Sequence record: OQ174507.1
Direction: 5' to 3' (one strand)
Origin: Escherichia phage REP8
Length of the DNA stretch: 64,000 nucleotides
Shown piece by piece: positions 1-64,000 of the stretch. The notes below the pieces were generated by a model. That model had not been told where the DNA came from, did not search any database, and saw only the letters and a program-made list of their open reading frames with translations. Each line of letters opens with the position of its first letter. Positions within the stretch are counted from its first letter, which is position 1. The position numbers and the translations under genes are program-made.

Positions 1-11
1 TGAGAGTTGCA

Positions 12-893
12 TTATGCCTCCCCTGCTGGGTTAACTGTAACTGTTGCTGCATTAGATGTTACAGAGCCACCTGCACCAGTCACTACGCAAGTGTAGCTTC
101 CTGCATCATCAGCGGTTGCACCTTCTTTGGTGTAAGTTGCAGCAGTTGCGTCTGGGATGACTTCCTCACCTTTCTTCCACTGATAACCTGTTGCACCAGT
201 AGCCACAACATTCAGCGTTAAGGTATCACCTTCTGTAATATCTTGATTGGTTGGCTGTTGAGTGATAACTGGAAGTGCATTCACAGTAACTGTTGCAGCG
301 TTAGACGTTACAGAGCCACCTGCACCTGTTACAACGCAAGTGTATGAACCTGCATCTGCTGGCAGTACACCAGATTTGCTATAGGTAGCGTTTGTAGCTG
401 AAGGGATGTCAGAGCCATCTTTCTTCCATTGATATCCAGTGGCATTAGTTGCAATAACACTTAGGGTAAGTGTGCCACCTTCATTTACTGTTTGATTGGT
501 TGGTTGCTGAGTGATTTCTGGTGTCTTGACAGCATCCTTCAGCTTAGCATTCAACATTGAGAATGGTTTAACTCTTGCCAGCCATTCACAATAAACTGTA
601 TCAACGTCTTTACCATTGATAATTGCATATTGTAAGTCCATGAAGAAGTCAGAAGTTCTCATTTGAGCGCCAACGCTGTAAAGCAACTCATCACTAAATG
701 GAACTTTATAGTCTGGTTTATAGTCAAACTTCTTAACTTCTGCAATATCAGCTTCAGGCCAATACGAACTATAGGTAAGCGGTAAAATAGCTTCTTGATA
801 TGTTCTAAAATCATATCTCTTACCAGCCTTTACGTTTGCAACAAAACCTTTTACAAACTCTTTGAAGTCTGGGTAAGTCTTTGCTTTAATCAT
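12..893 (-). CDS. Ig-like domain protein, probable virion decoration/adhesin
   Basis: 293 aa ORF; two tandem ~90 aa repeats (QPTNQ..EG.TLTL..TGYQWKK..AGSYTCVVTGAGGSVTSNAATVTV) resembling phage Ig-like/Big_2 domains. Confidence 0.45.
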   Translation of the reverse strand: MIKAKTYPDFKEFVKGFVANVKAGKRYDFRTYQEAILPLTYSSYWPEADIAEVKKFDYKPDYKVPFSDELLYSVGAQMRTSDFFMDLQYAIINGKDVDTVYCEWLARVKPFSMLNAKLKDAVKTPEITQQPTNQTVNEGGTLTLSVIATNATGYQWKKDGSDIPSATNATYSKSGVLPADAGSYTCVVTGAGGSVTSNAATVTVNALPVITQQPTNQDITEGDTLTLNVVATGATGYQWKKGEEVIPDATAATYTKEGATADDAGSYTCVVTGAGGSVTSNAATVTVNPAGEA

Positions 894-1085
894 TTCTTTT
901 TATCCTCTAAATGTGCGTTTAATCTCAAATAAACTTTATATAGTGGGACACATCACCAACAATGACGCACTTCACTATTTCACGGAATTGATGTGTAGTT
1001 TTGGGAGCAATAAAAGTCTTTTACACTTTTACCTTTATAGGGTGTGCTTATAAATAATTAAAGGGGCATCAGCCCCTATTCACAC

Positions 1086-1676
1086 TTAAGCTTTAGTCTT
1101 AAGTAGGTTCTTAAGTTTTTTAAGATTCATACTCTCATCAAACTTAAAACCAAATCCATTGACATAATCAATGAACTCGGATTTCTTACTGAGTGACAAT
1201 GCGTAACTCATATCAAAGTTCTTACCTGTTTCTGCATCTGGACTAGAGTTCACATCAAATGAAATTTCTGTAGGTTCCAGTTTACCACTTCCCATATTAT
1301 CAGTTAATAGACATGTATAGTTTGCTGGATAGAAGTTTACACTACCATCAACGTAGCTGTACTTATTATTGTGGATAAGGTTGGAAAATACCTTAAGAAA
1401 TGTTTCTGAGTCGTGGCATACGAGTTTAAATTGATTTAGCTCTCCAAGAGCCACTAAAGAGTAAGGGCTTCCACTATCAATATCATAATTTGGATTCGAT
1501 GTCGTCACTGTTACACGCATCAAGTTATTAGCAATAGTTTTCTGTTTAAAAGAATTTTGAACATAGTGAAGACCCCTTTCACACTGGTTTACTAACTCTT
1601 TAAGTAGGTCATTTGCATATGGTGAATTAATTGATACAGAGCCATCACTGTTGTAATTAAAACTTACTGTTAACAT
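1086..1676 (-). CDS. hypothetical protein
   Basis: 196 aa ORF, no recognised motif. Confidence 0.4.
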   Translation of the reverse strand: MLTVSFNYNSDGSVSINSPYANDLLKELVNQCERGLHYVQNSFKQKTIANNLMRVTVTTSNPNYDIDSGSPYSLVALGELNQFKLVCHDSETFLKVFSNLIHNNKYSYVDGSVNFYPANYTCLLTDNMGSGKLEPTEISFDVNSSPDAETGKNFDMSYALSLSKKSEFIDYVNGFGFKFDESMNLKKLKNLLKTKA

Positions 1677-1903
1677 TTTTCAGTTCTCCTGCGGTTTATA
1701 ATTTTGCTGCAATAGAGAAACGAAGTAAACTCACTGGAAGAAACCATTAAGTGTTGTTCACTAGATTGAGCCATTGCCCTGAAATACATTCCAGTCAAAG
1801 CATCGTAGTGACTATTCTTTCCAATTGAGGTTATATAGCCATGACTCTTTGCAGTTTTATATAAATCTATAATGTCTGCGATTTCTAATTGGGAACTACA
1901 CAT
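1670..1903 (-). CDS. hypothetical small protein
   Basis: 77 aa ORF overlapping the upstream gene by 4 nt. Confidence 0.3.
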   Translation of the reverse strand: MCSSQLEIADIIDLYKTAKSHGYITSIGKNSHYDALTGMYFRAMAQSSEQHLMVSSSEFTSFLYCSKIINRRRTEKC

Positions 1904-2143
1904 AGATAATCCTCTTGTCTTCTGTAATTTTGAAAGAACAGGTACAGACCAATTTCAGAGGATGAATAGTAGAGTAACTCTACCCTTTTTGATTCCTTAC
2001 AGTGATTGGTATTTTTACCTTTCTTCGGGTTGTTTGATTTTCTCATTAAGTCTCCTTTGTAGAACAAGGCAGACCTACAGCTTTAAGTAAGATGGTACAG
2101 TAATCCATACAACAAGTCAAGAACTATTGCAAGTTAAAAAAGT

Positions 2144-2168
2144 TGTTGACAAGGTACTTGACAAGGTG
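2144..2168 (+). promoter_or_regulatory. conserved promoter-like block with tandem TTGACA boxes (copy 1)
   Basis: GTTGACAAGGTACTTGACAAGGTGT, near-identical to 43703..43727; both are followed by ACTTAAAAGGTT and lie upstream of plus-strand genes. Confidence 0.45.
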
Positions 2169-2295
2169 TAGGCTTATAAATACTTAGAAGATTACTTAAA
2201 AGGTTCCTCTAAAAAGGCTATTTAAACAGATATCTTTCTGGATATCTATCTTTTATCTTAAAAGCCTTTTAAGAGGTCTTATAAGAGGCATACCA

Positions 2296-2667
2296 ATGAA
2301 AAACAGAACAAACAAAGGCCAGTTTAAAAAAGGCCAGTCTGGAAACCCATCTGGAAGACCAAAAGGCTCTCGTAACAAAAGCTCACTTGTAAAAGCTCAA
2401 CTGACCATTGACAATTCTGCTGAGTTTGCTGCAAAGTTATTTGAAGCGATTGTTACAAGGGATGCTGCTAAGCTTGCAGAGTTCGGTTTGACGACTGATG
2501 ATGTAAACCTGAAGTCAATGATGGAAGCTGGTAAAACTATCATGACCCACTCAGCAGGTGAGATGAAAGCGATTGCAGCAGACACTAAGAAGACCCCTGA
2601 TAATGGTGGTCAGTCTCAGACAGATAACAAGCCAACGTTCTCTGCTGTAGCGACTCTCAAAAAATAA
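2296..2667 (+). CDS. hypothetical protein with N-terminal GNPSGRPKG basic motif
   Basis: 123 aa ORF; AAGAGG RBS upstream of ATG. Confidence 0.45.
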   Translation: MKNRTNKGQFKKGQSGNPSGRPKGSRNKSSLVKAQLTIDNSAEFAAKLFEAIVTRDAAKLAEFGLTTDDVNLKSMMEAGKTIMTHSAGEMKAIAADTKKTPDNGGQSQTDNKPTFSAVATLKK

Positions 2668-2748
2668 TTTTAAAAGGTGTTGACAGACTCTACAAAGTTG
2701 CTCTAAAGTCTGTCACATCAAACAACAAATGAGAGAAGAGAGTAAAAT

Positions 2749-4164
2749 ATGAGCGAATTATTTATACATGCGCACCTTCATGCAGGTCGAACTGAAAATG
2801 GTGCTGTAAACCATACTTCATCAATGTCTGCTCTTGTGGACTTTTACAAAGCTGCTGGTTCTAGCCGTAGCAATGTAGAAATCTTACCAGACTTGTTCTA
2901 CAAAGCTTTGCATGAAGATGTTGATGTTGCAGTTCGTATTTTACTGCATATGCGAGATGTACGAGAAGGTATGGGTGAGCGTAAAGCTTTCCGAACTGTT
3001 TTACTTCAAGCGATTGAAGATAAAGTTTTAGAGTCTACGCAGGTTCTTCGCATTATGGATAAGATTGCAGAACTTGGTCGTTTTGATGACTTCAAAATCT
3101 TCGTAGGTACTCGTTTCGAGACAGATGCCTTCAAACATTTAGAAGCAGCATTACTAGACCCTGCAACAGCAGGTTTAGCAGCTAAGTGGTTACCACGAGT
3201 AAAACCACGTCACAAACAGTTTGTAAAACGTTTCTGCAAGTTTGCAAACTTGAGTGAGAAAGAGTACCGCACACTGCTGTCTGCACTATCTGATACAGTT
3301 GAGCAAAAAATCTCTGCTAATGAGTTTGGTAAGATTGACTACAGTAAGATTCCTTCACTTGCTGCTGCACGTTACCAAAAACTGTTTAACCGTAAAGATG
3401 GAGAGCGATACAAAGCTTACATCGAGTCCTTATCAAATGGTGAGACTAAGATTAACGCTGGTGCTGTTTACCCATACGATGTGATTAAATCTGTCAAGTA
3501 TGGTAATGCAGATGTTGCTAATGAGCAGTGGAAAGCACTACCAAACTGGATGGTAGAAGGTGAAAACATCTTGTGTATGACTGATGTTTCAAGCTCAATG
3601 TCTTGGGTGAATCTTGGCTCAATTACTGCCCTTGATATTGGTGTATCACTTGCCTTGTATGTAGCAGAACGCAATACAGGTTGCTTTAAGAACGAGTTGA
3701 TGGTTTATTCAACAAACCCTCACTTCATCGAACTGAGTGGTGATTTACGAAACCGTCATCGTCAGGTGATGCGACACGTTGAATATGGCTCAACTAACTT
3801 ACAAGCAGCTTTTGACCGTATTCTTGAGATAGGTAAAAGAAACAACTTGACTCAGGAAGATATGCCAAGTAAGCTTATCATCTTCTCCGATATGGAGTTC
3901 AATCAGGTTGATGGTGCTAACGGTCGTACAAACTTTGAAGCAATTCAGAGTAAGTACAAAAAAGCTGGATATGAGATGCCACAACTGGTATTCTGGTATT
4001 TAGCAAACCGTAATGGTACTTGCGAAGTATCTGTTAAGGATAACGGTGTAGCAATGGTATCTGGTTTCTCTCCAGCCACTTTAAAAGCTCTGCTTGGTGG
4101 TGAGAAGTTTGACCCAACCAGTGTAATGCTCAAAGCAGTAATGATTGACCGTTATATCTGGTAA
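2749..4164 (+). CDS. vWA domain protein (MIDAS motif), possibly Ro60/TROVE-like
   Basis: 471 aa; DVSSSMS matches the DxSxS MIDAS motif of vWA domains; TROVE assignment is from memory only. Confidence 0.45.
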   Translation: MSELFIHAHLHAGRTENGAVNHTSSMSALVDFYKAAGSSRSNVEILPDLFYKALHEDVDVAVRILLHMRDVREGMGERKAFRTVLLQAIEDKVLESTQVLRIMDKIAELGRFDDFKIFVGTRFETDAFKHLEAALLDPATAGLAAKWLPRVKPRHKQFVKRFCKFANLSEKEYRTLLSALSDTVEQKISANEFGKIDYSKIPSLAAARYQKLFNRKDGERYKAYIESLSNGETKINAGAVYPYDVIKSVKYGNADVANEQWKALPNWMVEGENILCMTDVSSSMSWVNLGSITALDIGVSLALYVAERNTGCFKNELMVYSTNPHFIELSGDLRNRHRQVMRHVEYGSTNLQAAFDRILEIGKRNNLTQEDMPSKLIIFSDMEFNQVDGANGRTNFEAIQSKYKKAGYEMPQLVFWYLANRNGTCEVSVKDNGVAMVSGFSPATLKALLGGEKFDPTSVMLKAVMIDRYIW

Positions 4165-4183
4165 AAAGTTTTAAAAAGGGTAT

Positions 4184-4212
4184 TGACAATGTGTTTAATA
4201 CCCTTTAATATG
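4184..4212 (+). promoter_or_regulatory. sigma70-like promoter overlapped by an 8 bp inverted repeat (possible operator)
   Basis: TTGACA, 17 bp spacer, TAATAT; AGGGTATT/AATACCCT inverted repeat spans the -35 box and spacer. Confidence 0.5.
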
Positions 4213-4274
4213 TTCTACATAGAAACGAAATGAGAGCTTTTCTAAGATACTGAAAAATATTTTAAAAAAGTTCT

Positions 4275-4304
4275 TGACAATCACTAAAAAATAATGTTAA
4301 AGTG
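4275..4304 (+). promoter_or_regulatory. sigma70-like promoter (weaker -10) upstream of the tRNA array
   Basis: TTGACA, 17-18 bp spacer, TTAAAG/TAAAGT. Confidence 0.35.
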
Positions 4305-4329
4305 GTTACATAGAGTTTGAAAAGTTTAT

Positions 4330-4406
4330 CTCTGTTTAGCTCAGCTTGGTAGAGCGTTCCGTTTGGGGCGGTAAGGCCGGAGGTTCAAGTCCTCCAACAG
4401 AGACCA
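4330..4406 (+). tRNA. tRNA-Pro (anticodon TGG)
   Basis: acceptor CTCTGTT/AACAGAG, T-arm GGAGG-TTCAAGT-CCTCC, anticodon loop TTTGGGG, CCA encoded. Confidence 0.6.
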
Positions 4407-4413
4407 AATTAAT

Positions 4414-4491
4414 GTTCCAGTAGACAAAATGGTAAAGTCACCACTCTTTCAAAGTGGATATCTGAGGGTTCAAATCCCTTCTGGAACGCCA
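4414..4491 (+). tRNA. tRNA-Glu (anticodon TTC)
   Basis: acceptor GTTCCAG/CTGGAAC, anticodon stem CCACT/AGTGG with loop CTTTCAA, CCA encoded. Confidence 0.6.
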
Positions 4492-4582
4492 GTTTTGACA
4501 GAAGACCAATTACAGCAAACTTAATCTACTCATCTGACAAGAAATCGGACAAAGAAGATATTTGGTCTGGTCATTAAGAATT

Positions 4583-4656
4583 GCGGGTATAGAGAAAGGG
4601 CGTCTCACATGTCTCATTAGCATGGTATCGGCAGGTTCGACTCCTGCACCCGCCTC
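4583..4656 (+). tRNA. tRNA-Met (anticodon CAT)
   Basis: anticodon stem CATGT/GCATG with loop CTCATTA; T-arm GCAGG-TTCGACT-CCTGC; acceptor register uncertain. Confidence 0.5.
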
Positions 4657-4742
4657 CAAATTTACAGAAGACCGTTTACAGCAACATTTATTAAATTTTT
4701 AGCGGAAAAAATTGAAAGATACGGTCTGGTAATACTAAATAT

Positions 4743-4816
4743 GGTTAGGAAGCACATAAGGTATGTGCGGTCGCCTGTTAAGCGAATGGCACAGGGTTCG
4801 AATCCCTGACTAACCG
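4743..4816 (+). tRNA. tRNA-Asn (anticodon GTT)
   Basis: D-stem GCAC/GTGC, anticodon loop CTGTTAA, T-arm CAGGG-TTCGAAT-CCCTG; no CCA encoded. Confidence 0.55.
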
Positions 4817-4827
4817 CAAATTTAAAT

Positions 4828-4915
4828 GTGTCGTTATCCCGTAGATGGTAGCGGTGGGGACTGTAAATCCCTTGTCATTGAGACTCGGTAGGTTCGACTC
4901 CTACACGGCACACCA
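4828..4915 (+). tRNA. tRNA-Tyr (anticodon GTA), long variable arm
   Basis: 88 nt; acceptor GTGTCGT/ACGGCAC, anticodon stem GGGGA/TCCCT with loop CTGTAAA, CCA encoded. Confidence 0.55.
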
Positions 4916-4920
4916 ATAAA

Positions 4921-5006
4921 GGTTATGTAGTTTAATTTGGTTAAAATACTTCCACGTAAAAGGATATTGGGAGATGATGTGAGTTCAAGTCTCATCGTAG
5001 CCGCCA
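4921..5006 (+). tRNA. tRNA-like gene, anticodon arm unresolved
   Basis: 86 nt; good acceptor GGTTATG/CGTAGCC, T-arm GTGAG-TTCAAGT-CTCAT and CCA, but no canonical 5 bp/7 nt anticodon stem-loop found by hand. Confidence 0.35.
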
Positions 5007-5158
5007 ATTTTGAGAGGGCTATTTAGAACCTCCCTTAAAGGGTTCTTACGAGTATCCTTTAAAGGAGCAGAAGACCAAATTCAGCAAGTTACTTAAAATT
5101 TCAAGCCAATTCAATTTTGAAAAATTTAAAACTTGGTCTGGCTCAACAAATTTACAGA

Positions 5159-5283
5159 AGACCGTTTACAGCAAAACTTAAACAATCTATTTCTCGGTAA
5201 AGAAAAGGAGAAGGTTCGATTCCTTCACTCGGCAGATGTCGAGTTGGTGTAATGGTAGCACTTAAGATGATAAACAACGGTCT
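5159..5283 (+). ncRNA. circularly permuted tRNA-like module closed by an 8 bp stem (Y-RNA-like candidate)
   Basis: order is T-arm GAAGG-TTCGATT-CCTTC, acceptor 3' strand ACTCGGC, AGAT, acceptor 5' strand GTCGAGT, D-arm-like GGTGTAATGGTAGCAC; flanked by AGACCGTT (5159-5166) / AACGGTCT (5276-5283). Confidence 0.35.
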
Positions 5284-5286
5284 GGT

Positions 5287-5430
5287 AATTATCTTTGTAG
5301 ATAAGTTATTAAGCTTACCTGTGAGTATGCGACCACAAAGGGTGAAAGGGTAAATTCTAGATTTAAACCCAACAAGGCACATCGCTACAGACCTTAAGCA
5401 AGTCTGGGTAGCTTATCTACAAAGATAATT
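5287..5430 (+). repeat. structured element closed by a perfect 19 bp inverted repeat
   Basis: AATTATCTTTGTAGATAAG (5287-5305) pairs with CTTATCTACAAAGATAATT (5412-5430); ~106 nt interior holds sub-hairpins. Confidence 0.55.
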
Positions 5431-5434
5431 TAAT

Positions 5435-5510
5435 GGAAGTGTAGCAGAATGGTGATGCGGCAGACTTTTAATCTGACAGGCGATGGGTTCGAATCCCTCC
5501 ACTTCTACCA
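5435..5510 (+). tRNA. tRNA-Lys (anticodon TTT)
   Basis: acceptor GGAAGTG/CACTTCT, anticodon stem CAGA/TCTG with loop CTTTTAA, CCA encoded. Confidence 0.55.
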
Positions 5511-5514
5511 AAAT

Positions 5515-5590
5515 GGTTCAGTCGCAGATAAGGTAATGCAAGGGTCTCATAAGCCCTATGAATGTGGGTTCGATTCCCATCTGAACCTCC
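5515..5590 (+). tRNA. tRNA-Met or Ile2 (anticodon CAT)
   Basis: acceptor GGTTCAG/CTGAACC, anticodon stem AGGGT/GCCCT with loop CTCATAA, CCA encoded; 1-72 paired so not a bacterial initiator. Confidence 0.55.
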
Positions 5591-5593
5591 AAA

Positions 5594-5669
5594 GCTGTGA
5601 AAGCACATATGGATGTGCATTCGGCTGATAACCGAAAGGCAGAAGGTTCGAATCCTTCTCACAGTACCA
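5594..5669 (+). tRNA. tRNA-Ile (anticodon GAT)
   Basis: D-stem GCAC/GTGC, anticodon stem TTCGG/CCGAA with loop CTGATAA, T-arm GAAGG-TTCGAAT-CCTTC, CCA encoded. Confidence 0.65.
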
Positions 5670-5684
5670 ATTTCAATAAAGTTG

Positions 5685-5713
5685 TTGACATTGAGATGTG
5701 ACCACTTTATAGT
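5685..5713 (+). promoter_or_regulatory. sigma70-like promoter inside the tRNA array
   Basis: TTGACA, 17 bp spacer, TATAGT. Confidence 0.5.
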
Positions 5714-5917
5714 AACCTTAGTTTTCGTTGCGTAGCGTCTATTTTGCAAATTTAAAATAAATGCAAACGACAATGTTTTTCTGGCAGTAGCTTGATAGGC
5801 TAAACACCAGTGAGGTCTTCCAACCCCTCATCAAAGAATTTGGCGTACTAGCCCACGGTATGATTAATAAGGTGGGCATCTTTAAGGGCTTTCTAAGAGA
5901 GTCTTTAAAGATAATTA

Positions 5918-5999
5918 CGGGGCGTATCTCAGCTGTCTTCTAAACAGCCGTTAATCGAGTAAGTGGAGTATGCGGGTTCGAGTCCTGCCGCCTCGACCA
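5918..5999 (+). tRNA. atypical tRNA-like gene with Arg-type anticodon loop (TCT)
   Basis: 82 nt; acceptor CGGGGCG/CGCCTCG, perfect hairpin GCTGT-CTTCTAA-ACAGC, T-arm and CCA present, but only ~5 nt where the D-arm should be. Confidence 0.35.
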
Positions 6000-6238
6000 A
6001 TTTAGTTAGCAGATTACTTAGACGACCTTAGCGGGTCTTCCTGTAGGGAGGTGGTCTGTATCTCATGTTTTCCAGAACATGTAAATAATCTGAGAAGGGG
6101 CTTTACAGTGTTGAGATAATACGGTAAGCTTCGAATTATAGTATGGGACGATGTTAAGACTCTAAGGCATGAGCAACGGCTTCCAACACCGTTTCAAAGG
6201 GGTTCAACTCCTCCGTCACATGCCAAAGTCTTATTAGG

Positions 6239-6326
6239 GGTAGGTAGCGGCTAATGGTAGCCAAACTGTCTTGAAAACAGTTGCCACTGTAGAGATACGG
6301 TGAGGGTTCGACTCCTTTACTTACCG
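6239..6326 (+). tRNA. tRNA-Ser (anticodon TGA), long variable arm
   Basis: 88 nt; acceptor GGTAGGT/ACTTACC, anticodon stem ACTGT/ACAGT with loop CTTGAAA. Confidence 0.55.
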
Positions 6327-6483
6327 CCTAATAAGATTTAAAGCCAAGCTTCATTCGGATGTTGCTTTGGTATACCGCGTGTATTGTTGTACACATTGAT
6401 AAAACACCTAGTAGGTGTCACGGAGAAGAGATAATATCAAGCTCTCCAAAGGTTCTAGTCACCGGATTAAACAAGACTATGCA

Positions 6484-6505
6484 AAGACCTTTTTAGGTCT
6501 TTTTA
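6484..6505 (+). terminator. rho-independent terminator-like hairpin inside the tRNA array
   Basis: AGACC-TTTTTA-GGTCT followed by TTTTT. Confidence 0.4.
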
Positions 6506-6583
6506 GAGGGCTTCTAAGGTTATTACAGCTTGTTGTGGAACCTTGTTGCTTAGGTTCTTAGAAGTTCTCTAAAAAGACTTAAT

Positions 6584-6661
6584 GGGAGATTGACGGTAAT
6601 TGGTAAACCTATCTCGCTTAGAACGAGATGTTTGAGGGTTCGAATCCCTTGTCTCCTACCA
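6584..6661 (+). tRNA. tRNA with anticodon TAG (Leu by anticodon; short variable region)
   Basis: acceptor GGGAGAT/GTCTCCT, anticodon stem TCTCG/CGAGA with loop CTTAGAA, A73, CCA encoded. Confidence 0.45.
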
Positions 6662-6668
6662 AATTAAT

Positions 6669-6744
6669 GCAGGTGTAGCAAAATGGTTATGCGGCTGACT
6701 CTTAATCAGTAAGACGATGGGTTCAATTCCCTCCACCTGTACCA
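6669..6744 (+). tRNA. tRNA-Lys (anticodon CTT)
   Basis: acceptor GCAGGTG/CACCTGT, anticodon stem GCTGA/TCAGT with loop CTCTTAA, CCA encoded. Confidence 0.55.
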
Positions 6745-6750
6745 GACATT

Positions 6751-6826
6751 GGGGATGTAGTTTACATGGTTAAAACATAAGTTTTGCAAACTTAAGTACA
6801 GGGTTCAATTCCCTGCTTCTCCACCA
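6751..6826 (+). tRNA. tRNA-Ala (anticodon TGC)
   Basis: D-stem GTTT/AAAC, anticodon stem TAAGT/ACTTA with loop TTTGCAA, T-arm CAGGG-TTCAATT-CCCTG, CCA encoded. Confidence 0.6.
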
Positions 6827-6832
6827 ATTAGT

Positions 6833-6907
6833 GCATCCATAGTTTAAACGGGAAAATTACAGTCTTCCAAACTGAGGTTGAGGGTTCGATTCCCTCTGGA
6901 TGCTCCA
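6833..6907 (+). tRNA. tRNA-Gly (anticodon TCC)
   Basis: acceptor GCATCCA/TGGATGC, anticodon loop CTTCCAA, T-arm GAGGG-TTCGATT-CCCTC, CCA encoded. Confidence 0.55.
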
Positions 6908-6913
6908 AATAAT

Positions 6914-6990
6914 GCTGCTTTCGTATAATTGGCTATTACACATCCCTTGTAAGGATGGAAATGCAGGTTCGAGTCCTGTGAGCAGCACCA
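6914..6990 (+). tRNA. tRNA-Thr (anticodon TGT)
   Basis: acceptor GCTGCTT/GAGCAGC, anticodon stem CATCC/GGATG with loop CTTGTAA, CCA encoded. Confidence 0.6.
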
Positions 6991-6992
6991 AT

Positions 6993-7080
6993 TCAGAGGT
7001 CAAGTGAAAGACCGCTGGTGTCAACTGAAGACCGTAACAAATTCCACGGAGTTGAGTTAGCGGCACAACTTCAGACCTCT
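6993..7080 (+). ncRNA. long imperfect hairpin (candidate small RNA or processing element)
   Basis: nested stems CAGAGGTC/GACCTCTG, CCGCT/AGCGG, CAACT/AGTTG, CCGT/ACGG; contains a GAAGACCGT motif. Confidence 0.35.
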
Positions 7081-7085
7081 TTCAC

Positions 7086-7160
7086 ACTCGCTTAGTTTAT
7101 ATGGTAAAACATCACCCTTACAAGATGAAGAAAAAGGTTCAAGTCCTTTAGTGAGTACCA
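7086..7160 (+). tRNA. tRNA-Val (anticodon TAC)
   Basis: acceptor ACTCGCT/AGTGAGT, D-stem GTTT/AAAC, anticodon loop CTTACAA, CCA encoded. Confidence 0.5.
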
Positions 7161-7161
7161 T

Positions 7162-7239
7162 GTTCCAGTATCCCAATTGGCAGAGGATGCAAGCTCAAAC
7201 CTTGTATTAGTGACGGTTCGAATCCGTCTTGGAACACCA
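7162..7239 (+). tRNA. tRNA with anticodon CAA (Leu by anticodon; short variable region)
   Basis: acceptor GTTCCAG/TTGGAAC, anticodon stem GCAAG/CTTGT with loop CTCAAAC, T-arm GACGG-TTCGAAT-CCGTC, A73, CCA encoded. Confidence 0.45.
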
Positions 7240-7258
7240 ATTTTAAGAGGCTATTTAG

Positions 7259-7816
7259 ATGAGATATTTGAAGTATGCTTCATGGATTTTCCTAGCTTTA
7301 CTAGAGCCATTTGCAGCAACCCTAGCAGTCATCTTAGCACCTTTCGTAGTTCCATTCTACAGTGAGAAGAAAGGGCATCTACCTTTTGGATTCAGATGGA
7401 TGGAGACCTATGACAACCCGATTGATGGTGACAAAGGCCACGTTGAGAGATGGGCTAAGATTAGAAAGATTGGTAAGCTCGGTGTTTATATGCAGAGAGT
7501 TGGGTGGCTCTGGAGAAACAAAGCTTATAACTTCTCTTACCATGTATTAGGAAGAGATGTAAAAGATGTTACTAAGTGGAAAGGTAATATCAACGTAAGT
7601 TCTGACCCTGAAGATAATCAGACTGGTTATCTCCTAATGTGGAACAGTAATGCTTGGGGATTATTCGCTTTTATCCCATCAATTAAAGTCTTTGGTAAAC
7701 AGTTTTACTGGAGAATTTATATTGGATGGAAACTAAAAAGCGTTGTCCCAGAAGAAAGAGCATTCTCAAGGGAAAGAGTTATGTTGGCATTCTTTATTCA
7801 TCCACTGAGAAAGTAA
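7259..7816 (+). CDS. hypothetical membrane protein encoded inside the tRNA array
   Basis: 185 aa; AAGAGG RBS 8 nt upstream of ATG; hydrophobic N-terminus (WIFLALLEPFAATLAVILAPFVV). Confidence 0.45.
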   Translation: MRYLKYASWIFLALLEPFAATLAVILAPFVVPFYSEKKGHLPFGFRWMETYDNPIDGDKGHVERWAKIRKIGKLGVYMQRVGWLWRNKAYNFSYHVLGRDVKDVTKWKGNINVSSDPEDNQTGYLLMWNSNAWGLFAFIPSIKVFGKQFYWRIYIGWKLKSVVPEERAFSRERVMLAFFIHPLRK

Positions 7817-7824
7817 AGATTTAA

Positions 7825-7900
7825 AGGGGATTAGTTTACAAGGTTAAAACCTCGGTCTTTGAAATCGAAGAAGTTGGTTCAATTCCAACATCCCCCGCCA
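7825..7900 (+). tRNA. tRNA-Gln (anticodon TTG)
   Basis: anticodon stem TCGGT/ATCGA with loop CTTTGAA, T-arm GTTGG-TTCAATT-CCAAC, CCA encoded. Confidence 0.5.
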
Positions 7901-7902
7901 AT

Positions 7903-7981
7903 GCTCCATTACTCCAATTGGCAGAGAGGCCAGACTTAAAATCTGTGTTATGTATCGGTTCGAATCCGATATGGAGTACCA
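7903..7981 (+). tRNA. tRNA with anticodon TAA (Leu by anticodon)
   Basis: acceptor GCTCCAT/ATGGAGT, anticodon stem CAGA/TCTG with loop CTTAAAA, A73, CCA encoded. Confidence 0.45.
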
Positions 7982-7986
7982 AATTT

Positions 7987-8062
7987 AGCGGTATAGCATA
8001 ACTGGCAATGCAACAGTCTCTGAAGCTGTCCTATTAAGGTTCAAATCCTTATGCCGCTGCCA
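7987..8062 (+). tRNA. tRNA-Gln (anticodon CTG)
   Basis: acceptor AGCGGTA/TGCCGCT, D-stem GCAT/ATGC, anticodon stem ACAGT/GCTGT with loop CTCTGAA, CCA encoded. Confidence 0.55.
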
Positions 8063-8093
8063 CTTCTAAGGATTCTTGCGAGAGTCCTTAAAT

Positions 8094-8169
8094 GTGGCCT
8101 TATCATAAATGGTAATGACCCATGCTGTGAACATGGTCTATACGGGTTCAAATCCCGTAGGTCACCCCA
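8094..8169 (+). tRNA. tRNA-His (anticodon GTG)
   Basis: acceptor GTGGCCT/AGGTCAC, anticodon stem CCATG/CATGG with loop CTGTGAA, C73, CCA encoded. Confidence 0.6.
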
Positions 8170-8174
8170 ATTTA

Positions 8175-8251
8175 TAGTCCAAGTAGCTTATATGGTTAAA
8201 GCGCGTGTCTGAAAAACATGAGAAGAGGGTTCAAATCCCACTGGACTACCA
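8175..8251 (+). tRNA. tRNA-Phe (anticodon GAA)
   Basis: acceptor TAGTCCA/TGGACTA, anticodon stem CGTGT/ACATG with loop CTGAAAA; 3' end register uncertain. Confidence 0.5.
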
Positions 8252-8267
8252 ATTTCAAAGGTGCTTA

Positions 8268-9002
8268 ATGAAAGAGATGACAGAACAAGGTAAGGAGATT
8301 TTTAATCTCTTAAAAACCGGTAAAGGGTTTTCTAATCCCCTTATTACTGGTGCAGCAGTCCTCGGTGGAACCGTAGCTGCTTCTACATCACTTGTAAGCT
8401 CTATTAGTTCTGTAACAGACCCTACAATGAAGGAGAAACTTGTTACTGCTGGACTTACAACAGTCCTTCTAAACAGCTTTACAACAAGCCTTACAAGCAC
8501 TACAGCAACTACTAAGACCCTAACAGACTACGGTCAAAAGTCTATTGATGAGTTTTCATCACGTATGCAGGTAGCAAAGGGATACTCTAATGTTATGGGT
8601 GCAGCAGGAGAACAAGTTGGTTGTACACCATTCAGTGGTATTATGGGTGTTGCTACAGAGTATGGTCAAAAAGCTATTGACATGATGAACAGTACACTAG
8701 ATAGTGTTAATGGTGTGTTAAGTGACTTACAAGATGCTATTGATAAGGGTCTTGATACTGTTTCTGATTTAGCTGAGCAAGCTGTTAGTAAGATTAATGA
8801 AGGTATTTCGAAGATTACAGCTTATGCAGATGAAGTTGTGCAGATGATTGAAGAAGAAGCTGCCCTTATTGCAGAGTACCTTAAAACGAATATCAATGGG
8901 TTCTTAGCAGGTATCTTACCAGACTGGTTTGATGATGCTTGTAAAACTGGTGTGATTGAAACTATTGCAACACCAGAAATGAAGAGCGCATTACAGAAAT
9001 AA
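8268..9002 (+). CDS. hypothetical protein
   Basis: ORF-track frame 8205..9002 begins inside tRNA-Phe; in-frame ATG at 8268 with AAAGG upstream is the more likely start. Confidence 0.4.
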   Translation: MKEMTEQGKEIFNLLKTGKGFSNPLITGAAVLGGTVAASTSLVSSISSVTDPTMKEKLVTAGLTTVLLNSFTTSLTSTTATTKTLTDYGQKSIDEFSSRMQVAKGYSNVMGAAGEQVGCTPFSGIMGVATEYGQKAIDMMNSTLDSVNGVLSDLQDAIDKGLDTVSDLAEQAVSKINEGISKITAYADEVVQMIEEEAALIAEYLKTNINGFLAGILPDWFDDACKTGVIETIATPEMKSALQK

Positions 9003-9004
9003 AT

Positions 9005-9097
9005 GGAAGATTAACCCTAAAAGGTAAGGGAGCAGTTTGCTAAACTGCCAGTAGCTGAGAAATCGGTGTACCAGTTCAAGTCTGGTATCTTCCTCCA
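9005..9097 (+). tRNA. tRNA-Ser (anticodon GCT), long variable arm
   Basis: 93 nt; perfect acceptor GGAAGAT/ATCTTCC, anticodon stem GCAGT/ACTGC with loop TTGCTAA, CCA encoded. Confidence 0.6.
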
Positions 9098-9101
9098 ATT
9101 T

Positions 9102-9177
9102 GAATCCGTGACAGAAATGGCTATGTGCCTGTCTGCAAAACAGGTTTATAAGGGTTCGAGTCCCTTCGGATTCTCCA
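9102..9177 (+). tRNA. tRNA-Cys (anticodon GCA)
   Basis: perfect acceptor GAATCCG/CGGATTC, anticodon stem CCTGT/ACAGG with loop CTGCAAA, CCA encoded. Confidence 0.65.
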
Positions 9178-9339
9178 AATTATTTTACTCTCTCTCAATT
9201 AAAATAATAATAATGCCCTGCTATAAGTATTCTTCCTTTCGCTACCGAAGAGTATTTTTAGACAGGGCTTTTTTACAGAGTTATACTTTATAAGAAGGCT
9301 TATACAGTATGTCTCTGACGTACATTGTGGTTTCTCCTT

Positions 9340-9363
9340 GACGGTCTCTGTGCCGTCTTTTTT
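9340..9363 (+). terminator. rho-independent terminator at the end of the tRNA array
   Basis: GACGG-TCTCTGTG-CCGTC followed by TTTTTT. Confidence 0.55.
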
Positions 9364-9399
9364 AAGGGGAAACAATATTAATTATTTGGAGAAAACATA

Positions 9400-9600
9400 A
9401 TGAGCGAGAACGTTTATAAAGAACTTTATGAAGCTAACAAGAAGTTAGAGTTTATGCAGAATACCATCATGGCAATTGCAGACAGATTATCTGTAGCAAC
9501 AGGTATTGATATTAAAGAAGCATCTATGGATGCACTTCTTGATGCTGTTGATGCAAAGTTCGAAGTTAAGAAAGAAGAGACTGCTACAGGCTCTGAATAA
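9400..9600 (+). CDS. hypothetical small protein
   Basis: 66 aa ORF directly upstream of the large terminase. Confidence 0.3.
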   Translation: MSENVYKELYEANKKLEFMQNTIMAIADRLSVATGIDIKEASMDALLDAVDAKFEVKKEETATGSE

Positions 9601-9621
9601 TTCTATTTGCGGAGGTGCTTA

Positions 9622-11223
9622 ATGGACTTAAATGCTGTTAAGCAGAAGCGAGTGGAAGATGTTAGGAAAGTCCTAGCTGGAGAGTTGGGGCTTTCTGATG
9701 AAGTAAAAGAAATTATCAAATCGTTCGGTAAAGACCCCTCTAAATTCCTTCCAACTCAAATTCTGACTTTATTAAGATATACACCAGACCAAGTTCGCCT
9801 CATCTTTAAATTGATGACTGATAAGAACTATGTAGCCCCTCAACCGGGTTCTCAAGAGGTGTTTTTAAACACTAATGCTGACTTGGTTCTCTATGGTGGT
9901 GCTGCTGGTGCTGGTAAGACTGCCGCATTGTTAATGGACTCTTTAAGATTTATTGAAGACCCTAACTATAATGCTGTATATTTCCGTCGAAATACAACAC
10001 AGTTACAAGGTGGTTTATGGCCTGCTGCAAAGAAACTATTTGGTAAGTTTGGTGGGATTCCTCATGAGCAGAAAATGACTATCACATTCCCTTCTGGGGC
10101 AACTATCAAGTTTACCTACCTAGAACTTGAAAAGCACGCTGAAGGTCATCAGGGTATTGAATACTCAGCTATTTACTTTGACGAAGGTACACACTTCTCT
10201 GCTTCACAGATTTCATACCTACAAACCCGTCTACGTTCTGGTGCTGAAGGTGATTCATACATGAAGATTTCCATGAACCCAGACAGAGACCACTTTATTT
10301 ACGATTGGGTAGAACCATTCTTAGACGAAGAAGGTTATCCAGACCCTGAAAAGTGTGGTCGTATTCGTTGGTATGTAATGAACGATGGTGTGATGGTTTC
10401 TGATTGGGAGAGAGACAAGATTCTTGAAATGTTCCCTCTTGAGATTCCTCAAACATACACCTTCATCTCTGGTACGATTGATGATAACCCAATTCTTGAC
10501 TTCTTAGAGCCAAAGTATCGCGGTAAGCTTGAAAACAACACTCCTGTAAACGTTGCAAGACTTCGTTTCGGTAACTGGAAGGCTCGTGCAGAAGGTTCAA
10601 ACTATTGGCAAAGACAATGGTGTGAAATTGTTGATTCACTCCCAGAAGATGTATTTGATGTTAGAGCATGGGACTTAGCAGCAACTTTACCATCTGAGGT
10701 TAACCCTAATCCAGACTGGACAGCAGGTGTTAAGATGGGTAAATCTAAAAAAGACGGTTGCTATTATATCATTGATGTAGTAAGATTTAGAGATAGACCC
10801 TCTGGAGTCGAAACACAAATTAATTTGACTGCTGAAAGTGACGGTAAGCGAACTGGTATTTTTATCCCTCAAGACCCAGGCGCTGCTGGTAAATCCTATG
10901 CAACATCCCTCATCAGGAAACTTGCCGAGAAAGGTTATCGCGCAAGAGCTAAACCAACAAATAAAGATAAAGTTACCCGCTTTGCGGGATTTTCTGCTGC
11001 TTCTGAAGCTGGACTTGTAAAAGTCTTGAGAGGTAGTTGGAACGAAGCTTACTTTCAAGAACTTGAAGGTTTTTGTGGTGATGGCAAAACTAAAGATGAC
11101 CAAGTGGATGCTACCAGTGATGCTTTCAACAGTCTTAACGAAGTTAAATTATTCAAGCCACCATCAATGGGTGCTCACACAGACTTAGTGAGAGGAAACC
11201 CATACGAGGGGCTTAGACGTTGA
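9622..11223 (+). CDS. terminase large subunit
   Basis: Walker A-like GGAAGAGKT and DEGTHF; GGAGG RBS 6 nt upstream of ATG 9622; ORF-track frame starts at 9607 (TTG). Confidence 0.75.
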   Translation: MDLNAVKQKRVEDVRKVLAGELGLSDEVKEIIKSFGKDPSKFLPTQILTLLRYTPDQVRLIFKLMTDKNYVAPQPGSQEVFLNTNADLVLYGGAAGAGKTAALLMDSLRFIEDPNYNAVYFRRNTTQLQGGLWPAAKKLFGKFGGIPHEQKMTITFPSGATIKFTYLELEKHAEGHQGIEYSAIYFDEGTHFSASQISYLQTRLRSGAEGDSYMKISMNPDRDHFIYDWVEPFLDEEGYPDPEKCGRIRWYVMNDGVMVSDWERDKILEMFPLEIPQTYTFISGTIDDNPILDFLEPKYRGKLENNTPVNVARLRFGNWKARAEGSNYWQRQWCEIVDSLPEDVFDVRAWDLAATLPSEVNPNPDWTAGVKMGKSKKDGCYYIIDVVRFRDRPSGVETQINLTAESDGKRTGIFIPQDPGAAGKSYATSLIRKLAEKGYRARAKPTNKDKVTRFAGFSAASEAGLVKVLRGSWNEAYFQELEGFCGDGKTKDDQVDATSDAFNSLNEVKLFKPPSMGAHTDLVRGNPYEGLRR

Positions 11224-11239
11224 TAGCTAGGTGAGAAGA

Positions 11240-12706
11240 ATGGCAGAAATTACAGAAACACAAGAAAGCTTACCACCATTTAGAATGGGTGAAGTAGGTT
11301 CTTTGGGTCTGAAGGTTAAGAATGGTAGAATCTATGAAGAACCTCGTCAGGCACTAAGGTTCCCTGAAAGTATTAAAACTTTCCAATTAATGATGCGTGA
11401 CCCTGCTGTAGCAGCATCTGTAAATATTATTAAGATGTTTGTCAGAAAAGTCAACTGGAGATTCGTACCTCCAAAGGGAAAAGAGCAAGACCCTAAAATG
11501 CTTGAAAGAGCAGACTTCTTTAATTCTTTAATGGATGACATGGAGCATGATTGGGCAGATTTTATTAACTCTGTAATGTCATTCTGCACTTATGGGTTCT
11601 GTGTTAACGAAAAGGTTTATAAGAAACGTCAGGGTAAAAAAGGAAAGTACCAGTCAAAATTTGATGATGGTCTAATTGGATGGGCTAAATTACCAATCAG
11701 AAACCAATCAACACTTGATAAGTGGTATTTTGACGAAGACTTTAGAAAAGTTACTGGTGTCAGACAAAATCTAAGAAATGTTTCACATGTTGCTGGAGCA
11801 ATTAATCTTGGAGAAAGACCACTAACAAGAAAACTCCCACGAGCTAAATTCATGCTGTTTAAGTATGATGATGAGTATGGTAACCCAGAAGGTCGTTCAC
11901 CATTGCTTAATGCTTATGTACCGTGGAAGTATAAAGTACAGATTGAAGAGTATGAAGCTGTTGGTGTTTCAAGAGACTTAGTAGGTATGCCAAAGATTGG
12001 TTTACCACCAGATTATCTGGATGAAAATGCAGAACCTGAAAAGAAAGCTTTCGTACAATACTGTAAAACTGTTGTTAATGATATGATTGCTAACGACAGA
12101 GCAGGTTTAATCTGGCCTAGATATATCGACCCAGATACTAAAGAGGATATTTTTGAGTTCTCATTAGTTTCTAGACAGGGTGCTAAAGCATATGACACAG
12201 GCTCTATCATTGACAGATATTCTAAGCAGATTATGATGGCATTTATGTCAGATGTTCTTGCTATGGGTCAGTCAAAATACGGTTCATTCTCTCTTGCAGA
12301 TTCTAAGACAAGCTTATTAGCAATGTCAGTAGATATTCTGCTGAAGCAAATTAAGAACGTAATTAACCGTGACTTAGTTGCACAGACTTATGCTCTTAAT
12401 ATGTGGGATGATGAAGAACATGTGCAAATCACATATGATGATATCGAAACTCCAGACCTTGAAGCAATTGGTTCTTATATTCAGAAGACTGTTGCAGTAG
12501 GTGCTTTGGAAGTTGACAAAGAGCTATCTAACAAGCTTAGAGAGCATATTGGTCTTCCTCCTGCTGATGAGTCTCAGCCAGTATCTGAAAAGCTTTCTCC
12601 GAATAGCCAAAGCCGTTCAGGAGATGGTTATAAGACCGCTGGAGAAGGTACTGCAAAGACACCTTCAGCGAAAGACCCAAGCACAGCAAATAAGGCAAAT
12701 AAATAA
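11240..12706 (+). CDS. portal protein
   Basis: ~490 aa ORF immediately after the terminase; conserved head-module order. Confidence 0.6.
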   Translation: MAEITETQESLPPFRMGEVGSLGLKVKNGRIYEEPRQALRFPESIKTFQLMMRDPAVAASVNIIKMFVRKVNWRFVPPKGKEQDPKMLERADFFNSLMDDMEHDWADFINSVMSFCTYGFCVNEKVYKKRQGKKGKYQSKFDDGLIGWAKLPIRNQSTLDKWYFDEDFRKVTGVRQNLRNVSHVAGAINLGERPLTRKLPRAKFMLFKYDDEYGNPEGRSPLLNAYVPWKYKVQIEEYEAVGVSRDLVGMPKIGLPPDYLDENAEPEKKAFVQYCKTVVNDMIANDRAGLIWPRYIDPDTKEDIFEFSLVSRQGAKAYDTGSIIDRYSKQIMMAFMSDVLAMGQSKYGSFSLADSKTSLLAMSVDILLKQIKNVINRDLVAQTYALNMWDDEEHVQITYDDIETPDLEAIGSYIQKTVAVGALEVDKELSNKLREHIGLPPADESQPVSEKLSPNSQSRSGDGYKTAGEGTAKTPSAKDPSTANKANK

Positions 12707-13206
12707 TGGCTGAAGTTATCTCTATTTCAAATGCTACACGAGTGCATTCGTATAGAGGTGTCCTTATCATTACTGATAAGTTATCTGTAGAGGCTGGCTC
12801 AAGGGTCAGCCTTTCAGGTTATGTTAGTGATGGTGGAGTCTCTGACGTTTTCACTATTTGTAGGTTACTTGATGCACCAATGAGTGGAAAACCGTTTATT
12901 TCAGGAAATTGTAGTGAAATTGTTAAAATTCCATTTGACAGTTCATGCCTTTTGGGTGTAAAGTTATATAACTGCGAGAATAAACGTATCAATGTTAAAA
13001 GCATTGAAGCCGCTTTCATTACCCTCGACACTGCATTTCAATCTCCAATGACAGTTAATAAAGAAACAAACAGACTTGAATACATTTTTTCACAAAATGA
13101 TTACAAAGTACTTGTCAAAGGTAAAGTATATGATATGATTGTAAATGTGGTAGATGAATCTGGTAACCATTCAACAGTCCTTAAACAAAAAGTAAGGTTT
13201 AATTAA
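12706..13206 (+). CDS. hypothetical head-module protein
   Basis: 166 aa, start overlaps portal stop. Confidence 0.35.
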   Translation: MAEVISISNATRVHSYRGVLIITDKLSVEAGSRVSLSGYVSDGGVSDVFTICRLLDAPMSGKPFISGNCSEIVKIPFDSSCLLGVKLYNCENKRINVKSIEAAFITLDTAFQSPMTVNKETNRLEYIFSQNDYKVLVKGKVYDMIVNVVDESGNHSTVLKQKVRFN

Positions 13207-13538
13207 TGGGAACATTAACTATTGATGGTAAGAATAAAATCCTCGCCACGCTAACCCCAACGACTATTATTTTACACAATGTAGACCCAACGGCAGACCC
13301 TACAGCAAATAAGGTTACTCAGCCAGTGGCTATTTATTTTTCTGAACCGGATAATGGCTTAATTGCCTCAGAAGACACAGTTAATATTACTGTTCCAGCT
13401 TCTGCAACGGTCTCACACTATAGCTTGTGGGATGCTAACGATAAATGCGTGGCAACTGGTGCTCTTAGCAAACCTCAATTCTTTGCTGAAGAAGGTATCT
13501 ATGTTATCTCTTCAGTCTCTGTAGATTTAAACAAATAG
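13206..13538 (+). CDS. hypothetical head-module protein
   Basis: 110 aa, ATGA start/stop overlap. Confidence 0.35.
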   Translation: MGTLTIDGKNKILATLTPTTIILHNVDPTADPTANKVTQPVAIYFSEPDNGLIASEDTVNITVPASATVSHYSLWDANDKCVATGALSKPQFFAEEGIYVISSVSVDLNK

Positions 13539-13549
13539 GGTGAGTAAAA

Positions 13550-14896
13550 ATGAGTTCGAATATCTTCAGACTTGCTGATAGATTATTCAACCAACCTTTA
13601 CTAGCCACTGAATCATTAGCTCACTCAGCAGCAACTTATGTGAATAACAGATTGCTGGGTGATGTCCAAGCAGCAGTAAACTTTGATAAACCCAAAGGTG
13701 AAGCAAGAAGTCTTTTAAAAGTAAAAGATGACATTGCTATTATCCCTATTATGGGTGGTTTAACCCATCGTATGACATTCATTGATGCAATGTGTACAGG
13801 TGGATTAAGCTCTTATGAGGGTTTACGTAGAGGCTTTGACGAAGCTTTAGCAGATGAGTCAATCAAGACTATTGTTCTGCACATTGATTCTGGTGGTGGT
13901 GAAGCTTCAGGTTGCTTTGAATTAGCACGTCACATCATGGCTTCAAGAGGCCAAAAGAAAATTATTGCTTATGTAGATGAGTTCGCTTGTTCCGCTGCAT
14001 ATGCTCTTGCATCTTCTGCTGAAGAAATTATTGCATCACCAGATGCAGATGTTGGTTCTATCGGTGTAATCATGGTTCATCAGGAATTAACTAAGGCATT
14101 TGAAAAGAATGGCGTAACAATCAACGTCATCAAAGCTGGTGAGTTTAAAGGTATGGGTTCACCATTCCAAGCACTTTCAGAAGAAAGCAAAGAAAGACTT
14201 CAAAAGAGAATTAATGATACCTACGCAACCTTTACAGGTTTTGTAGCCGAATCTCGTAATCTCTCTGAAGAAGCTGTAAAGAATACTGAGGCGAATGTTT
14301 ATTCTGCTCAGGAAGCTCTTGAACTTGGTTTAATTAACTCAATCATGTCTCAAGATGATTTCTTAAATTACTTACAAGGTTCTGAAGAGGCTCCTGTAAG
14401 TTTAAACGTTAACAATTCAGGTGAAGAAATGACTGAACAAGAAAAGCAAGAACTAGAAGCTTTGCGTCTTCAGGTTGCTCAAATGAAAGCTAAAGAACAG
14501 GAAGCTGCTTTGTCAGATTTGACTAATAAGATTTCTGCTTCTGCTGAAGCTTTTGGATTTGATGCAAAAGAAGCTGCAACGACTATTTTAGGTGCTGGTC
14601 TTGATAACCCTCTGAGTGTTCTGTTTATGAATGCTATGGAAGGTGCTAACCAGAAACTTAATGAAACTATCGCGTCCCATGCTTCTGCAATGGAAGAAAA
14701 AGAATCAGAAATTACCAAGCTGAAAGAAACTGCTGGTGCTGTTCTTGAACATTCCAACGCTATGGAAGAAGTGGGTAATGACGGCGAAGCTGATTTGGTT
14801 GAAGAAGAAAAAGAACCAGCTAAGAATGCTTCCGAAGACACCGCTGAACAACGCAAACTGGCTCTCCAGAATGCTCTAAAATCTCTTATCAAATAA
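13550..14896 (+). CDS. prohead protease (S49/SppA-like) with C-terminal scaffold-like coiled coil
   Basis: IVLHIDSGGGEASG...YVDEFACSAAYALAS resembles S49 serine peptidases; Glu/Ala/Lys-rich C-terminal third. Confidence 0.6.
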   Translation: MSSNIFRLADRLFNQPLLATESLAHSAATYVNNRLLGDVQAAVNFDKPKGEARSLLKVKDDIAIIPIMGGLTHRMTFIDAMCTGGLSSYEGLRRGFDEALADESIKTIVLHIDSGGGEASGCFELARHIMASRGQKKIIAYVDEFACSAAYALASSAEEIIASPDADVGSIGVIMVHQELTKAFEKNGVTINVIKAGEFKGMGSPFQALSEESKERLQKRINDTYATFTGFVAESRNLSEEAVKNTEANVYSAQEALELGLINSIMSQDDFLNYLQGSEEAPVSLNVNNSGEEMTEQEKQELEALRLQVAQMKAKEQEAALSDLTNKISASAEAFGFDAKEAATTILGAGLDNPLSVLFMNAMEGANQKLNETIASHASAMEEKESEITKLKETAGAVLEHSNAMEEVGNDGEADLVEEEKEPAKNASEDTAEQRKLALQNALKSLIK

Positions 14897-14907
14897 GGAA
14901 CACAATA

Positions 14908-15285
14908 ATGGCATATCAAGGTTTTACTAAGTTAGGTAAAAGAGAACCTCTGAATGATATCATTCTTTGGGAACAGGTTACCCCAACAGGCCACTCTCGT
15001 AAAGAGTACACTCCAGTTGCTTCAACAGAATACCGTGTAGGTGAAGTTCTGAAAGCAGATGGTACTAAGGTTACAGCAGGGCAAGAAGCTCAGGCTGATT
15101 CAGTATGTATCGTTAACTTTTATGCAGACTCACAACTGTCTTATCATGGTCAGTTGAAAGTGGTAGGCATCTACCGCGATGCAGAACTGAAAGACATGCT
15201 TACTCTTGAAGCAAGCGTTAATGCTGATGAAGTCAAGAAAGCTCTGGCTGCTAAAGGTATTGATTTCGTACCAACTGGCCTGTAA
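14908..15285 (+). CDS. possible head decoration protein
   Basis: 125 aa ORF between protease and capsid gene (lambda gpD-like position). Confidence 0.35.
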   Translation: MAYQGFTKLGKREPLNDIILWEQVTPTGHSRKEYTPVASTEYRVGEVLKADGTKVTAGQEAQADSVCIVNFYADSQLSYHGQLKVVGIYRDAELKDMLTLEASVNADEVKKALAAKGIDFVPTGL

Positions 15286-15318
15286 TAACAATAATAAGAC
15301 ATTCTGGAGAATTTTACA

Positions 15319-16431
15319 ATGTTGACTAATTCTGAAAAAAGCAGATTTTTCCTTGCTGACCTGACTGGTGAAGTCCAGTCTATCCCAAATACTTATGGGT
15401 ATATTTCCAACTTAGGTCTGTTCCGTTCAGCACCAATCACCCAAACTACTTTCCTGATGGACTTGACTGATTGGGATGTTAGCTTGCTTGATGCGGTAGA
15501 CCGTGATAGCCGTAAAGCAGAGACTAGCGCACCTGAGCGTGTTCGTCAAATCAGCTTCCCGATGATGTACTTCAAAGAAGTTGAAAGCATTACTCCTGAT
15601 GAGATTCAGGGTGTGCGTCAGCCAGGCACTGCAAACGAACTGACTACTGAAGCTGTAGTACGTGCTAAGAAGCTGATGAAGATTCGTACCAAGTTCGATA
15701 TTACTCGTGAGTTCCTGTTTATGCAAGCTCTGAAGGGTAAAGTTGTTGATGCTCGTGGTACTCTGTACGCTGACCTGTACAAGCAGTTCGACGTTGAGAA
15801 GAAGACTATTCACTTCGACCTTGACAACCCTAATGCTGACATCGACGCTTCTATCGAAGAACTGCGTATGCACATGGAAGATGAAGCTAAGACTGGCACT
15901 GTAATCAACGGTGAAGAAATTCACGTAGTTGTTGACCGTGTATTCTTCAGCAAACTGACTAAGCATCCTAAGATTCGTGACGCTTATCTTGCACAGCAGA
16001 CTCCACTGGCTTGGCAACAGATTACTGGTTCTCTGAGAACTGGTGGTACTGACGGCGTTCAGGCTCATATGAACACCTTCTACTACGGTGGTGTTAAGTT
16101 TGTCCAGTACAACGGTAAGTTCAAAGACAAGCGTGGTAAGGTTCACACTCTGGTTAGCATTGATGGTGTTACTCAGGATGGAACTGTAGGTGTAGGACAT
16201 GCTTTCCCTAACGTATCTATGCTTGGTGAAGCTAACAACATCTTCGAAGTTGCATATGGTCCATGTCCTAAGATGGGTTATGCGAATACACTTGGTCAGG
16301 AACTGTACGTATTCGAATACGAAAAAGACCGTGACGAAGGTATTGACTTTGAAGCTCACTCTTACATGCTGCCATACTGCACACGTCCTCAGTTGCTGGT
16401 AGATGTTCGTTCTGACGCTAAAGGCGAATAA
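15319..16431 (+). CDS. major capsid protein
   Basis: 370 aa; GGAG RBS; position after protease/decoration genes. Confidence 0.6.
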   Translation: MLTNSEKSRFFLADLTGEVQSIPNTYGYISNLGLFRSAPITQTTFLMDLTDWDVSLLDAVDRDSRKAETSAPERVRQISFPMMYFKEVESITPDEIQGVRQPGTANELTTEAVVRAKKLMKIRTKFDITREFLFMQALKGKVVDARGTLYADLYKQFDVEKKTIHFDLDNPNADIDASIEELRMHMEDEAKTGTVINGEEIHVVVDRVFFSKLTKHPKIRDAYLAQQTPLAWQQITGSLRTGGTDGVQAHMNTFYYGGVKFVQYNGKFKDKRGKVHTLVSIDGVTQDGTVGVGHAFPNVSMLGEANNIFEVAYGPCPKMGYANTLGQELYVFEYEKDRDEGIDFEAHSYMLPYCTRPQLLVDVRSDAKGE

Positions 16432-16452
16432 TATTCTTAAGGAGGGTTATGA

Positions 16453-16902
16453 ATGTGTTATACAGGCGACCCAGCCAATAACCCTCTTGATAGAGTAAGA
16501 ATCCTCTGCACAGACACCAATAATGATGAAATTCTTATTGAACAGTCTGTGCTAGAGTGGTTCTATCTAGAATCTGGAAAGGATGAAAAGAAAGCAGCCA
16601 TCAAAGCTCTTAAATATTTACTCTTTCAAGTAGCCAAGATGGGAGATGAGAAGGTTGGTGGTGTTTATTTACGTAACTCTTCCAGATTCAAGTCTCTGAA
16701 AGCTGTTTATGACGACCTTGTTAAAAGCTCTGTTTCAGGACTACCCTATGCAGGTGGTATTAACCAGTGTGATATTGACATGCGTCGTCATAATCCTTGC
16801 TCTGTCAAGAAATACACAGAATATGGTGATGCTGCCAGATACGAAGGCAGAGATTACTGCAACCGTGTTAATGGCGTATTTATTATCGAGCGAGATGAAT
16901 AA
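16453..16902 (+). CDS. head-tail joining protein (hypothetical)
   Basis: 149 aa, position. Confidence 0.3.
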   Translation: MCYTGDPANNPLDRVRILCTDTNNDEILIEQSVLEWFYLESGKDEKKAAIKALKYLLFQVAKMGDEKVGGVYLRNSSRFKSLKAVYDDLVKSSVSGLPYAGGINQCDIDMRRHNPCSVKKYTEYGDAARYEGRDYCNRVNGVFIIERDE

Positions 16903-17384
16903 TGGTTAAAAGGGTTATTCACCCCGCTAGAGCAAAATTAGTCGGGGCTATGAAGAACTTGCAAACGGCTAATGCTCAAGTTGGGTATTTTCAAGAACAA
17001 GGTCAACATAGCTCTGGTTTTTCTTATCCTGCTTTAATGTATTTACAAGAAGTTATTGGTGTTCCTTCAGCTTCTGGTAAAGTATATCGTAGGTTGTTTG
17101 AAATCACTATGATGCTAAACAAACAGACCTTGTTAGAGCAGACTAAGAAGAATCTATATAAGCAACTTAGCAGTCTCAACACAGACCCTTCAGATACCTT
17201 AGAAGCATTTGCAAAGAATGCTCAAAAGGCAATTAAAAGAGGTTTTGGTAATTCTGCTATTCTCCCTCCTAACGCACCTTCCACAGTCAAGAAAAAAGGC
17301 TTTAATGCACCTCTTGTTGAGACAGGTGACTTAAGGGATAACCTTGCTTATAAAATTTCTACTAAGAAGGGTATTAAAAAATGA
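16902..17384 (+). CDS. head-tail joining protein (hypothetical)
   Basis: 160 aa, overlapping start. Confidence 0.3.
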   Translation: MVKRVIHPARAKLVGAMKNLQTANAQVGYFQEQGQHSSGFSYPALMYLQEVIGVPSASGKVYRRLFEITMMLNKQTLLEQTKKNLYKQLSSLNTDPSDTLEAFAKNAQKAIKRGFGNSAILPPNAPSTVKKKGFNAPLVETGDLRDNLAYKISTKKGIKK

Positions 17385-17782
17385 GACTCTTAAACAGACA
17401 CAGCTTTGTAGTAAAGCGTAAAGTCTCTGAAGACGGTTATTATAATGATGATGGTGATTGGGTATCTTCACAAGATATTGTAGAGGTTAACTGTAAAGGT
17501 AATATCCAGCCATATATCAAAGGTTCTGTAAAGAATGGTACACAGATTGCTTTACCAGAAGGTATTAGACTTACTGATACGAGAATCCTGTATACCACAT
17601 ATAAGCTTAGAACTTCAGATGATGTAGAGTGGAATGAGTCTGACATTGTTATGATTGATGGTCATGAGTATGAAGTATTTATGACTATGGATTGGTCACA
17701 GCAATTAGCCCATACGTCCCATTATGAATATATCATTATTAGAAGGGATAAAATGAATGCAGTTAGAAACAGCAGAACTTGA
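17381..17782 (+). CDS. head-tail joining protein (hypothetical)
   Basis: 133 aa, 4 nt overlap. Confidence 0.3.
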   Translation: MRLLNRHSFVVKRKVSEDGYYNDDGDWVSSQDIVEVNCKGNIQPYIKGSVKNGTQIALPEGIRLTDTRILYTTYKLRTSDDVEWNESDIVMIDGHEYEVFMTMDWSQQLAHTSHYEYIIIRRDKMNAVRNSRT

Positions 17783-18356
17783 AAAAGGTCTAGTTAGAAC
17801 CTTAGTGGATGTTATTGGTCACAGACTAGCTCGTGATAAAAATAATAGACCAAACGTAATTAGAGCTTACCCTTCTGATAACTCAAATGACAAAGGTTTA
17901 AAACCTGACCAGCCATTTATTACCGTATATTGTCAAGATGCTGCAACACCTTATGGTTGGGTTCTTGATAAGTTTGTTGAGGATGATGTAGTTTGCTACA
18001 GAATTGCTTTTCAGATTCCAGTGTTAATTACGGTGAATGGTAAAGGTGCTCACAGTATTATGCTTGAGCTTAAACAACGATTAGAGATGAGTTCAGTCAG
18101 AGATTTAATCCTTGAAGAAACAGGAGCTACAGTACTAGACACTGGAGCAATCCCGAATGATTACACTTATCTCAATACAGATTTCGAAAATTCTGCACCT
18201 CTTGTTGTAACTCTTGTAAAAAACTCAGTCCTGAAAGATGAACGTGGAAGTATTATTGAGCGTGTCATTGTTGATGGTGAGTTAGTTTATGGAGAAGGAC
18301 AAGAGCCACCAGAATATACTATCCATCTAGATGTAGACTCCAAAGGGGTAAAATAA
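17757..18356 (+). CDS. tail completion protein (hypothetical)
   Basis: 199 aa, position. Confidence 0.3.
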   Translation: MQLETAELEKGLVRTLVDVIGHRLARDKNNRPNVIRAYPSDNSNDKGLKPDQPFITVYCQDAATPYGWVLDKFVEDDVVCYRIAFQIPVLITVNGKGAHSIMLELKQRLEMSSVRDLILEETGATVLDTGAIPNDYTYLNTDFENSAPLVVTLVKNSVLKDERGSIIERVIVDGELVYGEGQEPPEYTIHLDVDSKGVK

Positions 18357-19709
18357 ATGTGGAATCCAATTGTTAATGTAGATATTACATTGAACACCGC
18401 AGGAACTACAAGAGAAGGTTTTGGTTTGCCACTATTCTTAGCTTCAACAGATAACTTTGAAGAAAGAGTGCGTGGTTACACTTCCTTAACTGAAGTTGCT
18501 GAAGATTTCGATGAGAGGTCTGCTGCATATAAGGCTGCTAAACAACTTTGGAGTCAGACTCCTAAAGTAACTCAGCTTTATATTGGTAGACGTGCTATGC
18601 AGTACACTGTATCAATTCCTGATGCCGTTACTGAAAGCACAGACTACTCAATTACTGTAGCTGTTGGCGGTGGAATCTCCCAACCATTCCAGTATACAGC
18701 ACAAAGCTCAGATACTGCTGAGGTAGTTTTGCAACAGTTTAAAACACAGATTGAAGCTGACCCAACAATCAAAGATAAGGTTTCTGTGAACGTAACTGGT
18801 AGTGCTGGTTCTGCCACAATGATTATTACTAAAGCTGGTGATAATGACTTTGTGAAAGTAACAACCACAGCAAAGACTGTATATATTGCAAGTACAACTG
18901 CCGATACAGCATCAACTGCTCTGGCAGCTATTGAAGCTTATTCTACTGACTGGTATTTCATTGCAGCGGAAGACAGAACTCAACAGTTTGTCTTAGCAAT
19001 GGCTTCTGAGATTCAGGCTCGTAAGAAAATCTTCTTTACTGCTAACTCTGATGTAACAGCCCTACAAGGTACAGAATTAGCCAGTGCAAATGATGTTCCA
19101 GCACAGCTTGCTAAGGGTATGTATACTCGCACAGTTTGCTTGTGGCATCACGCAGCAACTGAAGACTATCCAGAAATGGCATACATTGCTTATGGTGCTC
19201 CATACGATGCAGGTTCAATTGCTTGGGGTAATGCTCAGTTAACTGGTGTAGCAGCTTCTCTACAGCCAGCTAATAAGAGACCTCTGACAAGTATTCAGAA
19301 GTCAGCTTTAGATGCACGTCACTGTAACTTTATTGACCTCGATGGTGGTGTTCCAGTGGTTCGTAGAGGGATTACTTCTGGTGGGGAATGGATTGATATC
19401 ATCCGTGGTGTTGACTGGTTAGAATCAGACCTGAAAACTTCTCTGAGAGACTTGCTAATTAACCAGAAGGGTGGTAAGATTACTTATGATGATACTGGTA
19501 TTACCCGTATTCGTCAAGTCATTGAAACCTCTCTGCAAAGAGCAGTCAACAGAAACTTCCTGTCATCTTACACAGTTAATGTTCCTAAAGCCTCTCAAGT
19601 TGCTTTAGCAGACAAGAAAGCTCGTATCCTGAAAGATGTTACCTTCGCAGGTATCTTAGCAGGGGCTATCTTGGATGTTGACTTGAAAGGTACAGTGGCT
19701 TACGAATAA
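18357..19709 (+). CDS. probable tail sheath protein
   Basis: 450 aa ORF followed by a 148 aa ORF, two chaperone-sized ORFs and the tape measure gene. Confidence 0.45.
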   Translation: MWNPIVNVDITLNTAGTTREGFGLPLFLASTDNFEERVRGYTSLTEVAEDFDERSAAYKAAKQLWSQTPKVTQLYIGRRAMQYTVSIPDAVTESTDYSITVAVGGGISQPFQYTAQSSDTAEVVLQQFKTQIEADPTIKDKVSVNVTGSAGSATMIITKAGDNDFVKVTTTAKTVYIASTTADTASTALAAIEAYSTDWYFIAAEDRTQQFVLAMASEIQARKKIFFTANSDVTALQGTELASANDVPAQLAKGMYTRTVCLWHHAATEDYPEMAYIAYGAPYDAGSIAWGNAQLTGVAASLQPANKRPLTSIQKSALDARHCNFIDLDGGVPVVRRGITSGGEWIDIIRGVDWLESDLKTSLRDLLINQKGGKITYDDTGITRIRQVIETSLQRAVNRNFLSSYTVNVPKASQVALADKKARILKDVTFAGILAGAILDVDLKGTVAYE

Positions 19710-19724
19710 TAGAGGTAAATTGGA

Positions 19725-20171
19725 ATGGCTATGTATCAGCAATATTCCCCTAAAGACGTTGTATGTAGCTGGAATGGTATTGCCATTGAAGGCTTTGCTC
19801 CAGATTCATTCTTACGTCTACAGAGAACATCACCACTTATCACACCAGTTGTAGGTGCGGGTGGTCAGGTTGCTCTGACAAGAAATGCAGACAAGACAGG
19901 TACTATTGAGATTGAGCTAATGCAGACTTCTCTCTCTAACCAGATGCTTTCTGCAATTCAAGCTAAACAAGACAATATGGAACTTGAAGAAGATATCTCT
20001 TCTAACTTCGTAATCTACGACCCATCAGGCTCTGTTCTGGCAACTGGTATTAACGCTTGGTTGCAGGAATTACCACAGATTGAACTTGGTCGTGACCAGA
20101 ACTCTAAAACTTGGATTTTTGGTTGTGAGAAGCTAGACTACACTTCTACAATTCCAGCGTCAAGTGTTTAA
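19725..20171 (+). CDS. probable tail tube protein
   Basis: 148 aa, position after sheath; terminator downstream. Confidence 0.45.
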   Translation: MAMYQQYSPKDVVCSWNGIAIEGFAPDSFLRLQRTSPLITPVVGAGGQVALTRNADKTGTIEIELMQTSLSNQMLSAIQAKQDNMELEEDISSNFVIYDPSGSVLATGINAWLQELPQIELGRDQNSKTWIFGCEKLDYTSTIPASSV

Positions 20172-20183
20172 TATATCCTATAA

Positions 20184-20216
20184 GGGGGAGACTTTAAAAG
20201 GTCTTCCCCTTTTTTG
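20184..20216 (+). terminator. rho-independent terminator
   Basis: GGGGAGAC-TTTAAAAG-GTCTTCCCC followed by TTTTTTG. Confidence 0.6.
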
Positions 20217-20243
20217 TTTCTTTTAAAGTATTAAGGAATCACA

Positions 20244-20642
20244 ATGAAAACAGAATCTAGAGTAATTAATGGTAAGAAAGTAAATATCATTCTGCTTGGG
20301 GCAAGAGATGGTATTAAGATGTCTATGAAGTTGGGTAAAATTGTTGTTCCAACTTTTGCACAGATGCTATCAAGTCTGACTGATAAAGGTAAGAAAGAAG
20401 TTCCAATGGTTCCATTTAAAGAACTTGTTGAAGCTTGTTTTGACAGAATTGAAGAAATCAACCTTGAAGAAATGGCTACCCTGTTATTTCAAGGGGCAAC
20501 TGTTGATGACTTCCCACTTAATATTGATACATACTTCCAAGCAAACTATGGTGAATTTATTGATTACTTAGCATTTGCGCTGGAGGCAAACTTCGGAAGT
20601 TTTTTCGAAGCAAGCATTTTCAAAAGCCTAACTTCTCAGTAA
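20244..20642 (+). CDS. tail assembly chaperone (hypothetical)
   Basis: 132 aa ORF before tape measure. Confidence 0.35.
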   Translation: MKTESRVINGKKVNIILLGARDGIKMSMKLGKIVVPTFAQMLSSLTDKGKKEVPMVPFKELVEACFDRIEEINLEEMATLLFQGATVDDFPLNIDTYFQANYGEFIDYLAFALEANFGSFFEASIFKSLTSQ

Positions 20643-20644
20643 AC

Positions 20645-20883
20645 ATGGGTAACACTCTACAGACACCACTAACTGATGCTGCTGTAGAGTCAACCTATGA
20701 AGAAGCAGACGAGATGAAATTTGTGCTTGCTATTTATGGTATGGAAGGGTGTAAAGAAACACTTGACCAACTCTTTGCTATGACATTCTCTGATTTATTA
20801 TCATTGAGACAATTTCTTGAAATTCAGAGGTCGTATAAAGAGGAAATTGCTTACAACGAACTTAGAAGAGCAGGAAAAATGTA

Positions 20884-20884
<1 letters not shown>
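20645..20884 (+). CDS. tail assembly protein (hypothetical)
   Basis: 79 aa ORF before tape measure. Confidence 0.3.
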
Positions 20885-28921
<8,037 letters not shown>

Positions 28922-28923
28922 TA

Positions 28924-30096
28924 ATGGCAGTAGGTGAAATTCAAATTAGTGCCTTGCCTCAAGCAGCCTTACCAATTGACCTTAGTGATATCTTCCATCT
29001 TAAGCAGGGTATTGAGGATAAGAGATGCACTCTTGAGCAATTACTTGCTCCACACTCAAGCCTAAGAAATAACCCACATGGTGTTACTAAAACACAAATT
29101 GGTTTAGATAATGTTATTAATGCTCTTCAGTTAGTCGCTGCAAATAACTTATCAGATATTGTTAATGTAGCTGAGGCAAGAGCAAATCTACAGATTATGT
29201 CTTCAGAAGAGGTTAATAGTCTTGTTCAACAGCATATTAATGATAAGAGTAACCCGCACAATACAACTAAGGCACAGGTAGGGTTGAGTAATGTTCAGAA
29301 CTGGACAACATCTAACCTTTATAACGAGGATGCAGATAAGTATGCTACAGCAAGAGCAGTAAATAACTTGTACAAGGCTGTTCAGGCTTCCTATCCAGTA
29401 GGTACTATCCATCTTTCCATGAACTCTGCAAACCCTTCTACATATTTAATTTGTGGAGGAACTTGGGAGTTGGTTTCAAAAGGTAGGGCATTGGTTGGTT
29501 ATGCCTCTGATGCAAGACCAGCAGGTTCTGTATTTGGTGCTTCAACTGTCACTTTGTCAGTTAATAATATGCCTCAACACTCCCACTCTGTATCACTTAG
29601 TGGTGGTGGCCACACTCATAATGCAACTGTGTCAATCTCAGCTTTTGACTATGGAACTAAGACTACCAACTCTTTTGACTATGGAACAAAAGCTACTAAC
29701 ACAACTGGCAACCATACACACAATGTATCAGGTAACACAAGCACAAATGGTACTCACAACCATGATGTGTATCCTAGAGAAAATGATGGTACTGGTAATG
29801 CTGTAGCTGACTCTGATGGTGGTGGAGCATGGAGAACATCAAGAACTTCTAGTGATGGTGCACACTCACACAGTTTTAACGTCACATCTGGTGCATCAGG
29901 TGACCACAGCCACACGGTTGGTATTGGTGCTCACAGTCATACTGTTGGTATTGGCTCACATACACACAATGGTACTGTGGCAGTTTCTTCTTCTGAGCAT
30001 ACACATAGTGGTAACACAAATAGTGTTGGTGGAGGTCAGGCTGTGAATATTGAGCAGCCATCCTTCGTCCTGTATGTATGGCAGAGAACAGCTTAA
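28924..30096 (+). CDS. tail fibre protein with His-x-His-rich C-terminal domain
   Basis: 390 aa; repeated HSHS/HTHN/GAHSHTVGIG motifs in the C-terminal third; ends ...WQRTA; terminator downstream. Confidence 0.55.
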   Translation: MAVGEIQISALPQAALPIDLSDIFHLKQGIEDKRCTLEQLLAPHSSLRNNPHGVTKTQIGLDNVINALQLVAANNLSDIVNVAEARANLQIMSSEEVNSLVQQHINDKSNPHNTTKAQVGLSNVQNWTTSNLYNEDADKYATARAVNNLYKAVQASYPVGTIHLSMNSANPSTYLICGGTWELVSKGRALVGYASDARPAGSVFGASTVTLSVNNMPQHSHSVSLSGGGHTHNATVSISAFDYGTKTTNSFDYGTKATNTTGNHTHNVSGNTSTNGTHNHDVYPRENDGTGNAVADSDGGGAWRTSRTSSDGAHSHSFNVTSGASGDHSHTVGIGAHSHTVGIGSHTHNGTVAVSSSEHTHSGNTNSVGGGQAVNIEQPSFVLYVWQRTA

Positions 30097-30105
30097 TTTC
30101 TTTAC

Positions 30106-30126
30106 AGGGGCTTGATAGCCCCTTTT
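30106..30126 (+). terminator. rho-independent terminator
   Basis: GGGGCT-TGAT-AGCCCC followed by TTTT. Confidence 0.5.
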
Positions 30127-30142
30127 AAGAGGAAAATTTATA

Positions 30143-32500
30143 ATGGCAGATTACAAGTTGAGTGAATTAAACTCAATCGATACAATCCGTTCAGATGACC
30201 TTCTTCATGTCAGGGTTAAAAAGAGACCTGAAATGCTAGGTGATGAAGACCGTCGAATGACCTATCAAGATTTCTTAGCATCTTTTAAGCTTGAAAGATT
30301 TGTTCAGATTGCTGGTAGTACTATGACGGGTGACTTAGGGATTGTTAAGTTACTTTATGGTGGTAAGGCAGTCTTTGACCCAACAGGCTCTTCTGAGGTT
30401 ACTATTGGGGATGTTTTAAAGACTTTTAAAATCAACGCAAATGGTCTTAGACTAACTATTGCAGATGCTTCAAGGTCAGCAACTGTTTATCATACTCTGA
30501 ATAAACCAAGTCCTAATGAACTTGGGATGAGAACTAATGAAGAGAATGATGCAAGATATGCAAGACTTGCTGTTACAAACTCATTCCAAGCTAAACAGAG
30601 TGTCGTAGCAAATGGTGAGCAGTTGACACTGAAGACCCCTGCGGGTGCAAGTGAGGCATACTCCGCTATTGTAGGTCGAAATGCCAATAATGATAAAACT
30701 TGGGCTGTTGGTAATCTAACTCAAGGAAGTCTTGATGTTCATCTCGAAAATAGCAGAGGTTCAAGAATCACTCTAGGTGCAATTGTGTCTGTTAATAAGG
30801 CTCTTGCTATTACTGGTCAGGTTAAACCCTCTGATTGGTCTAACTTAGATGCTAGATACTTTACTCAGACAGCAGCTAATCAGAGATTTGCACAGTTAAC
30901 TACGAATAACACTTTCACAGGCGCTAATACATTTAGGGATATGCGTGTTATCTCGAATTCTGCTGCTGTTACACTACAATGTGCATCAGCAAATGAATCA
31001 TTTTATCTACTTGGAAAAGATTATCAAGGTGGTAACTCATGGTTTATTGGTAGAGGTAGTTCTGGAACAGAGGTTACACTCTATAACTATGTTAGTGATA
31101 CATCTTTAGTGTTGTCTGAGACGGCAAGATTTAATAAGTCTGTAGAAATCACTGGTCAAGTACAACCTTCTAATTGGACTAACATTGATTCAAGGTATGT
31201 TCCGAGTTCTCTGACAAGAGTTCTTGCAAGGACTGATTTAACTAATACTTTCACTAAAGCACAGATTATCTCTACTAGCAACGGCAACCTTTTTAGACTA
31301 CAGACAACAGTACAAGATTCTGAACTCTACATGTCTGCACATAATGCTGATGGGAACAGGAGATGGTGGTTGGGTATTGGTGGTGCTGGTCAAACCACAG
31401 TGGCACTTACCAATGATGTAACAAAAAAGTCAATCAATCTTGGTACTAATTTAGATGTGAATACACATGTGAATATTGTTGGGCAAGTAAGACCAAGTGA
31501 TTTCTCTAACTTAGACGATAGATACTACACCCAATCTGCCGCAAACTCTAGGTATATGCTTGCAGGTTATACTGGTGGAGCTTCAGAAGCAGATGGTAGT
31601 GATGGTGTTGCATGGAATGCAAAAACAGGATTATACACTGTCTCCAACGCAGCTAAGACGTATACTTACCTTGTGTATAACATGTTTTCGGGGGATGGTT
31701 CCACACCATCTGCACAATTAAAATTTCAGTTTCAAAATGGTGGGATGTGGTATAGGACATCAAGAGATGCCCATGGCTTCGAAGATAACTGGTCTAAAGT
31801 TTACACGGAAGCACAAAAACCAAAACCTTCAGATATTGGTGCATACTCTAAAGCAGAAACTGACCAGAAGATTGCACAGGCAATTAGTGACTCTACAGAC
31901 CTTAACAAAATCTATCCAGTAGGCATTGTAACGTGGTTTAACAGTAATGTTGACCCTAATACAGCACTTCCTGGGTTAACTTGGACGTACCTGAACAATG
32001 GTGTTGGTAGAACTATCAGAATTGCAGCAGCAAACGGTTCAGATGTTGCTACAACTGGTGGTTCAGATTCTGTGACGTTAGCTGTTGGTAACTTACCATC
32101 ACACACCCATAGTTTCTCTGCTACCACTTCATCTTTTGATTATGGTACGAAGGGAACTAACAGTACGGGTGGGCACACTCACTCTGGTAGTGGTTCTACT
32201 AGCACAAATGGTGAGCACACTCACTACATTGAGGCGTGGAATGGTACTGGTAGAGGTGGTGATAAGATGTCATCATATGCCGTATCATACAGGACGGGTG
32301 GGAGTTATACTAATGCAGCAGGGAACCACAGTCATACTTTCTCTTTTGGGACTAGCGGTGCTGGCGACCATTCCCACTCTGTAGGCATTGGTGCTCACAG
32401 CCACACAGTTAGTGGTAACACTGGTGGTACAGGTTCTGGTTCAGCATTTAGTGTTACTAACCAGTTCTACAAGCTAATGGCTTGGGTGAGAACTGCTTAA
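30143..32500 (+). CDS. long tail fibre protein with His-x-His-rich C-terminal domain
   Basis: 785 aa; C-terminus repeats the HxH motifs of 28924..30096 (GGHTHSGSG...GAHSHTVSG) and ends ...WVRTA. Confidence 0.55.
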
Positions 32501-32578
32501 TCCCTTGTTGACTGATTGTTAAGATGGTGTTAATATTCTTTAGGGTATTCTCACCATCTTGGCTGATGAGGTGATTAA

Positions 32579-32773
32579 ATGCCTACAATCCTAGCAATTC
32601 TTCTAAAAAATCTAGGTAGCTTCTTCTGGAAACTCATTTTATCCCTTCTAAGTGAATACATGATTGAGAAAGTGTTCTTTAAGCTTGCAAGATACCTTGC
32701 GAGTAAAACAGACACACCTATTGATGATGAGTTCGTAGATAACTTAGAAAAAGCTTTTAAGGGGGAGAAGTAA
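32579..32773 (+). CDS. small membrane protein (possible lysis-related)
   Basis: 64 aa, hydrophobic N-terminus, located after tail fibres. Confidence 0.3.
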   Translation: MPTILAILLKNLGSFFWKLILSLLSEYMIEKVFFKLARYLASKTDTPIDDEFVDNLEKAFKGEK

Positions 32774-33145
32774 ATGAAGTGGTTAGAGGAAGCTTTTAAA
32801 AATAATATTGGTGCAATTGTAGTTGGTATTTTTAGTGTTATCGGGATGTATACCACGATGCAAGTGTCAAGTGGTAAACAAGAGGTGTCTGTCAAAACAA
32901 AGTTACAACAGTTGGATAATTACACAAGTAGCAACTATTCAGCTATTCGTGATTTACAGTCTGACATGAGACTTATTCAGTTAGGGATGGAGAACCAGAA
33001 AGTTCAGTTAGAGAATGTTAAGGGTGAAAACGCAAAACTTACCAAAACTCTTGATAAATTCTCTGACAGTGTGAACAATCTGGCTCAATCAGTATCAGCC
33101 CTCCAAGCTATTACTGAAAAGAACACAAAGAATACTGAAAAATAA
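32774..33145 (+). CDS. membrane-anchored coiled-coil protein (possible lysis-related)
   Basis: 123 aa, one predicted TM helix then coiled coil. Confidence 0.3.
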   Translation: MKWLEEAFKNNIGAIVVGIFSVIGMYTTMQVSSGKQEVSVKTKLQQLDNYTSSNYSAIRDLQSDMRLIQLGMENQKVQLENVKGENAKLTKTLDKFSDSVNNLAQSVSALQAITEKNTKNTEK

Positions 33146-33151
33146 AGTTTA

Positions 33152-33180
33152 AGGCTCCTTTTTACGGGAGCCTTTTTTGT
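33152..33180. terminator. bidirectional terminator between convergent genes
   Basis: GGCTCC-TTTTTACG-GGAGCC flanked by T-run on plus and A-run (T-run on minus). Confidence 0.55.
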
Positions 33181-33181
33181 T

Positions 33182-34081
33182 TTATTTACCTACTGACAAA
33201 GGTGCTTCAATCTTTCCTGCATGTTGATAGTTGCTAATACCACCGATAAAGTCACTTGCAGTAAGATGTTTTAAGTCACTTAAAGTGTTAAGCTGTACAC
33301 CAATCTCAAAAGTGGGTGCATGGAACTCTTCATTGTTCATCAGTTCATAAACCTGTTTCATATGGTTCTGATAAATCTGAGTATCTCCAAAGACACCTAT
33401 CAAGTACCGTGGAGTGTATCCAGTCATCTTACAAAGAACTTCTAAGATGAAACCATAAGACGCAATATTAAACGGAAGTCCTAAAAAGGTGTCTACTGAA
33501 CGCTGATACCATTGCAAATCCACTTCACCCTCGTTAGTGATGTAAATCTGAAACAGAACATGACAAGGTGCTAAAGCCATCGAGTTGGCTGCAATATCTG
33601 CTGCATTCCAAGCATTAACAAGCATGTAACGGTCTGTGATATCACCTTTCATCTTCGTTACTAAGGTCTCTAACTGGTCTACAACACAACCGTTATGACC
33701 TTCAAAGTTTCTCCACTGAACCCCGTAGATTCTCCCACCTGCATCTTCTAACCAGTCTTGTTCAGAAGAATAATTAGAGCTTAACCAGCGTTTAAAATCA
33801 TCTGACCAGATTGTCCAACGTTCTCCGTCATTTTCACCCCAAGTACGATAACGGAGTTCACCCAGCTTATTCTCGCCATTCAGGAACCATAAAGCTTCCC
33901 CAATAACTTGCCGTGTAAACACCTGTTTAGATGTTAAGAGCGGGAAACCAGTTCGCATATCAAAACGAAACTGAGGTGGAGCAAATGCAGAGATGACATC
34001 TCCAGTTCGTGTAGTACGCAGTTCACCAACTGATAAAACATGGTTCAGGATATTTTTGTAACTCAAATCAGCTTGTGACAT
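33182..34081 (-). CDS. thyA: thymidylate synthase
   Basis: 299 aa; active-site region MALAPCHVLFQIY and LPFNIASYGFIL...GDTQIY. Confidence 0.75.
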   Translation of the reverse strand: MSQADLSYKNILNHVLSVGELRTTRTGDVISAFAPPQFRFDMRTGFPLLTSKQVFTRQVIGEALWFLNGENKLGELRYRTWGENDGERWTIWSDDFKRWLSSNYSSEQDWLEDAGGRIYGVQWRNFEGHNGCVVDQLETLVTKMKGDITDRYMLVNAWNAADIAANSMALAPCHVLFQIYITNEGEVDLQWYQRSVDTFLGLPFNIASYGFILEVLCKMTGYTPRYLIGVFGDTQIYQNHMKQVYELMNNEEFHAPTFEIGVQLNTLSDLKHLTASDFIGGISNYQHAGKIEAPLSVGK

Positions 34082-34082
34082 A

Positions 34083-34628
34083 TCAAAAGTGTCCTTTTAC
34101 TTGTGGAACATAAATCTCAAAGGTTGCTTTACCATCATCTGAGGGTCTTGACTGCACCTTTGCAAATACACGGCTATCATACAGCTTCTCAAAGAAGTTT
34201 TCAAAAGGTAAATACACAGTGGCCTCTTCAGTAACTTTATGGAAAACTGTATGGAAAACTACACCAGCATACGGCAAAGCATTGACAAGAACACCTGCAC
34301 CACCAATTACAAAGACATCTTCATCAATAGAGCTATCAAGATACTTCAAAAATGCTCCAAATGACTCTTTACTGGCTTTAGCATACATTACATCATCTTT
34401 GCCAAAGTCTATGCCTAAGTATGGTACAGAATTTGTTAAGATGAGGTTTGCACGTTCTGGTAAAGGTTTACTACCCAGAGTCTTAAAAGTCTCATTACCC
34501 ATAACTACTAAGTTGTCTTTAGTGAGTCTCTTAAACTCTTTCATATCTTGCTTATGTCGAGGCCACGGCATACCAGTTGGAGTACCGAACTCCCCATTTT
34601 CACCACTTGCAAAGATTAATTTAATCAT
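34083..34628 (-). CDS. dihydrofolate reductase
   Basis: 181 aa; N-terminal LIFASGENGEFG...MPW pattern; adjacent to thyA. Confidence 0.6.
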   Translation of the reverse strand: MIKLIFASGENGEFGTPTGMPWPRHKQDMKEFKRLTKDNLVVMGNETFKTLGSKPLPERANLILTNSVPYLGIDFGKDDVMYAKASKESFGAFLKYLDSSIDEDVFVIGGAGVLVNALPYAGVVFHTVFHKVTEEATVYLPFENFFEKLYDSRVFAKVQSRPSDDGKATFEIYVPQVKGHF

Positions 34629-34885
34629 TTTGTAAACCTTTTCTTAATGAACCAGTTGATAACATTCTTCACAGATTTATTGCTATGGTAGATTAAGTGC
34701 GGCGTGGGTTGGTATGAACCATAAGCCCAGAAAGCGATAATTTCATTACACCCTGTGCATCGGGTACTTTCTTCAGTAATATGACCGTTGACTATTTCAC
34801 TTACCTCACCTTGTAAGTCTGTACACCCACAATGTGGACATCGGATAGGTGTCCCATCAGACTCATAGCAGTGTTCAATTTTCAT
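34625..34885 (-). CDS. zinc-ribbon protein
   Basis: 86 aa with CPHCGC and CTGCNE cysteine pairs. Confidence 0.4.
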   Translation of the reverse strand: MKIEHCYESDGTPIRCPHCGCTDLQGEVSEIVNGHITEESTRCTGCNEIIAFWAYGSYQPTPHLIYHSNKSVKNVINWFIKKRFTK

Positions 34886-35401
34886 CTATTTAACCTCAAA
34901 AACTGGTTCAAGAACCAATATAAAGTCTACACAGTCATCTTCTTCATCCAGAATACCATCAAAGTTCTTAGGAACGAAGTCGAAGAGGCTCATCACAAAG
35001 CAGTCAGAAGTGACCTTGATAGTTCCTCCCATGTTCTCTACAGTCAACACTGTACGACTTTCTTTTACCTCCCTCAGAAGATTACCCACAAAGTCATCTA
35101 AGAAATACTTCATCAGTGACTTGAAACCTTTAGGGTAATCTGTACCAGAGTATGTTTCAATCTGAGGAACAAGTTTAACATTTATACTAGTCTTTGTTAA
35201 GAACGTTTTAGAGAACATACTATCAGGTAGCTTACAAACAGTCTTTCCAGTACCTTCATGTTCAATCTCAACAAAACCAGCTTCATCGCCACATGTAACT
35301 ATTTTAAAAGATGCTTCATTCTCATACTGTGAAGCCATAAACTTTTTAAGCATCACTTTAAGGAAATCTGCATGAGCATCTTGTAAGTAGATATCAATCA
35401 T
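34886..35401 (-). CDS. hypothetical protein
   Basis: 171 aa. Confidence 0.35.
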   Translation of the reverse strand: MIDIYLQDAHADFLKVMLKKFMASQYENEASFKIVTCGDEAGFVEIEHEGTGKTVCKLPDSMFSKTFLTKTSINVKLVPQIETYSGTDYPKGFKSLMKYFLDDFVGNLLREVKESRTVLTVENMGGTIKVTSDCFVMSLFDFVPKNFDGILDEEDDCVDFILVLEPVFEVK

Positions 35402-35414
35402 AGTTAATCACCTA

Positions 35415-35774
35415 TTATGGGAACAGACACTTAATGTCATCATTTTTGAAAACAAAACTTGTGTAGTTATGACCGTCAACATCCAGCCAAACAGCCTGAA
35501 CATCCACACCATCAAGATTCTGGTAAAGCTCTTTGATGAAGTGGTCTTTCACAACCTGACTGCTAGTTGTTTCCAGCTTAATGTTTGAGATTGCTGAGCC
35601 TACAGCCATATAGCCCATGACACGTTTCTTCTCAGTGTGCTTAATCTTACCATCTTTGTAAGCCATAATGAGATTGGAAAGAATCTTCACACCGTAGTAC
35701 TTTTCAAGGTGAGTTGGTACGCCATAAAAGCCTAATGCGAAGTTTTCAGAGTGGATAATGTTTTCACGTTTCAT
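35415..35774 (-). CDS. hypothetical protein
   Basis: 119 aa. Confidence 0.35.
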   Translation of the reverse strand: MKRENIIHSENFALGFYGVPTHLEKYYGVKILSNLIMAYKDGKIKHTEKKRVMGYMAVGSAISNIKLETTSSQVVKDHFIKELYQNLDGVDVQAVWLDVDGHNYTSFVFKNDDIKCLFP

Positions 35775-35775
35775 A

Positions 35776-36105
35776 TTAATCTGCCAACCTTAAATTGAAA
35801 TTAACACCAAATTTTTCACATACTTCCAACATATACTCAAGGGAGACGTTACCAGTGAGATGGATTATGTTGGATACACGAGCCTGAGAGATACCACAAA
35901 TTTTAGCAACTTGCTCTTGAGAAAGACCTCTGGATTTAATCTCTCTCTTAAAACGATGTGCAACGAAGTCTCTCATTTCGTCTACATCCATTGGACAAAT
36001 ATAACTCTCCATTTCAGCCTCTCTGTCAGCCTCCCAATCATCTTGTGGAGCATAAGGGTCAAAAACCTCATTCATCTTTCTTCCTCCGTTTGCGTGGAGT
36101 GTCAA
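35776..36105 (-). CDS. HTH DNA-binding protein
   Basis: 109 aa; LSQEQVAKICGISQARVSNI helix-turn-helix. Confidence 0.45.
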   Translation of the reverse strand: MTLHANGGRKMNEVFDPYAPQDDWEADREAEMESYICPMDVDEMRDFVAHRFKREIKSRGLSQEQVAKICGISQARVSNIIHLTGNVSLEYMLEVCEKFGVNFNLRLAD

Positions 36106-36280
36106 TCAATGAATCTATGTTTGTAGCCCTAACCTTTTCACGTTCATCATTAAGATAATCATCAAGAGCCTTTTCAATCTGTGAATCATCTTGACAGATA
36201 ACTGTAAAGACTGTAAAGCCGTCTGTATCGTCAATTATCTTACCATAACCGCTTCTGGGATGTAACTTTTTAAGAGCCAT
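36068..36280 (-). CDS. hypothetical small protein
   Basis: 70 aa. Confidence 0.3.
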   Translation of the reverse strand: MALKKLHPRSGYGKIIDDTDGFTVFTVICQDDSQIEKALDDYLNDEREKVRATNIDSLIDTPRKRRKKDE

Positions 36281-36281
36281 A

Positions 36282-36665
36282 TCAAATACCTGTGCAGCTT
36301 CTGTTTTCTAAGAAATACTCCACACCGTACATAGCTTTTTGCATCAAATCTTCTTTAAACTGGATACGATGGTTGAGCATAGCCTGTACATCAATATCAT
36401 CATGGTGCTTCTCTTTAATATTTGCAGATTGCAGGAAATACTCTGCAAGAACACGATACTGATAGTCAGTCACCTTATCAGTCATCTCTGTTAAAGATTC
36501 TTCAGAGATTGGTTTAAGTAGCTCACCTTTGGATAAAGCAACACCTTTTACAATCTGGCAAGTGTCTTCTGGAACACCTGATAAGTTCACATTTGGTAGT
36601 TCTGTTGCACTAACTGGTGAACTTATTGCCATAACCATTGCAGCAGCTAATAGAATCTTTTTCAT
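36282..36665 (-). CDS. secreted/periplasmic small protein
   Basis: 127 aa; signal-peptide-like N-terminus MKKILLAAAMVMAISSPVSA. Confidence 0.4.
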   Translation of the reverse strand: MKKILLAAAMVMAISSPVSATELPNVNLSGVPEDTCQIVKGVALSKGELLKPISEESLTEMTDKVTDYQYRVLAEYFLQSANIKEKHHDDIDVQAMLNHRIQFKEDLMQKAMYGVEYFLENRSCTGI

Positions 36666-36755
36666 AATGACCTCAAAGTTATATTAAATTTTGTATTACG
36701 TTGAGTATAAAAATAAGCTATAACACCTGACTTGTCAACAGATTTTATAGCTTAT

Positions 36756-36876
36756 TTGGCAGATTTTTTATAAGGCTACTGCCATCCTTCCATACATTAC
36801 CTAACCAGACCAGACCTTACCTTACCAAACACCACCCCACCTCATTAAAAGACCCTCTTTAAAGACCTTTTAAAAA
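36756..36876 (+). repeat. intergenic repeated element, copy 1
   Basis: 46 bp core TTGGCAGATTTTTTATAAGGCTACTGCCATCCTTCCATACATTACC, then C/A-rich tract and AAAGACCCTCTTTAAAGACCTTTTAAAAA. Confidence 0.6.
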
Positions 36877-36896
36877 GGAGCCTCCGAAGAGGCTAC
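36866..36896 (-). terminator. rho-independent terminator (minus strand)
   Basis: AGCCTC-TTCG-GAGGCT followed by CCTTTTT on the minus strand, just after the stop of 36906..37346. Confidence 0.5.
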
Positions 36897-36905
36897 CTAG
36901 TCAAC

Positions 36906-37346
36906 TTAGAAAGGTTTTCTACGTTGCTTGTTAATATTAGCTTTCATAGCAGCTAAATGGTTTTGCTGTTCAATTAGTCGTGAACGTTCTTGGTGGCTAA
37001 GTGCCATAGTGTTCACATTCTCAATCGCTTGAGTGGCTTGCTTTAAAGCACGACCAATCTTACCAGACATTTTGCGTTTTGCAATAGTTGCTTGATGCTT
37101 AGGTTCAACCACACGATAACCAACACCCATTGAAGCAACCAGATAAATCTTCTCTTCTTTAAGAAGCTTCTCAATAAACTTCTCAAGCCGGTTTAGACGT
37201 GTAAGTGCATAAGCCTTCATTTCATCTTCGTACTTAACAATGTCACCTTGATAAGTTGGCTTCACAATACCTAAGAAGGTATCCATCTCAGAATGTGATA
37301 CAGTGTCACCGTAACTAAACTTTGCTGCTAATGCTTTTGTATTCAT
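36906..37346 (-). CDS. hypothetical protein
   Basis: 146 aa. Confidence 0.4.
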   Translation of the reverse strand: MNTKALAAKFSYGDTVSHSEMDTFLGIVKPTYQGDIVKYEDEMKAYALTRLNRLEKFIEKLLKEEKIYLVASMGVGYRVVEPKHQATIAKRKMSGKIGRALKQATQAIENVNTMALSHQERSRLIEQQNHLAAMKANINKQRRKPF

Positions 37347-37348
37347 AA

Positions 37349-37954
<606 letters not shown>

Positions 37955-38010
37955 TTAGTTGATTGTTAAGTTGTTTGTAAAGAACCCTCAACAGAAGACT
38001 CTTTAGAAAC

Positions 38011-38147
38011 TTGGCAGATTTTTTTATAAGGCTACTGCCATCCTTCCATACATTACCAAACAGTACCGTGCCACAACACACCATACCCAACTCCACCTAA
38101 CCCTACCACACCTTATTAAAAGACCCTCCTAAAGACCTTTTAAAAAA
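38011..38147 (+). repeat. intergenic repeated element, copy 2
   Basis: same core as copy 1 (one extra T in the T-run), followed by C/A-rich tracts and AAAGACCCTCCTAAAGACCTTTTAAAAA. Confidence 0.6.
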
Positions 38148-38346
38148 GTAAGTCTCATTTTAATGTAGCTGAGACTAACTACCCACACCAAACCTTACTT
38201 CACCGGACCCTACCACACCCTACCTAGCCTTGCATTACCGTACATCACTTAAAAACCCTCTTAGAAGACCCTTAAGTGATGCTGGTGAGTACCCGTTGGT
38301 TTATGCTGCTCAGTATACTCACCAAATTTTCTATGTCAACAACTTT

Positions 38347-39450
38347 TTATTCGTAGTCTCGAATAACTAACCCAACAGGGAACTGTAAAGAACCTTTACG
38401 AGTCATCTTCTGGAACTGAACCGTCAAAGGTTTCCCGATAAACTCTTCAGGATGTTCAGCAAGATACTGTTTCTTCTCATGAGTAGTCTTCCATGAGACA
38501 TCTACAAAGACGTTAGGAAGAGTCTCTACAACGAACTTGCCATGACCACGCTTATCAGTCTTTACACCAGTCACTTTAAACTCTTCAGTGTGCATCTTCT
38601 TGTGCTTAATCAAGAAGTATGAACGGTGACAGCACTCATAGAAGGAGTCTTCAGAGATTGAACGGTACATTGCACCTTCAAACTTAGCTTCAACCCACTT
38701 ATCATGAGCTTCATCAAACTCTTCCCAAGAATTTACACGACGAGACTTAACAGGGATAACTTTACAGCCATCTCTAAAGTCATTCAATGGTGAAGTCTCA
38801 ATAATATCTCTACGCTCAGGCCACGTCTTAGTACTGTCACAGATATCATACCAGTAAAACTTGAGCAAGTGTCTGTCAGGATTGTCTTCATTTTTAATCA
38901 TGGAGACGATATCTTCTAAGTCCCACCCATGAGCATAAATCTCTCCATCAAATTCATCAACATCTTTGTGGAGCCTTAACATTGCCATAATGTCAGGTAT
39001 TAGTTCAGTAGGTATTTTGTAAACAGTATTCTCACGAGAATATGCTGTAAATACACTGCCAATGCTTAAGTGCCTTGAAATCCTACAACGGACACCATCA
39101 AGTTTCGGTTGAGCATCAGCAGGGAACTTCAGATACTTTGCATGGCTAACCTTTGCAGCATCATGAGCAAGTTGTACACCTACCTTCTCAGTATTCTGTG
39201 CAGACTCTTTTGTGTAAGCATAACCTTTGCGGTCAACTTGCTTTTTATACTTAGCAGCAACTTCAAAGAGAGCTTGCTGTTCAGCATTACGCTCATTCTT
39301 TTTACCGATGTTTTTCGGTTCTGCTGTATACTCTTCAAACATCATCTTGCCATTTTCTTTACCGTAGGTTGTAATAACTTTGTCACCTACAGCAACGCAT
39401 GACCAGACGTTAAAAGAGCCATCTTTATTTTGTTTGTATAGAATTGTCAT
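38347..39450 (-). CDS. ATP-dependent DNA ligase
   Basis: 367 aa; KLDGVRC matches ligase motif I (KxDG). Confidence 0.65.
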   Translation of the reverse strand: MTILYKQNKDGSFNVWSCVAVGDKVITTYGKENGKMMFEEYTAEPKNIGKKNERNAEQQALFEVAAKYKKQVDRKGYAYTKESAQNTEKVGVQLAHDAAKVSHAKYLKFPADAQPKLDGVRCRISRHLSIGSVFTAYSRENTVYKIPTELIPDIMAMLRLHKDVDEFDGEIYAHGWDLEDIVSMIKNEDNPDRHLLKFYWYDICDSTKTWPERRDIIETSPLNDFRDGCKVIPVKSRRVNSWEEFDEAHDKWVEAKFEGAMYRSISEDSFYECCHRSYFLIKHKKMHTEEFKVTGVKTDKRGHGKFVVETLPNVFVDVSWKTTHEKKQYLAEHPEEFIGKPLTVQFQKMTRKGSLQFPVGLVIRDYE

Positions 39451-39653
39451 TTTCTCTTACCACCAATCTCTACGTCAATCACTTGAACATCACCAGCAAC
39501 ATCAAACTTATGAATGATGCTTTCCACAGTGTAAGTCCAACCCTCGATTCGAACCAACTCACCTTCTCGTGGGACGATTGGGTTACGTTGAGCTACGGTT
39601 GTAGTGGAGTGAGCAACATCATAACAGTAGATATAGTTTACTAGGACTTGCAT
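39447..39653 (-). CDS. hypothetical small protein
   Basis: 68 aa. Confidence 0.3.
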   Translation of the reverse strand: MQVLVNYIYCYDVAHSTTTVAQRNPIVPREGELVRIEGWTYTVESIIHKFDVAGDVQVIDVEIGGKRK

Positions 39654-39662
39654 ATCTTTCCC

Positions 39663-39896
39663 TTAAAAGGATAAGTCAATATCAATACGTTCACCCTTAA
39701 GGACTCCAGTGCGGTCTCTTGCAATCTTGCCGTCAACAATAAGGATATGCGCAGACCTTAAAGATTCACTATTAAAACCTTTTACGAACTTGCTAGGCAT
39801 AACCACAATAAGCATCTCTTGAATCAACTCTGGGGTGTAGCAGTTGTCGTGAAGTTGCTGAATAACGTCTGAAAGTGTCATTTTTGGTGTCTCCAA
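39663..39896 (-). CDS. hypothetical small protein
   Basis: 77 aa. Confidence 0.3.
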   Translation of the reverse strand: METPKMTLSDVIQQLHDNCYTPELIQEMLIVVMPSKFVKGFNSESLRSAHILIVDGKIARDRTGVLKGERIDIDLSF

Positions 39897-40087
39897 TACT
39901 CAATATCTACAAGTTCTTGTGCAATGCTTTTAAGGTTACCTTTCAAGAAAACCTTCTCAGAACCTGAAAGAGATGAATTGTCAATTAACCTGTTCATTCT
40001 CTCAAACAACTTCTGCTTACGGTTCTTGATAGTTTCATTTGAAGCACCTTTCATCATCGCTGCATGGGTTCTTCCACGGTGGCTCAT
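39878..40087 (-). CDS. hypothetical small protein
   Basis: 69 aa. Confidence 0.3.
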   Translation of the reverse strand: MSHRGRTHAAMMKGASNETIKNRKQKLFERMNRLIDNSSLSGSEKVFLKGNLKSIAQELVDIEYWRHQK

Positions 40088-40138
40088 AAGCCCTCCTATA
40101 CAAGATATTGTATAAGGTACTCTTCCATGAGCACCTTG

Positions 40139-40675
40139 TCAACTTAGTTTTGCAAACTCTCCGTGGAGTTTCATAGCAGCTTCACAGTAAGCTTTATGGG
40201 CTTCTTCAGGGGTGTCATGGTGACCTAAAAACATCTTCTTACCTTTATAACTTATCTGTGCGACCCACTTACCAGACTTCTTCTTAAGACTTACACCCTT
40301 GTACCCAGATTTATTGGTGACTGGTTTGCCTTTATTCCAAGCACTTTGAAAGTCATCTGCTTCCCTTAAGTTTACAATCCTGTTGTCAAGTGAGTCTCCG
40401 TTGATATGGTCAATGATACCTTTTGGCATCTTGCCATACACGTAAAGCCATGCGAGTCTGTGTGCTTTATGTGCTTTCTTGTCAAAATAGATACTAATCT
40501 GTTTATGACCACTTGAATCAGTCTGGATATTACCTGCCACCTTTCCTGCATAATTACTGTTAAAAACACTAACAGCTCTTGATTTACCTTCTCTGCGAAG
40601 CCAAGTAAAGACCCCTGTTTCGGGGTCATAGTGTAGTAGCTCCTTTAAACGTTTTTGTGAAATAAAATCCATCAA
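40139..40675 (-). CDS. HNH homing endonuclease with AP2 DNA-binding domain
   Basis: HRLAWLYVYG...GIIDHINGDSLDNRIVNLREA (HNH) followed by GYKGVSLKKKSGKWVAQISYKGKKMFLGHHDTPEEAHKAY (AP2-like); directly adjoins polymerase exon 2. Confidence 0.7.
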   Translation of the reverse strand: MMDFISQKRLKELLHYDPETGVFTWLRREGKSRAVSVFNSNYAGKVAGNIQTDSSGHKQISIYFDKKAHKAHRLAWLYVYGKMPKGIIDHINGDSLDNRIVNLREADDFQSAWNKGKPVTNKSGYKGVSLKKKSGKWVAQISYKGKKMFLGHHDTPEEAHKAYCEAAMKLHGEFAKLS

Positions 40676-41232
40676 TCAATGTACCTCATACCAACTCTTA
40701 CCAACCTTTGCTGTACCAGTTACAAGTGTTTCTTTCTTCAAACCTAAGTTTTTTGAAGCTTGCCCATACATCCAGTCAGCAATTGCTTTCATATCATGTG
40801 TCATATTCTCTGGGCATTCCCAACTATTTTCGTCGTGATATGCCAGAAGTAGTCTTGCTCCGATAGCTGGTTTTCGAGCATTCAGTTTTGTCAGGCCATC
40901 TTCACAGGCTTTTCTTGCTGCTAGGTTGATGGCCTCATTCTGAATCTGTGCTTCCGAACTCATCAGGAGGTAGTTCAGTAGTTTATGTGGAGATTTGCAC
41001 CATATCCATGCTCCAGCGACCCTGATATAACCACCCTTAGCAATTGAAGAATTCTTCCCAAAAACCTCTTCCAGAGCCTTTTTAGACGCCTTAAAATCGG
41101 CTTCTAAGCTATCAAGTAAACTCTTAATCTTCGGTAGACGCATATAGTAAGTCTGCTTAGTCAATGCACCTTCCTCTGTAGAAGCTGCCTTAATGGTTTT
41201 GGCAAACTTCTCATCACCTGCACCGAACAATA
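40676..41232 (-). CDS. DNA polymerase (family A, T7-like), exon 2
   Basis: LFGAGDEK matches pol A motif B (T7: FLYGAGDEK); LLLAYHDE matches motif C. Confidence 0.65.
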
Positions 41233-41500
41233 CATCTGGTCAATACACTCGCAAGGTGTACCAGTTCTCTTATGAACTTCTCCGCATTTCTACGGAGTGT
41301 CGGACTATATCACGTAGTAGTAATACTACCGTTGCACTTGGGAATGGTCATTAGCTTACCACCCTACTCTACTCAGTTCATACATTAAGTATGCTTTTCG
41401 ATAGTCTCTGAACGTTCCTCTCAAGAGGCTTCGCTGCTGATTACCGTATCTTCTCAGACTTAGGCTTCCAGCAATTCACAACGTTTTACATGCGCCACTG
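41233..41500 (-). ncRNA. group I intron in the DNA polymerase gene
   Basis: 268 nt; exon ends ATGCGT and intron nt 6-11 GCGCAT form P1; GTTCAGAGACTA (R) and GATATAGTCC (S); last nt G; opens with a stop in frame; no ORF inside. Confidence 0.6.
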
Positions 41501-43673
41501 ACGCATAAATGCCATTTTTGGCTTTCTTACGACCTTTTGTAATCTCGTGGAGAAGTTCCTCATCCTGTGTCTCCCTGCAACGAACAATATCCTCTTCTTT
41601 GTTAAGACCAAAGTAAATACTGTTCAGTGTATGCGCATCAGTCCCTGTGTAGACTTCATAGAGGTCGTTCTCAGCATCATAACGAAGATACTTATCAGTT
41701 TCTGGATTAAGATACTTATCGAGATGCTTGCAATAGTATCTGCCATCTTCTTGCTTAGTGAACTCTACTGACTCTTTACCCTCAGTTACCGCTTTGGTGA
41801 ACTCTTTATCACCCATAAAGTTACAAAGAAGAACAAGCTGTGCAGAGTTCTGGTCAACTGAAACGATATTAGTCCCTTCCTCGCAAATCCAAACCTCCCT
41901 CATAGGCGCTCCATAGACAGCAGCACCAGACGGTACGTTTACAATACCATATTGTGTCATACGTCCAGTTGAAGTACCAAACACCATTGCACCAGCACTA
42001 AGGCGACCATCAGGACGAATCTGGTTCAACCAACCTTTTTCATCATCCTTTGAGTTCTCAATAGTTCTGCGTCGGTGCATCAAAGTATAGTACTTAGCAA
42101 TCTTCTGTCCAAGCTCACCTTCAATCGTGTCATAAGATGATTCAGTAAGTTTTGGTGAAGTACGGATTAAGCAAGGCTCAAGCAAATCTGTGTATTTCTT
42201 CACAGACCAGTTATGTTCAATGTACTGTACACCTTCATGCTCAACATAGCTCAAACCACACCGCTCAACCATTTCCTGCCACTTAGGATGCTTTGTAATC
42301 ATCTTTTTATTGTCTTTGAAACGACAAACTTTAACAGGGCGACCATCTGAGTCTTTCTTGTAGTTCCAGTCATCTGGAATCCAACCAACTGATTTCAAGT
42401 AGTCTTTAACAACTGCTACCTGAGTCATACGAGAAACTTCAAACTCAATTGGTGTATACGGTGCATCAATCAAACCTGTGTAGCGACTCGACTCAAGCTC
42501 AAAGTGGTTAACAACGTGGCTGTTATAGTACTTCACAGTTTTGACTGTTTTTACTGGCTTCCAGTCTTTGCATTTCTTACCAATCTTTGCGTTCAACTCA
42601 TTGCAAATTGCACGAGCATCCTTCATTGCTACAAAACCTTCTTTGTACTCTTCACCAGTTACAGAGTTGGTTGGTGTATAGCAATTCCGCTTTTCAATGT
42701 TAAAAATCTTTGTAGTTGGCTTACCAAATGGCTTGATTTCATATGTCTGCATCTCACCGTTACGTACCTGTTGACGATACTTTGTCTTAGGGTACTTGGT
42801 AATTCTCTTCAGTCCATCTGCATGACCAAATGCTTCAACATACTCATTCCAAGCTTTTGCAAACTCTTCTCCAGTGACTTTACCTTTGGTCTTAATAGTT
42901 GGAGGTAGATGTGGTTCAACCTCTGAAGCAAGCTCATTAGTCAACTTGTCAAGTTCCTTTACATGGAACTCCATAAGTTCTTTATCAGCTTTCCAGCCAT
43001 TGATAGCTTGTTGACTCATCCAGAAAGATGTTTCTTTAGCTCGCATGTAGGTTTCATAGGTGTCTACGCCACACTTCTTTAGCTTCAGATATTCATTATC
43101 CAATGCACGTTTAGTTTTGGCGTTGATACGGATATCTTCTACAACACGAGTGAAGATTTCTGCATTCCACACACCCCAATGTTCAATCTCTGGTTTACGA
43201 ACACCAACACGAGCACCCCATGCAGCCAAGCCATGAGCACCTTTATAACCCTTTGGAGTTGGCCTATCCATCCACTGAACACGAGACTGGATAAGAGAAT
43301 CCTGAAAGAAATTACTCCACGGTTTACACTTTGGATTATCAAAGTTCCATAAATCAGGTGCAATGTGATTGAAAACCCACCAGTCATAACCGAGACCGTT
43401 ATGGATGCAAAGACGTTTTGCCTTTAACGCAAATTCAACACCTTCACGTAAACCACCCTTGATGTACTTAGTGTACTTGTGACCGAGGATAGGTTCATCT
43501 GTAAAGACCCATACAGGTGGCTCTTCATCGTCAGATTTATAGTCTGCGAAAGCCATTACGTGCACTTTAGTGAACTCAAGAAGTAAACCATCAGTTTCTG
43601 TATCACCAACTAAATGTAAGTTTTTAAAATCTACGTTTTCCATTTTTACTCCCTCTAAAATCATTAACCTCAT
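41501..43673 (-). CDS. DNA polymerase (family A, T7-like), exon 1
   Basis: N-terminal exonuclease motif LVGDTETDGL; ends ...RKKAKNGIYA in the middle of motif B. Confidence 0.65.
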
Positions 43674-43702
43674 ACATTACTGCAAAAAATTATAAAAAGC
43701 AA

Positions 43703-43727
43703 GTTGACAATGTACTTGACAAGGTGT
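43703..43727 (+). promoter_or_regulatory. conserved promoter-like block with tandem TTGACA boxes (copy 2)
   Basis: GTTGACAATGTACTTGACAAGGTGT; in the divergent region between polymerase and 43901. Confidence 0.45.
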
Positions 43728-43900
43728 TAATCTTTGCGAAGTGGGTTTTTACTTAAAAGGTTACTTAACAGTTTAACTATACAGATACTTTAAAACTCTT
43801 AAAAGATTATTTAATAGCTTTTAAAAAGCTTTAAAGTATAACGTATAGAATACGTTAAGATAAAAGATTAAAACTTAATAGTTACTTAAAAGAGGCTTAC

Positions 43901-44323
43901 ATGCAGAAAATGTTTGTTCACCCAGACATAGCTGACTTTGTTAGGGCTTTGCAGAAGTTGGAAGAACTTGACATTGCTGCTCAACGGGAATATGCTCACC
44001 ATCACAGGAGAATGGTTGATATACAACATGAAATAGAGTTGTCTGAAAACTATGAAGATGACTTAAAATGCTCTGTATTTGAGCATATGAAAGATGTTGC
44101 TACAGCGAGACGTAAAGCTAAAGACACAGTTGCTTTACTAGATTCTCTTAAAAAGAGGTTGCAAAGTGGTACAGACCTGTGTAATCTAGCGTCACTGATT
44201 AACGATGTTGAAACTTCTTGGGATAGACATTACTATCCACGTTCTGAAAAGACACTTGACTTTTCTTCATCAGAAAACTTAAAATGCTCTAGAAAGAAAC
44301 TTAACCAACTGAGAGAGAAATAA
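43901..44323 (+). CDS. hypothetical protein
   Basis: 140 aa. Confidence 0.4.
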   Translation: MQKMFVHPDIADFVRALQKLEELDIAAQREYAHHHRRMVDIQHEIELSENYEDDLKCSVFEHMKDVATARRKAKDTVALLDSLKKRLQSGTDLCNLASLINDVETSWDRHYYPRSEKTLDFSSSENLKCSRKKLNQLREK

Positions 44324-44324
44324 T

Positions 44325-45125
44325 ATGAACACTACTGTAGACCAAATACTTAAAGAAAAAGGTATTGACGAAGCATTCTTAATCAATGCCGTAGAAAGCA
44401 TGGCTATGATTCTTCGTGGAAACAACTACACAGAACAGTTTATGCCTGCAAGCTATAACTTGCCTAAAGACAAGTCTGATAACGGTGCTTTTGCAGAACA
44501 GGTTAATATGATGCTGTGTGACAAAACACTTGCTTTAGCATCTATCGTTGTAGGTGTTGATGCTCTTGCAGAGTTCATTTTTTATGAGATGCAGAAAAAT
44601 GACTATATTGCAATGACCTCTGAAGAAAAAGACTCGTTACTGCTCTTAGGCTATGATGAGCTAGTTAACCTATTAATTTCGTCAACGAGTGCTGTTATGG
44701 CTGCTCTTGAGAAGCGCATGGAAGAGAAGCTGTCACGATATGAAAAACTTGATTGGGGCGTAGAAGAGTTAAACCCACGAATCAAAGAGATTATCCAGCA
44801 AACTAAAGACTCTTTAGCAGAAGCTGTGAAAGATGACTCTGTAGCTGATGTAGAACCACTACAGGTGAAAGTTGCATTGATGATTCCAGCTATCTCTACG
44901 ATGATGAATATCGTTGCACTAATCCAACTTTCACAGATGATGGGTACAAGCATTGAGTTCATTGAGAGTATGACTGGTGGTGTGAGTATGCAAGCAATCA
45001 ATGATGTTTTGGTAAGCATCGGTGCTTCAATCATTGAAGAGAAGCTTCGCATTAACTTCGGCGATGATTTTGTGAAGCAAATCTCAGCTATGGCTGAAAA
45101 AGAGTATACTGACCAACTGCACTAA
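44325..45125 (+). CDS. hypothetical protein
   Basis: 266 aa; terminator downstream. Confidence 0.4.
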   Translation: MNTTVDQILKEKGIDEAFLINAVESMAMILRGNNYTEQFMPASYNLPKDKSDNGAFAEQVNMMLCDKTLALASIVVGVDALAEFIFYEMQKNDYIAMTSEEKDSLLLLGYDELVNLLISSTSAVMAALEKRMEEKLSRYEKLDWGVEELNPRIKEIIQQTKDSLAEAVKDDSVADVEPLQVKVALMIPAISTMMNIVALIQLSQMMGTSIEFIESMTGGVSMQAINDVLVSIGASIIEEKLRINFGDDFVKQISAMAEKEYTDQLH

Positions 45126-45143
45126 GTCTTTATAAATCTCACA

Positions 45144-45167
45144 AGCCTCCTTAGTTGGGGGCTTTTT
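45144..45167 (+). terminator. rho-independent terminator
   Basis: AGCCTCC-TTAGTT-GGGGGCT followed by TTTTT. Confidence 0.5.
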
Positions 45168-45186
45168 AGTAATTAAGGAATATAAA

Positions 45187-45930
45187 ATGAGTAGTATTGT
45201 TGCATTTACTGGAAAGGCACGTTCTGGAAAAGACACCTCATGTTCTATTGTGAAGAACATCTTAGAGGATGAATACGGCTATAATGTTGCTGTAATGGCC
45301 TATGCAGACAACCTTAAGCTATCTGCATCAAAGATATTTGACCTGACTTGGAATGACCTGTATGGTGAAACTAAAGAGACTCCACAGGTTTTTGATTTAT
45401 CATATCCTGAACTGATGTTCAAAGTTACAGAAGCTATGGAGTTCACCTTCAAAGGTGAACGTTACCATACGGACTTTAAACTTATGTCAGAGTTAACCGG
45501 ACGATTAATCATGGAACTTAAGAAGGTTGCTAAACCGACTCTATTAACACGTCTGGGATTTAGTAAAAAGTATAAATTCTCATCAAGACAAATTCAACAG
45601 ATTTGGGGCACTGAAGTTATCCGTAAAGTTCTGGGTGACAAGTTCTGGGCTAAAGACCTCGAAAAACGAATGGTAAATTTCTTTGATGTTTGCTCGCTTA
45701 GAAATCAAGAAGGTGTTGTTTTAATCAGTGATTTAAGATTTGACTCTGAAGCTGAGTGGCTGAGTAGATTTGCACACCAAACCATTGAAGTAAAAAGAGA
45801 CAATGTGGACAAAGTTTCATCACATGTTTCAGAAAATGGGATTTCTACAAAATATGAGCGTGACATTATTCATAATAATGGTACTCTTGCAGACCTTGAG
45901 AGCAAGCTAAGAGCTATCCTGAAAATTTAA
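45187..45930 (+). CDS. deoxynucleoside monophosphate kinase-like protein
   Basis: 247 aa; N-terminal P-loop FTGKARSGKDT resembles T4 gp1 dNMP kinase. Confidence 0.5.
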   Translation: MSSIVAFTGKARSGKDTSCSIVKNILEDEYGYNVAVMAYADNLKLSASKIFDLTWNDLYGETKETPQVFDLSYPELMFKVTEAMEFTFKGERYHTDFKLMSELTGRLIMELKKVAKPTLLTRLGFSKKYKFSSRQIQQIWGTEVIRKVLGDKFWAKDLEKRMVNFFDVCSLRNQEGVVLISDLRFDSEAEWLSRFAHQTIEVKRDNVDKVSSHVSENGISTKYERDIIHNNGTLADLESKLRAILKI

Positions 45931-45938
45931 AAGAGAGA

Positions 45939-46139
45939 ATGAAGATGAGAGTAAAAGATAATTTTAAGGTTATTGACCATCGTTTAGTGGAACTCTCATC
46001 TCTTTCCAATGAGGTAATGATTGAACGTCTTAAGAGAGTTGAATCACGAAGGAAAGAGATTGCAGATGAAATTCATGAACTGGACAAGATTGAAAATGGA
46101 TTGAAGGCAGAACTACAACGAAGAGGTGCTAATGTCTAA
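45939..46139 (+). CDS. hypothetical small protein
   Basis: 66 aa. Confidence 0.3.
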   Translation: MKMRVKDNFKVIDHRLVELSSLSNEVMIERLKRVESRRKEIADEIHELDKIENGLKAELQRRGANV

Positions 46140-48117
46140 AGGTCGTAAATTGAAAGAGGCTGGTCAGTTTATTGGTCATTGTGCATGTCCACGTTGTGGT
46201 TCATCAGATGCTGGTTCAATCTACCATCATGACGATGATTCTTATTCGATGACTTGCTTTAGCTGTAACAAAGGTTTCCCAGAGTGGGATTTTGATAAAG
46301 GACAAATCGTGAGCACTTACTCTACTGGTTCAGACAATAAAAACCGTACTTTCCGTGGAATGGATTTAGCCGATGTAAAAGAAAACCTTGAAGCAATGGA
46401 CTTAAAAGACAGGAAGATTCCTGCAAAAGTTCTTGAGCGTTTGGGTATCAAGGTTGACATTGACAGTGACGGTGAAATTGACGCACATTTCTACCCAACT
46501 TACAAACGTAATGAAGATGGTAAGTTAGAGCACGTTGGTTACCGTGTACGTCACCGTTACCCAGAAGACCATCCAAAAGAGCACCTACGTGGTAAGCTAA
46601 AAGACTTTTCTGGTGGTGTCGGAGACATTAAAGGTGAACTGGCAATGTTCGGTTCATGGATTGCTCCAGAAGGTGGTAACCGTCTATTCATCTGGGAAGG
46701 TGAGATGGAATGTGCGACAGCAATCTACATGACTTCTTTGGCGATTAAAGATAAGTCTCGTCGTAAGAATTACTGTCACGTATCTGTCCCATCAGGTGCA
46801 AACATCAAGTCTATCAAAGATAACTATCAGTACATTACATCATTTGATGAGATTTACTTGTGCTTTGATAACGATGAAGCAGGTGCTAAAGCCACTAAAG
46901 AGGCTGCTGGTATCCTACCTATTGAGAAGGTTCGTTTATTCCAGTATCCAGAAGGTGTAAAAGACCTTAACGAGTGGTGGACAAAGTTCTATAAAGAGAA
47001 AGATACAGTTCTGGAGGGGTTTAAGCAGCGTATCTACAATGCACCTCGTTACTGTCCTGCTGGTATCAAGAACTTCGCAGATGGTTTTGAGGCAATGAAG
47101 AATCGTGGTCAGATTCCATTGATTCCTTTCCCAGAATCTTTCGGGGATTTGAACAGACTGACTTATGGTGGTTACGGTTTAGGCGAGATTACGACTATTG
47201 CAGCACCATCCTCAGTAGGTAAATCAGCTTACACCCGTGAAATGATTTACACTGCTTGGAAAGAAACTGATTATAATATTGGTGTAATTCCTGTAGAGGA
47301 TACCTATGAAGAGTTGATGGAGATGCTCTGTGCAATCCACCTAAGCAAGCAGATTTCTGAGATTCCTTATGATGAACGAGATTGGGATGAATTAAAGGGA
47401 GCACACGCCGAGCTTTCAAAAGGTCGTCGTATCCATATCGTTGACCATCAAGGGGCAATTGACCAAGATAACTTGCTGGAGTTTGTTGACTATCTTGTTA
47501 ACAGCTTAGATTGTAAGATTATTATTCTTGACCCTATTACGTTGGCTCTGTCACGTTCAGATACGGATGAAGAGGAAGTTTTGTCTGAGCTATTGCGTCG
47601 TTGCAAACGCTACCAGTATGCGCAGGTAAACGTATGTCACGTTCGTAAGAGTGCAGGTGGTCAGAAAGCTAACTCTGAAGGTGGGGATATCTCTGAAGAG
47701 GATATCAAGGGTTCTGGTGCGTATTTCCAGATTTCCATGAATAATATTTTGTTAATGCGTAACAAGGTTGACCCAGACCCTGTTAAGAAAAACTTGACAA
47801 AAATCAAGTTAACTAAATGTCGTCGTCACGGTAAGTCAACGGGTATTGCTGGTCATACTTGGTACAATCCAGATACAGGGCGTCTCATTAAAGCATCTGG
47901 TTGTGGAGTTGACATTGATGGTGCAGCAGAAAATATCCGTCAACAGTTTGGTATTGGTGAGGCTGAAGACCATTACGATGACTCTTTGCCACATTATGAG
48001 GATGAAGTGTTTGACCGTGAGACTGGTGAAGTCTATACTGATGAGCAGCGTCAAAGCTCAACGATTCCACCTGTATTAAGTGAGGATGCAGATGACTGCC
48101 CGTTCGAAACTGAGTGA
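46126..48117 (+). CDS. DNA primase-helicase (T7 gp4-like)
   Basis: 663 aa; N-terminal zinc ribbon CPRCGS...CFSCNKGF; C-terminal DnaB-type P-loop APSSVGKSAYT. Confidence 0.65.
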   Translation: MLMSKGRKLKEAGQFIGHCACPRCGSSDAGSIYHHDDDSYSMTCFSCNKGFPEWDFDKGQIVSTYSTGSDNKNRTFRGMDLADVKENLEAMDLKDRKIPAKVLERLGIKVDIDSDGEIDAHFYPTYKRNEDGKLEHVGYRVRHRYPEDHPKEHLRGKLKDFSGGVGDIKGELAMFGSWIAPEGGNRLFIWEGEMECATAIYMTSLAIKDKSRRKNYCHVSVPSGANIKSIKDNYQYITSFDEIYLCFDNDEAGAKATKEAAGILPIEKVRLFQYPEGVKDLNEWWTKFYKEKDTVLEGFKQRIYNAPRYCPAGIKNFADGFEAMKNRGQIPLIPFPESFGDLNRLTYGGYGLGEITTIAAPSSVGKSAYTREMIYTAWKETDYNIGVIPVEDTYEELMEMLCAIHLSKQISEIPYDERDWDELKGAHAELSKGRRIHIVDHQGAIDQDNLLEFVDYLVNSLDCKIIILDPITLALSRSDTDEEEVLSELLRRCKRYQYAQVNVCHVRKSAGGQKANSEGGDISEEDIKGSGAYFQISMNNILLMRNKVDPDPVKKNLTKIKLTKCRRHGKSTGIAGHTWYNPDTGRLIKASGCGVDIDGAAENIRQQFGIGEAEDHYDDSLPHYEDEVFDRETGEVYTDEQRQSSTIPPVLSEDADDCPFETE

Positions 48118-48591
48118 TATCTATAAAAGAGAGGGGTTCATACCCTTCTTTGAAGAAAAAAGTTTAAATAAATTTCAGGAAGAGTGTTTGACAAAGGTTG
48201 ATAGGTTCTATAGAATGCTCTACATGAAATGTGATGGGGGTGTTGAGGTAGAAGAAAAGTTCCATCACAGCATAATCACAGTCACTATTACTATACCTAA
48301 ACATAATATTGGTTGGCTGTTTATAATGAAAGAAAATGTGTTTGAATATCAAGTATATCGGAGAATATCATGAAACACTCTAAAGCATTTGAAAAAGTTT
48401 TTGGGGATTCCTTAAAAGCCACTGCTGGAAAACCAGCAAAATACTATGAAGAGAAGCGTGTAAGAACTGGAAAAACTGCACGTAAAGCAGCTTCTAAAGA
48501 TAAGCACAACTTCCAGTAATTAATGTTTGACAATAGAGTATCAACAAATTAGAATTGGTACTCTTCATAAATTGAGATAGAGGTTTAAATA

Positions 48592-49446
48592 ATGTCTAAA
48601 GTTGTTAAAATGAAAGCTCCGGTAGAGAAGTACAACGGTACTGAACGTCAAACTCTGCGTTACCTTCTGAAAGATGTCTGGTTTTATTACCTGAACACTT
48701 CACCACGTCCGGGTAAAGGTAAATCTATTGACAAGAAATTCCCAGGAAAAGATTGTAACTACAGCGTATCAATTCTGGCAGAAGACGGTAACAAACTCTT
48801 TAAAGAGTTTACTAAGTCTAAGAAGAACCCAGAAGGTTGGGATAAAGTTACTACTGAAGCAGTTGATGCAGATGACTTCGAAGAGAAGTTTGGCTGCAAA
48901 CCACCATTTGAAGCAGACACTTACTACATCTTGAAAGTAAGTCGTGCAGCAGCTTATAAAGATGGTGCTGTATGGACAGCTAAACAGTCATTCCCTGTAA
49001 TGCTGATTGAGGAAGTAAATGGTAAGCGTGTAGCTGTTAAACAGCCGATGAAGAAAATCAAAGCTCAAGCATCTGATAAACATGAAGATGACAAGAACTA
49101 TGATGTAATTCATCCAGATATTGCAGTTGGTAACGGTTCTTTCGGTAGTGTGATTCTCTCTACTCACTTCTACACTTTTGAGAACAATGTTCTGACAAAA
49201 CCTATTCAGGAACAGTTTATCATTGATACTCTTGTACCTTACACTGGTGGTAACGGTGCTAATGGTGAACCTGAACTGGATGAAGATGAACTGGCTATGC
49301 TTGGTCTTGATGGTGTCGAAGATAACGGTGAAATCACTGAAGAAGACGCAAAAGACCACAAACCTTCGAACGATTCTGATGATGATGATGAAGATTTGCC
49401 AGACCCAGATGACGAAGAAGATGAAGACTTCGATACAGAAGATTAA
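48592..49446 (+). CDS. single-stranded DNA-binding protein (T7 gp2.5-like)
   Basis: 284 aa with strongly acidic C-terminal tail ...DDDDEDLPDPDDEEDEDFDTED. Confidence 0.5.
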   Translation: MSKVVKMKAPVEKYNGTERQTLRYLLKDVWFYYLNTSPRPGKGKSIDKKFPGKDCNYSVSILAEDGNKLFKEFTKSKKNPEGWDKVTTEAVDADDFEEKFGCKPPFEADTYYILKVSRAAAYKDGAVWTAKQSFPVMLIEEVNGKRVAVKQPMKKIKAQASDKHEDDKNYDVIHPDIAVGNGSFGSVILSTHFYTFENNVLTKPIQEQFIIDTLVPYTGGNGANGEPELDEDELAMLGLDGVEDNGEITEEDAKDHKPSNDSDDDDEDLPDPDDEEDEDFDTED

Positions 49447-49463
49447 TCTCTAAAGTTGCTTTA

Positions 49464-49491
49464 AAGCCCTGTACTCCGTATGGGGCTTTTT
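49464..49491 (+). terminator. rho-independent terminator
   Basis: AGCCC-loop-GGGCT followed by TTTTT. Confidence 0.45.
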
Positions 49492-49507
49492 CATATGGAG
49501 AGCCATA

Positions 49508-50548
49508 ATGGAGAAGTACACATTAACAAAACTTCCCGATTCAGTTACACATGTTTTTATTGACTCTGACAGTATTGCCTATAAAGGTGCTTGTGTAGTT
49601 GAGAAAGCAAAATATAAATATGTCAATAAACTCACAGCAGAAGAGTCTGAGCCATTTGATAATGCGAAAGATGCTGCAAGATGGTTAGCAGACCAGAGAA
49701 TCCTTGTGGAAGAGCTTGGTCTGACATTTGATGAAGATGAATGGGAAAGACAGACTTGGAAAGAAGCTAAGAGTGAAAAAGAAGCTATCATGGCTACTCA
49801 ACAGGTGCTTCAGGAATGGCTTAAGGTTGTTGGTAAAGAGAGAACTTGGGTAGGTTATTTAACAGAGAAAGGTGTGCATAAACATAAAGACATTAAAGGT
49901 CTTGAGCACCAATATCAAGGGAACCGTAAAGATGCTGTCACACCAACACACTTAGTTGCTTGTCGTGAATACCTTTTATCCAGACCAGAGTTCAAGCTGA
50001 TTCTTGATGGATTTGAAGCTGACTCTATCGTTATTGCTAAAGCTGAAAAGATGGGAAAAAAGGCTGCCTTAATGAGTATTGATAAAGACCTTCGCCAAGC
50101 TGAAGGGACTTACTGCATTGATATGACCTATGAAAAGTCGCCTTTGATTTTTATTGCTGATAACAACGTTGGTGAAATTTGGGATTGTCCAATAAAATCG
50201 ACACCAAAAGCTAAGAAGACAGTTGGTGTGGGTTTTAAATTCCTTTGTTATCAAGCTGTGGCTGGTGACAATGCTGATAATTATTTTGGTTTAAAGGGCG
50301 TTGGTAAGGCTACTGTAATGAAAGCCCTTGAAGGTAAAAATACTTATAAAGAGTGTCTTGATGCTATCTATGAACTTTATGCTAAGAAAGAGTCATACAC
50401 TTATGTATCATGGGATGGTCAAACAATTACCAGAACACCTTTAGAGTTAATGCAGCAACACTTTTTCTTAGCTTATCAGGAAAGAAATAAGAAAGACGAT
50501 TTTACTTTTAAGAAATATAATTGGGAGCCGTGTATGAATGAAGATTAA
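49508..50548 (+). CDS. probable 5'-3' exonuclease (FEN-like)
   Basis: 346 aa; acidic N-terminal motif FIDSDSIAYK; position in replication module. Confidence 0.4.
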   Translation: MEKYTLTKLPDSVTHVFIDSDSIAYKGACVVEKAKYKYVNKLTAEESEPFDNAKDAARWLADQRILVEELGLTFDEDEWERQTWKEAKSEKEAIMATQQVLQEWLKVVGKERTWVGYLTEKGVHKHKDIKGLEHQYQGNRKDAVTPTHLVACREYLLSRPEFKLILDGFEADSIVIAKAEKMGKKAALMSIDKDLRQAEGTYCIDMTYEKSPLIFIADNNVGEIWDCPIKSTPKAKKTVGVGFKFLCYQAVAGDNADNYFGLKGVGKATVMKALEGKNTYKECLDAIYELYAKKESYTYVSWDGQTITRTPLELMQQHFFLAYQERNKKDDFTFKKYNWEPCMNED

Positions 50549-51035
50549 AGGATTTGGTAATTGCCCCACCTATGGTCATTGGGTATCTTTATGTGGGGAA
50601 GTTGACCCCACTAAACATTTTGGTTTTGTCTATTTAGTACACTGTAAGAAAACCGGACAATATTATATAGGAAGGAAACAGTTTAACAGTGTTACCAAAA
50701 GAAAAGTTGCTGGAAAGACTCGGAAGAAGGTAGTCACTAAGGAGAGTGATTGGATGACTTATGAGACTTCTTCTGAGTATATTAAAAAAGATATTGAGAG
50801 CTTTGGAAAAGAATTTTTTGACTTTTACATTATTCAGACCTACTACACAAAAGGTGGCCTAGTTTATGGTGAAGCAAACCTTCAACATAAGTTCGATGTA
50901 ATGACAAAAAGGATTGACTCGAAGCTCAGACTCTTCTACAATGCCAATATTGCAGCAATTAAGTTTATCACTAAAGAAACTTATGAAGATGCTGAAAAAA
51001 GAATCCATAAGGTAATGAAAGCAAATTGTGCTTGA
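50538..51035 (+). CDS. GIY-YIG endonuclease-like protein
   Basis: 165 aa; FGFVYLVHCKKTGQYYIGRKQ fits the GIY-(8-11 aa)-YIG-R pattern. Confidence 0.4.
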   Translation: MKIKGFGNCPTYGHWVSLCGEVDPTKHFGFVYLVHCKKTGQYYIGRKQFNSVTKRKVAGKTRKKVVTKESDWMTYETSSEYIKKDIESFGKEFFDFYIIQTYYTKGGLVYGEANLQHKFDVMTKRIDSKLRLFYNANIAAIKFITKETYEDAEKRIHKVMKANCA

Positions 51036-51041
51036 TAACTA

Positions 51042-51305
51042 TTGAGAGAGAATAAAATGTTTAACAAAAGCAAAGCTGTGAGTCATGTAGCAAAAGTTGA
51101 CAGCAAGATTGAAGAACTTGAGCGCATCCTTGCAAATGCTAGAGAGTCAATAATCAAAGAAGTTGAAGCTGTTGAATCTCAAATGCAGCACCTAATGCTT
51201 AAACGTCAAGAGCTACGTGAGCATCTAGAATATATTGAAACACGAGAGCTAAAAGTTAACAGATATTTTAAGGAGTCCGAATGTTTAACTCAAGAGAATC
51301 AGTAA
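51042..51305 (+). CDS. hypothetical small coiled-coil protein
   Basis: 87 aa. Confidence 0.3.
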   Translation: MRENKMFNKSKAVSHVAKVDSKIEELERILANARESIIKEVEAVESQMQHLMLKRQELREHLEYIETRELKVNRYFKESECLTQENQ

Positions 51306-52036
51306 AAAACTGGAACCTTCGTTGTGGAAACACTCAAAAGCAACCTTACAGTAATGAGTATTGGGAATCTTTAAAATCTCAATCTCTGTGTATGCTTGAA
51401 GAAGCAAAAGAGCTTGTAAAAGCAATTGAAGAGAAAGACCCCATTGAGACACTGGATGCTCAGGCAGATTTACAATATGTTCTTGACGGTTTGATTTACC
51501 TGTCACAACATGACCATAACGGTGCTATGGAAGCTGTTTGCCATAATAATGACCTGAAGTACACAGATGACTATGAAGAAGCTTTAAAGCGTCTTGCAGA
51601 TGTTGAGAAGCGTACTGGTCAAGAGTGTATCATCAGAATGTCAGTGGTTGATGGTAAAGAGTGGTATGCGATTGTCCGTGCAGCCGATGGGAAGATTATG
51701 AAGCAATCTAACCTCCCTAAAGTACAGCTTGGCGAATACATTGTAGAGCTTGAAAGCCAAGAACTTTTTGTGGTAGTATCTGAGACATGCGTTATCTGCA
51801 AAGGTATTGTAGGTAGCTTAAAGGATTTGGGTGTAGGTGGTTTTGTAGAAGTTAATCCAATTACCTCTAAAGCAGATAAAGATTTCTGTAAAGAGAATGG
51901 ACTATGGATTGCAGATATTGTCTACTATGATGGTGAGCAGTTCCATGTAACCTCATACCCGAAACTGAATTATGATGCTAATAACCTGAAGTGCTGGTTA
52001 AAAGGGGTTGGTTATAATGGATTCACAGAGCATTAA
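51281..52036 (+). CDS. hypothetical protein (possibly MazG-like pyrophosphohydrolase)
   Basis: 251 aa; N-terminal EEAKELVKAIEEKD...LDAQADLQYVLDGL loosely resembles MazG helices. Confidence 0.3.
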   Translation: MFNSRESVKNWNLRCGNTQKQPYSNEYWESLKSQSLCMLEEAKELVKAIEEKDPIETLDAQADLQYVLDGLIYLSQHDHNGAMEAVCHNNDLKYTDDYEEALKRLADVEKRTGQECIIRMSVVDGKEWYAIVRAADGKIMKQSNLPKVQLGEYIVELESQELFVVVSETCVICKGIVGSLKDLGVGGFVEVNPITSKADKDFCKENGLWIADIVYYDGEQFHVTSYPKLNYDANNLKCWLKGVGYNGFTEH

Positions 52037-52340
52037 TAAAGAAGGTGTGGCTCAGAAGAGCCACTTCTCAAACTACAATATCTCTATGACGGTGTTTATG
52101 TATGACCCGTTACTTGAGAAGTATGGTGAGACTCCAGATACACTTCTGGATAATGAACAAGTTTTAAAAGCAGTCCTGTACAAATATGGGATTGATATCG
52201 AGAAAGAGTATTCCTTTGAAATCTGCCTACACAGAAATACTTTTGGGAAAGTTGTGATGGCTCCACTCTTCATGGGTGTAGAAAGAACTGACTATGGTTG
52301 GTTATATCTAAAAAGAAACTTGGAGAAATACCGTGTCTAA
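52008..52340 (+). CDS. hypothetical protein
   Basis: 110 aa. Confidence 0.3.
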   Translation: MVIMDSQSINKEGVAQKSHFSNYNISMTVFMYDPLLEKYGETPDTLLDNEQVLKAVLYKYGIDIEKEYSFEICLHRNTFGKVVMAPLFMGVERTDYGWLYLKRNLEKYRV

Positions 52341-52668
52341 AGCAAAAAAGCTATCTTATGATGACATTATCTCAGGTGCTAAATTAGGTGTTGATAGTAT
52401 CGGACAAGATGTTAAGCACGGGGACACAGTTATGTACTGTGATGACCGAAGAGGCAGAAGTGCAATCTTGTTTGGAAGAATTGTTTGCAAGATGCGAGGT
52501 AATTACGTTGTTGCAGACATGGATGAGAACACTACACAAGAGCTTGAAGCAATTATGAATGGCAACACATCATCGTGGTTCCTGAATTGTATGCACACTT
52601 CTTCAGTCACAAAGGTAAGTGATAAGTTTTACGATATGTGGCAGAATGAGCAAATTTTCAAGATTTAA
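52333..52668 (+). CDS. hypothetical protein
   Basis: 111 aa; terminator downstream. Confidence 0.35.
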   Translation: MSKAKKLSYDDIISGAKLGVDSIGQDVKHGDTVMYCDDRRGRSAILFGRIVCKMRGNYVVADMDENTTQELEAIMNGNTSSWFLNCMHTSSVTKVSDKFYDMWQNEQIFKI

Positions 52669-52673
52669 ACTAG

Positions 52674-52697
52674 GGAGCCTCTTCGGAGGCTCTTTTC
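52674..52697 (+). terminator. rho-independent terminator
   Basis: GAGCCTC-TTCG-GAGGCTC followed by TTTT. Confidence 0.6.
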
Positions 52698-52714
52698 ATC
52701 TGTAGGATTCAAAA

Positions 52715-54949
52715 ATGATTAAGACAATTAAAAAATCAAACGGTACAGTAGTAAGCTTTGACCCAGAAAGATTGAATAAATGGGCATCATGGGCAGATAA
52801 GCGTGGAATTATCTGGTCAGAAGTCACTATGGAAGCTATGAAACGTGTCTATGAAGGTTGCACTACAAAAGAGATGCACCAAGCCATGATTGATGTTTGC
52901 GTTGATAAACAAACTCAAGAGTACTCAGATATGGCTGGACGACTGCTTTTGGGTATTATCTACAAAGAAGCCTTTGGAGGTTTTACTAAGGTTCCTACGC
53001 TGATTACCTTCGTTAAAAATATGGAGAGAGCAGGACTTTGGGAGAAGATGGATTATTCACAGGAAGAGCTTGAATACCTGCAAGGTTACATCGTACACTC
53101 AAAAGATATCTCTTACGGTTATGCAGTCTTGAAACAGTTCAGAGACAAGTATGGTATCCGTGATATTAAAACGGGAAGACTTTTTGAGTCACCGCAATTT
53201 ATGTTTATGGGTATGGCTATGAAAGCCTTTGAGAAGCAACCAAAGCACCGTAGACTGCAAGATGTTATCAAGCTGTACACTTACCTATCTGACCTGAAGA
53301 TTAACGCTCCTACACCTTATTTAAACGGTTTAAGAGCAACTAAATCAGGCTATGCGTCATGCTGTTTGATTAAGGCAAATGATACTGCTGAATCACTTGG
53401 TATTGCTGCAAAGGTTGCTTATGATATGACTACAAAGCAAGCTGGTATCGGTATGCTGATGGAGACTCGCACTATTGGTGATGGTATCCGTCAAAACACG
53501 ATTGAGCACATGGGTAAGCTACCTTATTACAAGCTTGTACGTTCATCTGTAGAGGCAAACAAACAGAAGAGTCGTGGTGGTTCAGCTAATAACTTCTACA
53601 CTGCTCTAGACCCGCAGATTGAAGATTTACTGCGTTTGAAGCACCCTACAACGGTTCCTTCTAAACGTATTAATGAGATGGACTACTCATTCGGCACAAA
53701 CGATTATTTCTGGCAGTGTGTTCAGTATGATACGGATTGGTTGCTATTCTCTTACAAAGATGCACCAAAACTCTATGACATGTTCTACACAGCATCTGCT
53801 GATGAGTTTGCTATGGCAGTTGGTCACGCAGTACATTCAGGTGTTAAACACAGACGAGTAAAGGCTCGTGAAATTGCCAAGCTGTTTATTCAACAGCGTT
53901 ATGCAACAGGCCGTGTGTACCCATTCTTCACGAATAATGCAAACACACATACACCATTTAAAGAGCCTTTGAAGATGTCAAATCTTTGTATGGAAATTGT
54001 GTTGCCAGTGTATGGTTTTGAGAAAGAGACAGACCTTTACAGAGATGATGCTGTGAAAGAAGATGGTGAGGTAGCTCTTTGCTTCCTAGCTAGTTTGGTT
54101 GCAGGGAGAATTTCAGAAGATGAATACGCTGACGTTGCTTATTATGCTCTTGCAATGGTTGACTCCGTTATTGACCTTATGGATTATCCGTATCCGTCGA
54201 TGCGTAACCATGTTCAGAAGCGCCGTTCTGTTGGGATTGGCCTTACAAATGTGGCTCATTACCTTGCGAAGAACTACGTGAACTACTCTTCACGAGCAGG
54301 TAAAACGAAACTTCATGAACTGGCAGAGATGCACTCTTACTACTTACACGAAGCCTCTCTGAGACTTGCTAAAGAACGTGGCGTGCCAGAGTACATGAAG
54401 TTCACTAAGTACCCTGAAGGCTGGGTTCCTCCAAAGACAGCCAACAAGAAGATTGATGAAAAGCATGATGCAAAACTACGATATGATTGGGATGACTTAG
54501 CACAACGTATAAAAGAAAATGGTGGAATCCGAAACTCTGTATTAGAAGCTTACATGCCTAATGAGAGTTCTTCACTAGCAACTAACACGACAAATGGCTT
54601 GTACCCAATTCGTGACTTTATTTTAACTAAAAAGTCTGCAACTGGTAACGTACTGTTTATTGTTCCAGATTATGAAGAGTTGAAGTATGTTTATGAAATT
54701 GCTTGGGATATTGACACCTTTGATATGATTGATTGTTATGCAATTGTTCAAAAGTTCACTGGTCAAGCTATTTCTTCAGACTTCTATGTTGACTATGCAA
54801 AGTCTAAGAAGGTATCATTAGCTCAAGCTTTGAAGTACATGATTTATGCCAACTCGGTAGGTATGAAAACCATGTACTACCTTAACAGTCGCATTGGTGT
54901 AGGTAAATCTGCACTGCAAGATGCTTATTGCGAGGGTTGTGGTGTTTAG
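52715..54949 (+). CDS. nrdA: ribonucleotide reductase class Ia alpha subunit
   Basis: 744 aa; N-terminal ATP-cone, NLCMEI active-site region, C-terminal YCEGCGV cysteine pair. Confidence 0.75.
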   Translation: MIKTIKKSNGTVVSFDPERLNKWASWADKRGIIWSEVTMEAMKRVYEGCTTKEMHQAMIDVCVDKQTQEYSDMAGRLLLGIIYKEAFGGFTKVPTLITFVKNMERAGLWEKMDYSQEELEYLQGYIVHSKDISYGYAVLKQFRDKYGIRDIKTGRLFESPQFMFMGMAMKAFEKQPKHRRLQDVIKLYTYLSDLKINAPTPYLNGLRATKSGYASCCLIKANDTAESLGIAAKVAYDMTTKQAGIGMLMETRTIGDGIRQNTIEHMGKLPYYKLVRSSVEANKQKSRGGSANNFYTALDPQIEDLLRLKHPTTVPSKRINEMDYSFGTNDYFWQCVQYDTDWLLFSYKDAPKLYDMFYTASADEFAMAVGHAVHSGVKHRRVKAREIAKLFIQQRYATGRVYPFFTNNANTHTPFKEPLKMSNLCMEIVLPVYGFEKETDLYRDDAVKEDGEVALCFLASLVAGRISEDEYADVAYYALAMVDSVIDLMDYPYPSMRNHVQKRRSVGIGLTNVAHYLAKNYVNYSSRAGKTKLHELAEMHSYYLHEASLRLAKERGVPEYMKFTKYPEGWVPPKTANKKIDEKHDAKLRYDWDDLAQRIKENGGIRNSVLEAYMPNESSSLATNTTNGLYPIRDFILTKKSATGNVLFIVPDYEELKYVYEIAWDIDTFDMIDCYAIVQKFTGQAISSDFYVDYAKSKKVSLAQALKYMIYANSVGMKTMYYLNSRIGVGKSALQDAYCEGCGV

Positions 54950-54997
54950 TTTTAACAACTATGAGGGTCGTAAAAGACCCTCTAAAAATAACTTTGG

Positions 54998-55262
54998 AGA
55001 GACCATGAAAGATTTAATAGAAAAACATGAGCGACCTATATACTTGCTCCACAAGCCTCGGAAAACGATGTACTATGTGAGTAGCACAGATATGATGATA
55101 AAACAAAATGATGACTCATGGGTTGCTGGTATCTCTTACATCTCTACAGCAGATGGTAAAATCTACGCAAGACCTTATGAGATGTTTAACAAAGAAAATT
55201 GGGAAGTTTTAGACAGAAAACAAGCCTTAGAAATGATAAAGAAAGGAGAAATCACGCTATGA
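54998..55262 (+). CDS. hypothetical small protein
   Basis: 88 aa from ATG 54998; ORF-track frame 54921..55262 overlaps the nrdA end. Confidence 0.3.
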
Positions 55263-56332
55263 TTAACCAGCACCCAATCTTTTTAGGTGGTGAGAGAAAG
55301 ACATTTGACTCACTTAATAAACACTACCCAAAAATCTTTGAGCTTTATAAACAACAAAAGGCACAAGACTGGTCAGAAGATGAGTTTCCTTTTGAACAAT
55401 CACGTCTTGATTTTGAGAGTGTGCCAGCATCAATGTCAGGTGTAATGCTTGAGATTCTTAAGTGGCAGTGGGAAGCAGATACCCAAGTTGCTAAGAGCTT
55501 GGCATTTGCCTTTGCACCATTTATCTCTGATGACATCTATGCAACTGCAATTATGAAGCAGTCTGAGATTGAAAACCTACATGCTCTTACTTACTCAGAG
55601 ATTGTAAGGCAATGTATTAAAAACCCTGAAACAATCTTAGATGAGATTAACCAGAATGTTGCTGTGCAAGACCGATTAAAAACTGTGAATCGTGTTCTTG
55701 AAGAATTACTGGATGAAGGCATAAACTATCGCCTGAGTTATGTGCGTGATTCGCTTCTGGACAAAGACCCTTTACACTTCCATAAAGTGATTCTAAAAGG
55801 TCTATTTGCAGTGACTGCACTGGAAGGTATATCTTTTATGGCATCCTTTGCATGTACTTTTGCACTTGATGCTCAAGATAAATTTCAGGGTATTGCTCAA
55901 GCTGTCCAGAAAATTATGCTTGACGAAATCCTTCACACTAAAATTGATATTGAAGTTTTAAAAGAAACTTTAAGAGATGATGAGTGGCAGAAAGCTTTTC
56001 AACAAATTCTTCCAGAGATTAAAGTAATCTTAGATGAAGTGGTTGAAAGTGAAGAGAAATGGTCGTATTATATCTTCTCCGAAGGACGTGCTGTAGTCGG
56101 CTTAAATACAAAGCTTCTTCATGAGTGGGTTTACTATAATGCTGCCCCACTGTATGATATGTTTGGCATTCCCAGAGATTTTGTAGCTCCTAAAGAACCA
56201 CCTTTGAAGTACATGATTAAGAAGATGGAAATTGATAAAGAGCAGAATGCTAATCAGGAGCAGCAGAACGGTGCGTACCTGTTGAATACTGTTGTAGATG
56301 ATTTGAATAGTGGATTTTTAGAGGTTCCTTAA
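55260..56332 (+). CDS. nrdB: ribonucleotide reductase class Ia beta subunit
   Basis: ~357 aa from ATG 55260 (MINQHP...); between nrdA and a glutaredoxin gene; ORF-track frame starts at 55199. Confidence 0.55.
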
Positions 56333-56574
56333 TGACTTATGTAATTTACTCCAAAACTGGATGCCCTCAGTGTGAGACTGCAAAGAATTTTGCAAAAGCT
56401 CGTGGTATTGACCATGTTGTGAGGATGTTAGGGCAGGATTATGAGCTATCAGAACTAATGGACATTGCACAGATGCCAGTTCGTCAGATGCCATTCATCA
56501 TGAAAACTGATGGACAAAACCTAAAACCTGTTGGGACGCTACAGAATTTTATGGCAGAGGTGAATAATGCTTAA
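56332..56574 (+). CDS. glutaredoxin/NrdH-like redoxin
   Basis: 80 aa; CPQC redox motif near N-terminus. Confidence 0.6.
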   Translation: MTYVIYSKTGCPQCETAKNFAKARGIDHVVRMLGQDYELSELMDIAQMPVRQMPFIMKTDGQNLKPVGTLQNFMAEVNNA

Positions 56575-56773
56575 ACGCCTTTGGGAAGGTTTGGTTGTTG
56601 ATGCACCAGCTATTGTGATTGGTATGCTTATTGTTAACCTATTTACTGACTTTGAACAAGGTTCGTTGTTTGGAGCCATGTTACTATGGGTTATCTTCGA
56701 AATATTAGAGATACAGTTAGGTATCACTGAAAAACTAAGAGAACTCTTTGCGAAGTTTTCTAAAAAGATTTAA
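56567..56773 (+). CDS. small membrane protein
   Basis: 68 aa, hydrophobic. Confidence 0.3.
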   Translation: MLKRLWEGLVVDAPAIVIGMLIVNLFTDFEQGSLFGAMLLWVIFEILEIQLGITEKLRELFAKFSKKI

Positions 56774-56777
56774 AATG

Positions 56778-56804
56778 AAAGGGTCTCTTCGGAGACCTTT
56801 TTAG
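56778..56804 (+). terminator. rho-independent terminator
   Basis: AAAGGGTCTC-TTCG-GAGACCTTT followed by TTAG. Confidence 0.5.
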
Positions 56805-56821
56805 AATGTAAAGGGGCAATA

Positions 56822-58018
56822 ATGAACAAAGTACAGATTATTAAAAAGAATGGCTCACTCGAAGAACCTGATATCAAAAAAGTTTTAACAGCAGTCACAA
56901 AGTCAGCTAATAGGGTTGGGTATAAAGAACTCCCGCCAGATGTTACCCAAGCTCTTGAGTCAGCATTTATGAGGGTTCTGGTAAAATCCACTAAGCAGAA
57001 TAATTTACTCGTTTCAGTAAATGATATTCACAGTATTGTTGAGGGTGCTTTGGCAGAAGTCAATCACGAGATTTATGAGTCTTACTCAACATATAGAAAT
57101 TACCGTAAAGAGGTTGCTCAAAACTGGGATGAACTCTACCAGAAGACTAAAGATACACTCTTCTTAGGTGACCGTGAAAATGCTAATTTTGACAGCAGTT
57201 TAATTTCTACGAAAGGTTCAATTATCCGTGGTTACCTGACTAAAGAAATCTTTAAACAGTATCATCTAACACCAGAGGAACTTGAAGCCATTGAGAAAGG
57301 CTTTGTCTATATCCATGATTTAAGAGACCTGATTTTTGGTGGTATTAACTGTTGCCTGTTTGACATTGGTAAAGTACTAAAAGGTGGCTTTGAAATGTCC
57401 GGCATTGAGTACTGTGAACCTAAATCTGTACTGTCAGCGTTGCAGGTTATTGGTGACGTAGTACTTTCAGCAACTGCACAGCAATTTGGTGGTTTTACTT
57501 TAGCAGAGATTGATAAGGTACTTGTACCGTATGCGAAGAAGTCTCTACGCTATCATGCTGAGAAAGCATCATCTTATGGTATCCCTAAAGAGCATTACCA
57601 CAATTATGTCATGGAGCAGCTACAGATTGAACTGACTCAAGGTTTCCAGTCGCTTGAAATGAAACTAAACACTGTACCTTGTAGTCGTGGGGATTTTGCA
57701 TTTACAACTTTGACATTCGGGTTACTTGACTCAGACATGTCTAATGAAGACAACCGACTGCAATACATGATTGCAAGTACTCTCCTAGATGTTCGTATGA
57801 ATGGACAAGGTAAGAGTAAGAAGCCTGTTGTATTCCCTAAACTGGTTTATATTTATGACCAGAAGAGACATAATGAGAATATCTGTCAAGGCCACCTGTA
57901 CAGTAAAGCTATAGAGTGTTGCTCTAAAGCGATGTATCCAGATTTCTTAAGTGTATCTGGTCATGGTGCTGTAGCAGAAGCTTTTGAGCGTTCTGGTAAG
58001 GTTATTTCACCGATGGGT
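56822..58018 (+). CDS. nrdD: anaerobic ribonucleotide reductase, exon 1
   Basis: ATP-cone-like N-terminus; ends ...ISPMG with T as last exon nucleotide; an in-frame TAA opens the intron. Confidence 0.65.
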
Positions 58019-58334
58019 TAACAAGCTCTATAGCTCATCTAAAACGTGCCTAAACAGGGAAACTCTACAGATGTAGACAATCCTGTGCTAAATGATGTAC
58101 GATGTAAGAAACTATACAACATAGGGGTCTTACATGCCAAATAACTTCGAATATGAGTTTGGATACATCTAAATGCCGAACGACTAACCGTGATGAATGT
58201 AGCGGTGTAGGGTCAAGCGACTCGAAATGGTACGCTACTTAGAAATAAGTAGAAGATATAGTCTGGACTTACTGGCGACAGTAAGCAGCTTGAATAAAGC
58301 GGGGTAAGCGTAGCGAACTTACCTGAACAACAAG
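58019..58334 (+). ncRNA. group I intron in nrdD
   Basis: 316 nt; AAGATATAGTCT (S element), GACTAA (R/P7 region), last nt G, preceding exon ends in T; no ORF inside. Confidence 0.6.
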
Positions 58335-59282
58335 TGTAGAGCGTTTTTATCACCATACCATAACGAAGATGGTGAAGAGTTTTATGTAGGTCGTGCTAAC
58401 ATTGGTGCTGTATCTTTGAACTTACCAATGATTTACCAGTACTCTAAAGAGAATGGTTTAGATTTCTGGAAAGAGCTTGATAAGTACCTAGAAATGATTC
58501 GCAGCTTCCACAAGAAACGCTACGAAATGATTGCTAATATGCCAGCAAGTTCTAACCCTCTTGCATTCACACAAGGTGGTCTGTACAAAGGGACTAAGAA
58601 ACCTACTGACAAGGTTGGTTGGGATATCGTGAAGTCCTTCACAGCTTCTTTTGGGGTTACTGCGCTTGATGAGCTATCTGTTCTTGCTGAAGGTAAACGA
58701 CTTCATGAAGTTGGAAGCTGTAGTTTTGCATACGATGTTCTGGAATACATCAACATGAAAACTGAAGAGTTTAAGAACGAAGATGGCTTCTTGTATGCGG
58801 TATATGGCACTCCAGCAGAATCACTTTGCGGAACTCAGCTAAAACAGTTCAGAGATATGTTTGGCGTTATTAAAGGTGTCTCTGACAAGGAATACTTTAC
58901 AAACAGTTTCCATATGAATGTTGCAGCAGACATTACACCATTTGAGAAGCAGGACTTAGAAGAACCCTTCTTTCATATCTGTAGAGGCGGCAGAATCCAG
59001 TATGTAAGGGTAGCTAATCCAGAAAACTTATCAGCACTTAAAAGTTGTATTACAAGAGGGATGTTGAAAGGTTTCTATCAGGGACTTAACTTTGACTTAG
59101 CAATCTGTGAACATTGTGGTAACAGACCAAAGGCTGATGTTGAAGAATGTGAGGTTTGCCATTCACACGATATCTCTGTGATTAACAGGGTGTGCGGGTA
59201 CTTGTCATTCACAAAAATTAAAGGTCAGTCTCGAATGAATGACGCTAAGATGGCAGAAATTAAGGATAGAGTATCTATGTAA
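58335..59282 (+). CDS. nrdD: anaerobic ribonucleotide reductase, exon 2
   Basis: begins CRAFLSP...GRANIGAVSLNLP; C-terminal zinc ribbon CEHCGN...CEVCHSHD and glycyl-radical motif RVCGYLSF. Confidence 0.65.
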   Translation, partial: CRAFLSPYHNEDGEEFYVGRANIGAVSLNLPMIYQYSKENGLDFWKELDKYLEMIRSFHKKRYEMIANMPASSNPLAFTQGGLYKGTKKPTDKVGWDIVKSFTASFGVTALDELSVLAEGKRLHEVGSCSFAYDVLEYINMKTEEFKNEDGFLYAVYGTPAESLCGTQLKQFRDMFGVIKGVSDKEYFTNSFHMNVAADITPFEKQDLEEPFFHICRGGRIQYVRVANPENLSALKSCITRGMLKGFYQGLNFDLAICEHCGNRPKADVEECEVCHSHDISVINRVCGYLSFTKIKGQSRMNDAKMAEIKDRVSM

Positions 59283-59435
59283 AACTTGACAAGGTGGTGT
59301 GGGTCTTGATAGGCTTACATCACCTTTTTATTGGATGTTAGATATGGCTGAGAGTATTATTGGGTTGTTCATAGGTTCTGTCTTACTAGGGTTCTTTTTA
59401 GGACTCTCTTATTGTGAATTGAGAGATAAGTTAAA

Positions 59436-59636
59436 ATGTTTAAAATATCAAAAACGTTGATATACATACTCCACATTTTAATCTTCTTCTTTGGGGTTAG
59501 TGTTATGGTATGGGGTTTTTCAGACCCACAATGGAGTTTATCATATCATGGTCAGATGGATTTATGGTCATGCTTCAAACCATTTTTAGGGTTAGCTATA
59601 GCATTCAGTGCATTACCAACTAAGGTGAAATTATGA
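59436..59636 (+). CDS. small membrane protein
   Basis: 66 aa, hydrophobic. Confidence 0.3.
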   Translation: MFKISKTLIYILHILIFFFGVSVMVWGFSDPQWSLSYHGQMDLWSCFKPFLGLAIAFSALPTKVKL

Positions 59637-60028
59637 TTAAGTTAAACCAAAAACAGTTAGAGTGGCTTAAAGATTATGCCTCAGAGTGTGGCTCTTATGA
59701 AAAGAATCACGTAAGATACTCAACATTCCACACGACCTTTACATTGTACATTAGTGACAACGTTCTAAGTGATTCCGTAGAAGATTGTGCAGCGTTGCCT
59801 AATGAGTTGCTTGACAAATTAGTTGTAGTCACTGGAACTTGGTCTGAAGAAGACGGCCATGAATTATCTAACGATGTTGTCTTCTACAGTCTTGAAAATA
59901 TCATGAATCCAGAGTACATTATGCTAATGACTTGCGCACAAGACTGTGTGCCATTACAAAACTTCATTAAAGAACACTGTGAAGAATTTATTACTAAACT
60001 GGTCCCTTGTCAGGTAGTGTTTGAATGA
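59633..60028 (+). CDS. hypothetical protein
   Basis: 131 aa. Confidence 0.35.
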   Translation: MIKLNQKQLEWLKDYASECGSYEKNHVRYSTFHTTFTLYISDNVLSDSVEDCAALPNELLDKLVVVTGTWSEEDGHELSNDVVFYSLENIMNPEYIMLMTCAQDCVPLQNFIKEHCEEFITKLVPCQVVFE

Positions 60029-60063
60029 GTAAAATAATTAAATAATATTGGTGAGGTAACTAG

Positions 60064-60549
60064 ATGAATTACATGGAGATTAGGCCATTTGATACAGCTA
60101 ATGGTGAAGGGGTTCGTGTAAGCCTCTTCGTAGCTGGTTGTAAGCATCACTGTGAAGGCTGCTTTAACAGGGAGTCTTGGAAGTTTAATGCTGGTAAAGA
60201 GTTTACCTATGCAAACCTCTACGGCATCATTAAGTTAATGGATGATAATGATGTCAGTGGTTTGTCAATACTTGGTGGAGAACCTCTGGATGATAGAAAT
60301 ATTCAAGAGGTTACCAACATATGTAAACGTATTAAAACTGTTTATCCAGAGAAGACTATATGGCTCTGGACAGGTTTTCAGTTACACGAAAAAATTCACC
60401 TAGATGTGATGAAATATGTTGACGTGGTTATTGATGGTAAGTATGATTCATCTAAACCAACAGTTAAACCATATCGTGGTTCTGATAACCAAAACCTCTG
60501 GAGAAAAGAGTATGGGTGGCAAGGTGATTGTCAATGGCGAGCAGAGTGA
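60064..60549 (+). CDS. nrdG: anaerobic ribonucleotide reductase activating protein (radical SAM)
   Basis: 161 aa; cysteine cluster VAGCKHHCEGCFN near N-terminus; adjacent to nrdD. Confidence 0.65.
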   Translation: MNYMEIRPFDTANGEGVRVSLFVAGCKHHCEGCFNRESWKFNAGKEFTYANLYGIIKLMDDNDVSGLSILGGEPLDDRNIQEVTNICKRIKTVYPEKTIWLWTGFQLHEKIHLDVMKYVDVVIDGKYDSSKPTVKPYRGSDNQNLWRKEYGWQGDCQWRAE

Positions 60550-60787
60550 TTATTCTGGCAAGTGGACTTATGACATCAACAAGTTAGATACCTGGATGAT
60601 TTATACGAGAGAAAAATTTGGTGCACGTTCATTATGTGCTCTTGCAACGATGGTGAAGAACGTTACCTTTGACATTCATGAATCTGATAAGTTTGGAGAC
60701 TTCTACAGGATTCAAAACATCAGAGAAGGTATAACTCCAATCGGTATCACTGAAGAAGAACTTCATAAGTTCTGTATCAAACTTTAA
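60512..60787 (+). CDS. hypothetical protein
   Basis: ATG 60512 in the frame of ORF-track 60416..60787; overlaps the nrdG 3' end. Confidence 0.3.
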   Translation: MGGKVIVNGEQSDYSGKWTYDINKLDTWMIYTREKFGARSLCALATMVKNVTFDIHESDKFGDFYRIQNIREGITPIGITEEELHKFCIKL

Positions 60788-60790
60788 TGA

Positions 60791-61069
60791 GTGAGACTAA
60801 AAATGGGAATTTTAGGTAATATGAAAGCTGGCTTCTTGAAGGCACTGGCAAAAGCAGCAGCAATCATTTCTATGACTGGAAAGCAGGTTGGTGTGGATGC
60901 TTCAGCAATTACACAAGTTCTTGCAAGCCAAATTGAACAGCAACCTTACATCCACGTAGGACGTGGAAAAGGTGGTAAGAAACAAGCACATCGACCAACT
61001 GGTGCAGCAGCTATTAAACGAGCAGCTAAAAAAGCTCGTAACCGTAAACGTAACAAGAAGGCTAAATAA
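60791..61069 (+). CDS. hypothetical protein with basic C-terminus
   Basis: 92 aa; Lys/Arg-rich tail. Confidence 0.3.
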   Translation: MRLKMGILGNMKAGFLKALAKAAAIISMTGKQVGVDASAITQVLASQIEQQPYIHVGRGKGGKKQAHRPTGAAAIKRAAKKARNRKRNKKAK

Positions 61070-61071
61070 TC

Positions 61072-61392
61072 ATGAGCAAAGTTTATAACACTCGTAAATT
61101 ACAGATTTTCGTACTGTGCCAGTTTATGGCTAAAGAATACAACTTCTACTATTGTGGTACAGGTTTTATTAGCGATGATGATGGCTCATACCTCCCATTC
61201 AAAGAAGCTGTGAAACTCTTTAATGAAGAGAAAAGCTCTAAGAAAGATATTGAAAAGGTTAAGCTAACCTACAGCAAGAAAGATAAGAAGATTATCTGCC
61301 TAGATAACTTTGTAAAAGTTACTGGAGAAGCAAAAGAGTTTATGGATGAGAGTGAGATTTCATTCACAAGCATCTTGAAAGTAGCTCAGTAA
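61072..61392 (+). CDS. hypothetical protein
   Basis: 106 aa; terminator downstream. Confidence 0.35.
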   Translation: MSKVYNTRKLQIFVLCQFMAKEYNFYYCGTGFISDDDGSYLPFKEAVKLFNEEKSSKKDIEKVKLTYSKKDKKIICLDNFVKVTGEAKEFMDESEISFTSILKVAQ

Positions 61393-61404
61393 ACAGATAC
61401 TATA

Positions 61405-61433
61405 AGGGAACTGTAAAGGTTCCCTTTTTATTT
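61405..61433 (+). terminator. rho-independent terminator
   Basis: AGGGAAC-TGTAAAG-GTTCCCT followed by TTTTTATTTT. Confidence 0.6.
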
Positions 61434-61443
61434 TGGAGATAAA

Positions 61444-61959
61444 ATGTATCTGTCAAACCTGAAACGTTCGGCTGCAATGTCAGTGTTAAGACTCAGCTTT
61501 GAGGAACGTCAAGAGTTCATTGACTCCCACCAATACGACCCCTCAAACTCCAATCACATGATTCTCTGGAATCGTGAAAGTGCTCGTGAAAGAGCACTAT
61601 TCCGTTATTACCCACACTACACCATAGACAACCTGTATGAATGTTTTGTTGTGAAGAACACCATTACAGTACTCAATAAACTTTGCAGATACACAGGTAG
61701 TCAATCCTTCACATTAGGCCACCACAAACCTGTTACAAAGGGTGGTGAGCATCACTGTGCAAACTGGTTTATCCAGACTAAACTTGATAACCAGAAGCAG
61801 GGAGATAACCTTCTAAGCACACCTAAGATGACCTACGAAGAACAAGAGAAATATATCAAAAATAATATGCCAGATGTGCTTGACAACAACTATACAGATT
61901 TGGCAATATCTCTCCTGTTGAAGTTCGAGACAGTTTATAGGGCAACTTATAATGGCTAA
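61444..61959 (+). CDS. HNH endonuclease-like protein
   Basis: 171 aa; LGHHKPVTKGGEHHCANWFIQTKLDNQKQGD fits an HNH core. Confidence 0.45.
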   Translation: MYLSNLKRSAAMSVLRLSFEERQEFIDSHQYDPSNSNHMILWNRESARERALFRYYPHYTIDNLYECFVVKNTITVLNKLCRYTGSQSFTLGHHKPVTKGGEHHCANWFIQTKLDNQKQGDNLLSTPKMTYEEQEKYIKNNMPDVLDNNYTDLAISLLLKFETVYRATYNG

Positions 61960-62230
61960 AGAAAAGTGGGAGATTTTACCATTAGTCAGTGAAGGAGGTA
62001 ATGGTTGTGAGATGTACATGATACGTGGTCATGTTCCAGAACCAATTGCACTTGAGATGGTAAACAACTTTACAGATGGTTCTTACAAAGACTTAGGAGA
62101 GCCAACTATAAAGCATCAATGGGTAAAGCCTGTACCAGACAGCACAGGTAACTGTAGTGTACTTTACCACGTTGTAGACCCTGTAAAATGCAAATCTGCA
62201 ATGGCAGTAACAAACGTAACTTTTGATTGA
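61952..62230 (+). CDS. hypothetical protein
   Basis: 92 aa. Confidence 0.3.
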   Translation: MAKEKWEILPLVSEGGNGCEMYMIRGHVPEPIALEMVNNFTDGSYKDLGEPTIKHQWVKPVPDSTGNCSVLYHVVDPVKCKSAMAVTNVTFD

Positions 62231-63123
62231 GAGAGAAAACTATGAAAACATCTATCCGTGTCACAATTCATTCACCGACTAAAGGAACTCACGAAGAAGA
62301 GTTTAACATCATCCAATTCCCCTCTGGTGAGATTGGTGGCCACTTTTCACAAGAGCTTGTTGATTTTACTGCTTATGCAGCATCATCTATTAACAATGTG
62401 GTTATGATTGTAAAGGGTTATGACAAAGACACACTGTTTGCTGTGGCACTGGCTAAAGAAGCAATTGACGATTTAGTTCCTCATGATTATGCCCTGAAGA
62501 CTGTCATTTTTTACTACTTGCCAAATGCACGATACGACCGTCACATGTTTAAAGGCGACGCAGCAGCTTTAAAGGTTTTTGCTAAACAGGTAAATGCAAT
62601 GGGATTTGGTGCAGTCTGTGCAGTTGACCCTCACAGTTATGTACCAGATAACCTGTTTAACTGCTTCCAAAGTATTCCTCAAAAGGAAATTGCAGTCCAT
62701 TATGCAAATGACCCTCTGATTGATTACTTAGTAGCCCCAGATGCAGGTGCTTCTAAGAAGATTGCAGAGACTGCTAAAGAGGTGGATAAACCATATATCA
62801 CAATGTCTAAAGTACGTAACCTTAAGACTGGTGAAATTACTGGTATGCGAATCCTTGATGATGTTGATTTGACAGATAAAACCGTCATGATTCTGGATGA
62901 TATCTGTGATGGTGGTCGAACCTTCGTAGAAGCAGCGAAACATCTTCGTGAAGCAGGTGCAAAACGTGTGGAACTTTATGTAACACATGGTATTTTCTCT
63001 AAAGGTGTTGAAAACTTACTTGACAATGGTATTGACCACATCTACACTACAAACTCTTTAGGAGAAGCTAAAGACCGTAGCTTAACACATTATAGTCAAG
63101 TTACTGTAGCAAACCTTGATTGA
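62227..63123 (+). CDS. ribose-phosphate pyrophosphokinase (Prs)-family protein, candidate ADP-ribose pyrophosphate synthetase
   Basis: 298 aa; C-terminal VMILDDICDGGRTFVEAAKHLREAGAKRVELYVTHGIFS closely matches the Prs PRPP-binding loop. Confidence 0.6.
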   Translation: MREKTMKTSIRVTIHSPTKGTHEEEFNIIQFPSGEIGGHFSQELVDFTAYAASSINNVVMIVKGYDKDTLFAVALAKEAIDDLVPHDYALKTVIFYYLPNARYDRHMFKGDAAALKVFAKQVNAMGFGAVCAVDPHSYVPDNLFNCFQSIPQKEIAVHYANDPLIDYLVAPDAGASKKIAETAKEVDKPYITMSKVRNLKTGEITGMRILDDVDLTDKTVMILDDICDGGRTFVEAAKHLREAGAKRVELYVTHGIFSKGVENLLDNGIDHIYTTNSLGEAKDRSLTHYSQVTVANLD

Positions 63124-63132
63124 AAGTTTATA

Positions 63133-63153
63133 GGGGCTTAAAAGCCCCATTTT
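63133..63153 (+). terminator. terminator-like hairpin
   Basis: GGGGCT-TAAA-AGCCCC followed by ATTTT. Confidence 0.4.
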
Positions 63154-63168
63154 GAGAGAGATTAAAAG

Positions 63169-64000
63169 ATGACTAAATCACTTTATGCAGTACCAGCAGG
63201 TCTTAATGCAGATGCTTACAAGGCATCACATATATATCAGTATCCAGATGCTACGCAATATCTTATGTTGAACCTGACACCACGTAGTGATAAATGGTTT
63301 AACAGCCCCTTAGCAATTGATGGTGTAGTTGCTTTTGGTATTCAACGTTTTGTTAAAGATTACTTGATAGACCACTGGAACGCCACTTTCTTTGAACGTG
63401 ATAAAAAAGAAGCAGTTGACGAAATCTTAGAAGTCATGAATGGTGTTCTGGGTAAAGATGCTATCGGTCGAGAGCATTGGGAAGCACTTCACGATTTAGG
63501 CTATCTACCAGTTGAAGTATACGCTGTAGAAGAAGGTACAGTTGTTCCTATGCGTGTTCCAATGATTGTCTTCCAGAACACTGTTTCAGGTTTCCATTGG
63601 GTAGCAGGTTATCTGGAAGATGCTTTCTCTGCTGAGATTTGGAAGGCTTGTACCATTGCAACTATCGCATTGCACTACAAACGCATCTGTAAGAAGTGGG
63701 CTGACCTTACTTGTGACAACGACTTACATTTACCTTATCAGTGTCACGACTTTGCTATGCGTGGTATGTCCGGCTTTACTGATGACGCATTTAATGCTGT
63801 AGGTCACTTAACCAGCTTTAAAGGAACTGATAGCTTCCCTGCTGTATATACAGCTAAACGTATCTATGGTCAGTCTTACCCAATCTCTGATATTGGTAGT
63901 TCTGTACCAGCCACTGAACACTCTGTAATGTGTGCAAACATTGCTTGGGAAGGTGGTAATGAGTTGATTGAAGAAGAAAGACGCTTTAAAGGTGAGTTGC
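63169..64000 (+). CDS. nicotinamide phosphoribosyltransferase (Nampt/NadV)-family protein, 3' end beyond the window
   Basis: NADAYKASHIYQYP, HDFAMRGMSG, SFKGTDSF, SVPATEHSV align with conserved Nampt-family blocks; truncated by window end. Confidence 0.65.
   Translation, partial: MTKSLYAVPAGLNADAYKASHIYQYPDATQYLMLNLTPRSDKWFNSPLAIDGVVAFGIQRFVKDYLIDHWNATFFERDKKEAVDEILEVMNGVLGKDAIGREHWEALHDLGYLPVEVYAVEEGTVVPMRVPMIVFQNTVSGFHWVAGYLEDAFSAEIWKACTIATIALHYKRICKKWADLTCDNDLHLPYQCHDFAMRGMSGFTDDAFNAVGHLTSFKGTDSFPAVYTAKRIYGQSYPISDIGSSVPATEHSVMCANIAWEGGNELIEEERRFKGEL

Follow-up and report, generated by a model that had tools for sequence, protein, structure and literature searches.

Which kind of gene or signal occupies the only long gap within an otherwise tightly packed run of phage tRNA genes? 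The question arises from a 64,000-nucleotide stretch of Escherichia phage REP8 (OQ174507.1), which is referred to here as the window. The source genome is a Felixounavirus, and its bases 6500–7700 match Escherichia phages REP9 to REP12 at 100% identity and many Felix O1-like phages at 97–99%. ARAGORN identified 23 tRNA genes on the + strand between positions 4330 and 9177. Within a run of seven tRNAs (6584–7239) the spacing is 1–7 nt, and the sole long gap, 95 nt at 6991–7085, lies between tRNA-Thr(UGU) with its encoded CCA (6914–6990) and tRNA-Val(UAC) (7086–7160), both of them + strand genes recognized by ARAGORN and Rfam. This gap holds an 86-nt structured RNA element on the + strand (6995–7080), described by its minimum free energy (MFE) rod and by a covariance model.

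An extended imperfect hairpin had been proposed here by an earlier sequence-only reading, and all four helices that it named are present in the sequence. RNAfold predicted the same four-helix rod as MFE and as centroid structure of 6995–7080, in which helices of 7, 4–5, 6 and 4 bp alternate with two internal loops (10x10 and 4x3) and a bulge of 5 nt. The outermost helix P1 pairs AGAGGUC (6995–7001) with GACCUCU (7074–7080). It had been taken for a stem of 8 bp, which we correct to 7 bp: GACCTCTG should read GACCTCTT, and C6994 faces U7081 (T in the DNA). Internal loop 1 follows with AAGUGAAAGA on its 5' side (7002–7011), which is 2 nt shorter in phage Av-05 (AAUGAAAU) with the UGAAA core kept, and with 7064–7073 on its 3' side in the rod, where the 3' strand of an alternative helix, termed helix Y, is also located. 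P2 is formed by CCGC(U) (7012–7016) and (A)GCGG (7059–7063), and both strands are invariant in 17 of 17 distinct variants. The most variable part of the element is the 5' side of internal loop 2 (7016–7020), which reads UGGUG, UUGAG, UUUGAG or UUGGG and differs within the Felix-like phages by substitutions and by 1 nt in length. It is followed by a run of 27 nt, GUCAACUGAAGACCGUAACAAAUUCCA (7020–7046), that is the same in Felix-like and Av-05-like copies and spans the 5' strand of P3, a GAAGA bulge, the 5' strand of P4 and the apical loop. In the rod, P3 pairs UCAACU (7021–7026) with AGUUGA (7050–7055), the 5-nt GAAGA bulge (7027–7031) is invariant in all copies, and P4 (7032–7049) pairs CCGU (7032–7035) with ACGG (7046–7049) below a loop of 10 nt (7036–7045; AACAAATTCC in the DNA, AACAAAUUCC in the RNA). 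All of these parts refer to the + strand.

The rod withstood the check with a folding program that the sequence-only reading had named, with −30.7 kcal/mol and a z-score of about −3. Shuffles of 6995–7080 gave a mean of −20.8 ± 3.4 kcal/mol (z = −2.96), and one of 200 was as stable as the native sequence, while for the wider segment 6993–7082 this applied to none of 200 (z = −3.43). The opposite strand of the element reaches −31.3 kcal/mol and is thus as stable as the + strand, so that thermodynamics alone proves neither function nor strand. The fold statistic by itself is only moderately unusual, and the above-chance status of the element comes from its conservation.

Conservation in related phages was the second check that had been named, and it was borne out, since BLAST found the element in 259 phage records. 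About 253 of these belong to Felixounavirus, Mooglevirus or Suspvirus and carry it in the gap between tRNA-Thr and tRNA-Val. The other six are members of the Avunavirus group of the Vequintavirinae, a subfamily unrelated to the Felix-like phages: Av-05 (two records), TH18, 18-1-2, 19-1-2 and 24-2-1. In Av-05 neither tRNA-Thr nor tRNA-Val adjoins the element, which lies 4 nt after tRNA-Gly(UCC) and is followed by an ORF of 75 codons that starts ∼36 nt downstream. Our covariance model R1 detected exactly one copy per genome, with 113–122 bits in Felix-like phages and 68–76 bits in Av-05/TH18. No copy was detected by R1 in the rest of the 64-kb window, in T4-like phages with DUF7338 or in five other phage loci, and the T4 tRNA locus gave no match at E<=10. 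Likewise, no copy was found in the more distant ounavirus Erwinia phage phiEa21-4 with the filters of the covariance search switched off; in this phage the syntenic tRNA-Thr and tRNA-Val genes are 7 nt apart. Since the site differs between the groups, with the Thr/Val gap in Felix-like phages, a position after tRNA-Gly in Av-05 and no copy in phiEa21-4, the element behaves as an independent gene cassette, as tRNA genes do in these clusters.

Outside phages, neither 5,426 complete E. coli genomes nor 72,556 PLSDB plasmids contained a homologue. Degenerate patterns of the core retrieved only Felix-like and Av-05 contigs from IMG/VR, with 41 other loci representing chance matches, and pattern scans of GTDB genomes returned only the same phages in addition to chance matches. 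The 19-mer CTGAAGACCGTAACAAATT has eight matches in bacterial genomes where ∼4 are expected by chance, and the hairpin is present in none of the eight. Six of these matches share their flanking context and look antisense to one conserved coding motif, which we take to be GICYGLQ of glutamine amidotransferase/GMP synthase.

How strongly the element is maintained becomes evident from the comparison between Felix-like phages and Av-05. It is 82.8% identical between them, with 71 of 86 positions kept, including the unbroken 27-nt run. The other parts of the window that can be aligned to Av-05 are tRNA genes (73–88%) and the adjacent DUF7338 gene (75%), and no other non-coding DNA of the region is alignable. 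The DUF7338 proteins share 80% of their amino acids and the four-fold degenerate sites of the gene are 29% identical, which means that these sites are saturated. Among 29 distinct Felix-like sequences 10 of the 86 columns of the element vary, as few as in the flanking tRNAs, and the spacers of 4–5 nt that touch P1 (6991–6994 and 7081–7085) vary freely and much more than the stem. Within the apical loop position U7043 varies to A or C. A coding function is excluded, because indels of 1 nt and 2 nt in internal loops 2 and 1 break the reading frame. Conservation despite saturated four-fold sites, the low number of variable columns in Felix-like phages and the frame-breaking indels together make our strongest case, namely for an element that is under strong selection and functional.

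While conservation argues for a functional RNA, sequence variation is less uniform in its support of the individual helices. Across 17 distinct sequences the rod is 97.9% paired, with almost all columns invariant. P1 underwent a compensatory double transversion, from G6998–C7077 to U–A, in the Av-05/TH18 group; this is the only unambiguous compensatory pair in the rod and establishes P1 by comparative criteria. P2 never varies and hence provides no covariation information. The 5' strands of P3 and P4 are invariant apart from G7034A in one contig. Two changes in these helices are compatible with wobble pairing, both of them in Av-05 (C7047 to U, giving G–U, and A7050 to G, giving U–G), and three break pairs, namely G7049A in two records of the wV8 lineage, G7034A in the contig mentioned and A7055C in TH18. 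For P3/P4, two wobble-compatible against three pair-breaking changes look like the null expectation. On the + strand C7047U and A7050G result in G–U pairs, on the − strand in A–C mismatches, a pattern that favours an RNA of the + strand.

The competing helix Y pairs GGAGUUG (7048–7054) with CAACUUC (7066–7072) and is mutually exclusive with P3 and P4. In the Av-05 copy (z = −1.7) the rod is not the MFE structure, as it reaches −22.9 kcal/mol versus −24.1 kcal/mol for the fold with helix Y. In Felix-like copies the rod is favoured over helix Y by ∼7 kcal/mol in a calculation that cannot credit P2 as a pseudoknot. Helix Y is paired in every cell of the 17 variants (100%). The variants differ at four of the seven pairs, with GC/GU, GU/GC/AU and UA/UG at three of them and an exchange of both bases from AU to GC at the fourth. 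Its 3' strand changed from UUC to CCU in Av-05 and U7071 to C in one Felix-like lineage, and both changes keep or improve the helix. It also absorbs G7049A and U7071C, two substitutions that break the rod. Helix Y thus appears to fit the sequence variation better than P3/P4, judged post hoc from the same sequences in which it was found, with an alignment fitted to the rod and with most of its support from transitions at or to G–U pairs, which are weak evidence. In the Y conformer the 3' strand of P2 lies inside the loop of helix Y, and P2 would form as a pseudoknot. The apical half may therefore be modelled either as a rod or as a two-state element. The covariation is thin, since all deep information comes from one branch, Felix-like versus Av-05-like. 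Of the four nested helices in the sequence-only reading, all of which can be drawn in the sequence, the comparative data thus prove the outer stem alone, and the apical P3/P4 are rivalled by helix Y.

Two further pairings were considered and discarded. Helix X (GUGAAA at 7004–7009 with UUCCAC at 7042–7047) shows a seemingly compensatory change that hinges on the placement of a gap, and its position U7043 varies freely. A second compensatory pair reported by RNAalifold, G7010–C7064 to A–U, rests on the same arbitrary gap placement and was not counted.

The element can be assigned to none of the RNA classes that come to mind for this location. The earlier statement that it is not a tRNA holds, as ARAGORN called no tRNA gene within 6991–7085 and no family of the tRNA clan in Rfam matched even at E<=10; the sole resemblance to a tRNA is the 7-bp terminal stem. 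Rfam 15 families gave no match at the gathering threshold, and at E<=10 only two snoRNA fragments overlapped the edges of the element (E 0.68–9.7). The scan for terminator-like and promoter-like sites at 6990–7090 was negative as well, P1 being followed by UUCAC and then by tRNA-Val. This agrees with the claims that the segment has no T-run and is not a terminator, and that it is co-transcribed with the tRNAs, given its identical orientation and its position in the tRNA run without a promoter or terminator of its own. An RNase III site of the T7 R1.1 type, with about two turns of near-continuous duplex, was rejected because the helices are short and interrupted by loops. The sequences CUGAAGA and GAAA recall a hammerhead or another small ribozyme, but their order and spacing are incompatible with a three-way core, and no Rfam match was obtained. 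By inspection, none of the K-turn, loop E, tetraloop-receptor and CsrA GGA motifs is kept in both clades. CCGCUGG resembles part of the type I-E CRISPR repeat, but mimicry of such a repeat was rejected, as the match falls in the most variable part of the element.

An RNA annotation of the element is absent from the feature tables of REP9, bumzen, NBSal004, REP5, Michonne, Av-05 and TH18 (none of seven). The Felix O1 record contains at this place only ORF107 on the minus strand, which overlaps tRNA-Thr and which we judge to be implausible and probably spurious. Our search of the literature found no description of this element, and nothing relevant in work on Felix O1 transcriptomes and on DUF2828. 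The element fits no described RNA family and, as far as its sequence can tell, is the founding member of an undescribed one, which is of an already known kind.

The element is probably cut from the tRNA transcript as a small RNA. Our preferred reading, in which we place about even confidence, is that this RNA is transcribed within the tRNA precursor, is freed by tRNA-processing enzymes, and acts in trans via its 27-nt segment. Lacking its own promoter and terminator, the element would be transcribed as part of the precursor of the seven tRNAs (6584–7239). On its 5' side, RNase E or exonucleases would cut after the CCA of tRNA-Thr, and on its 3' side RNase P would cut at the 5' end of tRNA-Val, presumably leaving the tail of 5 nt, UUCAC, on the element. 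The product would be a free RNA of ∼86–95 nt, both ends of which would be locked by the 7-bp helix P1 and thereby protected from exonucleases. We infer both the release as a discrete RNA and the action in trans. The invariant segment 7020–7046 would be the working part, which forms a bulge-helix-loop module in the rod and would be opened into a single strand by a conformational switch to helix Y (7048–7054 with 7066–7072). Its partner should be common to Felix-like and Av-05-like infections. The Ro60-like protein is not among the candidates, which comprise host proteins, host RNAs and factors shared by the phages. Extended complementarity of the element to E. coli genomes was not found in any of the 5,426 genomes. 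The finding that the genes of the tRNA region of phage Bas63 are mostly dispensable on laboratory hosts (PMC11482910) counts against our explanation.

The element had been called a candidate small RNA or processing element. The class was chosen correctly, in agreement with gene-like conservation in two phage groups, and both of its members stay candidates. A role as cis-acting punctuation of the transcript, by directing cuts of RNase P, E or III or by blocking exonucleases, with no function as a free RNA, is in our view plausible, although of low probability. Such a signal would aid the maturation of the neighbouring tRNAs or, in Av-05, set the 5' end of the downstream mRNA. The position of the element suits this idea, since it is always found at a junction of a tRNA operon, 4–5 nt past the 3' end of a tRNA, and in Av-05 between tRNA-Gly and the ORF ∼36 nt downstream. 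It also fills a tRNA-sized slot and its 7-bp terminal helix is acceptor-stem-like, and hairpins such as the 4.5S RNA precursor and phi80 M3 RNA are known as RNase P substrates. However, the other tRNA junctions of the operon manage with spacers of only 1–7 nt and no hairpin, and phiEa21-4 joins the Thr and Val genes directly. A pure structure does not need 27 invariant nucleotides with a bulge and a 10-nt loop across saturated divergence, and helices of 4–7 bp broken by a 10x10 loop are a poor substrate for RNase III.

A more specific view of the apical half would turn the element into a bistable riboregulator of a new class, in which the rod hides the 27-nt segment, and helix Y together with the P2 pseudoknot exposes it to capture a host RNA or protein. 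We consider this rather unlikely. Equally so are the variants that it includes, namely a role as decoy or sponge that counters an RNA-targeting defence or a regulator of the host, and a Ro-independent offshoot of the neighbouring Y-like RNAs.

The vicinity of a Ro60-like gene raises the question whether the hairpin belongs to the same system. According to a preprint on the Felixounavirus Bas63, the protein gp130, encoded immediately before the tRNAs, resembles Ro60 in its structure, and its authors speculate that some of the predicted tRNAs are Y RNAs (PMC11482910). The counterpart in the window is an ORF of 471 aa (2749–4164) with matches to DUF2828, DUF7788 and VWA. Full-length homologues occur in 709 phage records, including mycobacteriophage proteins annotated as "Ro-like RNA binding protein". 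A profile of five sequences retrieved TROVE/Ro60 chains as its four best matches in the PDB, at weak E-values of 0.011–0.083, while a single-sequence AlphaFold model had a pLDDT of 44, too low to be used. Downstream of this ORF four repeats, elements A to D (4496–5298), have in common a closing stem that covaries, an internal loop AGA/G, the helix AGACCnnn/nnnGGUCU, a single-stranded UACAGCAA and a variable insert. In element D the insert has the YrlA topology and folds into a four-way junction that resembles a tRNA with its "acceptor" closed. In this analysis we defined a "CAGCAA" RNA class by its place next to a DUF2828 Ro-like gene and by the sequence (U)ACAGCAA a few nt downstream of the 5' strand of the closing stem. 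This "stem + ACAGCAA" module is present in 2–6 copies beside the Ro-like gene in the eight phages examined, and it recurs in phages of Vibrio, Aeromonas, Campylobacter, Mycobacterium, Bacillus, Listeria and Staphylococcus. The repeats A–D, rather than the hairpin, are the likely Y RNAs, and the cluster appears to encode a complete Ro60-like/Y-like RNA system.

That the hairpin is a fifth, divergent Y-like RNA, kin of A–D and bound by the Ro60-like protein, is quite doubtful in the light of these data. The Ro60-like gene lies directly upstream of the tRNA cluster, the invariant segment has ACNGAAGACCGU in common with elements B and D at 11 of 12 positions, and a stem of the 5' and 3' ends closes the element, as in Y RNAs. 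Furthermore, phiEa21-4 has no hairpin, and its first 50 kb do not contain a Ro-like gene. On the other hand, Av-05 has the unchanged 27-nt segment but no Ro-like gene genome-wide (tblastn best E = 1.8) and no A–D elements, and the retention of the hairpin core in this phage renders the link to Ro weak. Local alignment of the hairpin to A–D was not significant (p = 0.14), and the GAAGACC stem sequence is specific to Felix-like elements and not present in the Y-like modules of other phages. The CAGCAA module, which accompanies the Ro-like genes in eight of eight phages, is absent from the element (...GACCGUAACAAAUU...), which is 2.8 kb away from the Ro-like gene. In bacterial Y RNAs, the terminal stem contains close to the 5' end the motif GNCGAAN0-1G for Ro binding, the vertebrate form of which is GGUCCGA (PMC4201824). 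The element does not contain this motif, the 5' strand of P1 being AGAGGUC and, in Av-05, AGAUGUC; the closest look-alike is CUGAAG, which is apical and not terminal. A tRNA-like domain of the YrlA type is also missing, as neither T nor D arms are present and RF02553 gave no match at E<=10. As a positive control, RF02553 scored 37.7 bits, a weak match, beside the Ro-like gene of phage MiniLon.

The selection could also act on the DNA, for instance on an inverted repeat bound by a protein or on a site of recombination or homing, or on a transcript of the opposite strand such as an antisense RNA; all of this we regard as very unlikely. In Felix-like copies the two strands fold equally well, and in Av-05 the − strand forms a three-way junction that is much better than the + strand (−35.1 kcal/mol, z = −5.05), but this fold is not kept in Felix-like copies, and C7047U and A7050G preserve pairs on the + strand only. 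No promoter-like site for the − strand was found here, and all neighbours are + strand genes. Homing-endonuclease genes are inserted in these tRNA clusters; the element, however, is present in single copy and hence is no mobile repeat, and its imperfect arms with the bulge and loop as the most conserved parts are unlike a DNA palindrome.

That the element regulates the PRPP-synthetase (prs) mRNA of the phage itself as an antisense RNA is highly improbable: the invariant segment and 62599–62629 in the prs ORF can form a 23-bp duplex in three blocks with −29.6 kcal/mol, the best site of the phage in a genome-wide scan (mean −9.5 ± 3.4 kcal/mol), but the homologous site in the prs gene of Av-05 is not complementary, the site lies at codons 125–135 deep within the ORF, and in both genomes the k-mers that could pair with the segment exceed the expected number only slightly. 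We give just as little credence to a decaying tRNA gene or another functionless relic, which would account for the tRNA-sized slot and the 7-bp terminal stem in a cluster with several odd or degenerate tRNA-like genes, but the element has no T, D or anticodon arm and no tRNA match at E<=10, and neutral divergence (four-fold sites 29%) would have erased a relic, while the element is as conserved as functional tRNAs.

Felix O1-type phages are classic phages for typing, biocontrol and therapy of Salmonella and E. coli, yet the element is unannotated in the records examined. Its near-unchanged state amid saturated neutral sites means that it does something that selection sees, in two unrelated groups of myoviruses. 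The element therefore offers a defined and tractable case for the old question of the role of non-tRNA RNAs in phage tRNA clusters, and the locus with its Ro60-like/Y-like system would be a good entry to phage RNA biology beyond the supplementation of tRNAs. If the element proves to be a processing signal only, it will be of modest interest.

Several known systems share single features with the hairpin as a putative small RNA processed from the tRNA transcript. In rod-like RNase P substrates (4.5S RNA precursor, phi80 M3 RNA, P1/P7 C4 RNA) the terminal helix can mimic the acceptor stem, so that RNase P makes the 5' end, which for the hairpin would mean a cut at A6995. The hairpin differs from these RNAs in that no 3' RCCA follows P1 (UUCAC in Felix-like phages, CUAUC in Av-05), and it shows no sequence relationship to them. 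Spacer RNAs of E. coli tRNA operons, such as the 3'ETS of leuZ, a sponge of sRNAs, are cut by RNase E or RNase P and base-pair via a conserved single-stranded stretch. RNAs of the 3'ETS type are encoded by the host, are shorter and have little structure, and their sRNA partners are known. The hairpin can be likened to them via its proposed release, while no partner of it was found and no homologue exists in the 5,426 E. coli genomes. The hairpin resembles the Y RNAs of bacteria and phages (YrlA/YrlB; RF02553) in a size of ∼80–130 nt, in the stem of 5' and 3' ends, in the internal loops and in the location near a Ro60-like gene among tRNA-like sequences (PMC4201824). What sets the hairpin apart from Y RNAs is the absence of GNCGAAN0-1G, of CAGCAA, of a tRNA-like domain and of any Rfam match, together with its presence in Av-05, which has no Ro-like gene.

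The comparison with the tRNA locus of phage T4 is closest in kind. Its structured RNAs rnaC and rnaD (species 1 and species 2), about 90–140 nt long, are not tRNAs, have the orientation of the tRNA operon, would come free through tRNA processing as is proposed for the hairpin, and were shown experimentally as stable species, whereas the hairpin is known from its sequence alone. To our knowledge, no function has been assigned to the species 1 and 2 RNAs since their description decades ago. There is no similarity in sequence or by covariance model between them and the hairpin, the folds differ, and rnaC has a tRNA-like T arm (CCGGGUUCGAAUCCCGG) of which the hairpin has none. However, the T4 record (NC_000866) annotates both as small stable RNAs within the tRNA cluster, just as the hairpin lies in its tRNA run, and the hairpin likewise occupies the slot of a tRNA as a structured gene of another type, with the orientation of the tRNAs and without a promoter or terminator of its own. 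The hairpin, with its putative release from the tRNA transcript, is thus not a homologue of T4 rnaC and rnaD but would be an RNA of the same kind.

For the invariant segment (7020-7046) of the hairpin, an 86-nt structured RNA at 6995-7080 on the + strand, a site of predicted pairing was found in the PRPP-synthetase ORF (62227-63123, + strand), at positions 62599-62629 (codons 125-135). The predicted duplex comprises three blocks with 23 bp in total (-29.6 kcal/mol) and was an outlier of the genome-wide scan. In prs of the Avunavirus Av-05 the complementarity is not kept at the homologous site, and two GGUCUUCAG sites are present in the adjoining NAMPT gene.

The antisense strand of the Av-05 hairpin copy (1497-1588 of the Av-05 locus, - strand) is predicted to fold into a very stable three-way junction (-35.1 kcal/mol, z = -5.05), which is not conserved in the Felix-like copies and probably arose incidentally from the substitutions in helix Y, the alternative helix of the hairpin. 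A gap of the Av-05 tRNA cluster also holds a second non-tRNA hairpin (1279-1335) with a 10-bp stem (CUGUACUGGC/GCCAGUACAG), followed on its 3' side by a tRNA-like gene (1338-1414) that has an odd T loop and no ARAGORN call. At the Felix O1 locus (AF320576), ORF107 (3115-3282, - strand) was annotated across tRNA-Thr and the hairpin and is almost certainly spurious, while ORF105 (2715-3128) represents an insertion of ∼430 bp in the interval between tRNA-Gly and tRNA-Thr, which is missing in REP9. The DUF7338 gene (7259-7816, + strand) lies inside the tRNA cluster and has an Av-05 homologue with 80% identity. Further homologues (55-63% identical) are encoded on phage contigs of 102-183 kb, mostly of ∼170-183 kb and taken to be T4-like on the basis of size. 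At several of these loci tRNA genes again adjoin DUF7338; it is a recurrent companion of phage tRNA clusters.

Three tRNA-like sequences on the + strand of the cluster (4921-5003, 5917-5999, and ∼6150-6232) received no ARAGORN call. The first is recognized as tRNA by Rfam with 41.1 bits, and the second matches tRNA-Sec with a weak score (25 bits at 5917-5996), its T arm, 7-bp acceptor stem, and encoded CCA being discernible by eye; the third contains the T-arm-like GGGGTTCAACTCCTC near 6190-6232. Matches to tmRNA (5727-5916, 15.3 bits, E = 0.0017) and to permuted tmRNA (5532-5795, 22.3 bits), both on the + strand, are weak and below the Rfam threshold. They may have arisen by chance or reflect another tRNA-like RNA; a strong sigma-70-like promoter at 5685-5713 is positioned upstream of tmRNA-like sequence in this region (5532-5916). 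No clear promoter was found for the run of seven tRNAs, the first of which, tRNA-Leu(UAG), begins ∼80 nt 3' of a terminator-like hairpin (6482-6505, + strand; AAAGACCU-UUUU-AGGUCUUU, then UUAG) that is missing from the consensus-scan list. Two group I introns exceed the Rfam gathering threshold elsewhere in the window, at 41280-41563 (- strand, 61.7 bits) and 57911-58285 (+ strand, 55.4 bits).

Directly 5' of the tRNA cluster, an ORF of 471 aa (2749-4164, + strand) matches DUF2828, DUF7788, and VWA. Full-length homologues occur in 709 phage records, some of them labelled 'Ro-like RNA binding protein', and TROVE/Ro60 proteins are the top PDB profile matches, if weakly (E = 0.011-0.083). Gp130 of Bas63 is the likely counterpart; the single-sequence AlphaFold model of the ORF was of insufficient quality for use. 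Gaps within the tRNA cluster are occupied by four repeats, A-D (4496-4573, 4662-4732, 5065-5146, and 5153-5298, + strand), each of which is closed by a covarying stem (GAC/GUC, UUAC/GUAA, GAGC/GCUC) and contains a single-stranded U(U/A)(A)CAGCAA, and which have in common an AGA/G internal loop, a helix AGACCnnn/nnnGGUCU, and a variable insert. We regard these repeats as candidates for the Y RNAs that the phage Ro-like protein would bind. They are not present in Av-05, and a search for ACAGCAA alone in the tRNA-cluster region (16-26.5 kb) of the more distant Erwinia phage phiEa21-4 detected none in the gaps between tRNA genes.

A related arrangement was observed in other phages with a DUF2828 Ro-like gene, where 2-6 copies of (U)ACAGCAA(A/U) after a short stem (often AGAC/GGAC...) directly adjoin this gene on the gene strand. 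The module is found at loci L135 (∼2455-2505), L136 (2010-2430), L137 (2310-2420), L138 (3925-4160), L146 (910-1335), L147 (1110-1300), and L148 (2975-3165), the phages being Vibrio KVP40, Aeromonas LAh_9, Campylobacter F360, Mycobacterium MiniLon, Bacillus Tsamsa, Listeria cka15, and Staphylococcus S-CoN_Ph16. Across phyla, it seems to mark the RNAs that partner with Ro-like proteins. The insert of repeat D forms a tRNA-like junction composed of T arm, D arm, and an acceptor stem closed by a loop, and thereby resembles a permuted tRNA. Repeat D gave no match to the Rfam model of YrlA at E<=5; its topology is the same as that of this Y RNA. For bacterial Y RNAs the motif GNCGAAN0-1G was reported (PMC4201824), whereas the phage CAGCAA module is different.

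Follow-up and report, generated by a model that had tools for sequence, protein, structure and literature searches.

The window analysed here (the whole 64,000 nt stretch from Escherichia phage REP8, sequence record OQ174507.1) is 99.6–100 % identical to Escherichia phage REP9, a Felixounavirus, and this identity places its source as a Felix O1-like myophage of the REP9 type. Both fibre ORFs listed in a first-pass annotation of the DNA, referred to here as F1 and F2, are present where they had been placed (Table 1). Their assignment as fibre genes was borne out by PHROG and Pfam matches, the Pfam families being Gp10_C, gp37_trimer, gp37_C and Phage_fiber, and by orthology and synteny with gp26 and gp27 of phage Bas63. 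Over the full length, F1 shares 74.5 % identity with gp26, the Bas63 short tail fibre (STF), with the same flanking genes, and F2 shares 65.9 % with gp27, the long tail fibre (LTF). Synteny extends from Bas63 gp23 to gp29, with neighbouring baseplate proteins 95–98 % identical, and the two genes follow wedge 2, wedge 1 and the LTF platform as does the Bas63 STF/LTF pair. Orthology and gene order thus identify F1 and F2 as the Felixounavirus STF and LTF pair. The protein encoded before F1 is identified by its near-identity to Bas63 gp25 as the attachment point of the long fibre, gp25 being the LTF platform and homologous to T4 gp9 (cryo-EM, PMC12609058). Downstream of F2 lie genes for a 64-aa and a 123-aa protein, annotated elsewhere as transmembrane or holin, for which Pfam returned weak coiled-coil-type matches, all under cutoffs. 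A promoter and terminator scan of 28500–33300 showed no enrichment relative to shuffles, and a bidirectional terminator at 33151–33174 was the sole real-looking match. A literature search for REP9 found no reports.

Table 1. Features of the fibre locus, with positions in the window, strand and basis of assignment
Feature	Position	Strand	Basis or remark
LTF-platform protein, 100 aa	28619..28921	+	98% identical to Bas63 gp25
F1, STF gene, 390 aa	28924..30096	+	ORF; phrog_2097 tail fiber E 1e-135; Bas63 gp26 ortholog
F1 collar, N-terminal part, ~aa 146-218	29359..29577	+	Pfam Gp10_C PF21939, residues 154-265, 63.2 bits (cutoff 27)
F1 ascending needle strand, HxH at aa 219, 230, 264, 278 and two FDYGTK boxes	29578..29763	+	
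F1 head, variable receptor-binding cassette (by homology), aa 281-313	29764..29862	+	Hypervariable in STF alignment
F1 descending needle strand, HxH at aa 314, 328, 337, 346, 359	29863..30006	+	
F1 C-terminal end, predicted to return to collar (…QPSFVLYVWQRTA) and stop codon	30007..30096	+	
F2, LTF gene, 785 aa	30143..32500	+	ORF; phrog_4277 tail fiber 1274 bits, full length; Bas63 gp27 ortholog
F2 shaft repeats, three units starting ~330 nt apart	30792..31524	+	Direct repeat family D1
F2 gp37_C / Mu S-like domain, aa 483-585	31589..31897	+	Pfam PF12604 E 1.3e-17
F2 collar, N-terminal part, ~aa 588-653	31904..32101	+	Pfam Gp10_C 25.6 bits, slightly under cutoff 27
F2 T4-type needle and head cassette, aa 661-755	32123..32409	+	HxH 2 to 6, head aa 695-728
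F2 C-terminal end, predicted to return to collar and stop codon	32410..32500	+	Invariant, ten Felixounavirus LTFs
Alternate-frame ORF, artefact	29453..29806	+	+1 frame of F1; stop-free run not conserved in relatives
Alternate-frame ORF, artefact	29816..30046	+	+1 frame of F1
Alternate-frame ORF, artefact	32085..32384	+	+1 frame of F2; broken in AYO145A and EC106, same cassette type

The F2 shaft contains copies of repeat D1 at 30792, 31131 and 31458, matches Pfam gp37_trimer (PF20744) over three stretches (E 2e-51) and has repeats that are mosaic among relatives. It is followed by a domain resembling the Mu tail fibre protein S (8JU3; phmmer E 6.5e-18). HxH motifs lie in residues 219–361 of F1 (n=9) and 654–754 of F2 (n=6).

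The two proteins had been described as sharing an HxH-rich C-terminal module and as differing in their N-terminal parts, and both statements held: BLASTP with composition correction aligned F1 126–341 with F2 549–756 (37 % identity, E 2e-30) and detected no significant similarity between the N-terminal parts. The further description of an almost identical terminus was overstated. VLYVWQRTA and KLMAWVRTA agree at five of nine residues (L, W, R, T and A), and blastp-short over the last 26 residues of F1 and F2 gave no alignment. Because G, S, T, H or N make up 60–63 % of the residues in both C-terminal parts, and the DNA similarity between F1 and F2 is minimal, the likeness might be one of composition only, between unrelated Gly/Ser/Thr/His-rich low-complexity tails with no common fold or ancestry. 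This has practically no probability: the E value above is already composition-corrected, the collar segments, which are without any His, align at 31 % identity (E 2e-7), and the alignment of the two proteins is still found at E 5e-5 after masking all His to X. The needle and head score 103 bits, compared with 32.5 ± 4.2 (maximum 47.4) for 200 shuffles, or about 17 standard deviations above them, and each C-terminus independently matches one solved structure, 2XGF, with its motifs in register. The F1/F2 alignment, the shuffles and the 2XGF matches together refute coincidence of low-complexity sequence, and the homology exceeds low-complexity His content. Alignment of the modules at the DNA level returned just 51 nt at 76 % identity, with a longest exact match of 14 nt. 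With 37 % protein identity and almost no DNA identity, the F1 and F2 tip modules are old paralogs carrying different heads. If the shared module stemmed from recent duplication or from conversion of one fibre gene by the other, both fibres would have the same receptor specificity. Such an event has a parallel in Salmonella phage Mushroom, in which a 195-nt head cassette is common to both fibre genes at 85 % identity; conversion of this kind does therefore occur in the genus. For the window genome it is nevertheless most unlikely, and is refuted by the minimal shared DNA and by heads that are unrelated in sequence; the HxH motifs also differ in number. As the heads differ, the phage probably presents two receptor specificities.

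A T4-type metal-binding tip had been predicted for both fibres, and each C-terminus does match the T4 gp37 tip structure 2XGF: F1 146–361 aligns with 2XGF 18–227 (phmmer E 4e-28) and F2 651–764 with 2XGF 104–218 (E 9.5e-51), metal binding being assigned by homology. In these alignments the HxH motifs of F1 and F2 fall in register with those histidines that bind iron in T4, and the ascending needle strand of F1 is aligned with gp37 883–931. The motifs are divided between ascending and descending strands as 4/5 in F1, 3/3 in F2 and 3/4 in T4, with conserved spacings of 14, 9 and 9. The F1 collar belongs to the gp10/gp11/gp12/gp37-D10 type by its Gp10_C score and its matches to the T4 gp10 C-domain chains 2FKK and 5HX2; the F2 collar scores slightly under the Gp10_C cutoff but is placed in the same type by its alignment with the F1 collar. 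The phmmer alignments to 2XGF end before the terminus, where all three proteins have an aromatic-x-x-R-x-A ending (VWQRTA in F1, AWVRTA in F2 and YIVRLA in T4). In an alignment of 45 homologous sequences, the W and R of the terminal W-x-R-T-A of F1 are invariant.

Structure prediction, which had been proposed as a check, supported the collar with confidence, while a monomer model was uninformative for the geometry of the HxH needle. The AlphaFold2 monomer of F1 146–390, built from a 45-sequence alignment and without ligands or trimer, had a pLDDT of 65.6 and a pTM of 0.32; it was confident just in the collar, with the needle at pLDDT 46–69 and the last block of F1 at 89. Foldseek comparison of this model with the PDB gave nothing at E <= 0.001 and did not match 2XGF; the best match was weak and was again the T4 gp10 C-domain (2FKK, E 0.035). 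Other Foldseek matches of the model were long beta-hairpin pore toxins. Taken by homology, F1 and F2 each end in a T4 gp37-type receptor-binding tip made of collar, HxH needle and head. Of the earlier suggestion of a common folding or trimerisation tip, the shared module stands, but a self-folding tip does not: the module is a collar into which needle and head are inserted, and the chain end would therefore go back to the collar.

The tip of T4 gp37 holds seven irons coordinated by HxH motifs (PMC6957217; PMC12609058), and its domain boundaries and critical residues have been published (PMC6957217). That the arrays are instead catalytic metal sites, for example of an LPS hydrolase, and not structural rivets, would be in keeping with the presence of metal-binding motifs and with nothing further. 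Pfam and PHROGs give no enzyme-family matches, and the irons of the homologous T4 structure lie buried on the three-fold axis, where six histidines fill their coordination sphere (PMC6957217); catalytic sites were rejected on these two grounds and have a negligible probability. Another reading of the His-rich stretches is that they conceal real overlapping genes, with the three +1 ORFs of Table 1 expressed. Stop-free runs of 100–118 codons are long for a genome of ~40 % GC, but they coincide with the region in which few codons have T as their second base, the share of these codons falling there to 0.14–0.15, from 0.23–0.27. Such codons are needed for a +1 stop, and their depletion in a Gly/Ser/Thr/His/Asn-rich stretch accounts for the runs. 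Their translations are L/V/M/T-rich mirror images of G/S/T/H codons, no +1 ORF is annotated in the related records inspected, and close relatives with an intact fibre frame (Mushroom, Alf5, and F2 of AYO145A and EC106) have the runs interrupted or considerably shortened. Overlapping genes are thus highly improbable, and were rejected because the runs are not conserved and have a compositional cause. The first-pass annotation was right to call these ORFs artefacts, although not of His codons as such.

The F2 cassette aligns with T4 gp37 898–992 over 95 codons without gaps (91.9 % nucleotide and 91.6 % amino acid identity), from aa 661, directly after the first HxH motif, to aa 756, at the sixth, and identity drops to 33 and 26 % in the flanks, the random level. 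It keeps 10 of the 10 residues listed as essential for T4 tip function (PMC6957217), and the F2 head is classed on this similarity as T4 type. In F1, a box in the descending strand (29897–29968) is the only DNA similar to gene 37, of several T4-like phages. Among relatives, similarity to F2 is lost over ~aa 670 to 744 in Shy, ~aa 695 to 744 in KhF1 and ~aa 686 to 739 in VpaE1_ev035, and similarity to F1 over ~aa 256 to 330 in Alf5 (DNA 29690 to 29911), these breakpoints being read from BLAST alignment ends and thus mere proxies for recombination breakpoints. The flanks of these blocks are 90–96 % identical and the downstream flanks 95–96 %; DNA from ~32373 to 32600 keeps 95–96 % identity even to relatives with another head. 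Protein alignments likewise showed conserved boxes and hypervariable heads in STFs and LTFs (for the F1 head, an alignment of nine Felixounavirus STFs). Comparison with related phages thus found flanks kept and heads variable across Felixounavirus, and the recombination or host-range cassette suggested earlier was confirmed in that similarity, to relatives and to T4, stops at the FDYGTK and HxH boxes flanking the head. As a pattern in the compared sequences, the head of F1 and F2 alike appears as a swappable cassette bounded by these conserved boxes. The 287-nt F2 cassette was found at 77–96 % identity in 12 compared phages belonging to two lineages; a tree of the cassette is based on these 287 nt and is without bootstrap support. 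A search for a prophage reservoir of the T4-type cassette in 5,426 complete E. coli genomes gave no match.

The whole explanation, namely two baseplate fibres with gp37-type tips and different, exchangeable heads, that of F2 being of T4 type, is given a probability of about 0.9. In each fibre the chain would run out along the needle, make a small head and run back, the last strand with W-x-R-T-A rejoining the collar. On trimerisation, the three copies of each HxH motif would surround one metal ion, which is iron in T4, with six histidines, giving nine predicted stacked metal sites in F1 and six in F2, compared with seven in T4, and these sites would hold the six-stranded needle together like rivets. 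At its far end, the head would bind the receptor. The FDYGTK and GxHxH boxes beside the head may serve as homology arms, a role that would allow heads to be exchanged among related phages, within a genome from one fibre gene to the other, and across Felixounavirus and T4-like phages. Mushroom provides an example of exchange between fibre genes in one genome.

The LTF cassette of phage vB_EcoM-VpaE1 is 95.5 % DNA-identical to that of F2, and the receptor of VpaE1, found experimentally, is the truncated LPS core (PMC4690856). By analogy, the ligand of the F2 head is most likely the glucose-terminated truncated LPS core of E. coli B-type strains, and OmpC is a possible additional ligand. T4 and VpaE1 have one head type, yet use K-12 cells differently (PMC4690856).

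Several aspects of this arrangement have been described. The HxH tip of both fibres is already known for this genus, from VpaE1 in 2015 and from cryo-EM of Bas63 in 2025. The VpaE1 study noted homology between the C-termini of both its fibres, gp74 and gp75, and the T4 gp37 adhesin, with the fibres described as only distantly related to gp37 overall and the near-identical cassette not singled out (PMC4690856). In Bas63 (Escherichia phage JohannRWettstein), both fibres end like T4 gp37, in collar, HxH needle and head (PMC12609058); Bas63 resembles the window phage in genus, gene order and the six HxH motifs of the LTF. Fibres are nonetheless the most divergent genes between the two, the window STF has nine HxH motifs where that of Bas63 has seven, and the heads differ, that of the LTF being of T4 type in the window and not in Bas63. 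The two fibres of Shigella phage Sf14, gp52 and gp53, are folded back on the tail, and the longer has a T4 gp37-like distal tip, with no Mu fibre chaperone homologs found (PMC11821841); Sf14 is also in the Ounavirinae but belongs to another genus, Mooglevirus. DNA similarity of Shigella and Citrobacter phages to the window module is partial, at ~72–73 %.

With the T4 gp37 tip (2XGF; D10 and D11), F1 and F2 would share, by homology, the split collar, the out-and-back HxH needle and the head. F1 is about 37–40 % identical to it, with seven HxH motifs in register and two extra at the collar end of the needle, whereas F2 is without the seventh HxH (HGH 998) and one DLGTK unit. The collar and the remainder of the fibres are unrelated to T4 at the DNA level, and each of F1 and F2 is one gene product, unlike the T4 long fibre, an assembly of gp34-35-36-37. 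In T-even phages, His-box mediated swapping of adhesins at gene 37/38 was reportedly described by Tétart, Desplats and Krisch (1998, J Mol Biol), GxHxH boxes being said to flank the variable segments and to mark the exchanged ends. F1 and F2 both show the pattern of a His-box bounded adhesin cassette, with similarity starting and stopping at the boxes; here, in contrast to the T-even case, the exchange partners extend to another phage subfamily, the Ounavirinae, and to both fibre genes within a single genome.

Folding of T4 gp37 needs gp38 and gp57A. With T4 gp38 and gp57A as tblastn queries on the window and on the complete REP9 sequence, no match was better than E 0.19. Every T4-like phage carrying this cassette has a gp38 gene downstream of it; none adjoins F2. 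As no gp38 or gp57A homolog was detected, assembly must differ somehow from that of T4. One tentative and rather doubtful extension is that the T4-type cassette belongs to a single gene pool common to Tequatrovirus and Felixounavirus, virulent phage lineages unrelated to each other, and that folding and trimerisation in Felixounavirus are chaperone-free, with nothing gp38- or gp57A-like. In that case the trimer would be nucleated by the remainder of the Felix-type fibre or by a factor so far unrecognised, for example a small downstream protein, and T4-type receptor-binding tips would have a scaffold that works independently of chaperones.

The genome fits the published Felixounavirus design of two fibres whose tips are metal-stapled and of gp37 type, and leaves current understanding unchanged. 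The present analysis adds the box-bounded head cassette in both genes and the 92 % DNA identity of the F2 cassette to T4. It also aids annotation, because in the REP9 record the counterparts of F1 and F2 are both just 'tail fiber protein', and that of the platform protein is called hypothetical. A T4-type tip without detected gp38 or gp57A homologs is a small point on fibre assembly. The practical use lies in host-range prediction and engineering, in which the heads can be treated as discrete box-bounded cassettes; the F2 head is nearly that of T4, whose receptor contacts are mapped by residue.

The two tail-fibre ORFs, a short tail fibre (STF) gene, F1, and a long tail fibre (LTF) gene, F2, were found exactly where the first-pass annotation had placed them (see table). 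Escherichia phages REP9 to REP12 showed 100 % identity to the window over 28600–32600, and REP9, recorded as a Felixounavirus (Ounavirinae) of 85.7 kb, matched the whole window at 99.6–100 %. Both products were assigned to tail-fibre families in PHROGs (F1, phrog_2097, E 1e-135; F2, phrog_4277, 1274 bits). Pfam detected a gp10 C-terminal (collar) domain in F1, and three gp37_trimer repeats, a gp37_C domain and a Phage_fiber repeat in F2, where the collar match fell slightly below the cutoff. Protein roles were taken from Bas63 (JohannRWettstein), whose virion has been solved by cryo-EM and whose gp26 and gp27 form the 430-Å short and 630-Å long tail fibres (PMC12609058). F1 was 74.5 % identical to gp26 and F2 65.9 % identical to gp27. 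The upstream neighbours of F1 (Baseplate_J protein, DUF2612-like wedge protein, 100-aa protein) were 97–98 % identical to Bas63 gp23 (wedge 2), gp24 (wedge 1) and gp25 (LTF platform), and two small genes downstream of F2 were 95–98 % identical to gp28 and gp29. As read from the translation, the N-terminal half of F1 carries the motif N-P-H-x-x-T-K-x-Q-[IV]-G-L-x-N-V twice, 60 residues apart.

Coordinates of features in the window and in the Mushroom fibre locus
Feature	Coordinates	Strand	Details
F1 (STF)	28924..30096	+	ORF, 390 aa
F1 N-P-H motif, copy 1	29068-29121		aa ~49-66
F1 N-P-H motif, copy 2	29248-29301		aa ~109-126
F1 similarity lost, Alf5	29690-29911		BLAST
F2 (LTF)	30143..32500	+	ORF, 785 aa
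F2 shaft repeat, three copies	30792-30858, 31131-31197, 31458-31524		starts ~330 nt apart, 67-75 % identity
F2 cassette	32123-32409		F2 aa 661-755
F2 similarity lost, Shy	32152-32374		BLAST
F2 similarity lost, VpaE1_ev035	32200-32359		BLAST
F2 similarity lost, KhF1	32227-32373		BLAST
64-aa protein gene	32579-32773		3' of F2
123-aa protein gene	32774-33145		after 64-aa gene
Hairpin	33151-33174		GC-rich, T-runs on both strands
Direct repeat	36756-36876, 38011-38146		~135 nt, 80 % identity with gaps
tRNA gene array	~4330-9177		~25 tRNAs; transferred from REP9 55162-60009
Exact repeat	4657-4684, 5147-5174		28 nt
Mushroom F1 gene	856-2022		locus coordinates
Mushroom F2 gene	2073-4592		locus coordinates
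Mushroom common stretch	751-945 of F1, 2164-2358 of F2		gene nt; 195 nt, 85 %

His-x-His (HxH) motifs number nine in F1 (aa 219, 230, 264, 278, 314, 328, 337, 346 and 359) and six in F2 (aa 654, 678, 692, 729, 743 and 752). The proposal that the two genes share a C-terminal module held: F1 126–341 and F2 549–756 aligned at 37 % identity (E 2e-30, composition-corrected BLASTP), while the N-terminal parts showed no significant similarity by BLASTP, as had been described. Similarity was retained in collar segments without histidine (31 % identity, E 2e-7) and with all histidines masked (E 5e-5), and the needle and head scored 103 bits compared with 32.5±4.2 in shuffles (n=200). The termini had been called almost identical, which is overstated, as VLYVWQRTA and KLMAWVRTA agree at five of nine residues. 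A recent duplication was considered as the origin of the two modules. At the DNA level, however, they share only one 51-nt stretch at 76 %, with a longest exact match of 14 nt, which rules out this origin and makes the modules old paralogs.

For both C-termini, sequence matches were obtained to the T4 gp37 receptor-binding tip as solved by crystallography (2XGF), F2 over residues 651–764 (E 9.5e-51) and F1 over 146–361 (E 4e-28), in support of a T4-type tip. In T4 gp37, the needle (D11, 882–1009) is an insertion within the collar (D10, 811–881 and 1010–1026) and consists of a stem (882–931 and 960–1009) and a tip (932–959), with seven iron atoms along its axis coordinated by HxH histidines (PMC6957217). 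The motifs of both window fibres align in register with those of T4. The six in F2 correspond to T4 883, 915, 929, 966, 980 and 989, with no counterpart of T4 motif seven (HGH 998) and one DLGTK unit fewer, whereas F1 pairs seven motifs with the seven of T4 and has two more (219 and 359) at the collar end, one per strand. By this correspondence, we infer that an F1 trimer would hold nine metal sites and an F2 trimer six. The terminal W-x-R-T-A strand, in place of which T4 gp37 ends in YIVRLA, would return to the collar; its W and R were invariant among 45 homologs. An AlphaFold2 monomer model of F1 146–390 (pLDDT 65.6) was confident in the collar only, and a Foldseek search of the PDB with this model gave no significant match (best, T4 gp10 C-domain, E 0.035).

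In F2, the exchangeable needle and head segment (cassette) has its ungapped counterpart in codons 898–992 of T4 gene 37, with 91.9 % nucleotide and 91.6 % amino acid identity and ten synonymous and eight non-synonymous codon differences. Identity in the flanks was at the random level (33 % over 150 nt upstream and 26 % over 91 nt downstream). Alanine at any one of ten T4 gp37 residues abolishes plaque formation (PMC6957217), and all ten (H929, H931, I933, N937, G938, G940, G942, G943, S947 and Y949) are kept in F2. The tip subdomain (932–959) differs by five substitutions, of which V941R, N944D, I951V and N959Y fall at positions reported as tolerant and A955T lies outside the residue lists compared (PMC6957217). 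The head part of the cassette was present in 42 phage records, about half from T4 and T4-like Tequatroviruses and the others from Felixounaviruses (NBEco005, 100 %; REP5 to REP7, 97 %; VpaE1, 95 %; also L27, AYO145A, phiWec172/174/177, IME338 and EC106). Twelve copies of the 287-nt cassette from these two unrelated lineages were all ungapped at 77–96 % identity. The T4 cassette was closer to those of VpaE1 (93.0 %) and the window (92.0 %) than to those of the Tequatroviruses F26 (86.1 %) and W143 (89.5 %). This tentatively suggests, from a short (287 nt) tree without bootstrap, a shared cassette pool with probably more than one transfer. The cassette had no match in 5,426 complete E. coli genomes, so prophages are no obvious reservoir.

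Recombination was mapped by locating where BLAST similarity ends in fibre loci from T4 and ten relatives. In protein terms, the lost intervals begin at or just past the FDYGTK box, one of the conserved boxes flanking the head, or at the last ascending HxH, and finish at the second descending HxH. Over ~32373–32600, Shy, KhF1 and VpaE1_ev035 were again 95–96 % identical to the window. These endpoints indicate that the exchanged unit is the head with its adjoining needle rungs. Protein alignments agreed, with invariant collars and boxes and hypervariable heads in both fibres. The F2 shaft repeats, whose copies match the three Pfam gp37_trimer stretches, are likewise mosaic among relatives. The F1 and F2 genes of Salmonella phage Mushroom have a stretch across the head in common, which points to exchange between both genes within one genome; paralogous boxes can thus mediate F1–F2 exchange. 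The two heads of the window phage, in contrast, are unrelated. Escherichia phage vB_EcoM_P54 (PV390658.1; 88 kb) has a fibre locus collinear with Felixounavirus at 83–87 % identity to the window; its taxonomy line, Straboviridae, Tequatrovirus, is probably a misclassification.

Three alternate-frame ORFs had been dismissed as artefacts of repetitive histidine codons, and each of them is in the +1 frame relative to its fibre gene. A +1 stop can arise only where the second codon base is T, and codons of this kind have a frequency of 0.14–0.15 in the C-terminal parts versus 0.23–0.27 in the N-terminal parts. The longest +1 open runs in the window (118 codons in F1 and 100 in F2) are interrupted or far shorter in relatives (Mushroom, 50 in F1 and 58 in F2; EC106 and AYO145A, 58 and 67 in F2). 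The ORFs are therefore artefacts, but of general composition (60–63 % of C-terminal residues are G, S, T, H or N) rather than of histidine codons in particular.

Folding of T4 gp37 requires gp38 and gp57A (PMC6957217). In T4, F26, EP01 and W143 the gp38 gene immediately follows gene 37, whereas the window has the 64-aa and 123-aa protein genes in this position. Both proteins are labelled transmembrane or holin in related records, and Pfam matches to the 123-aa protein were weak and of coiled-coil type only. Homologs of gp38 and gp57A were not detected by tblastn in the window or the whole REP9 genome (best E 0.19), although a distant gp57A could escape because it is a short coiled coil. The only chaperones listed in the REP9 annotation are tape-measure ones. 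T4 can dispense with gp38 when mutations in gene 37 lengthen a coiled-coil segment, which makes an element that nucleates the trimer further upstream, in the Felix-type shaft, a plausible substitute.

Elsewhere in the window, a hairpin separates the end of the late structural operon from the convergent thymidylate synthase gene and is a probable bidirectional terminator. The direct repeat is intergenic in the minus-strand early region by REP9 annotation. The tRNA array, interrupted by two small ORFs, includes tRNA-Ser(TGA) and tRNA-His(GTG), and an exact repeat was also found.

The original observation was thus confirmed and its interpretation supported, and the finding is correct but already known. 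In 2015 the C-termini of VpaE1 gp74 and gp75 were both described as homologous to the T4 gp37 adhesin, and the same paper showed that this phage uses truncated LPS core of E. coli B strains as its receptor (PMC4690856). For Bas63, both fibres are described as ending in a T4 gp37-like collar, HxH needle and head, with seven HxH motifs in the STF and six in the LTF and with tips highly variable across the genus (PMC12609058). Sf14, of a sister genus, has the same two-fibre arrangement and was reported to lack counterparts of the Mu fibre chaperones (PMC11821841). Added here are the failure to detect gp38 and gp57A homologs, an STF type whose needle has nine HxH motifs, the exact cassette boundaries, the one head common to both Mushroom fibre genes, and an LTF cassette with 92 % DNA identity to T4 gene 37 and all critical receptor residues kept. 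The shared C-terminal module is real and an ordinary trait of Felixounavirus fibres.

Follow-up and report, generated by a model that had tools for sequence, protein, structure and literature searches.

A 268-nucleotide group I intron within motif B of the DNA polymerase gene of Escherichia phage REP8

Results

Organization of the polymerase locus

The analysed DNA, hereafter called the window, is a stretch of 64,000 nt from Escherichia phage REP8 (OQ174507.1). It is 100% identical to Escherichia phages REP9-12 (Felixounavirus) and corresponds to positions 10053..74052 of REP11. The program-made ORF list contains two minus-strand polymerase ORFs, at 41460..43673 and 40676..41230, and the locus consists of the following features:

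41501..43673, minus strand: DNA polymerase exon 1, with 43673 as the start of the longest ORF and 43643 as the GenBank start; its final nucleotide is the T that opens the Leu725 codon
41233..41500, minus strand: group I intron of 268 nt without an ORF, IA2-type architecture, identified by Rfam RF00028, an exact 268-bp indel and a structure test
41460..41462, minus strand: TAA at intron nt 39-41, the first stop reached in the reading frame of exon 1, which ends translation of unspliced RNA
40676..41232, minus strand: DNA polymerase exon 2, with the rest of motif B, motif C (YHDE), the C-terminal ...SWYEVH and the stop codon
40139..40675, minus strand: free-standing homing-endonuclease gene with HNH_3 and AP2 domains (Pfam), directly 3' of the polymerase stop

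The segment between the two exons belongs to the group I introns, as a first-pass annotation made from the sequence had proposed. An Rfam scan of the whole window matches RF00028 (Intron_gpI) on the minus strand over the full model, positions 1-253, with 61.7 bits (gathering score 50; E 3e-13). The alignment, 41280..41563, is shifted: it begins 63 nt within exon 1 and halts at 41280, because helices P9.1 and P9.2, which lie outside it, are absent from the Rfam model. These ends were discarded, since intron-less alleles place the indel at exactly 41233..41500. The loci of phages bumzen and CECAV_FGS030 are exactly 268 bp shorter (4533 versus 4801 bases) and carry a single uninterrupted polymerase CDS of 906 aa. 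The polymerase of Felix O1 and JohannRWettstein is likewise uninterrupted, and the exact 268-bp indel is thus seen against four intron-less genus members, which bears out the boundaries that had been read from the sequence. The Felix O1 genome paper reports a polymerase of 906 aa and no introns (PMC3185647).

In the sense direction, exon 1 ends with ...ATTTATGCGT, that is ...GGC ATT TAT GCG T with the last base at 41501. The intron runs from 41500 to 41233, starts with CAGTGGCGCATG and finishes with ...ACCAGATG; its last base, G at 41233, is invariant across intron-containing alleles. Exon 2 starts at 41232 with TA TTG TTC GGT GCA GGT GAT GAG. Joining 41501 to 41232 restores the reading frame (GCG T|TA TTG TTC) and yields ...GIYA-L-LFGAGDEK, with a predicted ligated junction of ...TATGCGT|TATTGTTC.... 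The same peptide, ...GIYALLFGAGDEK..., spans this position in intron-less alleles, in agreement with the in-frame splice expected at the outset. An alternative 3' splice site at G41236, leading to ...YAYVLFG, was rejected, as its extra residue is missing from intron-less alleles and from T7. The first-pass annotation had the intron open with a stop in the exon frame, and this detail needs correction: the frame of exon 1 continues for 13 codons (SVAHVKRCELLEA) into the intron before the TAA at 41462..41460. The intron was rightly described as empty, the ORF list holding no sense-strand ORF of at least 40 aa wholly within it.

The insertion site in the polymerase

The predicted spliced polymerase comprises 909 aa from the first ATG and 899 aa from the annotated start. 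Its best solved relatives are T7 gp5 structures, and against gp5 residues 517-621 it aligns without a gap across the junction, K719, Y723, L725 and F727 corresponding to K522, Y526, F528 and Y530. Pfam DNA_pol_A (cut-off 34.3 bits) matches the spliced product with 53.2 bits; exon 2 alone reaches 25.9 bits and exon 1 alone gives no match. Motif B (RxxxKxxxYxxxY/F; RKKAKNGIYALLFG) and motif C (HDE; YHDE) are both intact in the spliced protein. The intron breaks the Leu725 codon after its first base, and the O-helix aromatic residues Y723 and F727 lie on either side; the proposed placement in motif B of a family A polymerase therefore stands.

We take T7 K522 to be the textbook equivalent of E. 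coli Pol I K758, and the insertion therefore falls at approximately residue 764 of Pol I. Phage polymerase introns with a published site occupy 674 (SPO1, SP82, Bastille, Pf-WMP3), 676 (phiL7) and 881 (PhiI, W31) (PMC3428280), and the predicted position near 764 differs from each of them. Few polymerase positions are on record for phage group I introns, and the present one, in the O-helix of motif B, is a further addition to them.

Secondary structure of the intron

The secondary structure was drawn by hand and comprises P1, P3 to P9 with P5a, P6, P6a, P7.1/P7.2, P9.1/P9.2 and P10; it has no P2. All of the following elements are read from the minus strand:

41490..41506, minus strand: P1, formed by exon AUGCGU (41506..41501) and the internal guide GCGCAU (41495..41490, intron nt 6-11)
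41496..41500, minus strand: 5' strand of P10, intron nt 1-5 (CAGUG), pairing with exon 2 UAUUG (41232..41228)
41417..41428, minus strand: minimal P6a hairpin CCUC-UUGA-GAGG, intron nt 73-84
41402..41413, minus strand: R element GUUCAGAGACUA (GTTCAGAGACTA at 41413..41402), which holds the P7 5' strand and the bulged A94
41340..41393, minus strand: insertion between P7 and P3', made up of P7.1 (nt 108-122), a GUA linker and P7.2 (nt 137-161)
41302..41311, minus strand: S element GAUAUAGUCC (GATATAGTCC at 41311..41302), which holds the P7 3' strand
41237..41297, minus strand: P9 (GAAA loop), P9.1 and P9.2, followed by AUG and the terminal omega-G at 41233

The first-pass annotation had placed P1, its splice-site U.G pair, both the R and the S element and the terminal G correctly. 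P1, including the splice-site pair U41501.G41495, is invariant in all eight intron-containing variants, and the five pairs of P10 are standard in each of the eight; intron-less alleles carry UGUUA or UACUG at the exon 2 position of P10. G134-U135-A136 lies directly 5' of P7.2, and P7.1 and P7.2 are without variation across the eight variants. Extra helices P7.1/P7.2 between P7 and P3', joined by G-U-A, serve as the criterion for subgroup IA2 (PMC3428280). A P7.1/P7.2 insertion at this place is the hallmark of subgroup IA, and the arrangement of these helices assigns the predicted fold to IA2.

The structure is conserved among natural variants. All 79 base pairs of the hand-drawn model are standard in all eight variants, with core helices P3-P8, the P/Q and R/S pairings and the P3/P7 pseudoknot in place, compared with 28-48% standard pairs in a control in which the 3' partners were slid by 1-3 columns. 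Two changes are compensatory, at P6a 73/84 (C-G here, U-A in other forms) and P8 176/183 (U-A to C-G), and three further pairs show a one-sided change that keeps wobble pairing. The other 12 variable positions are in loops or junctions; loop L5 changes from GAGA to GUAA and is still a GNRA loop. All substitutions within helices preserve pairing, which argues for selection on the RNA structure. Two compensatory pairs were reached in 55 of 500 shuffles, and with close relatives at 95-100% identity as the eight variants and a model built on the intron sequence itself, the support from covariation is modest. Unconstrained minimum free energy (MFE) folding returns P4, P5, P7.1, P7.2, P9 and P9.1, with an MFE z-score of -1.7 for the whole region.

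Predicted splicing of the polymerase transcript

We assign a probability of roughly 92% to the reading of 41233..41500 (minus strand) as a phage IA2-type group I intron, 268 nt long, in a Felixounavirus family A polymerase gene. From its sequence, the intron is expected to be self-splicing. Alternatively, it might be a ribozyme-dead relic or an intron dependent on a protein cofactor, with rare or assisted splicing, or the two ORFs might be translated apart to form a split enzyme. This would accord with the annotation, since all GenBank records inspected give the gene as two separate 'DNA polymerase' CDSs or as hypothetical proteins and never as one spliced gene, and with the unremarkable MFE z-score. 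We nevertheless consider it very improbable. Exon 2 has neither an in-frame ATG nor a Shine-Dalgarno sequence, and the TTG annotated as its start encodes the second leucine of LLFGAG; a search for a promoter or terminator that could give exon 2 expression of its own returned nothing relevant, the intron itself holding no promoter-like site. Moreover, the split falls inside the O-helix, from Y723 to F727, no core helix is broken, the G-binding P7 included, with conservation in at least 44 records at 96-100% identity, and the pair-preserving pattern of helix substitutions likewise speaks against a relic. The phages themselves are deposited as isolates with named hosts; REP9-12 are isolated phages with E. 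coli as the named host, from which we infer a functional polymerase. The split annotation inflates gene counts and breaks an essential enzyme in approximately 110 deposited genomes, many of them from phages proposed for biocontrol or therapy.

Under the self-splicing reading, the polymerase gene would be transcribed as a single RNA in which the intron folds into P1, P3-P9, P7.1/P7.2 and P9.1/P9.2. An external guanosine would attack 3' of the U in the U.G pair of P1, P10 would position exon 2, and the exons would be ligated after the terminal G. The resulting mRNA would encode a polymerase of 899-909 aa with a junction identical to that of intron-less relatives.

Population states of the insertion site

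The site is polymorphic for presence and absence of the intron. All record counts given here are among the matches listed and include duplicate RefSeq/GenBank entries. The polymerase region has approximately 262 matching records among the matches listed, and the intron sequence matches 136 phage records, of which about 113 are Felixounaviruses with an identity of at least 80%. The site is empty in Felix O1, bumzen, JohannRWettstein and many others, and at least 44 records contain the ORF-less 268-nt form at 96-100% identity. A form of about 805 nt (24 records among the matches listed) has a long P6a stem whose loop contains an ORF of 160 codons; the ORF matches Pfam Endonuclease_7 with 71.4 bits. 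This 160-aa Endo VII-type (DHHRN/HNH-like) ORF sits at intron nt 77-80, the UUGA loop of the minimal P6a hairpin in the window. The intron ORF of VpaE1 is frameshifted. In garuso, GEC_vB_BS and others, a 311-nt form keeps the P6a stem, the ORF having been deleted between direct repeats GACT(A)CCTAA(A/G)CAAA. The P6 region of the window differs from that of the ORF-bearing form at about seven positions within nt 47-84, and nt 85-268 are nearly identical; in view of these differences, the 268-nt form is not a simple recent deletion of the ORF-bearing P6a. Across about 260 Felixounaviruses, empty, ORF-less, endonuclease-bearing, frameshifted and deleted states exist side by side, an unusually complete picture of the homing cycle at a single site, and the set could serve for studying intron and endonuclease dynamics and the competition among co-infecting phages.

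Some records at this locus are irregular. GEC_vB_BS (MW006475; locus L005, 3843..3845) lacks 991 bp equivalent to 40208..41198 of the window, which is most of exon 2 together with the HNH gene. Exon 2 loss was considered as a property of the 311-nt form and dropped: garuso has the same intron form with exon 2 intact, and the loss is therefore specific to this record, whose gap probably reflects faulty assembly or a defective genome. Two records named 'Campylobacter phage A132/A126' (MG065664 and MG065668) are approximately 96% identical to this E. coli/Salmonella Felixounavirus region including the intron and the HNH gene, which suggests that the 'Campylobacter' label reflects mislabelling or contamination.

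Sequence footprints around the site

The exon sequences flanking the intron differ systematically between the two kinds of allele. Every intron-containing allele reads TATGCGT|TATTG (TAT GCG T|TA TTG TTC), compared with TAC GCC CTG TTA TTT or TAT GCA CTA CTG TTC in intron-less alleles, which encode the same protein. In the latter, C replaces the splice-site U (CTG or CTA Leu codon), and the complements of P1 and P10 are altered. The corresponding site sequences are TACGCCCTGTTATTTGGAGCC for the Felix O1 type and TATGCACTACTGTTCGGTGCA for the JohannRWettstein type, and the fused exons with intron-type flanks would read TATGCGTTATTGTTCGGTGCA. No allele of precise loss, with intron-type flanks fused and the intron gone, was found; the best contiguous match to the junction is 89.5% among the matches listed.

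Recombination has left its mark at the same place. Along the polymerase gene, the window and bumzen differ by 2-5% per bin, rising to 20-33% from -30 to +60 nt of the site, a pattern in which gain and loss of the intron by recombination look alike. This recoded stretch of approximately 90 bp is a short conversion patch and points to past homing. S.Kent 1-2-1 is 84% and 78% identical to the window in the two exons, and its intron core has 12 differences in 268 nt (about 95.5% identity). Polymorphism, a conversion patch and an intron better conserved than its exons are the signatures expected of homing with co-conversion of the flanks, and we infer such a history for this intron lineage.

On a larger scale, the 3' third of the polymerase gene (40676..41850, minus strand), counted from approximately 340 nt 5' of the intron site as far as the stop codon, differs by 20-48% at the nucleotide level between genus members, and the 5' 1.8 kb differs by only 2-5%. 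The 3' third is a mosaic hot spot flanked by two endonuclease-associated sites.

Proposed spread of the intron, and the HNH-AP2 gene downstream of it

We postulate that the lineage with the Endo VII-type endonuclease gene in P6a spread among Felixounavirus polymerase alleles by homing and co-conversion of the flanking exons. The copy in the window would then be a passive passenger, which moves only if another element supplies the cut. As the intron interrupts the presumed target site, its own polymerase allele should be immune to cleavage. The copy in the window has no homing endonuclease of its own, and tblastn found no homologue of the Endo VII-type intron protein anywhere in the REP11 genome; likewise, a second copy of the Endo VII-type gene was sought in the window and the rest of REP11 and none was found. 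The earlier expectation that any mobility would depend on an endonuclease acting in trans is consistent with these data.

A possible enzyme of this kind is the HNH-AP2 protein encoded at 40139..40675. In a collaborative homing scheme, it would cut intron-less alleles at or near the site and mobilise the ORF-less intron, a scheme known for F-CphI and the psbA intron of a cyanophage and for T4 MobE and the nrdB intron. An ORF-less intron beside a free-standing endonuclease gene is the published architecture for trans homing (PMC3984707; T4 mobE, PMC2790892), and REP11 contains no other candidate endonuclease for the intron. The two elements also co-occur strongly: among the matches listed, and with kinship ignored, 31 records have both, the intron is alone in 13 and this HNH-AP2 allele in 10, and about 208 records have neither. 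However, they lie 0.56 kb apart in clonally related genomes, and linkage alone can account for the association. In bumzen, CECAV_FGS030 and others, a 98%-identical HNH-AP2 gene adjoins an intact intron-less site of the Felix O1 type, which is evidently not destroyed, and in Felix O1 as in many intron-less phages the slot is taken by alleles of the gene. Conversely, EC6, Sl26 and VpaE1 have the intron without the downstream HNH gene, and the conversion patch of about 90 bp between the window and bumzen stops short of it. The spread of the intron is, moreover, already explained by the endonuclease that sister copies encode. We therefore regard collaborative homing by HNH-AP2 as unlikely, and spread of the lineage by the endonuclease-bearing sister form as the simpler reading.

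It also appears quite unlikely that the ORF-less intron and the adjacent HNH-AP2 gene are a working trans-homing pair alongside the cis-acting Endo VII-type form at the same site. If they were, Felixounaviruses would be a natural system in which cis and trans intron mobility compete for one polymerase target, at a position near Pol I residue 764 from which no phage intron has been reported. A strict alternation between the intron endonuclease and the downstream HNH gene was considered and dropped: VSe11 has both, garuso combines the 311-nt form with the HNH gene, and EC6 and Sl26 have the intron ORF only. Other Felixounaviruses, Felix O1 and further intron-less phages among them, have divergent HNH-AP2 alleles at this position, with only 40-50% aa identity. 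The C-terminus PEEAHKAYCEAAxKLHGEFAKLS and the last 70-80 nt are nevertheless common to all alleles, and this suggests that recombination has a fixed boundary there.

Relation to known introns

That family A polymerase genes of phages can contain group I introns has been known since the SPO1 case (1990), and P2-less IA2 introns in T7-like polymerases since 2004. The polymerase intron described here is a well-known kind of element and changes no concept. It is most like the polymerase introns of PhiI, W31 and Pf-WMP3, with which it shares the family A polymerase host, IA2 architecture, P7.1/P7.2 joined through GUA, the absence of P2, a short P10, the U.G pair at the 5' splice site and the final G; in this type, the endonuclease ORF, when present, lies in P6a. 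The sites differ (881 in PhiI and W31, 674 in Pf-WMP3, about 764 here, in E. coli Pol I numbering), the host here is a Felix O1-type myovirus and the copy in the window has no ORF. The endonuclease of the sister copies is of the Endo VII type, in contrast to the I-HmuI-like HNH enzymes of the PhiI/W31/Pf-WMP3 group.

The introns of SPO1, SP82 and Bastille (I-HmuI, I-HmuII, I-BasI) are a precedent for spread through a nicking endonuclease with co-conversion of the exon flanks. They differ in their site (674), their occurrence in Bacillus phages and the HNH enzyme that each encodes, and our search of phage records with the intron detected no sequence similarity to them. The T4 introns in td, nrdB and nrdD belong to subgroup IA2 as well, in other host genes and another phage family. 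The endonuclease of the T4 nrdB intron is defunct, and it is MobE, encoded next to it, that moves this intron in trans (PMC2790892). Like T4, the phage studied here also has an intron in nrdD (58019..58334). The coexistence of empty, ORF-less, ORF-bearing and degenerate states in the Felixounavirus population resembles the homing cycle of the T4 introns.

Parts of this system have surfaced in the literature before. Fang et al. 2018 list Endo VII-motif (DHHRN) proteins of EC6, JH2 and FSL SP-010 as 'intron-encoded', and F-CphI likewise has an Endo VII motif (PMC6083498). For EC6 and FSL SP-010, the intron in question is the ORF-bearing form of the one studied here, at the same site and with a core approximately 97% identical. 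That work classified the proteins and left the intron, its host gene and its site undescribed; the copy in the window is without the gene in question. The genome note on SPJ41, a phage that carries the same 268-nt intron form, mentions 'two introns' from an ncRNA scan without locating them (PMC9951933). In the literature we found only such oblique mentions, and no explicit description of the host gene, site, structure or population states of the polymerase intron. Novelty is low, because the endonuclease-bearing form was already called 'intron-encoded' in 2018.

Other introns in the window and in related phages

More distant relatives of the intron were left out of the site comparison, as they reside in other host genes (N4-like RNAP2, Vibrio phage terminase). 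In the N4-like phages ZQ2 and Moonfish (Schitoviridae; L009 506..704, L010 3001..3117), an intron core of about 72-79% identity lies in the RNAP2 subunit gene with an HNH ORF after it, and neither record carries an intron annotation.

The window contains a second group I intron, 58019..58334 on the plus strand, which has 316 nt and no ORF and splits nrdD (anaerobic ribonucleotide reductase). Its Rfam match, 57911..58285, scores 55.4 bits. Compared with the intron-less phage adrianh, exon 1 ends with ...GGGT and the intron starts with TAA and ends with G. In relatives, the nrdD site is empty, holds the 316-nt form or holds a form of about 740 nt with an HNH endonuclease. Furthermore, Rfam places 23 tRNA genes in an array at 4330..9174 on the plus strand, as is typical of Felix O1-like phages.

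Follow-up and report, generated by a model that had tools for sequence, protein, structure and literature searches.

Are the two small ORFs with nuclease-like motifs in the replication and nucleotide-metabolism region of Escherichia phage REP8 selfish, mobile elements or resident phage genes? The window, i.e., the whole stretch of DNA analyzed (64,000 nucleotides of sequence record OQ174507.1), belongs to Felixounavirus (Felix O1-like) and was shown to be 100% identical to Escherichia phage REP9-12. An earlier note on this sequence had described ORF1 as GIY-YIG-like and ORF2 as HNH-like, and had listed both as selfish-element candidates. Both ORFs were found on the + strand with the claimed coordinates and lengths (Table 1), and both motifs were confirmed in the translations: FGFVYLVHCKKTGQYYIGRKQF at residues 28–49 of ORF1 and LGHHKPVTKGGEHHCANWFIQTKLDNQKQGD at residues 91–121 of ORF2. 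As for the interpretation, the fold assignments were retained, that of ORF2 as a divergent HNH, but the mobile or selfish status was not. We consider it likely that ORF1 and ORF2 are real genes encoding small nuclease-fold proteins, resident and vertically inherited in the replication/nucleotide-metabolism region of Ounavirinae, and not mobile homing endonuclease genes. Of the points below, those on the folds, on conservation and synteny, on selection and on the overlap of genes are results of the analysis.

Table 1. Features of the window considered in this study.
Feature	Position	Strand	Basis and remarks
HNH-AP2/HNH_3 homing gene	40139..40672	-	Strong Pfam matches; DNA-binding AP2 domain
5′-3′ exonuclease (FEN/RNase H-like)	49508..50548	+	phrog_107 exonuclease, E = 1.7e-65; weak Pfam 5_3_exonuc matches
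Shine-Dalgarno-like GGGAG	50523..50527	+	Read from the sequence; within the 3′ end of the exonuclease gene, 10 nt ahead of the ATG of ORF1; putative function
ORF1 (165 aa), nuclease-fold protein with a single GIY-YIG domain	50538..51035	+	Pfam PF19835 member
Terminator-like hairpin followed by T-run	61404..61426	+	Consensus scan; just upstream of ORF2
ORF2, predicted divergent HNH (beta-beta-alpha-Me) protein, 171 aa, phrog_3500	61444..61959	+	phrog_3500, E = 1e-91; family alignments, AlphaFold, profile links
92-aa ORF, phrog_4726	61952..62230	+	ORF listing and PHROG match; overlaps the ORF2 stop by 8 nt

ORF1 matched Pfam family PF19835 (SegE_GIY-YIG) with 99.8 bits (cut-off 25) and E = 1.7e-28 over profile positions 10–123 of 123, which is far above chance and bears out the GIY-YIG claim. 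The same family was matched by the ORF1 homologues of phage Moogle, an Erwinia phage and cyanophages (E = 1e-27 to 1e-56). The putative catalytic residues of ORF1 (Y32, Y43, G45, R62, E112, and N135) could be aligned with the catalytic set of I-TevI, the sequence of which was checked against PDB entries 1MK0/1LN0. In the alignment of ORF1 homologues without I-TevI, all of these residues were invariant except for R62, which was conserved in at least 90%; when the I-TevI catalytic domain was included, Y32, Y43, and G45 were still invariant and E112 and N135 were conserved in at least 90%. Residues Y32/Y43/G45 correspond to Y6/Y17/G19 of I-TevI, and R62, which is conserved inside the Ounavirinae set, corresponds to R27. 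E112 was placed one column off I-TevI E75 in the MAFFT alignment; the two may be equated by motif, since GEANL of ORF1 resembles the UvrC-type motif LEANL. A comparison of the ORF1 family with I-TevI by hhalign was weak (E = 0.13) and ended before the catalytic Glu, and it was used for residue mapping only.

The structural neighbours of the ORF1 model were GIY-YIG nucleases, with the catalytic half of the model predicted at low confidence. PDB sequence searches with ORF1, both as a single sequence and as a profile, gave noise only. Scans against NCBIfam and PADLOC gave nothing useful, the sole match being a group-I-intron endonuclease for ORF1 (E = 0.19), and a role in defence or anti-defence received no support from them. 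No second Pfam domain was detected in ORF1 at E up to 1, and longer homing-endonuclease PHROG profiles matched over their nuclease part only (positions 4–115 of 356 and 178–256 of 574). Judged by these profiles, ORF1 lacks the C-terminal DNA-binding module to which the Seg and I-TevI enzymes owe their site specificity, and it is a predicted nuclease of the GIY-YIG superfamily.

A different identity is given by the label on phrog_447 in PHROGs and by many GenBank phage records, in which ORF1 is an NAD synthetase. This would match the NAD-salvage genes of the phage, which encodes a PRPP synthetase and a nicotinamide phosphoribosyltransferase. However, no Pfam or NCBIfam NAD-synthase match was found at E up to 1, only GIY-YIG families, and these nucleases are also the structural neighbours. 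Besides, NadE is about 270 aa or more, well above the size of ORF1, and ORF1 is located beside an exonuclease gene, 11 kb from the NAD genes. At the sequence level the NAD synthetase identity is refuted, and its probability is practically nil. The name, used for phrog_447 as well as for cyanophage T4-GC213, is thus widely spread without sequence support. A cyanomyovirus "NAD synthetase", which may be a different gene, has been counted as an auxiliary metabolic gene in a marine transcriptomics paper (PMC7238727).

For ORF2, the HMM searches that placed ORF1 above the Pfam cut-off gave no direct Pfam HNH match, and no second Pfam domain was found at E up to 1. The PHROG HNH match to ORF2 was weak (E = 2.6e-4), and sub-threshold matches to PF01844 were obtained for four of 28 family members (best E = 0.0085). 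The HNH claim was instead borne out indirectly. A profile search with the ORF2 family recovered the proteins P0066 (E = 3.5e-7) and P0069 (E = 2.7e-4), both of which pass the Pfam HNH threshold of 21.4 bits (45.4 and 25.6 bits, respectively). By hhalign, the family alignment showed a probability of 91.7% (E = 7.8e-7) compared to P0069 over 100 columns including C-terminal helices, and a weak one of 12% compared to P0066. The motif comprises H93, G100, G101, H103, N107, and N116; among 27 diverse family members, H93, G100, G101, and N107 were invariant and H103 and N116 were conserved in at least 90%. In the AlphaFold model (pLDDT 90.9), strands 89–93 and 108–112 and helix 113–119 form a beta-beta-alpha unit (residues 89–119), and this core is flanked by helical N- and C-terminal parts. 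ORF2 contains no Zn-binding cysteine pairs and has GH in place of the usual DH. A Foldseek search of the model against PDB showed HNH domains in eight of the nine top matches, an enrichment that was not significant, and the weak PDB sequence matches were mostly HNH domains.

ORF2 could also be a helical protein of unrelated function with a coincidental HNH likeness, which we regard as very unlikely. Against this stand the hhalign match to a Pfam-certified HNH protein, extending into the C-terminal helices, and the family profile search that reaches HNH proteins. The invariant residues are the motif residues, the expected beta-beta-alpha unit is present in the model, and the weak structural and sequence matches are enriched for HNH domains. 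Taken from alignments and model together, ORF2 is a strongly diverged protein of the predicted HNH fold. Its family, as far as database clusters indicate, is small and phage-only (20 clusters among 1.84 billion representatives). A multi-repeat likeness of the N-terminal helices to staphylococcal protein A in the PDB search was taken as chance, each stretch being non-significant. A T4 EndoVII-type resolvase was considered for ORF2 and rejected, as no EndoVII match was obtained in any search.

Both ORFs were present in essentially all Ounavirinae records. At ≥60% identity, ORF1 was found in 297 phage records compared to 303 for the neighbouring exonuclease, and overall it was found at 820 places in 817 records. 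ORF2 was found at 428 places in 428 records, one in each (246 at ≥60% identity). The synteny of the two single-copy ORFs was identical in Felixounavirus, Mooglevirus, Suspvirus, and Kolesnikvirus, so that the comparison placed both within a conserved gene order of four genera and did not show them as present/absent insertions. Their divergence tracks that of the flanking genes, and purifying selection was comparable to that on the replication and nucleotide-metabolism neighbours: dN/dS was about 0.03 for ORF1 and 0.04–0.08 for the exonuclease, and 0.11–0.15 for ORF2 and 0.10–0.19 for the PRPP synthetase. In contrast, the HNH_3+AP2 homing gene of the window, included as a control, had only 54 close orthologues and yet was found at 4018 places in 2601 records. 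AP2 or NUMOD3 was detected in the true homing genes examined for comparison, a type of module that is absent from ORF1 and ORF2. In relatives, true homing genes are gained and lost beside both ORFs. Thus, none of three sequence-level features of homing genes, i.e., a DNA-binding module, a sporadic or multi-copy spread and an insertion breaking the gene order, was found for ORF1 or ORF2.

These results bear on the possibility that ORF1 and ORF2 are homing endonuclease genes of the free-standing type, which entered the replication module by insertion, enlarge its load of selfish elements and are, or were until recently, active. The Pfam family of ORF1 is named for the T4 homing enzyme SegE, weaker ORF1 matches to PHROG "homing endonuclease" families were obtained, and several GenBank records call ORF1 a "GIY-YIG homing endonuclease". 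True homing genes do settle in the region, and ORF2 can be lost and replaced (see next paragraph). However, neither protein has a DNA-binding domain, both genes are single-copy and near-universal with the same synteny in four genera and are under strong purifying selection, ORF1 overlaps the exonuclease stop within a conserved gene order that is not interrupted, and the bona fide HNH-AP2 control behaves oppositely. This explanation is largely refuted by the distribution and is highly improbable. The conserved presence as core genes, named in the earlier note as an outcome against its own reading, was largely what we found for both ORFs, and the tally of selfish elements in the replication module drops by two genes.

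The replacement of ORF2 was seen in relatives of the phage. ORF2 is near-core, not essential: in five phage isolates a methyltransferase stands in for it, so that, in culture at least, the phage can do without ORF2. Such a methyltransferase cassette was seen in S19cd, SEP1, and GEP101, and in S19cd and GEP101 the 92-aa ORF was largely replaced along with ORF2. The arrangement of ORF2 and the 92-aa ORF is also present in Moogle, phiSUSP1, wV8, heid, and Roscha1. Since the terminator-like hairpin is located just upstream of it, ORF2 is suggested to open a predicted transcription unit comprising ORF2, the 92-aa ORF, the PRPP synthetase and the nicotinamide phosphoribosyltransferase. The annotation of Citrobacter phage Moogle has a terminator at the corresponding position, and in Ounavirinae the ORF2 family stands at the head of the cluster of NAD-salvage genes. 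Promoter scans showed no enrichment over shuffles. Because ORF2 and the 92-aa ORF overlap and are largely co-replaced in S19cd and GEP101, a nuclease-immunity pair was considered; this stayed no more than a loose idea, the 92-aa ORF being absent beside the ORF2 homologues in phAPEC8-like phages.

ORF1 is closely associated with the exonuclease gene, the last 11 nt of which overlap the start of ORF1. As the start codon of ORF1 falls within the final codons of the exonuclease gene, the two are probably translated together. Overlapping pairs of the same kind were found in Erwinia phage phiEa21-4, in phiSUSP1 and in Naomviridae phage DSS3_PM1, which belongs to an unrelated family. The pairing is not universal, since the ORF1 homologues of cyanomyoviruses, Mendera and Melnitz are not located beside an exonuclease gene. 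We propose the exonuclease as the functional partner of ORF1, and infer from the gene arrangement that they may form an endonuclease/exonuclease DNA-processing pair. The REP9 annotation names neither a resolvase nor any other endonuclease, which counts for little towards such a role of ORF1, given that the label of most genes in it is "hypothetical".

The catalytic activities, the partnership and the substrates are proposed on these grounds. Tentatively, and as one possibility among several, ORF1 might nick or cut DNA at branched structures or with little sequence specificity, producing ends from which the FEN-like exonuclease might then degrade it. The purpose would be the breakdown of host DNA for nucleotide salvage, the processing of replication or recombination intermediates, or both. 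No report of DNA modification by Felix O1-like phages was found in the literature, so that a low-specificity ORF1 nuclease would need other means of sparing the phage DNA. ORF2, which has no zinc finger, would be expected to act on DNA as a metal-dependent nuclease or nickase. Its general base is likely to be His93, and the motif is completed by Asn107 and Asn116. The literature search yielded nothing specific on either protein.

Alternatively, the two proteins could be domesticated relics that kept the nuclease folds, lost the cutting activity and serve in DNA binding, regulation or scaffolding. Conservation and purifying selection do speak for function but not for catalysis. In ORF2 the Zn-binding cysteines are gone and GH replaces the usual DH, and the less reliable half of the ORF1 model is the catalytic one. 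On the other hand, the positions that are invariant or conserved in at least 90% among distant homologues are precisely the catalytic and metal-binding ones (Y32, Y43, E112, and N135 in ORF1; H93, N107, and N116 in ORF2), to which the conservation of R62 in the Ounavirinae set can be added, and catalytic positions are usually the first to be lost in inactivated nuclease folds. We therefore regard relics as unlikely.

A broader hypothesis, which as a whole we hold to be rather doubtful, is that the single-domain PF19835 proteins, i.e., ORF1 and the near-ubiquitous "NAD synthetase" of cyanomyoviruses, represent a domesticated nuclease domain of a homing endonuclease. This domain would now serve as a general or structure-specific endonuclease in phages that have no enzyme of the T4 EndoVII or T7 gp3 type. 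Its partner in Ounavirinae and Naomviridae would be a FEN-like exonuclease, translationally coupled with it, and the pair would act in debranching and/or host-DNA breakdown; ORF2 would be the founder of a new zinc-less HNH subfamily with a resident role of its own.

Felix O1-like phages serve in the typing and biocontrol of Salmonella, and if the exonuclease is the partner of ORF1, the unassigned endonuclease of these phages would be identified. The results also indicate that domain labels of the type "GIY-YIG homing endonuclease" can mislead when given to a core gene that lacks the DNA-binding half. For the unannotated phrog_3500/VOG1451 family, to which ORF2 belongs, a divergent HNH fold is now a defensible assignment.

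Compared to known systems, ORF1 is most readily set beside the PF19835 proteins of T4-like cyanophages (T4-GC213, the widely mislabelled "NAD synthetase"), which are similar in size (145–170 aa) and likewise single-domain and single-copy. They showed 31–35% identity to ORF1 in the MAFFT alignment and 33–40% in local tblastn matches. Unlike these proteins, ORF1 contains an extra N-terminal segment with YGHW and is coupled to a 5′-3′ exonuclease gene. ORF1 differs from the free-standing GIY-YIG homing endonucleases T4 SegA-G and I-TevI in having neither a linker nor a DNA-binding domain, in being neither sporadic nor multi-copy and in leaving the synteny uninterrupted. T4 endonuclease II (DenA) is, like ORF1, a small stand-alone GIY-YIG protein encoded by a resident phage gene, although neither sequence similarity nor strong structural similarity of ORF1 to EndoII (PDB 2WSH) was found. 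In T7, endonuclease I (gp3) and exonuclease gp6 form a pair, and ORF1 similarly is an endonuclease-type gene accompanying that of a FEN-like 5′-3′ exonuclease. The proposed role of ORF1 would resemble that of this pair, or of T4 endonuclease II with its exonucleases. The annotation likens the primase/helicase of the replication module to its counterpart in the T7-like phage gh-1.

Classical HNH domains (PF01844; Gme HNH nickase 4H9D; the HNH domains of Cas9, IscB, and Cas8f; McrA) were the only recurrent PDB neighbours of ORF2, which shares with them H-x(6)-GG-x(5)-N-x(8)-N on a beta-beta-alpha unit. ORF2 differs from them in scoring below the Pfam threshold, in having GH and not DH, in the absence of CxxC zinc ligands, in its tiny family and in the family-specific helical domains on both sides. 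With the HNH-AP2/HNH_3 homing endonucleases of Felix O1-like phages, ORF2 has an HNH-type motif and the genome region in common, but the HNH-AP2 gene, unlike ORF2, encodes an AP2 domain, shows strong Pfam matches, and is found sporadically and in many paralogous copies.

Both window regions under study were shown to be 100% identical in Escherichia phages REP9, REP10, REP11, and REP12, and over 200 further Felix O1-like phages showed 90–97% identity to both. The taxonomy given for REP9 is Caudoviricetes; Ounavirinae; Felixounavirus, and 34842 is added to its record coordinates to obtain window coordinates in this region. The earlier note had listed ORF1 (GIY-YIG-like) and ORF2 (HNH-like) as endonuclease-like selfish-element candidates. 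Its coordinates were exact in a six-frame listing, the motifs it quoted were found in both ORFs, and the two folds proved right; the selfish-element reading was not supported.

Features in the window and in relatives, with distribution and dN/dS (Nei-Gojobori, window versus heid, wV8, Moogle, and phiSUSP1). L numbers are stretches of relatives' genomes with their own coordinates.
Feature	Location	Strand	Records with match	Places	Records at ≥60% identity	dN/dS	Remark
ORF1	50538..51035	+	817	820	297	0.03	165 aa, ATG start
ORF2	61444..61959	+	428	428	246	0.11–0.15	171 aa, ATG start
5'-3' exonuclease	49508..50548	+	303	304	257	0.04–0.08	upstream of ORF1
HNH_3 + AP2 gene	40139..40672	-	2601	4018	57 (54 at ≥80%)		beside split DNA polymerase gene; positive control for mobility
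NrdA						0.01–0.05	
MazG-like						0.08–0.14	
PRPP synthetase						0.10–0.19	
DUF7390 ORF	61072..61392	+					106 aa
Terminator-like hairpin	61404..61426						precedes ORF2
HNH_3(+AP2) insert	L005 4001-4525 (wV8); L013 2539-3054 (heid); L010 3277-3615 (Moogle)						
Methyltransferase cassette	L006 2501-3591 (S19cd); L016 (SEP1); L017 (GEP101)						equivalent to window ~61560..62230
Cyanophage GIY-YIG proteins	L008 3893-4381 (P-SSM4); L009 3923-4360 (S-SSM7)						match PF19835

In Pfam, ORF1 matched PF19835 (SegE_GIY-YIG) over profile positions 10–123 of 123, far above the cut-off (E = 1.7e-28; 99.8 bits, cut-off 25), and in PHROGs it matched phrog_447 (E = 7e-49). Weaker matches to three PHROG 'homing endonuclease' families were restricted to their nuclease portion, and no second domain was found in Pfam or PHROGs. 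When 12 homologues with identities as low as 47% were aligned, Y32, Y43, G45, E112, and N135 were invariant and R62 was at least 90% conserved. When the family was aligned with the I-TevI catalytic domain (sequence verified against PDB 1MK0/1LN0), Y32, Y43, G45, and R62 corresponded to I-TevI Y6, Y17, G19, and R27. In ORF1, 'GEANLQHK...FYN' would be the counterpart of the catalytic-Glu helix and the Asn that follows it; this motif resembles 'LEANLIKK...YN' of UvrC. The AlphaFold model was moderate (pLDDT 72.8; below 50 for residues 111–143). On sequence grounds, ORF1 is a GIY-YIG domain protein.

ORF1 belongs to an existing Pfam family and is already annotated as GIY-YIG in some records; the database error lies in the function assigned to it, either 'homing endonuclease' or 'NAD synthetase'. 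The latter name is unsupported: GIY-YIG models alone matched ORF1 (phrog_447) and the cyanophage T4-GC213 proteins (PF19835, E ~1e-56 for T4-GC213 copies). One marine transcriptomics paper counts a cyanomyovirus 'NAD synthetase', possibly the T4-GC213 cluster, as an auxiliary metabolic gene (PMC7238727). In phage EC6 (NC_027369.1 / JX560968.1, 58566–59058), the ORF1 orthologue was matched as two pieces, annotated as two 'NAD synthetase' CDSs, which suggests a frameshift, due to faulty sequencing or marking a pseudogene.

For ORF2 itself no HNH match was obtained in Pfam, but its family profile reached HNH proteins. In PHROGs, ORF2 fell into phrog_3500 (E = 1e-91), which carries no annotation, and an HNH family was matched weakly (E = 2.6e-4). 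The family is small, only 20 clusters being recovered when its profile was run against 1.84 billion representative proteins, and two of the most distant matches, P0066 (E = 3.5e-7) and P0069 (E = 2.7e-4), passed the Pfam HNH threshold. Comparison of the core family alignment with P0069 (hhalign) spanned 100 columns, C-terminal helices included, at a probability of 91.7% (E = 7.8e-7). Across 27 diverse members, H93, G100, G101, N107, and Q134 were invariant and R48, N78, H103, N116, and Y165 were at least 90% conserved, with H93, N107, and N116 in the classical H-N-N spacing. In a confident AlphaFold model (pLDDT 90.9), the conserved motif residues fell on a strand-strand-helix unit (strands 89–93 and 108–112, helix 113–119) that is flanked by helices. 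Weak PDB profile matches were mostly HNH domains (Cas8f-HNH, Gme HNH, IscB, Cas9, McrA, and pyocin AP41), as were eight of the nine top Foldseek matches, none individually significant. Compared to HNH nucleases, ORF2 is without the cysteine pairs that bind Zn, and 'DH' is replaced by 'GH'. We regard ORF2 as a divergent HNH protein that probably acts as a metal-dependent nuclease or nickase and represents a new HNH subfamily devoid of zinc. No annotation for the family was found in any database examined, which makes the HNH assignment a minor new finding.

The N-terminal helices of ORF2 ('LSFEERQEFIDSHQYDPSNSN'; residues 13–54, window 61480..61605) repeatedly showed a low-level match to staphylococcal protein A B-domain repeats (whole-sequence E = 5e-5); as no single stretch was significant, this likeness is probably compositional or due to chance. 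The ORF directly upstream of ORF2 matched Pfam DUF7390 (E = 1e-16), and although the records of Felix O1, wV8, and heid call it 'putative HNH endonuclease', no HNH support was seen for that label. An ENA contig protein, P0015 (259 aa), is this ORF fused to ORF2, probably by a frameshift or assembly error.

ORF1 and ORF2 lie in identical gene order in Kolesnikvirus (phiEa21-4, Roscha1), Mooglevirus, Suspvirus, and Felixounavirus. The shared order comprises primase/helicase, three small ORFs, a 284-aa ORF, exonuclease, ORF1, a small ORF, and MazG-like, and further on NrdG, small ORFs, DUF7390, ORF2, a 92-aa ORF, PRPP synthetase, and NAMPT. In Erwinia phages the exonuclease showed just 54% identity compared to 62% for ORF1, which explains its lower count of records at ≥60% identity. 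ORF2 homologues showed 44–52% identity in Erwinia phages and approximately 40% in Phapecoctavirus and Justusliebigvirus, where they adjoin a UvrD-type helicase gene. Fixed synteny, low dN/dS, and about one place per record argue against mobility of ORF1 and ORF2. The HNH_3+AP2 control behaves as a genuine homing endonuclease: only 54 close orthologues (≥80% identity) occur among approximately 257 felixounavirus-level records, yet its family is present in many unrelated phages, with as many as six copies per genome in the listed records.

In wV8, Felix O1, heid, and Moogle, a further HNH_3(+AP2) gene is inserted precisely at the junction of the exonuclease gene and ORF1; it is absent from the window (~50540) and phiSUSP1. 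It overlaps both genes, the last two exonuclease codons being altered, and is a clean present/absent mobile element. Moogle and phiSUSP1 have another HNH_3 gene, flanked by PRPP synthetase and NAMPT, and a free-standing NUMOD3 endonuclease gene directly follows nrdD in phiSUSP1. ORF1 and ORF2 are the constant background against which the real mobile genes move. In window 56822..59282 (REP9 21980..24440), the annotation divides nrdD, the gene for anaerobic ribonucleotide reductase, into two pieces with a ~400 bp gap, and wV8, heid, Moogle, and phiSUSP1 have it as a single gene of 2142–2145 bp; the two pieces fit the intron named in the earlier note.

In Citrobacter phage Moogle, a terminator is annotated at the place equivalent to the hairpin preceding ORF2, which together suggest that ORF2 heads a unit of ORF2, the 92-aa ORF, prs, and nadV. 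Five felixounaviruses (S19cd, SEP1, SP2 and SP4 SHa-2019, and GEP101) carry an N6-adenine methyltransferase at this locus, approximately 75% identical to the enzyme of Salmonella siphophage S102 and frameshifted in places. In S19cd and GEP101, it supplants ORF2 from about codon 38 on and most of the 92-aa ORF. A gene with a nuclease fold thus seems to have been replaced horizontally by a methylase, and because of these five isolates ORF2 is near-core, not essential.

The ORF1 ATG lies inside the final codons of the exonuclease gene (stop 50546–50548), with GGGAG 10 nt upstream, and the overlap is likewise annotated in phiEa21-4 and phiSUSP1. Since in the Naomviridae phage DSS3_PM1 (L018 88–1174) the 5'-3' exonuclease end is also overlapped by an ORF1 homologue (41% identity), followed by primase/helicase, the exonuclease–GIY-YIG pair is common to two phage families. 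The pairing was not conserved in cyanomyoviruses, Mendera, and Melnitz. Apart from the HNH-AP2 gene, neither a resolvase nor any other endonuclease is annotated in REP9. In T7, endonuclease I (gp3) works alongside a FEN-like exonuclease, gp6, and the endonuclease II of T4 is a stand-alone GIY-YIG enzyme. By analogy, ORF1 might make nicks or breaks in DNA that the exonuclease would extend, so as to break down host DNA, to process branched intermediates of replication or recombination, or both; we consider this role credible, if somewhat short of an even chance. An objection is that we know of no means by which unmodified phage DNA would be spared. That a domesticated GIY-YIG nuclease is the resident endonuclease partner of a FEN-like exonuclease, with a wider role in cyanomyoviruses, seems rather unlikely. 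Neither ORF1 nor ORF2 is a new kind of system.

What the first reader, a model, noticed from the sequence alone, without database searches (positions are those of the whole stretch)
58019..58334. Group I intron in the anaerobic ribonucleotide reductase gene nrdD
nrdD is interrupted after ...VISPMG by 316 nt that begin with TAA in frame. The downstream frame resumes CRAFLSPYHNEDGEEFYVGRANIGAVSLNLP, so the joined protein reads ...SPMG-CRAFL..., a block I recall as conserved in class III reductases. The gap contains AAGATATAGTCT (S element) and a GACTAA P7-type segment, ends in G, and the upstream exon ends in T; GCCTA inside the intron could serve as the guide sequence pairing with exon TGGGT. 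T4 is known to carry a group I intron in its nrdD (sunY) gene, so this is a new instance of a known insertion target rather than a new element class.
Basis: partly seen in the sequence, partly recalled or inferred. Interest (0 to 1): 0.6.

Follow-up and report, generated by a model that had tools for sequence, protein, structure and literature searches.

The report
Endonuclease-less group I intron in phage nrdD

Summary
nrdD is split at 58018/58335 by 316 nt (58019..58334) that start with an in-frame TAA and end in G. Rfam's group I model scores it above its curated threshold. Removing exactly these bases reproduces the uninterrupted nrdD of Felix O1 and wV8 and gives a 714-aa NrdD that aligns without a break to solved NrdD structures.

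A P1-P10 model holds across 11 homologous introns at the same site from at least five phage lineages: 93% of cells paired, 42 of 78 pairs with compensatory changes.

- The guide sequence is GCUCAUC (58033..58039), not GCCUA, which lies in P3.
- The insertion site is Gly|Cys, directly before the catalytic cysteine (T4 Cys290). It is not T4's site, which lies about 110 codons upstream. The ribozyme is nevertheless a relative of T4's nrdD (sunY) intron and uses the same guide hexamer.

The window's copy derives from the 742-nt HNH-endonuclease-bearing intron of other Felixounaviruses. An in-frame 426-nt deletion left a 12-codon relic ORF. The genus holds intronless, endonuclease-bearing and endonuclease-less alleles.

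Verdict: a new member of a known kind, of modest interest. Splicing itself is inferred, not shown.

The parts
56822..58018 (+). nrdD exon 1 (399 codons: ATP-cone plus the N-terminal half of NrdD), ending ...VISPMG with GGT
   Evidence: ORF list. Pfam ATP-cone and NRDD profile positions 1-250. Aligns to solved NrdD structures 9d3x and T4 1h78.
58012..58018 (+). 5' strand of P1: exon GAUGGGU. U58018 forms the U.G wobble at the 5' splice site.
   Evidence: Sequence. Seven pairs, of which 6 are invariant and the distal one is C-G, G-C or U.G across relatives.
58019..58334 (+). Group I intron, 316 nt, subgroup IA2-like, without an endonuclease gene
   Evidence: Rfam RF00028 at 55.4 bits against a gathering score of 50. 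Exact excision reproduces intronless alleles. Covariation. The MFE fold reproduces the helices.
58019..58021 (+). In-frame TAA that stops translation of unspliced RNA directly after exon 1
   Evidence: Relatives have a stop at this point or two codons later.
58026..58032 (+). 5' strand of P10 (CUCUAUA), complementary to the first 7 nt of exon 2
   Evidence: Sequence. Seven pairs in the Felixounavirus copies; this register is not conserved in other lineages (66% of cells paired).
58033..58039 (+). Internal guide sequence GCUCAUC (3' strand of P1)
   Evidence: The same GCUCAU hexamer occurs in T4's nrdD intron.
58045..58050 (+). P3 5' strand (CGUGCC).
   Evidence: Pairs with 58229-58234. 100% of cells paired, 3 of 6 pairs with compensatory change.
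58054..58086 (+). P4 (58054-59 with 58081-86) enclosing the P5 hairpin (58064-68 with 58073-77)
58087..58176 (+). P6 (GC/GC), P6a (58094-99 with 58164-69) and the P6 loop that holds the endonuclease relic
   Evidence: All 7 P6a pairs show compensatory changes. The HNH ORF of related introns sits in this loop.
58134..58172 (+). Relic of the HNH endonuclease ORF: 12 codons, MPNNFEYEFGYI*. A degraded ribosome-binding site AGGGG lies at 58123-58127. The deletion junction is at about 58141/58142.
   Evidence: Alignment with the 742-nt intron of Salmonella phage Meda. A 426-nt in-frame deletion keeps the first 3 and last 9 sense codons plus the stop. Other endonuclease-less copies keep AGGAG and GAA at these points.
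58182..58186 (+). P7 5' strand (GACUA); with 58259-58263 it forms the guanosine-binding helix
   Evidence: Rfam alignment. Invariant in 11 of 11, so it offers no covariation evidence.
58187..58223 (+). P7.1 (58187-90 with 58203-06) and P7.2 (58210-14 with 58219-23), the peripheral helices typical of subgroup IA
   Evidence: 3 of 4 P7.1 pairs covary; P7.2 cells are 100% paired. MFE fold.
58229..58234 (+). P3 3' strand (GGUACG)
58235..58252 (+). P8 hairpin with a GAAA loop
   Evidence: 4 of 5 counted pairs covary. MFE fold.
58253..58263 (+).
   Evidence: Matches the Rfam consensus gAAGAUAUAGUCu.
58268..58324 (+). P9 (GCGA loop), P9.1 and P9.2
   Evidence: P9 has 3 of 7 pairs covarying, P9.1 has 3 of 4, P9.2 has 7 of 8. 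MFE and centroid folds.
58334..58334 (+). Terminal guanosine (omega-G) at the 3' splice site
   Evidence: Sequence. A G ends the intron in all 11 relatives and in T4.
58335..59282 (+). nrdD exon 2, starting with the catalytic Cys codon TGT (CRAFLS...) and ending with the glycyl-radical domain and a TAA stop
   Evidence: Translation. Pfam NRDD positions 264-560 and Gly_radical. The Cys aligns with T4 NrdD residue 290. Of the 12 codons among the first 31 that differ from Felix O1, 10 are synonymous.

Best explanation

Inferred mechanism:
1. The pre-mRNA folds so that exon GAUGGGU pairs with the guide GCUCAUC (P1), with a U.G wobble at the cleavage site.
2. A free guanosine bound in P7 attacks after U58018.
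3. The terminal G58334 then occupies the same pocket. Exon 2 is held by P10 (CUCUAUA with UGUAGAG). The exons are ligated to give GGU-UGU.
4. The result is a 714-aa NrdD whose catalytic cysteine is the first residue encoded by exon 2.
5. The TAA at the first intron codon stops ribosomes on unspliced RNA.

This copy is immobile on its own. It descends from the 742-nt intron found in other Felixounaviruses, which carries an HNH homing endonuclease in the P6 loop, and it lost 426 nt of that ORF.

Shown here: anatomy, homology, exact restoration of the gene, covariation, and the deletion. Inferred: that it splices, and how efficiently.
For: - **Model match.** Rfam RF00028 scores above its gathering score.
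- **Exact excision.** Removing 58019..58334 reproduces the contiguous nrdD of Felix O1 and wV8. The product aligns end to end with solved NrdD structures across SPMG|CRAFLS.
- **Covariation.** On 11 same-site introns, 93.3% of 856 cells are paired and 42 of 78 pairs show compensatory changes. None of 500 shuffles reaches the observed value on four of the five measures, and 1 of 500 does on the fifth. Slid-partner controls give 30-43% paired.
- **Independent fold.** An energy-only fold of the window's intron recovers P3, P4, P5, P6, P6a, P7.1, P7.2, P8, P9, P9.1 and P9.2, with z = -2.5.
- **Splice-site rules.** U.G at the 5' splice site and a terminal G are present in all relatives.
- **Selection on the exons.** Most codon differences from Felix O1 are synonymous: 60 of 67 in exon 1 and 51 of 63 in exon 2. 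This includes the first 31 codons of exon 2, which have no upstream start codon.
- **Conservation of the ribozyme.** In endonuclease-bearing copies the ribozyme part diverges less (0.4-3.6%) than the ORF part (3.2-8.4%).
- **The deletion.** Alignment with Meda shows a clean 426-nt loss.
Against: - No experimental evidence of splicing exists for this or any Felixounavirus copy in the literature I could search.
- P7 and most of P1 never vary, so they offer no covariation evidence.
- P10 in the window's register is not conserved outside the genus (66% paired).
- The covariation alignment was built by justifying hairpin arms against conserved anchors, so it leans somewhat towards the structure.
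- Synonymous-biased divergence could partly predate intron acquisition.
Confidence: 0.9

Rival explanations
1. nrdD is a truly split gene, as the public record of this phage annotates it. Two polypeptides are translated separately and assemble, as in Aeromonas phage Aeh1 NrdA, and the 316 nt are merely a spacer left by a mobile element.
For: GenBank OQ174508 lists two CDSs, the second starting at an internal ATG. A functional split RNR is reported for Aeh1 NrdA (PMC3653736).
Against: - The first start codon in the exon 2 frame is the TTG at 58416. The frame upstream is closed by TAG at 58311-58313, read directly from the sequence.
- The annotated second CDS starts at window 58428. It omits 31 residues, including the catalytic Cys and the conserved CRAFLSP...GRANIGAVSLNLP block.
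- Those 31 codons evolve mostly synonymously.
- The spacer is a complete, covarying ribozyme.
Confidence: 0.04
2. The intron is a decaying, splicing-defective remnant. After loss of its endonuclease the ribozyme is also failing, and nrdD is a pseudogene in this phage.
For: - The endonuclease ORF is deleted, and the relic's ribosome-binding site and one codon carry extra substitutions in this copy.
- The homing-cycle model predicts degeneration after endonuclease loss (established knowledge, not tested here).
- Class III RNR may be dispensable when the phage's class Ia RNR (nrdAB, upstream in the window) works.
Against: - All core helices are intact in the window's copy.
- The differences from other 316-nt copies and from Meda are few. 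Those I placed on the model lie in the P6-loop relic (108, 144), a hairpin loop (292), the 3' tail (313) or the exons. The one at intron position 82 (C to T) lies next to P6a, and I did not test its effect on structure.
- Both exons are open and 97.5% identical in protein to Felix O1 NrdD.
- The same 316-nt form occurs in roughly 30 sequenced phages.
Confidence: 0.05
3. Chance resemblance: an AT-rich intergenic stretch that happens to match the group I consensus.
For: The 5' third of the Rfam alignment is placed wrongly, inside exon 1.
Against: - E = 2.4e-11 for the whole window.
- Homologous introns sit at the same codon boundary in unrelated phages, with compensatory changes.
- The core is 77.6% identical to that of T4's sunY intron.
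Confidence: 0.01

Closest known systems
Endonuclease-bearing nrdD intron of other Felixounaviruses (for example Salmonella phage Meda MH586731, annotated as a joined CDS with an internal HNH endonuclease; UAB_Phi87, JH2 and HB-2014 described as 'split nrdD')
   Same: Same site and same ribozyme: identical over intron positions 1-104 and nearly identical over the last 170 nt or so. Same diverged 3' exon flank.
   Different: Meda's copy is 742 nt and has a 154-aa HNH_3 endonuclease ORF in the P6 loop. The window's copy lacks 426 nt of that ORF. The literature describes the arrangement as a gene interrupted by a homing endonuclease, without naming a group I intron (PMC4837284; PMC3728262).
Bacteriophage T4 nrdD (sunY) group I intron with I-TevII
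   Same: Same host gene. The architecture is the same element by element, parsed by the same anchor pattern. The ORF-stripped core is 77.6% identical to the window's. The guide hexamer GCUCAU is the same, and the 5' exon hexamers are similar (AUGAGU against AUGGGU).
   Different: The insertion site differs: after codon 179, phase 1, against Gly|Cys (T4 289|290), phase 0. T4 carries a GIY-YIG endonuclease in P9.1, whereas this family carries an HNH endonuclease in P6.
nrdD introns of phi92 (annotated 'spliced variant'), Phapecoctavirus nepoznato, Vequintavirus navn, Krischvirus phiS and Vibrio phage F97
   Same: The same Gly|Cys insertion site (..MG|CR..), homologous ribozymes (76-80% identity to the window's) and an HNH ORF in P6 where one is present.
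   Different: Different phage families. Lengths range from 251 to 819 nt. The P10 register differs. phi92 and several metagenomic copies have lost the ORF; the different lengths and junctions suggest separate losses, which I did not test.
T4 td intron (I-TevI)
   Same: IA2 architecture. 70.7% identity over the 3' half of the intron. I recall from the literature, and did not check here, that its endonuclease ORF also lies in the P6 loop.
   Different: Different gene (thymidylate synthase) and a different endonuclease family (GIY-YIG).

Membership tests
Group I intron (Rfam RF00028) | Covariance-model score at or above the curated gathering score | tested here: met
   55.4 bits against 50, E = 2.4e-11. 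The 5' end of the match is misplaced in exon 1.
Group I intron (Rfam RF00028) | Conserved core helices P3-P8 with the P3/P7 pseudoknot, supported by comparative data | tested here: met
   Cells are 100% paired in P3, P4, P6, P7 and P8. P5 is 83.6% paired and P6a 88.0%. Compensatory changes occur in 3 of 6 P3 pairs, 3 of 6 P4 pairs, 7 of 7 P6a pairs and 4 of 5 P8 pairs. P7 is invariant.
Group I intron (Rfam RF00028) | 5' splice site after a U that forms a U.G wobble with the guide sequence in P1 | tested here: met
   U58018 pairs with G58033. U.G is present in 11 of 11 relatives.
Group I intron (Rfam RF00028) | Intron ends in guanosine (omega-G) | tested here: met
   G58334, and a terminal G in all relatives.
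Group I intron (Rfam RF00028) | Precise removal restores a continuous host gene | tested here: met
   The junction is identical in layout to intronless Felix O1 and wV8. The alignment to solved NrdD structures is contiguous.
Group I intron (Rfam RF00028) | Guanosine-dependent self-splicing | not testable with these tools
   Needs an in vitro GTP-labelling assay or RT-PCR. No published test was found.
Subgroup IA2 (T4 td / sunY type) | Extra helices P7.1 and P7.2 between P7 and P3', and sequence homology to the T4 introns | tested here: met
   P7.1 and P7.2 are present and covary. 77.6% core identity to sunY. 70.7% identity to td over the 3' half.
T4 nrdD (sunY) insertion site | Same codon position in nrdD as the T4 intron | tested here: not met
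   T4's intron lies after ...AFQAYE (179/180). The window's lies at the equivalent of T4 G289|C290.
Mobile (homing) group I intron | Encodes an intact homing endonuclease | tested here: not met
   Only a 12-codon relic remains. The intact 154-aa HNH_3 ORF is present in 61 related records.
NrdD, class III ribonucleotide reductase (host gene) | ATP-cone, NRDD core with the catalytic Cys, and a C-terminal glycyl-radical domain in one polypeptide | tested here: met
   Pfam hits on the two exons cover NRDD profile positions 1-250 and 264-560, plus ATP-cone and Gly_radical. Alignment to T4 1h78 places the Cys at residue 290.

The most novel reading that the evidence does not exclude
One ribozyme lineage occupies two different positions in the same gene. 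The T4-type site (UAUGAGU|) and the Gly|Cys site (GAUGGGU|) are read by an unchanged guide hexamer, GCUCAU. This suggests the intron moved from one nrdD site to the other by guide-sequence-directed reverse splicing, and afterwards acquired different endonucleases: GIY-YIG in P9.1 at one site, HNH in P6 at the other. If so, it would be a clear natural example of ectopic group I transposition in phages. It could be tested directly with T4 and Felixounavirus material.
Probability: 0.3. Interest if true: 0.55.

Novelty: new member of a known kind. Interest (0 to 1): 0.3.

Why it matters
**Annotation.** The public records of this phage (REP9 to REP12) and many other Felixounaviruses list nrdD as two genes, and the second loses the catalytic cysteine. 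Recognising the intron corrects the gene model. The founding Felix O1 genome paper reported no introns, which is true for that strain (it has the intronless allele). A later comparative study of the genus does not mention introns at all.

**Biology.** The genus offers all three states of the homing cycle at one site. The same Gly|Cys site is occupied in at least five phage lineages, and the ribozyme is shared with T4's classic sunY intron at a different site. This makes a convenient natural system for studying intron gain, endonuclease loss and site switching. None of this changes what is known about how group I introns work.

Tried and rejected
- **Rfam's placement of P1/P2.** The model put them inside exon 1 (57911-58018). 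I rejected this because the exon is coding and the true P1 is found by the U.G rule and by conservation.
Rejected. Its GCC is in P3, which covaries with 58229-34. The alternative pairing would lose the U.G wobble in navn and break in Vibrio F97.
- **The plain MAFFT alignment A1.** It misaligned the variable hairpins P6a, P8 and P9.1, so I did not use it for counting. I replaced it with an anchor-justified, N-padded alignment, A2.
- **P10 as a family-wide feature.** It holds for 7 of 7 pairs in Felixounavirus copies, but only 66% of cells pair in that register across lineages. Other lineages seem to use CUAUA three bases further upstream. I treated P10 as lineage-specific.
- **Local co-conversion against clade structure.** Whole-gene identity also separates intron-bearing from intronless phages. 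Only the dense cluster at +2..+53 of exon 2 is suggestive, and it is not proven.
- **Literature.** I looked for a description of this intron. I found only 'split nrdD / homing endonuclease' statements, and the phi92 paper is not held.
- **Tool quirk.** Several script calls failed only because locus files are bundled several to a file.

Full report
**What the window is.** The nrdD region (56822..59285) is 100% identical to Escherichia phages REP9 to REP12 and 95-96% identical to many Salmonella and Escherichia phages of the genus Felixounavirus. In the REP9 record, nrdD is annotated as two separate CDSs, with nothing annotated in the gap. These are 'NrdD-like...' at window 56822..58021 and 'anaerobic ribonucleoside reductase large subunit' starting at an internal ATG at window 58428.

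**Checking the observation.**
- Exon 1 ends ...VISPMG with GGT at 58016-58018, followed by an in-frame TAA.
- The frame resumes at 58335 with CRAFLSPYHNEDGEEFYVGRANIGAVSLNLP.
- The gap is 316 nt and ends in G58334.
- AAGATATAGTCT is at 58253-58264 and GACTAA at 58182-58187.

Rfam's group I model (RF00028) matches 57911..58285 on the + strand at 55.4 bits, above the gathering score of 50, with E = 2.4e-11 for the whole window. It pushes the model's P1/P2 wrongly into exon 1.

**Does removal restore the gene?** Three results say it does.
- A 240-nt query made of the last 120 nt of exon 1 joined to the first 120 nt of exon 2 matches many Felixounaviruses as one uninterrupted 240-nt piece at 87-94% identity. 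These include Felix O1, wV8 and FSL SP-107.
- In Felix O1 and wV8 the sequence reads ...CCGATGGGT|TGCAGAGC... with nothing in between.
- The conceptually spliced 714-aa protein aligns from end to end with two solved NrdD structures, with no gap at the junction. These are 9d3x (E = 1.9e-77) and T4 1h78 (E = 4.1e-75).

The window's SPMG|CRAFLSPY lies on T4's SPMGCRSFLSVW. Counting back in that alignment, the Cys is T4 residue 290. From my memory of the T4 NrdD structure paper, this is the radical-carrying active-site cysteine. The intron therefore sits immediately before the catalytic Cys codon, in phase 0. Pfam sees ATP-cone plus NRDD positions 1-250 in exon 1, and NRDD positions 264-560 plus Gly_radical in exon 2.

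**Anatomy.** I derived a P1-P10 model from the sequence, with all coordinates verified.

| Element | 5' strand | 3' strand or note |
|---|---|---|
| P1 | exon GAUGGGU, 58012-18 | GCUCAUC, 58033-39; U58018.G58033 at the splice site |
| P10 | CUCUAUA, 58026-32 | exon 2 UGUAGAG, 58335-41 |
| P3 | 58045-50 | 58229-34 |
| P4 | 58054-59 | 58081-86 |
| P5 | 58064-68 | 58073-77 |
| P6 | 58087-88 | 58175-76 |
| P6a | 58094-99 | 58164-69 |
| P7 | 58182-86 | 58259-63 |
| P7.1 | 58187-90 | 58203-06 |
| P7.2 | 58210-14 | 58219-23 |
| P8 | 58235-41 | 58246-52; GAAA loop |
| P9 | 58268-74 | 58279-85; GCGA loop |
| P9.1 | 58288-91 | 58297-300 |
| P9.2 | 58302-08 | 58318-24 |
| omega-G | 58334 | |

P1 and P10 use adjacent stretches of one 14-nt guide, as expected for a group I intron. 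An energy-only fold of the 316 nt recovers P3 through P9.2 without any constraint, at -80.5 kcal/mol and z = -2.5. P7.1 and P7.2 mark it as subgroup IA, like the T4 introns.

GCCUA (58048-52) overlaps the 5' strand of P3 and is not the guide.

**Relatives at the same site.** A blastn search with the intron alone found 486 phage records. Reading the junctions shows homologous introns at exactly the same ..MG|CR.. boundary of nrdD in the following:
- phi92 (279 nt; GenBank already gives a 'spliced variant' CDS)
- Phapecoctavirus nepoznato (770 nt)
- Vequintavirus navn and 'Campylobacter phage' A13b (762 nt)
- Krischvirus phiS (760 nt)
- Vibrio phage F97 (819 nt)

A pattern scan of IMG/VR added four more lineage variants of 251, 253, 263 and 737 nt, plus further Felixounavirus copies of 742 and 316 nt.

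**Covariation.** I stripped the ORFs from the P6 loops. I then cut each sequence at conserved anchors and left- and right-justified the hairpin arms. The padded rows went through the aligner unchanged as alignment A2.

On 11 sequences my structure gives the following:
- 93.3% of 856 cells paired, against 78.2% for shuffles.
- 42 of 78 pairs with a change on both sides, against 23.6 for shuffles.
- None of 500 shuffles reaching the observed value on four of the five measures, and 1 of 500 on the fifth (further pair types).
- Sliding the 3' partners by 1-3 columns drops pairing to 30-43% and compensatory pairs to 8-10.

Compensatory changes occur in every helix except P7, which is invariant. In P1 the distal pair is G-C in Felixounavirus and phiS, C-G in phi92, navn, L017, L031 and L038, and U.G in nepoznato and F97. 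The guide therefore covaries with a synonymous exon position.

Two caveats apply. The alignment was guided by anchors, so it leans towards the structure. P10 in the window's register holds only in Felixounavirus copies.

**Relation to T4.** T4's own nrdD intron lies after ...DAFQAYE (codon 179, phase 1), about 110 codons upstream of the Gly|Cys site, which is uninterrupted in T4.

T4's intron is nevertheless the same ribozyme.
- With I-TevII removed from P9.1, it is parsed by the very same anchor pattern.
- Its core is 75-81% identical to the Gly|Cys-site introns. That is as close as the window's intron is to the others (75.6-79.8%).
- Both use the guide hexamer GCUCAU, against 5' exon AUGAGU in T4 and AUGGGU here.

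A given hexamer pattern AUGRGU is expected about once per 2 kb. An unchanged guide at two sites of one gene is therefore suggestive of guide-directed relocation. It is not proof.

**Loss of the endonuclease.** Salmonella phage Meda's record joins the two nrdD exons around a 742-nt intron containing a 154-aa HNH endonuclease (Pfam HNH_3). The alignment shows three things:
- The window's intron is identical to Meda's over positions 1-104 and nearly identical over the last 170 nt or so.
- It lacks 426 nt inside the ORF.
- The deletion is in frame, between about 58141 and 58142, with a 2-nt AA microhomology. It leaves ATG CCA AAT AAC TTC GAA TAT GAG TTT GGA TAC ATC TAA (MPNNFEYEFGYI*, 58134..58172).

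Two other 316-nt copies from IMG/VR have the same deletion. They keep Meda's AGGAG ribosome-binding site and GAA codon, where the window has AGGGG and GGA. The relic is therefore drifting in this phage.

phi92 compared with nepoznato, and locus L033, show other ORF losses in the same loop, apparently separate events. Among endonuclease-bearing Felixounavirus copies, the ribozyme part differs from Meda by 0.4-3.6% and the ORF part by 3.2-8.4%.

**Allele classes in the genus (approximate).**
- 214 phage records match the exon junction.
- 93 carry at least 80% of the intron.
- 61 carry the 426-nt ORF segment.

That leaves roughly 121 intronless, 61 endonuclease-bearing and about 32 endonuclease-less.

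**Is the gene still used?** Compared with Felix O1, 60 of 67 differing codons in exon 1 are synonymous, and 51 of 63 in exon 2. In the first 31 codons of exon 2, 10 of 12 differing codons are synonymous. These 31 codons have no usable start codon upstream: a TAG at 58311-13 closes the frame, and the first start is the TTG at 58416. This fits translation across a spliced junction. It argues against a two-polypeptide enzyme, which would lack the catalytic Cys, and against a pseudogene.

**A possible co-conversion tract.** Both intron-bearing alleles (the window and Meda) share 11 substitutions at +2..+53 of exon 2 relative to Felix O1 and wV8. That is about 21% divergence against a gene average of about 6.5%. 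One of them is TGC to TGT, which completes P10. This looks like exon sequence brought in with the intron, but I could not separate that from shared ancestry.

**Prior knowledge.**
- The Felix O1 genome paper states that introns are absent (PMC3185647). That is right for that strain.
- Later papers describe a 'split nrdD' interrupted by a homing endonuclease in some genus members, without calling it a group I intron (PMC4837284; PMC3728262).
- A 2021 comparative study of the genus does not mention introns (PMC8300805).
- Some GenBank records (Meda, phi92) already join the exons.

I found no experimental test of splicing.

**Verdict.** This is a real, well-formed group I intron: a new member of a known kind, and under-annotated rather than unknown.

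Noticed in passing
window 41236..41506 (- strand); flanking ORFs 41460..43673(-), 40676..41230(-), 40139..40675(-): A second group I intron (Rfam 61.7 bits) splits the family-A DNA polymerase gene. By my reading the splice gives ...KAKNGIY-VLFGAGDEKFAK. The intron has no ORF. A free-standing HNH_3+AP2 endonuclease gene lies directly downstream of polymerase exon 2. Across Felixounaviruses the polymerase intron is also polymorphic: ORF-less, about 530 nt longer with an 'endonuclease', or absent.
   Followed up: partly
window 58335..58427 versus GenBank OQ174508 (L001 4607..5461): The public record of this phage starts the second nrdD CDS at an internal ATG (window 58428). This drops 31 residues, including the catalytic Cys, and no intron is annotated.
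   Followed up: yes
window 58336..58388 (exon 2, +2..+53): A dense cluster of 11 substitutions relative to intronless Felix O1 and wV8 is shared with the endonuclease-bearing Meda allele. It includes Phe to His. It looks like a co-conversion tract, and possibly like an endonuclease-resistant target.
   Followed up: partly
L003 (T4 AF158101) nrdD intron compared with window 58033..58038: T4's sunY intron and this intron share the guide hexamer GCUCAU, and their 5' exon hexamers are near-identical (AUGAGU against AUGGGU), at two different nrdD positions.
   Followed up: partly
L006 (Vibrio phage F97 OZ195764) 1..3700: nrdD of this Vibrio phage is annotated in five pieces with two HNH endonuclease ORFs. 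It therefore carries at least two intervening elements, one of them at the same Gly|Cys site.
   Followed up: partly
L014 (MG065677 'Campylobacter phage A13b') and MG065668 'Campylobacter phage A126': Records labelled Campylobacter phage (one UNVERIFIED) carry Vequintavirus-like and Felixounavirus-like nrdD sequences that are 96% identical to coliphage sequences. They are probably mislabelled or contaminant assemblies.
   Followed up: no
window 4330..9174 (+ strand): A cluster of 22 tRNA genes, as expected for a Felix O1-like genome.
   Followed up: no
window 58102..58135: In the energy-based fold, AUGUAAGA (58102-09) pairs with UCUUACAU (58128-35). This covers the first two bases (AU) of the relic start codon, while the degraded ribosome-binding site lies in the loop just upstream. 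It resembles the start-site occlusion described for T4 intron endonuclease genes, which I recall from memory.
   Followed up: no
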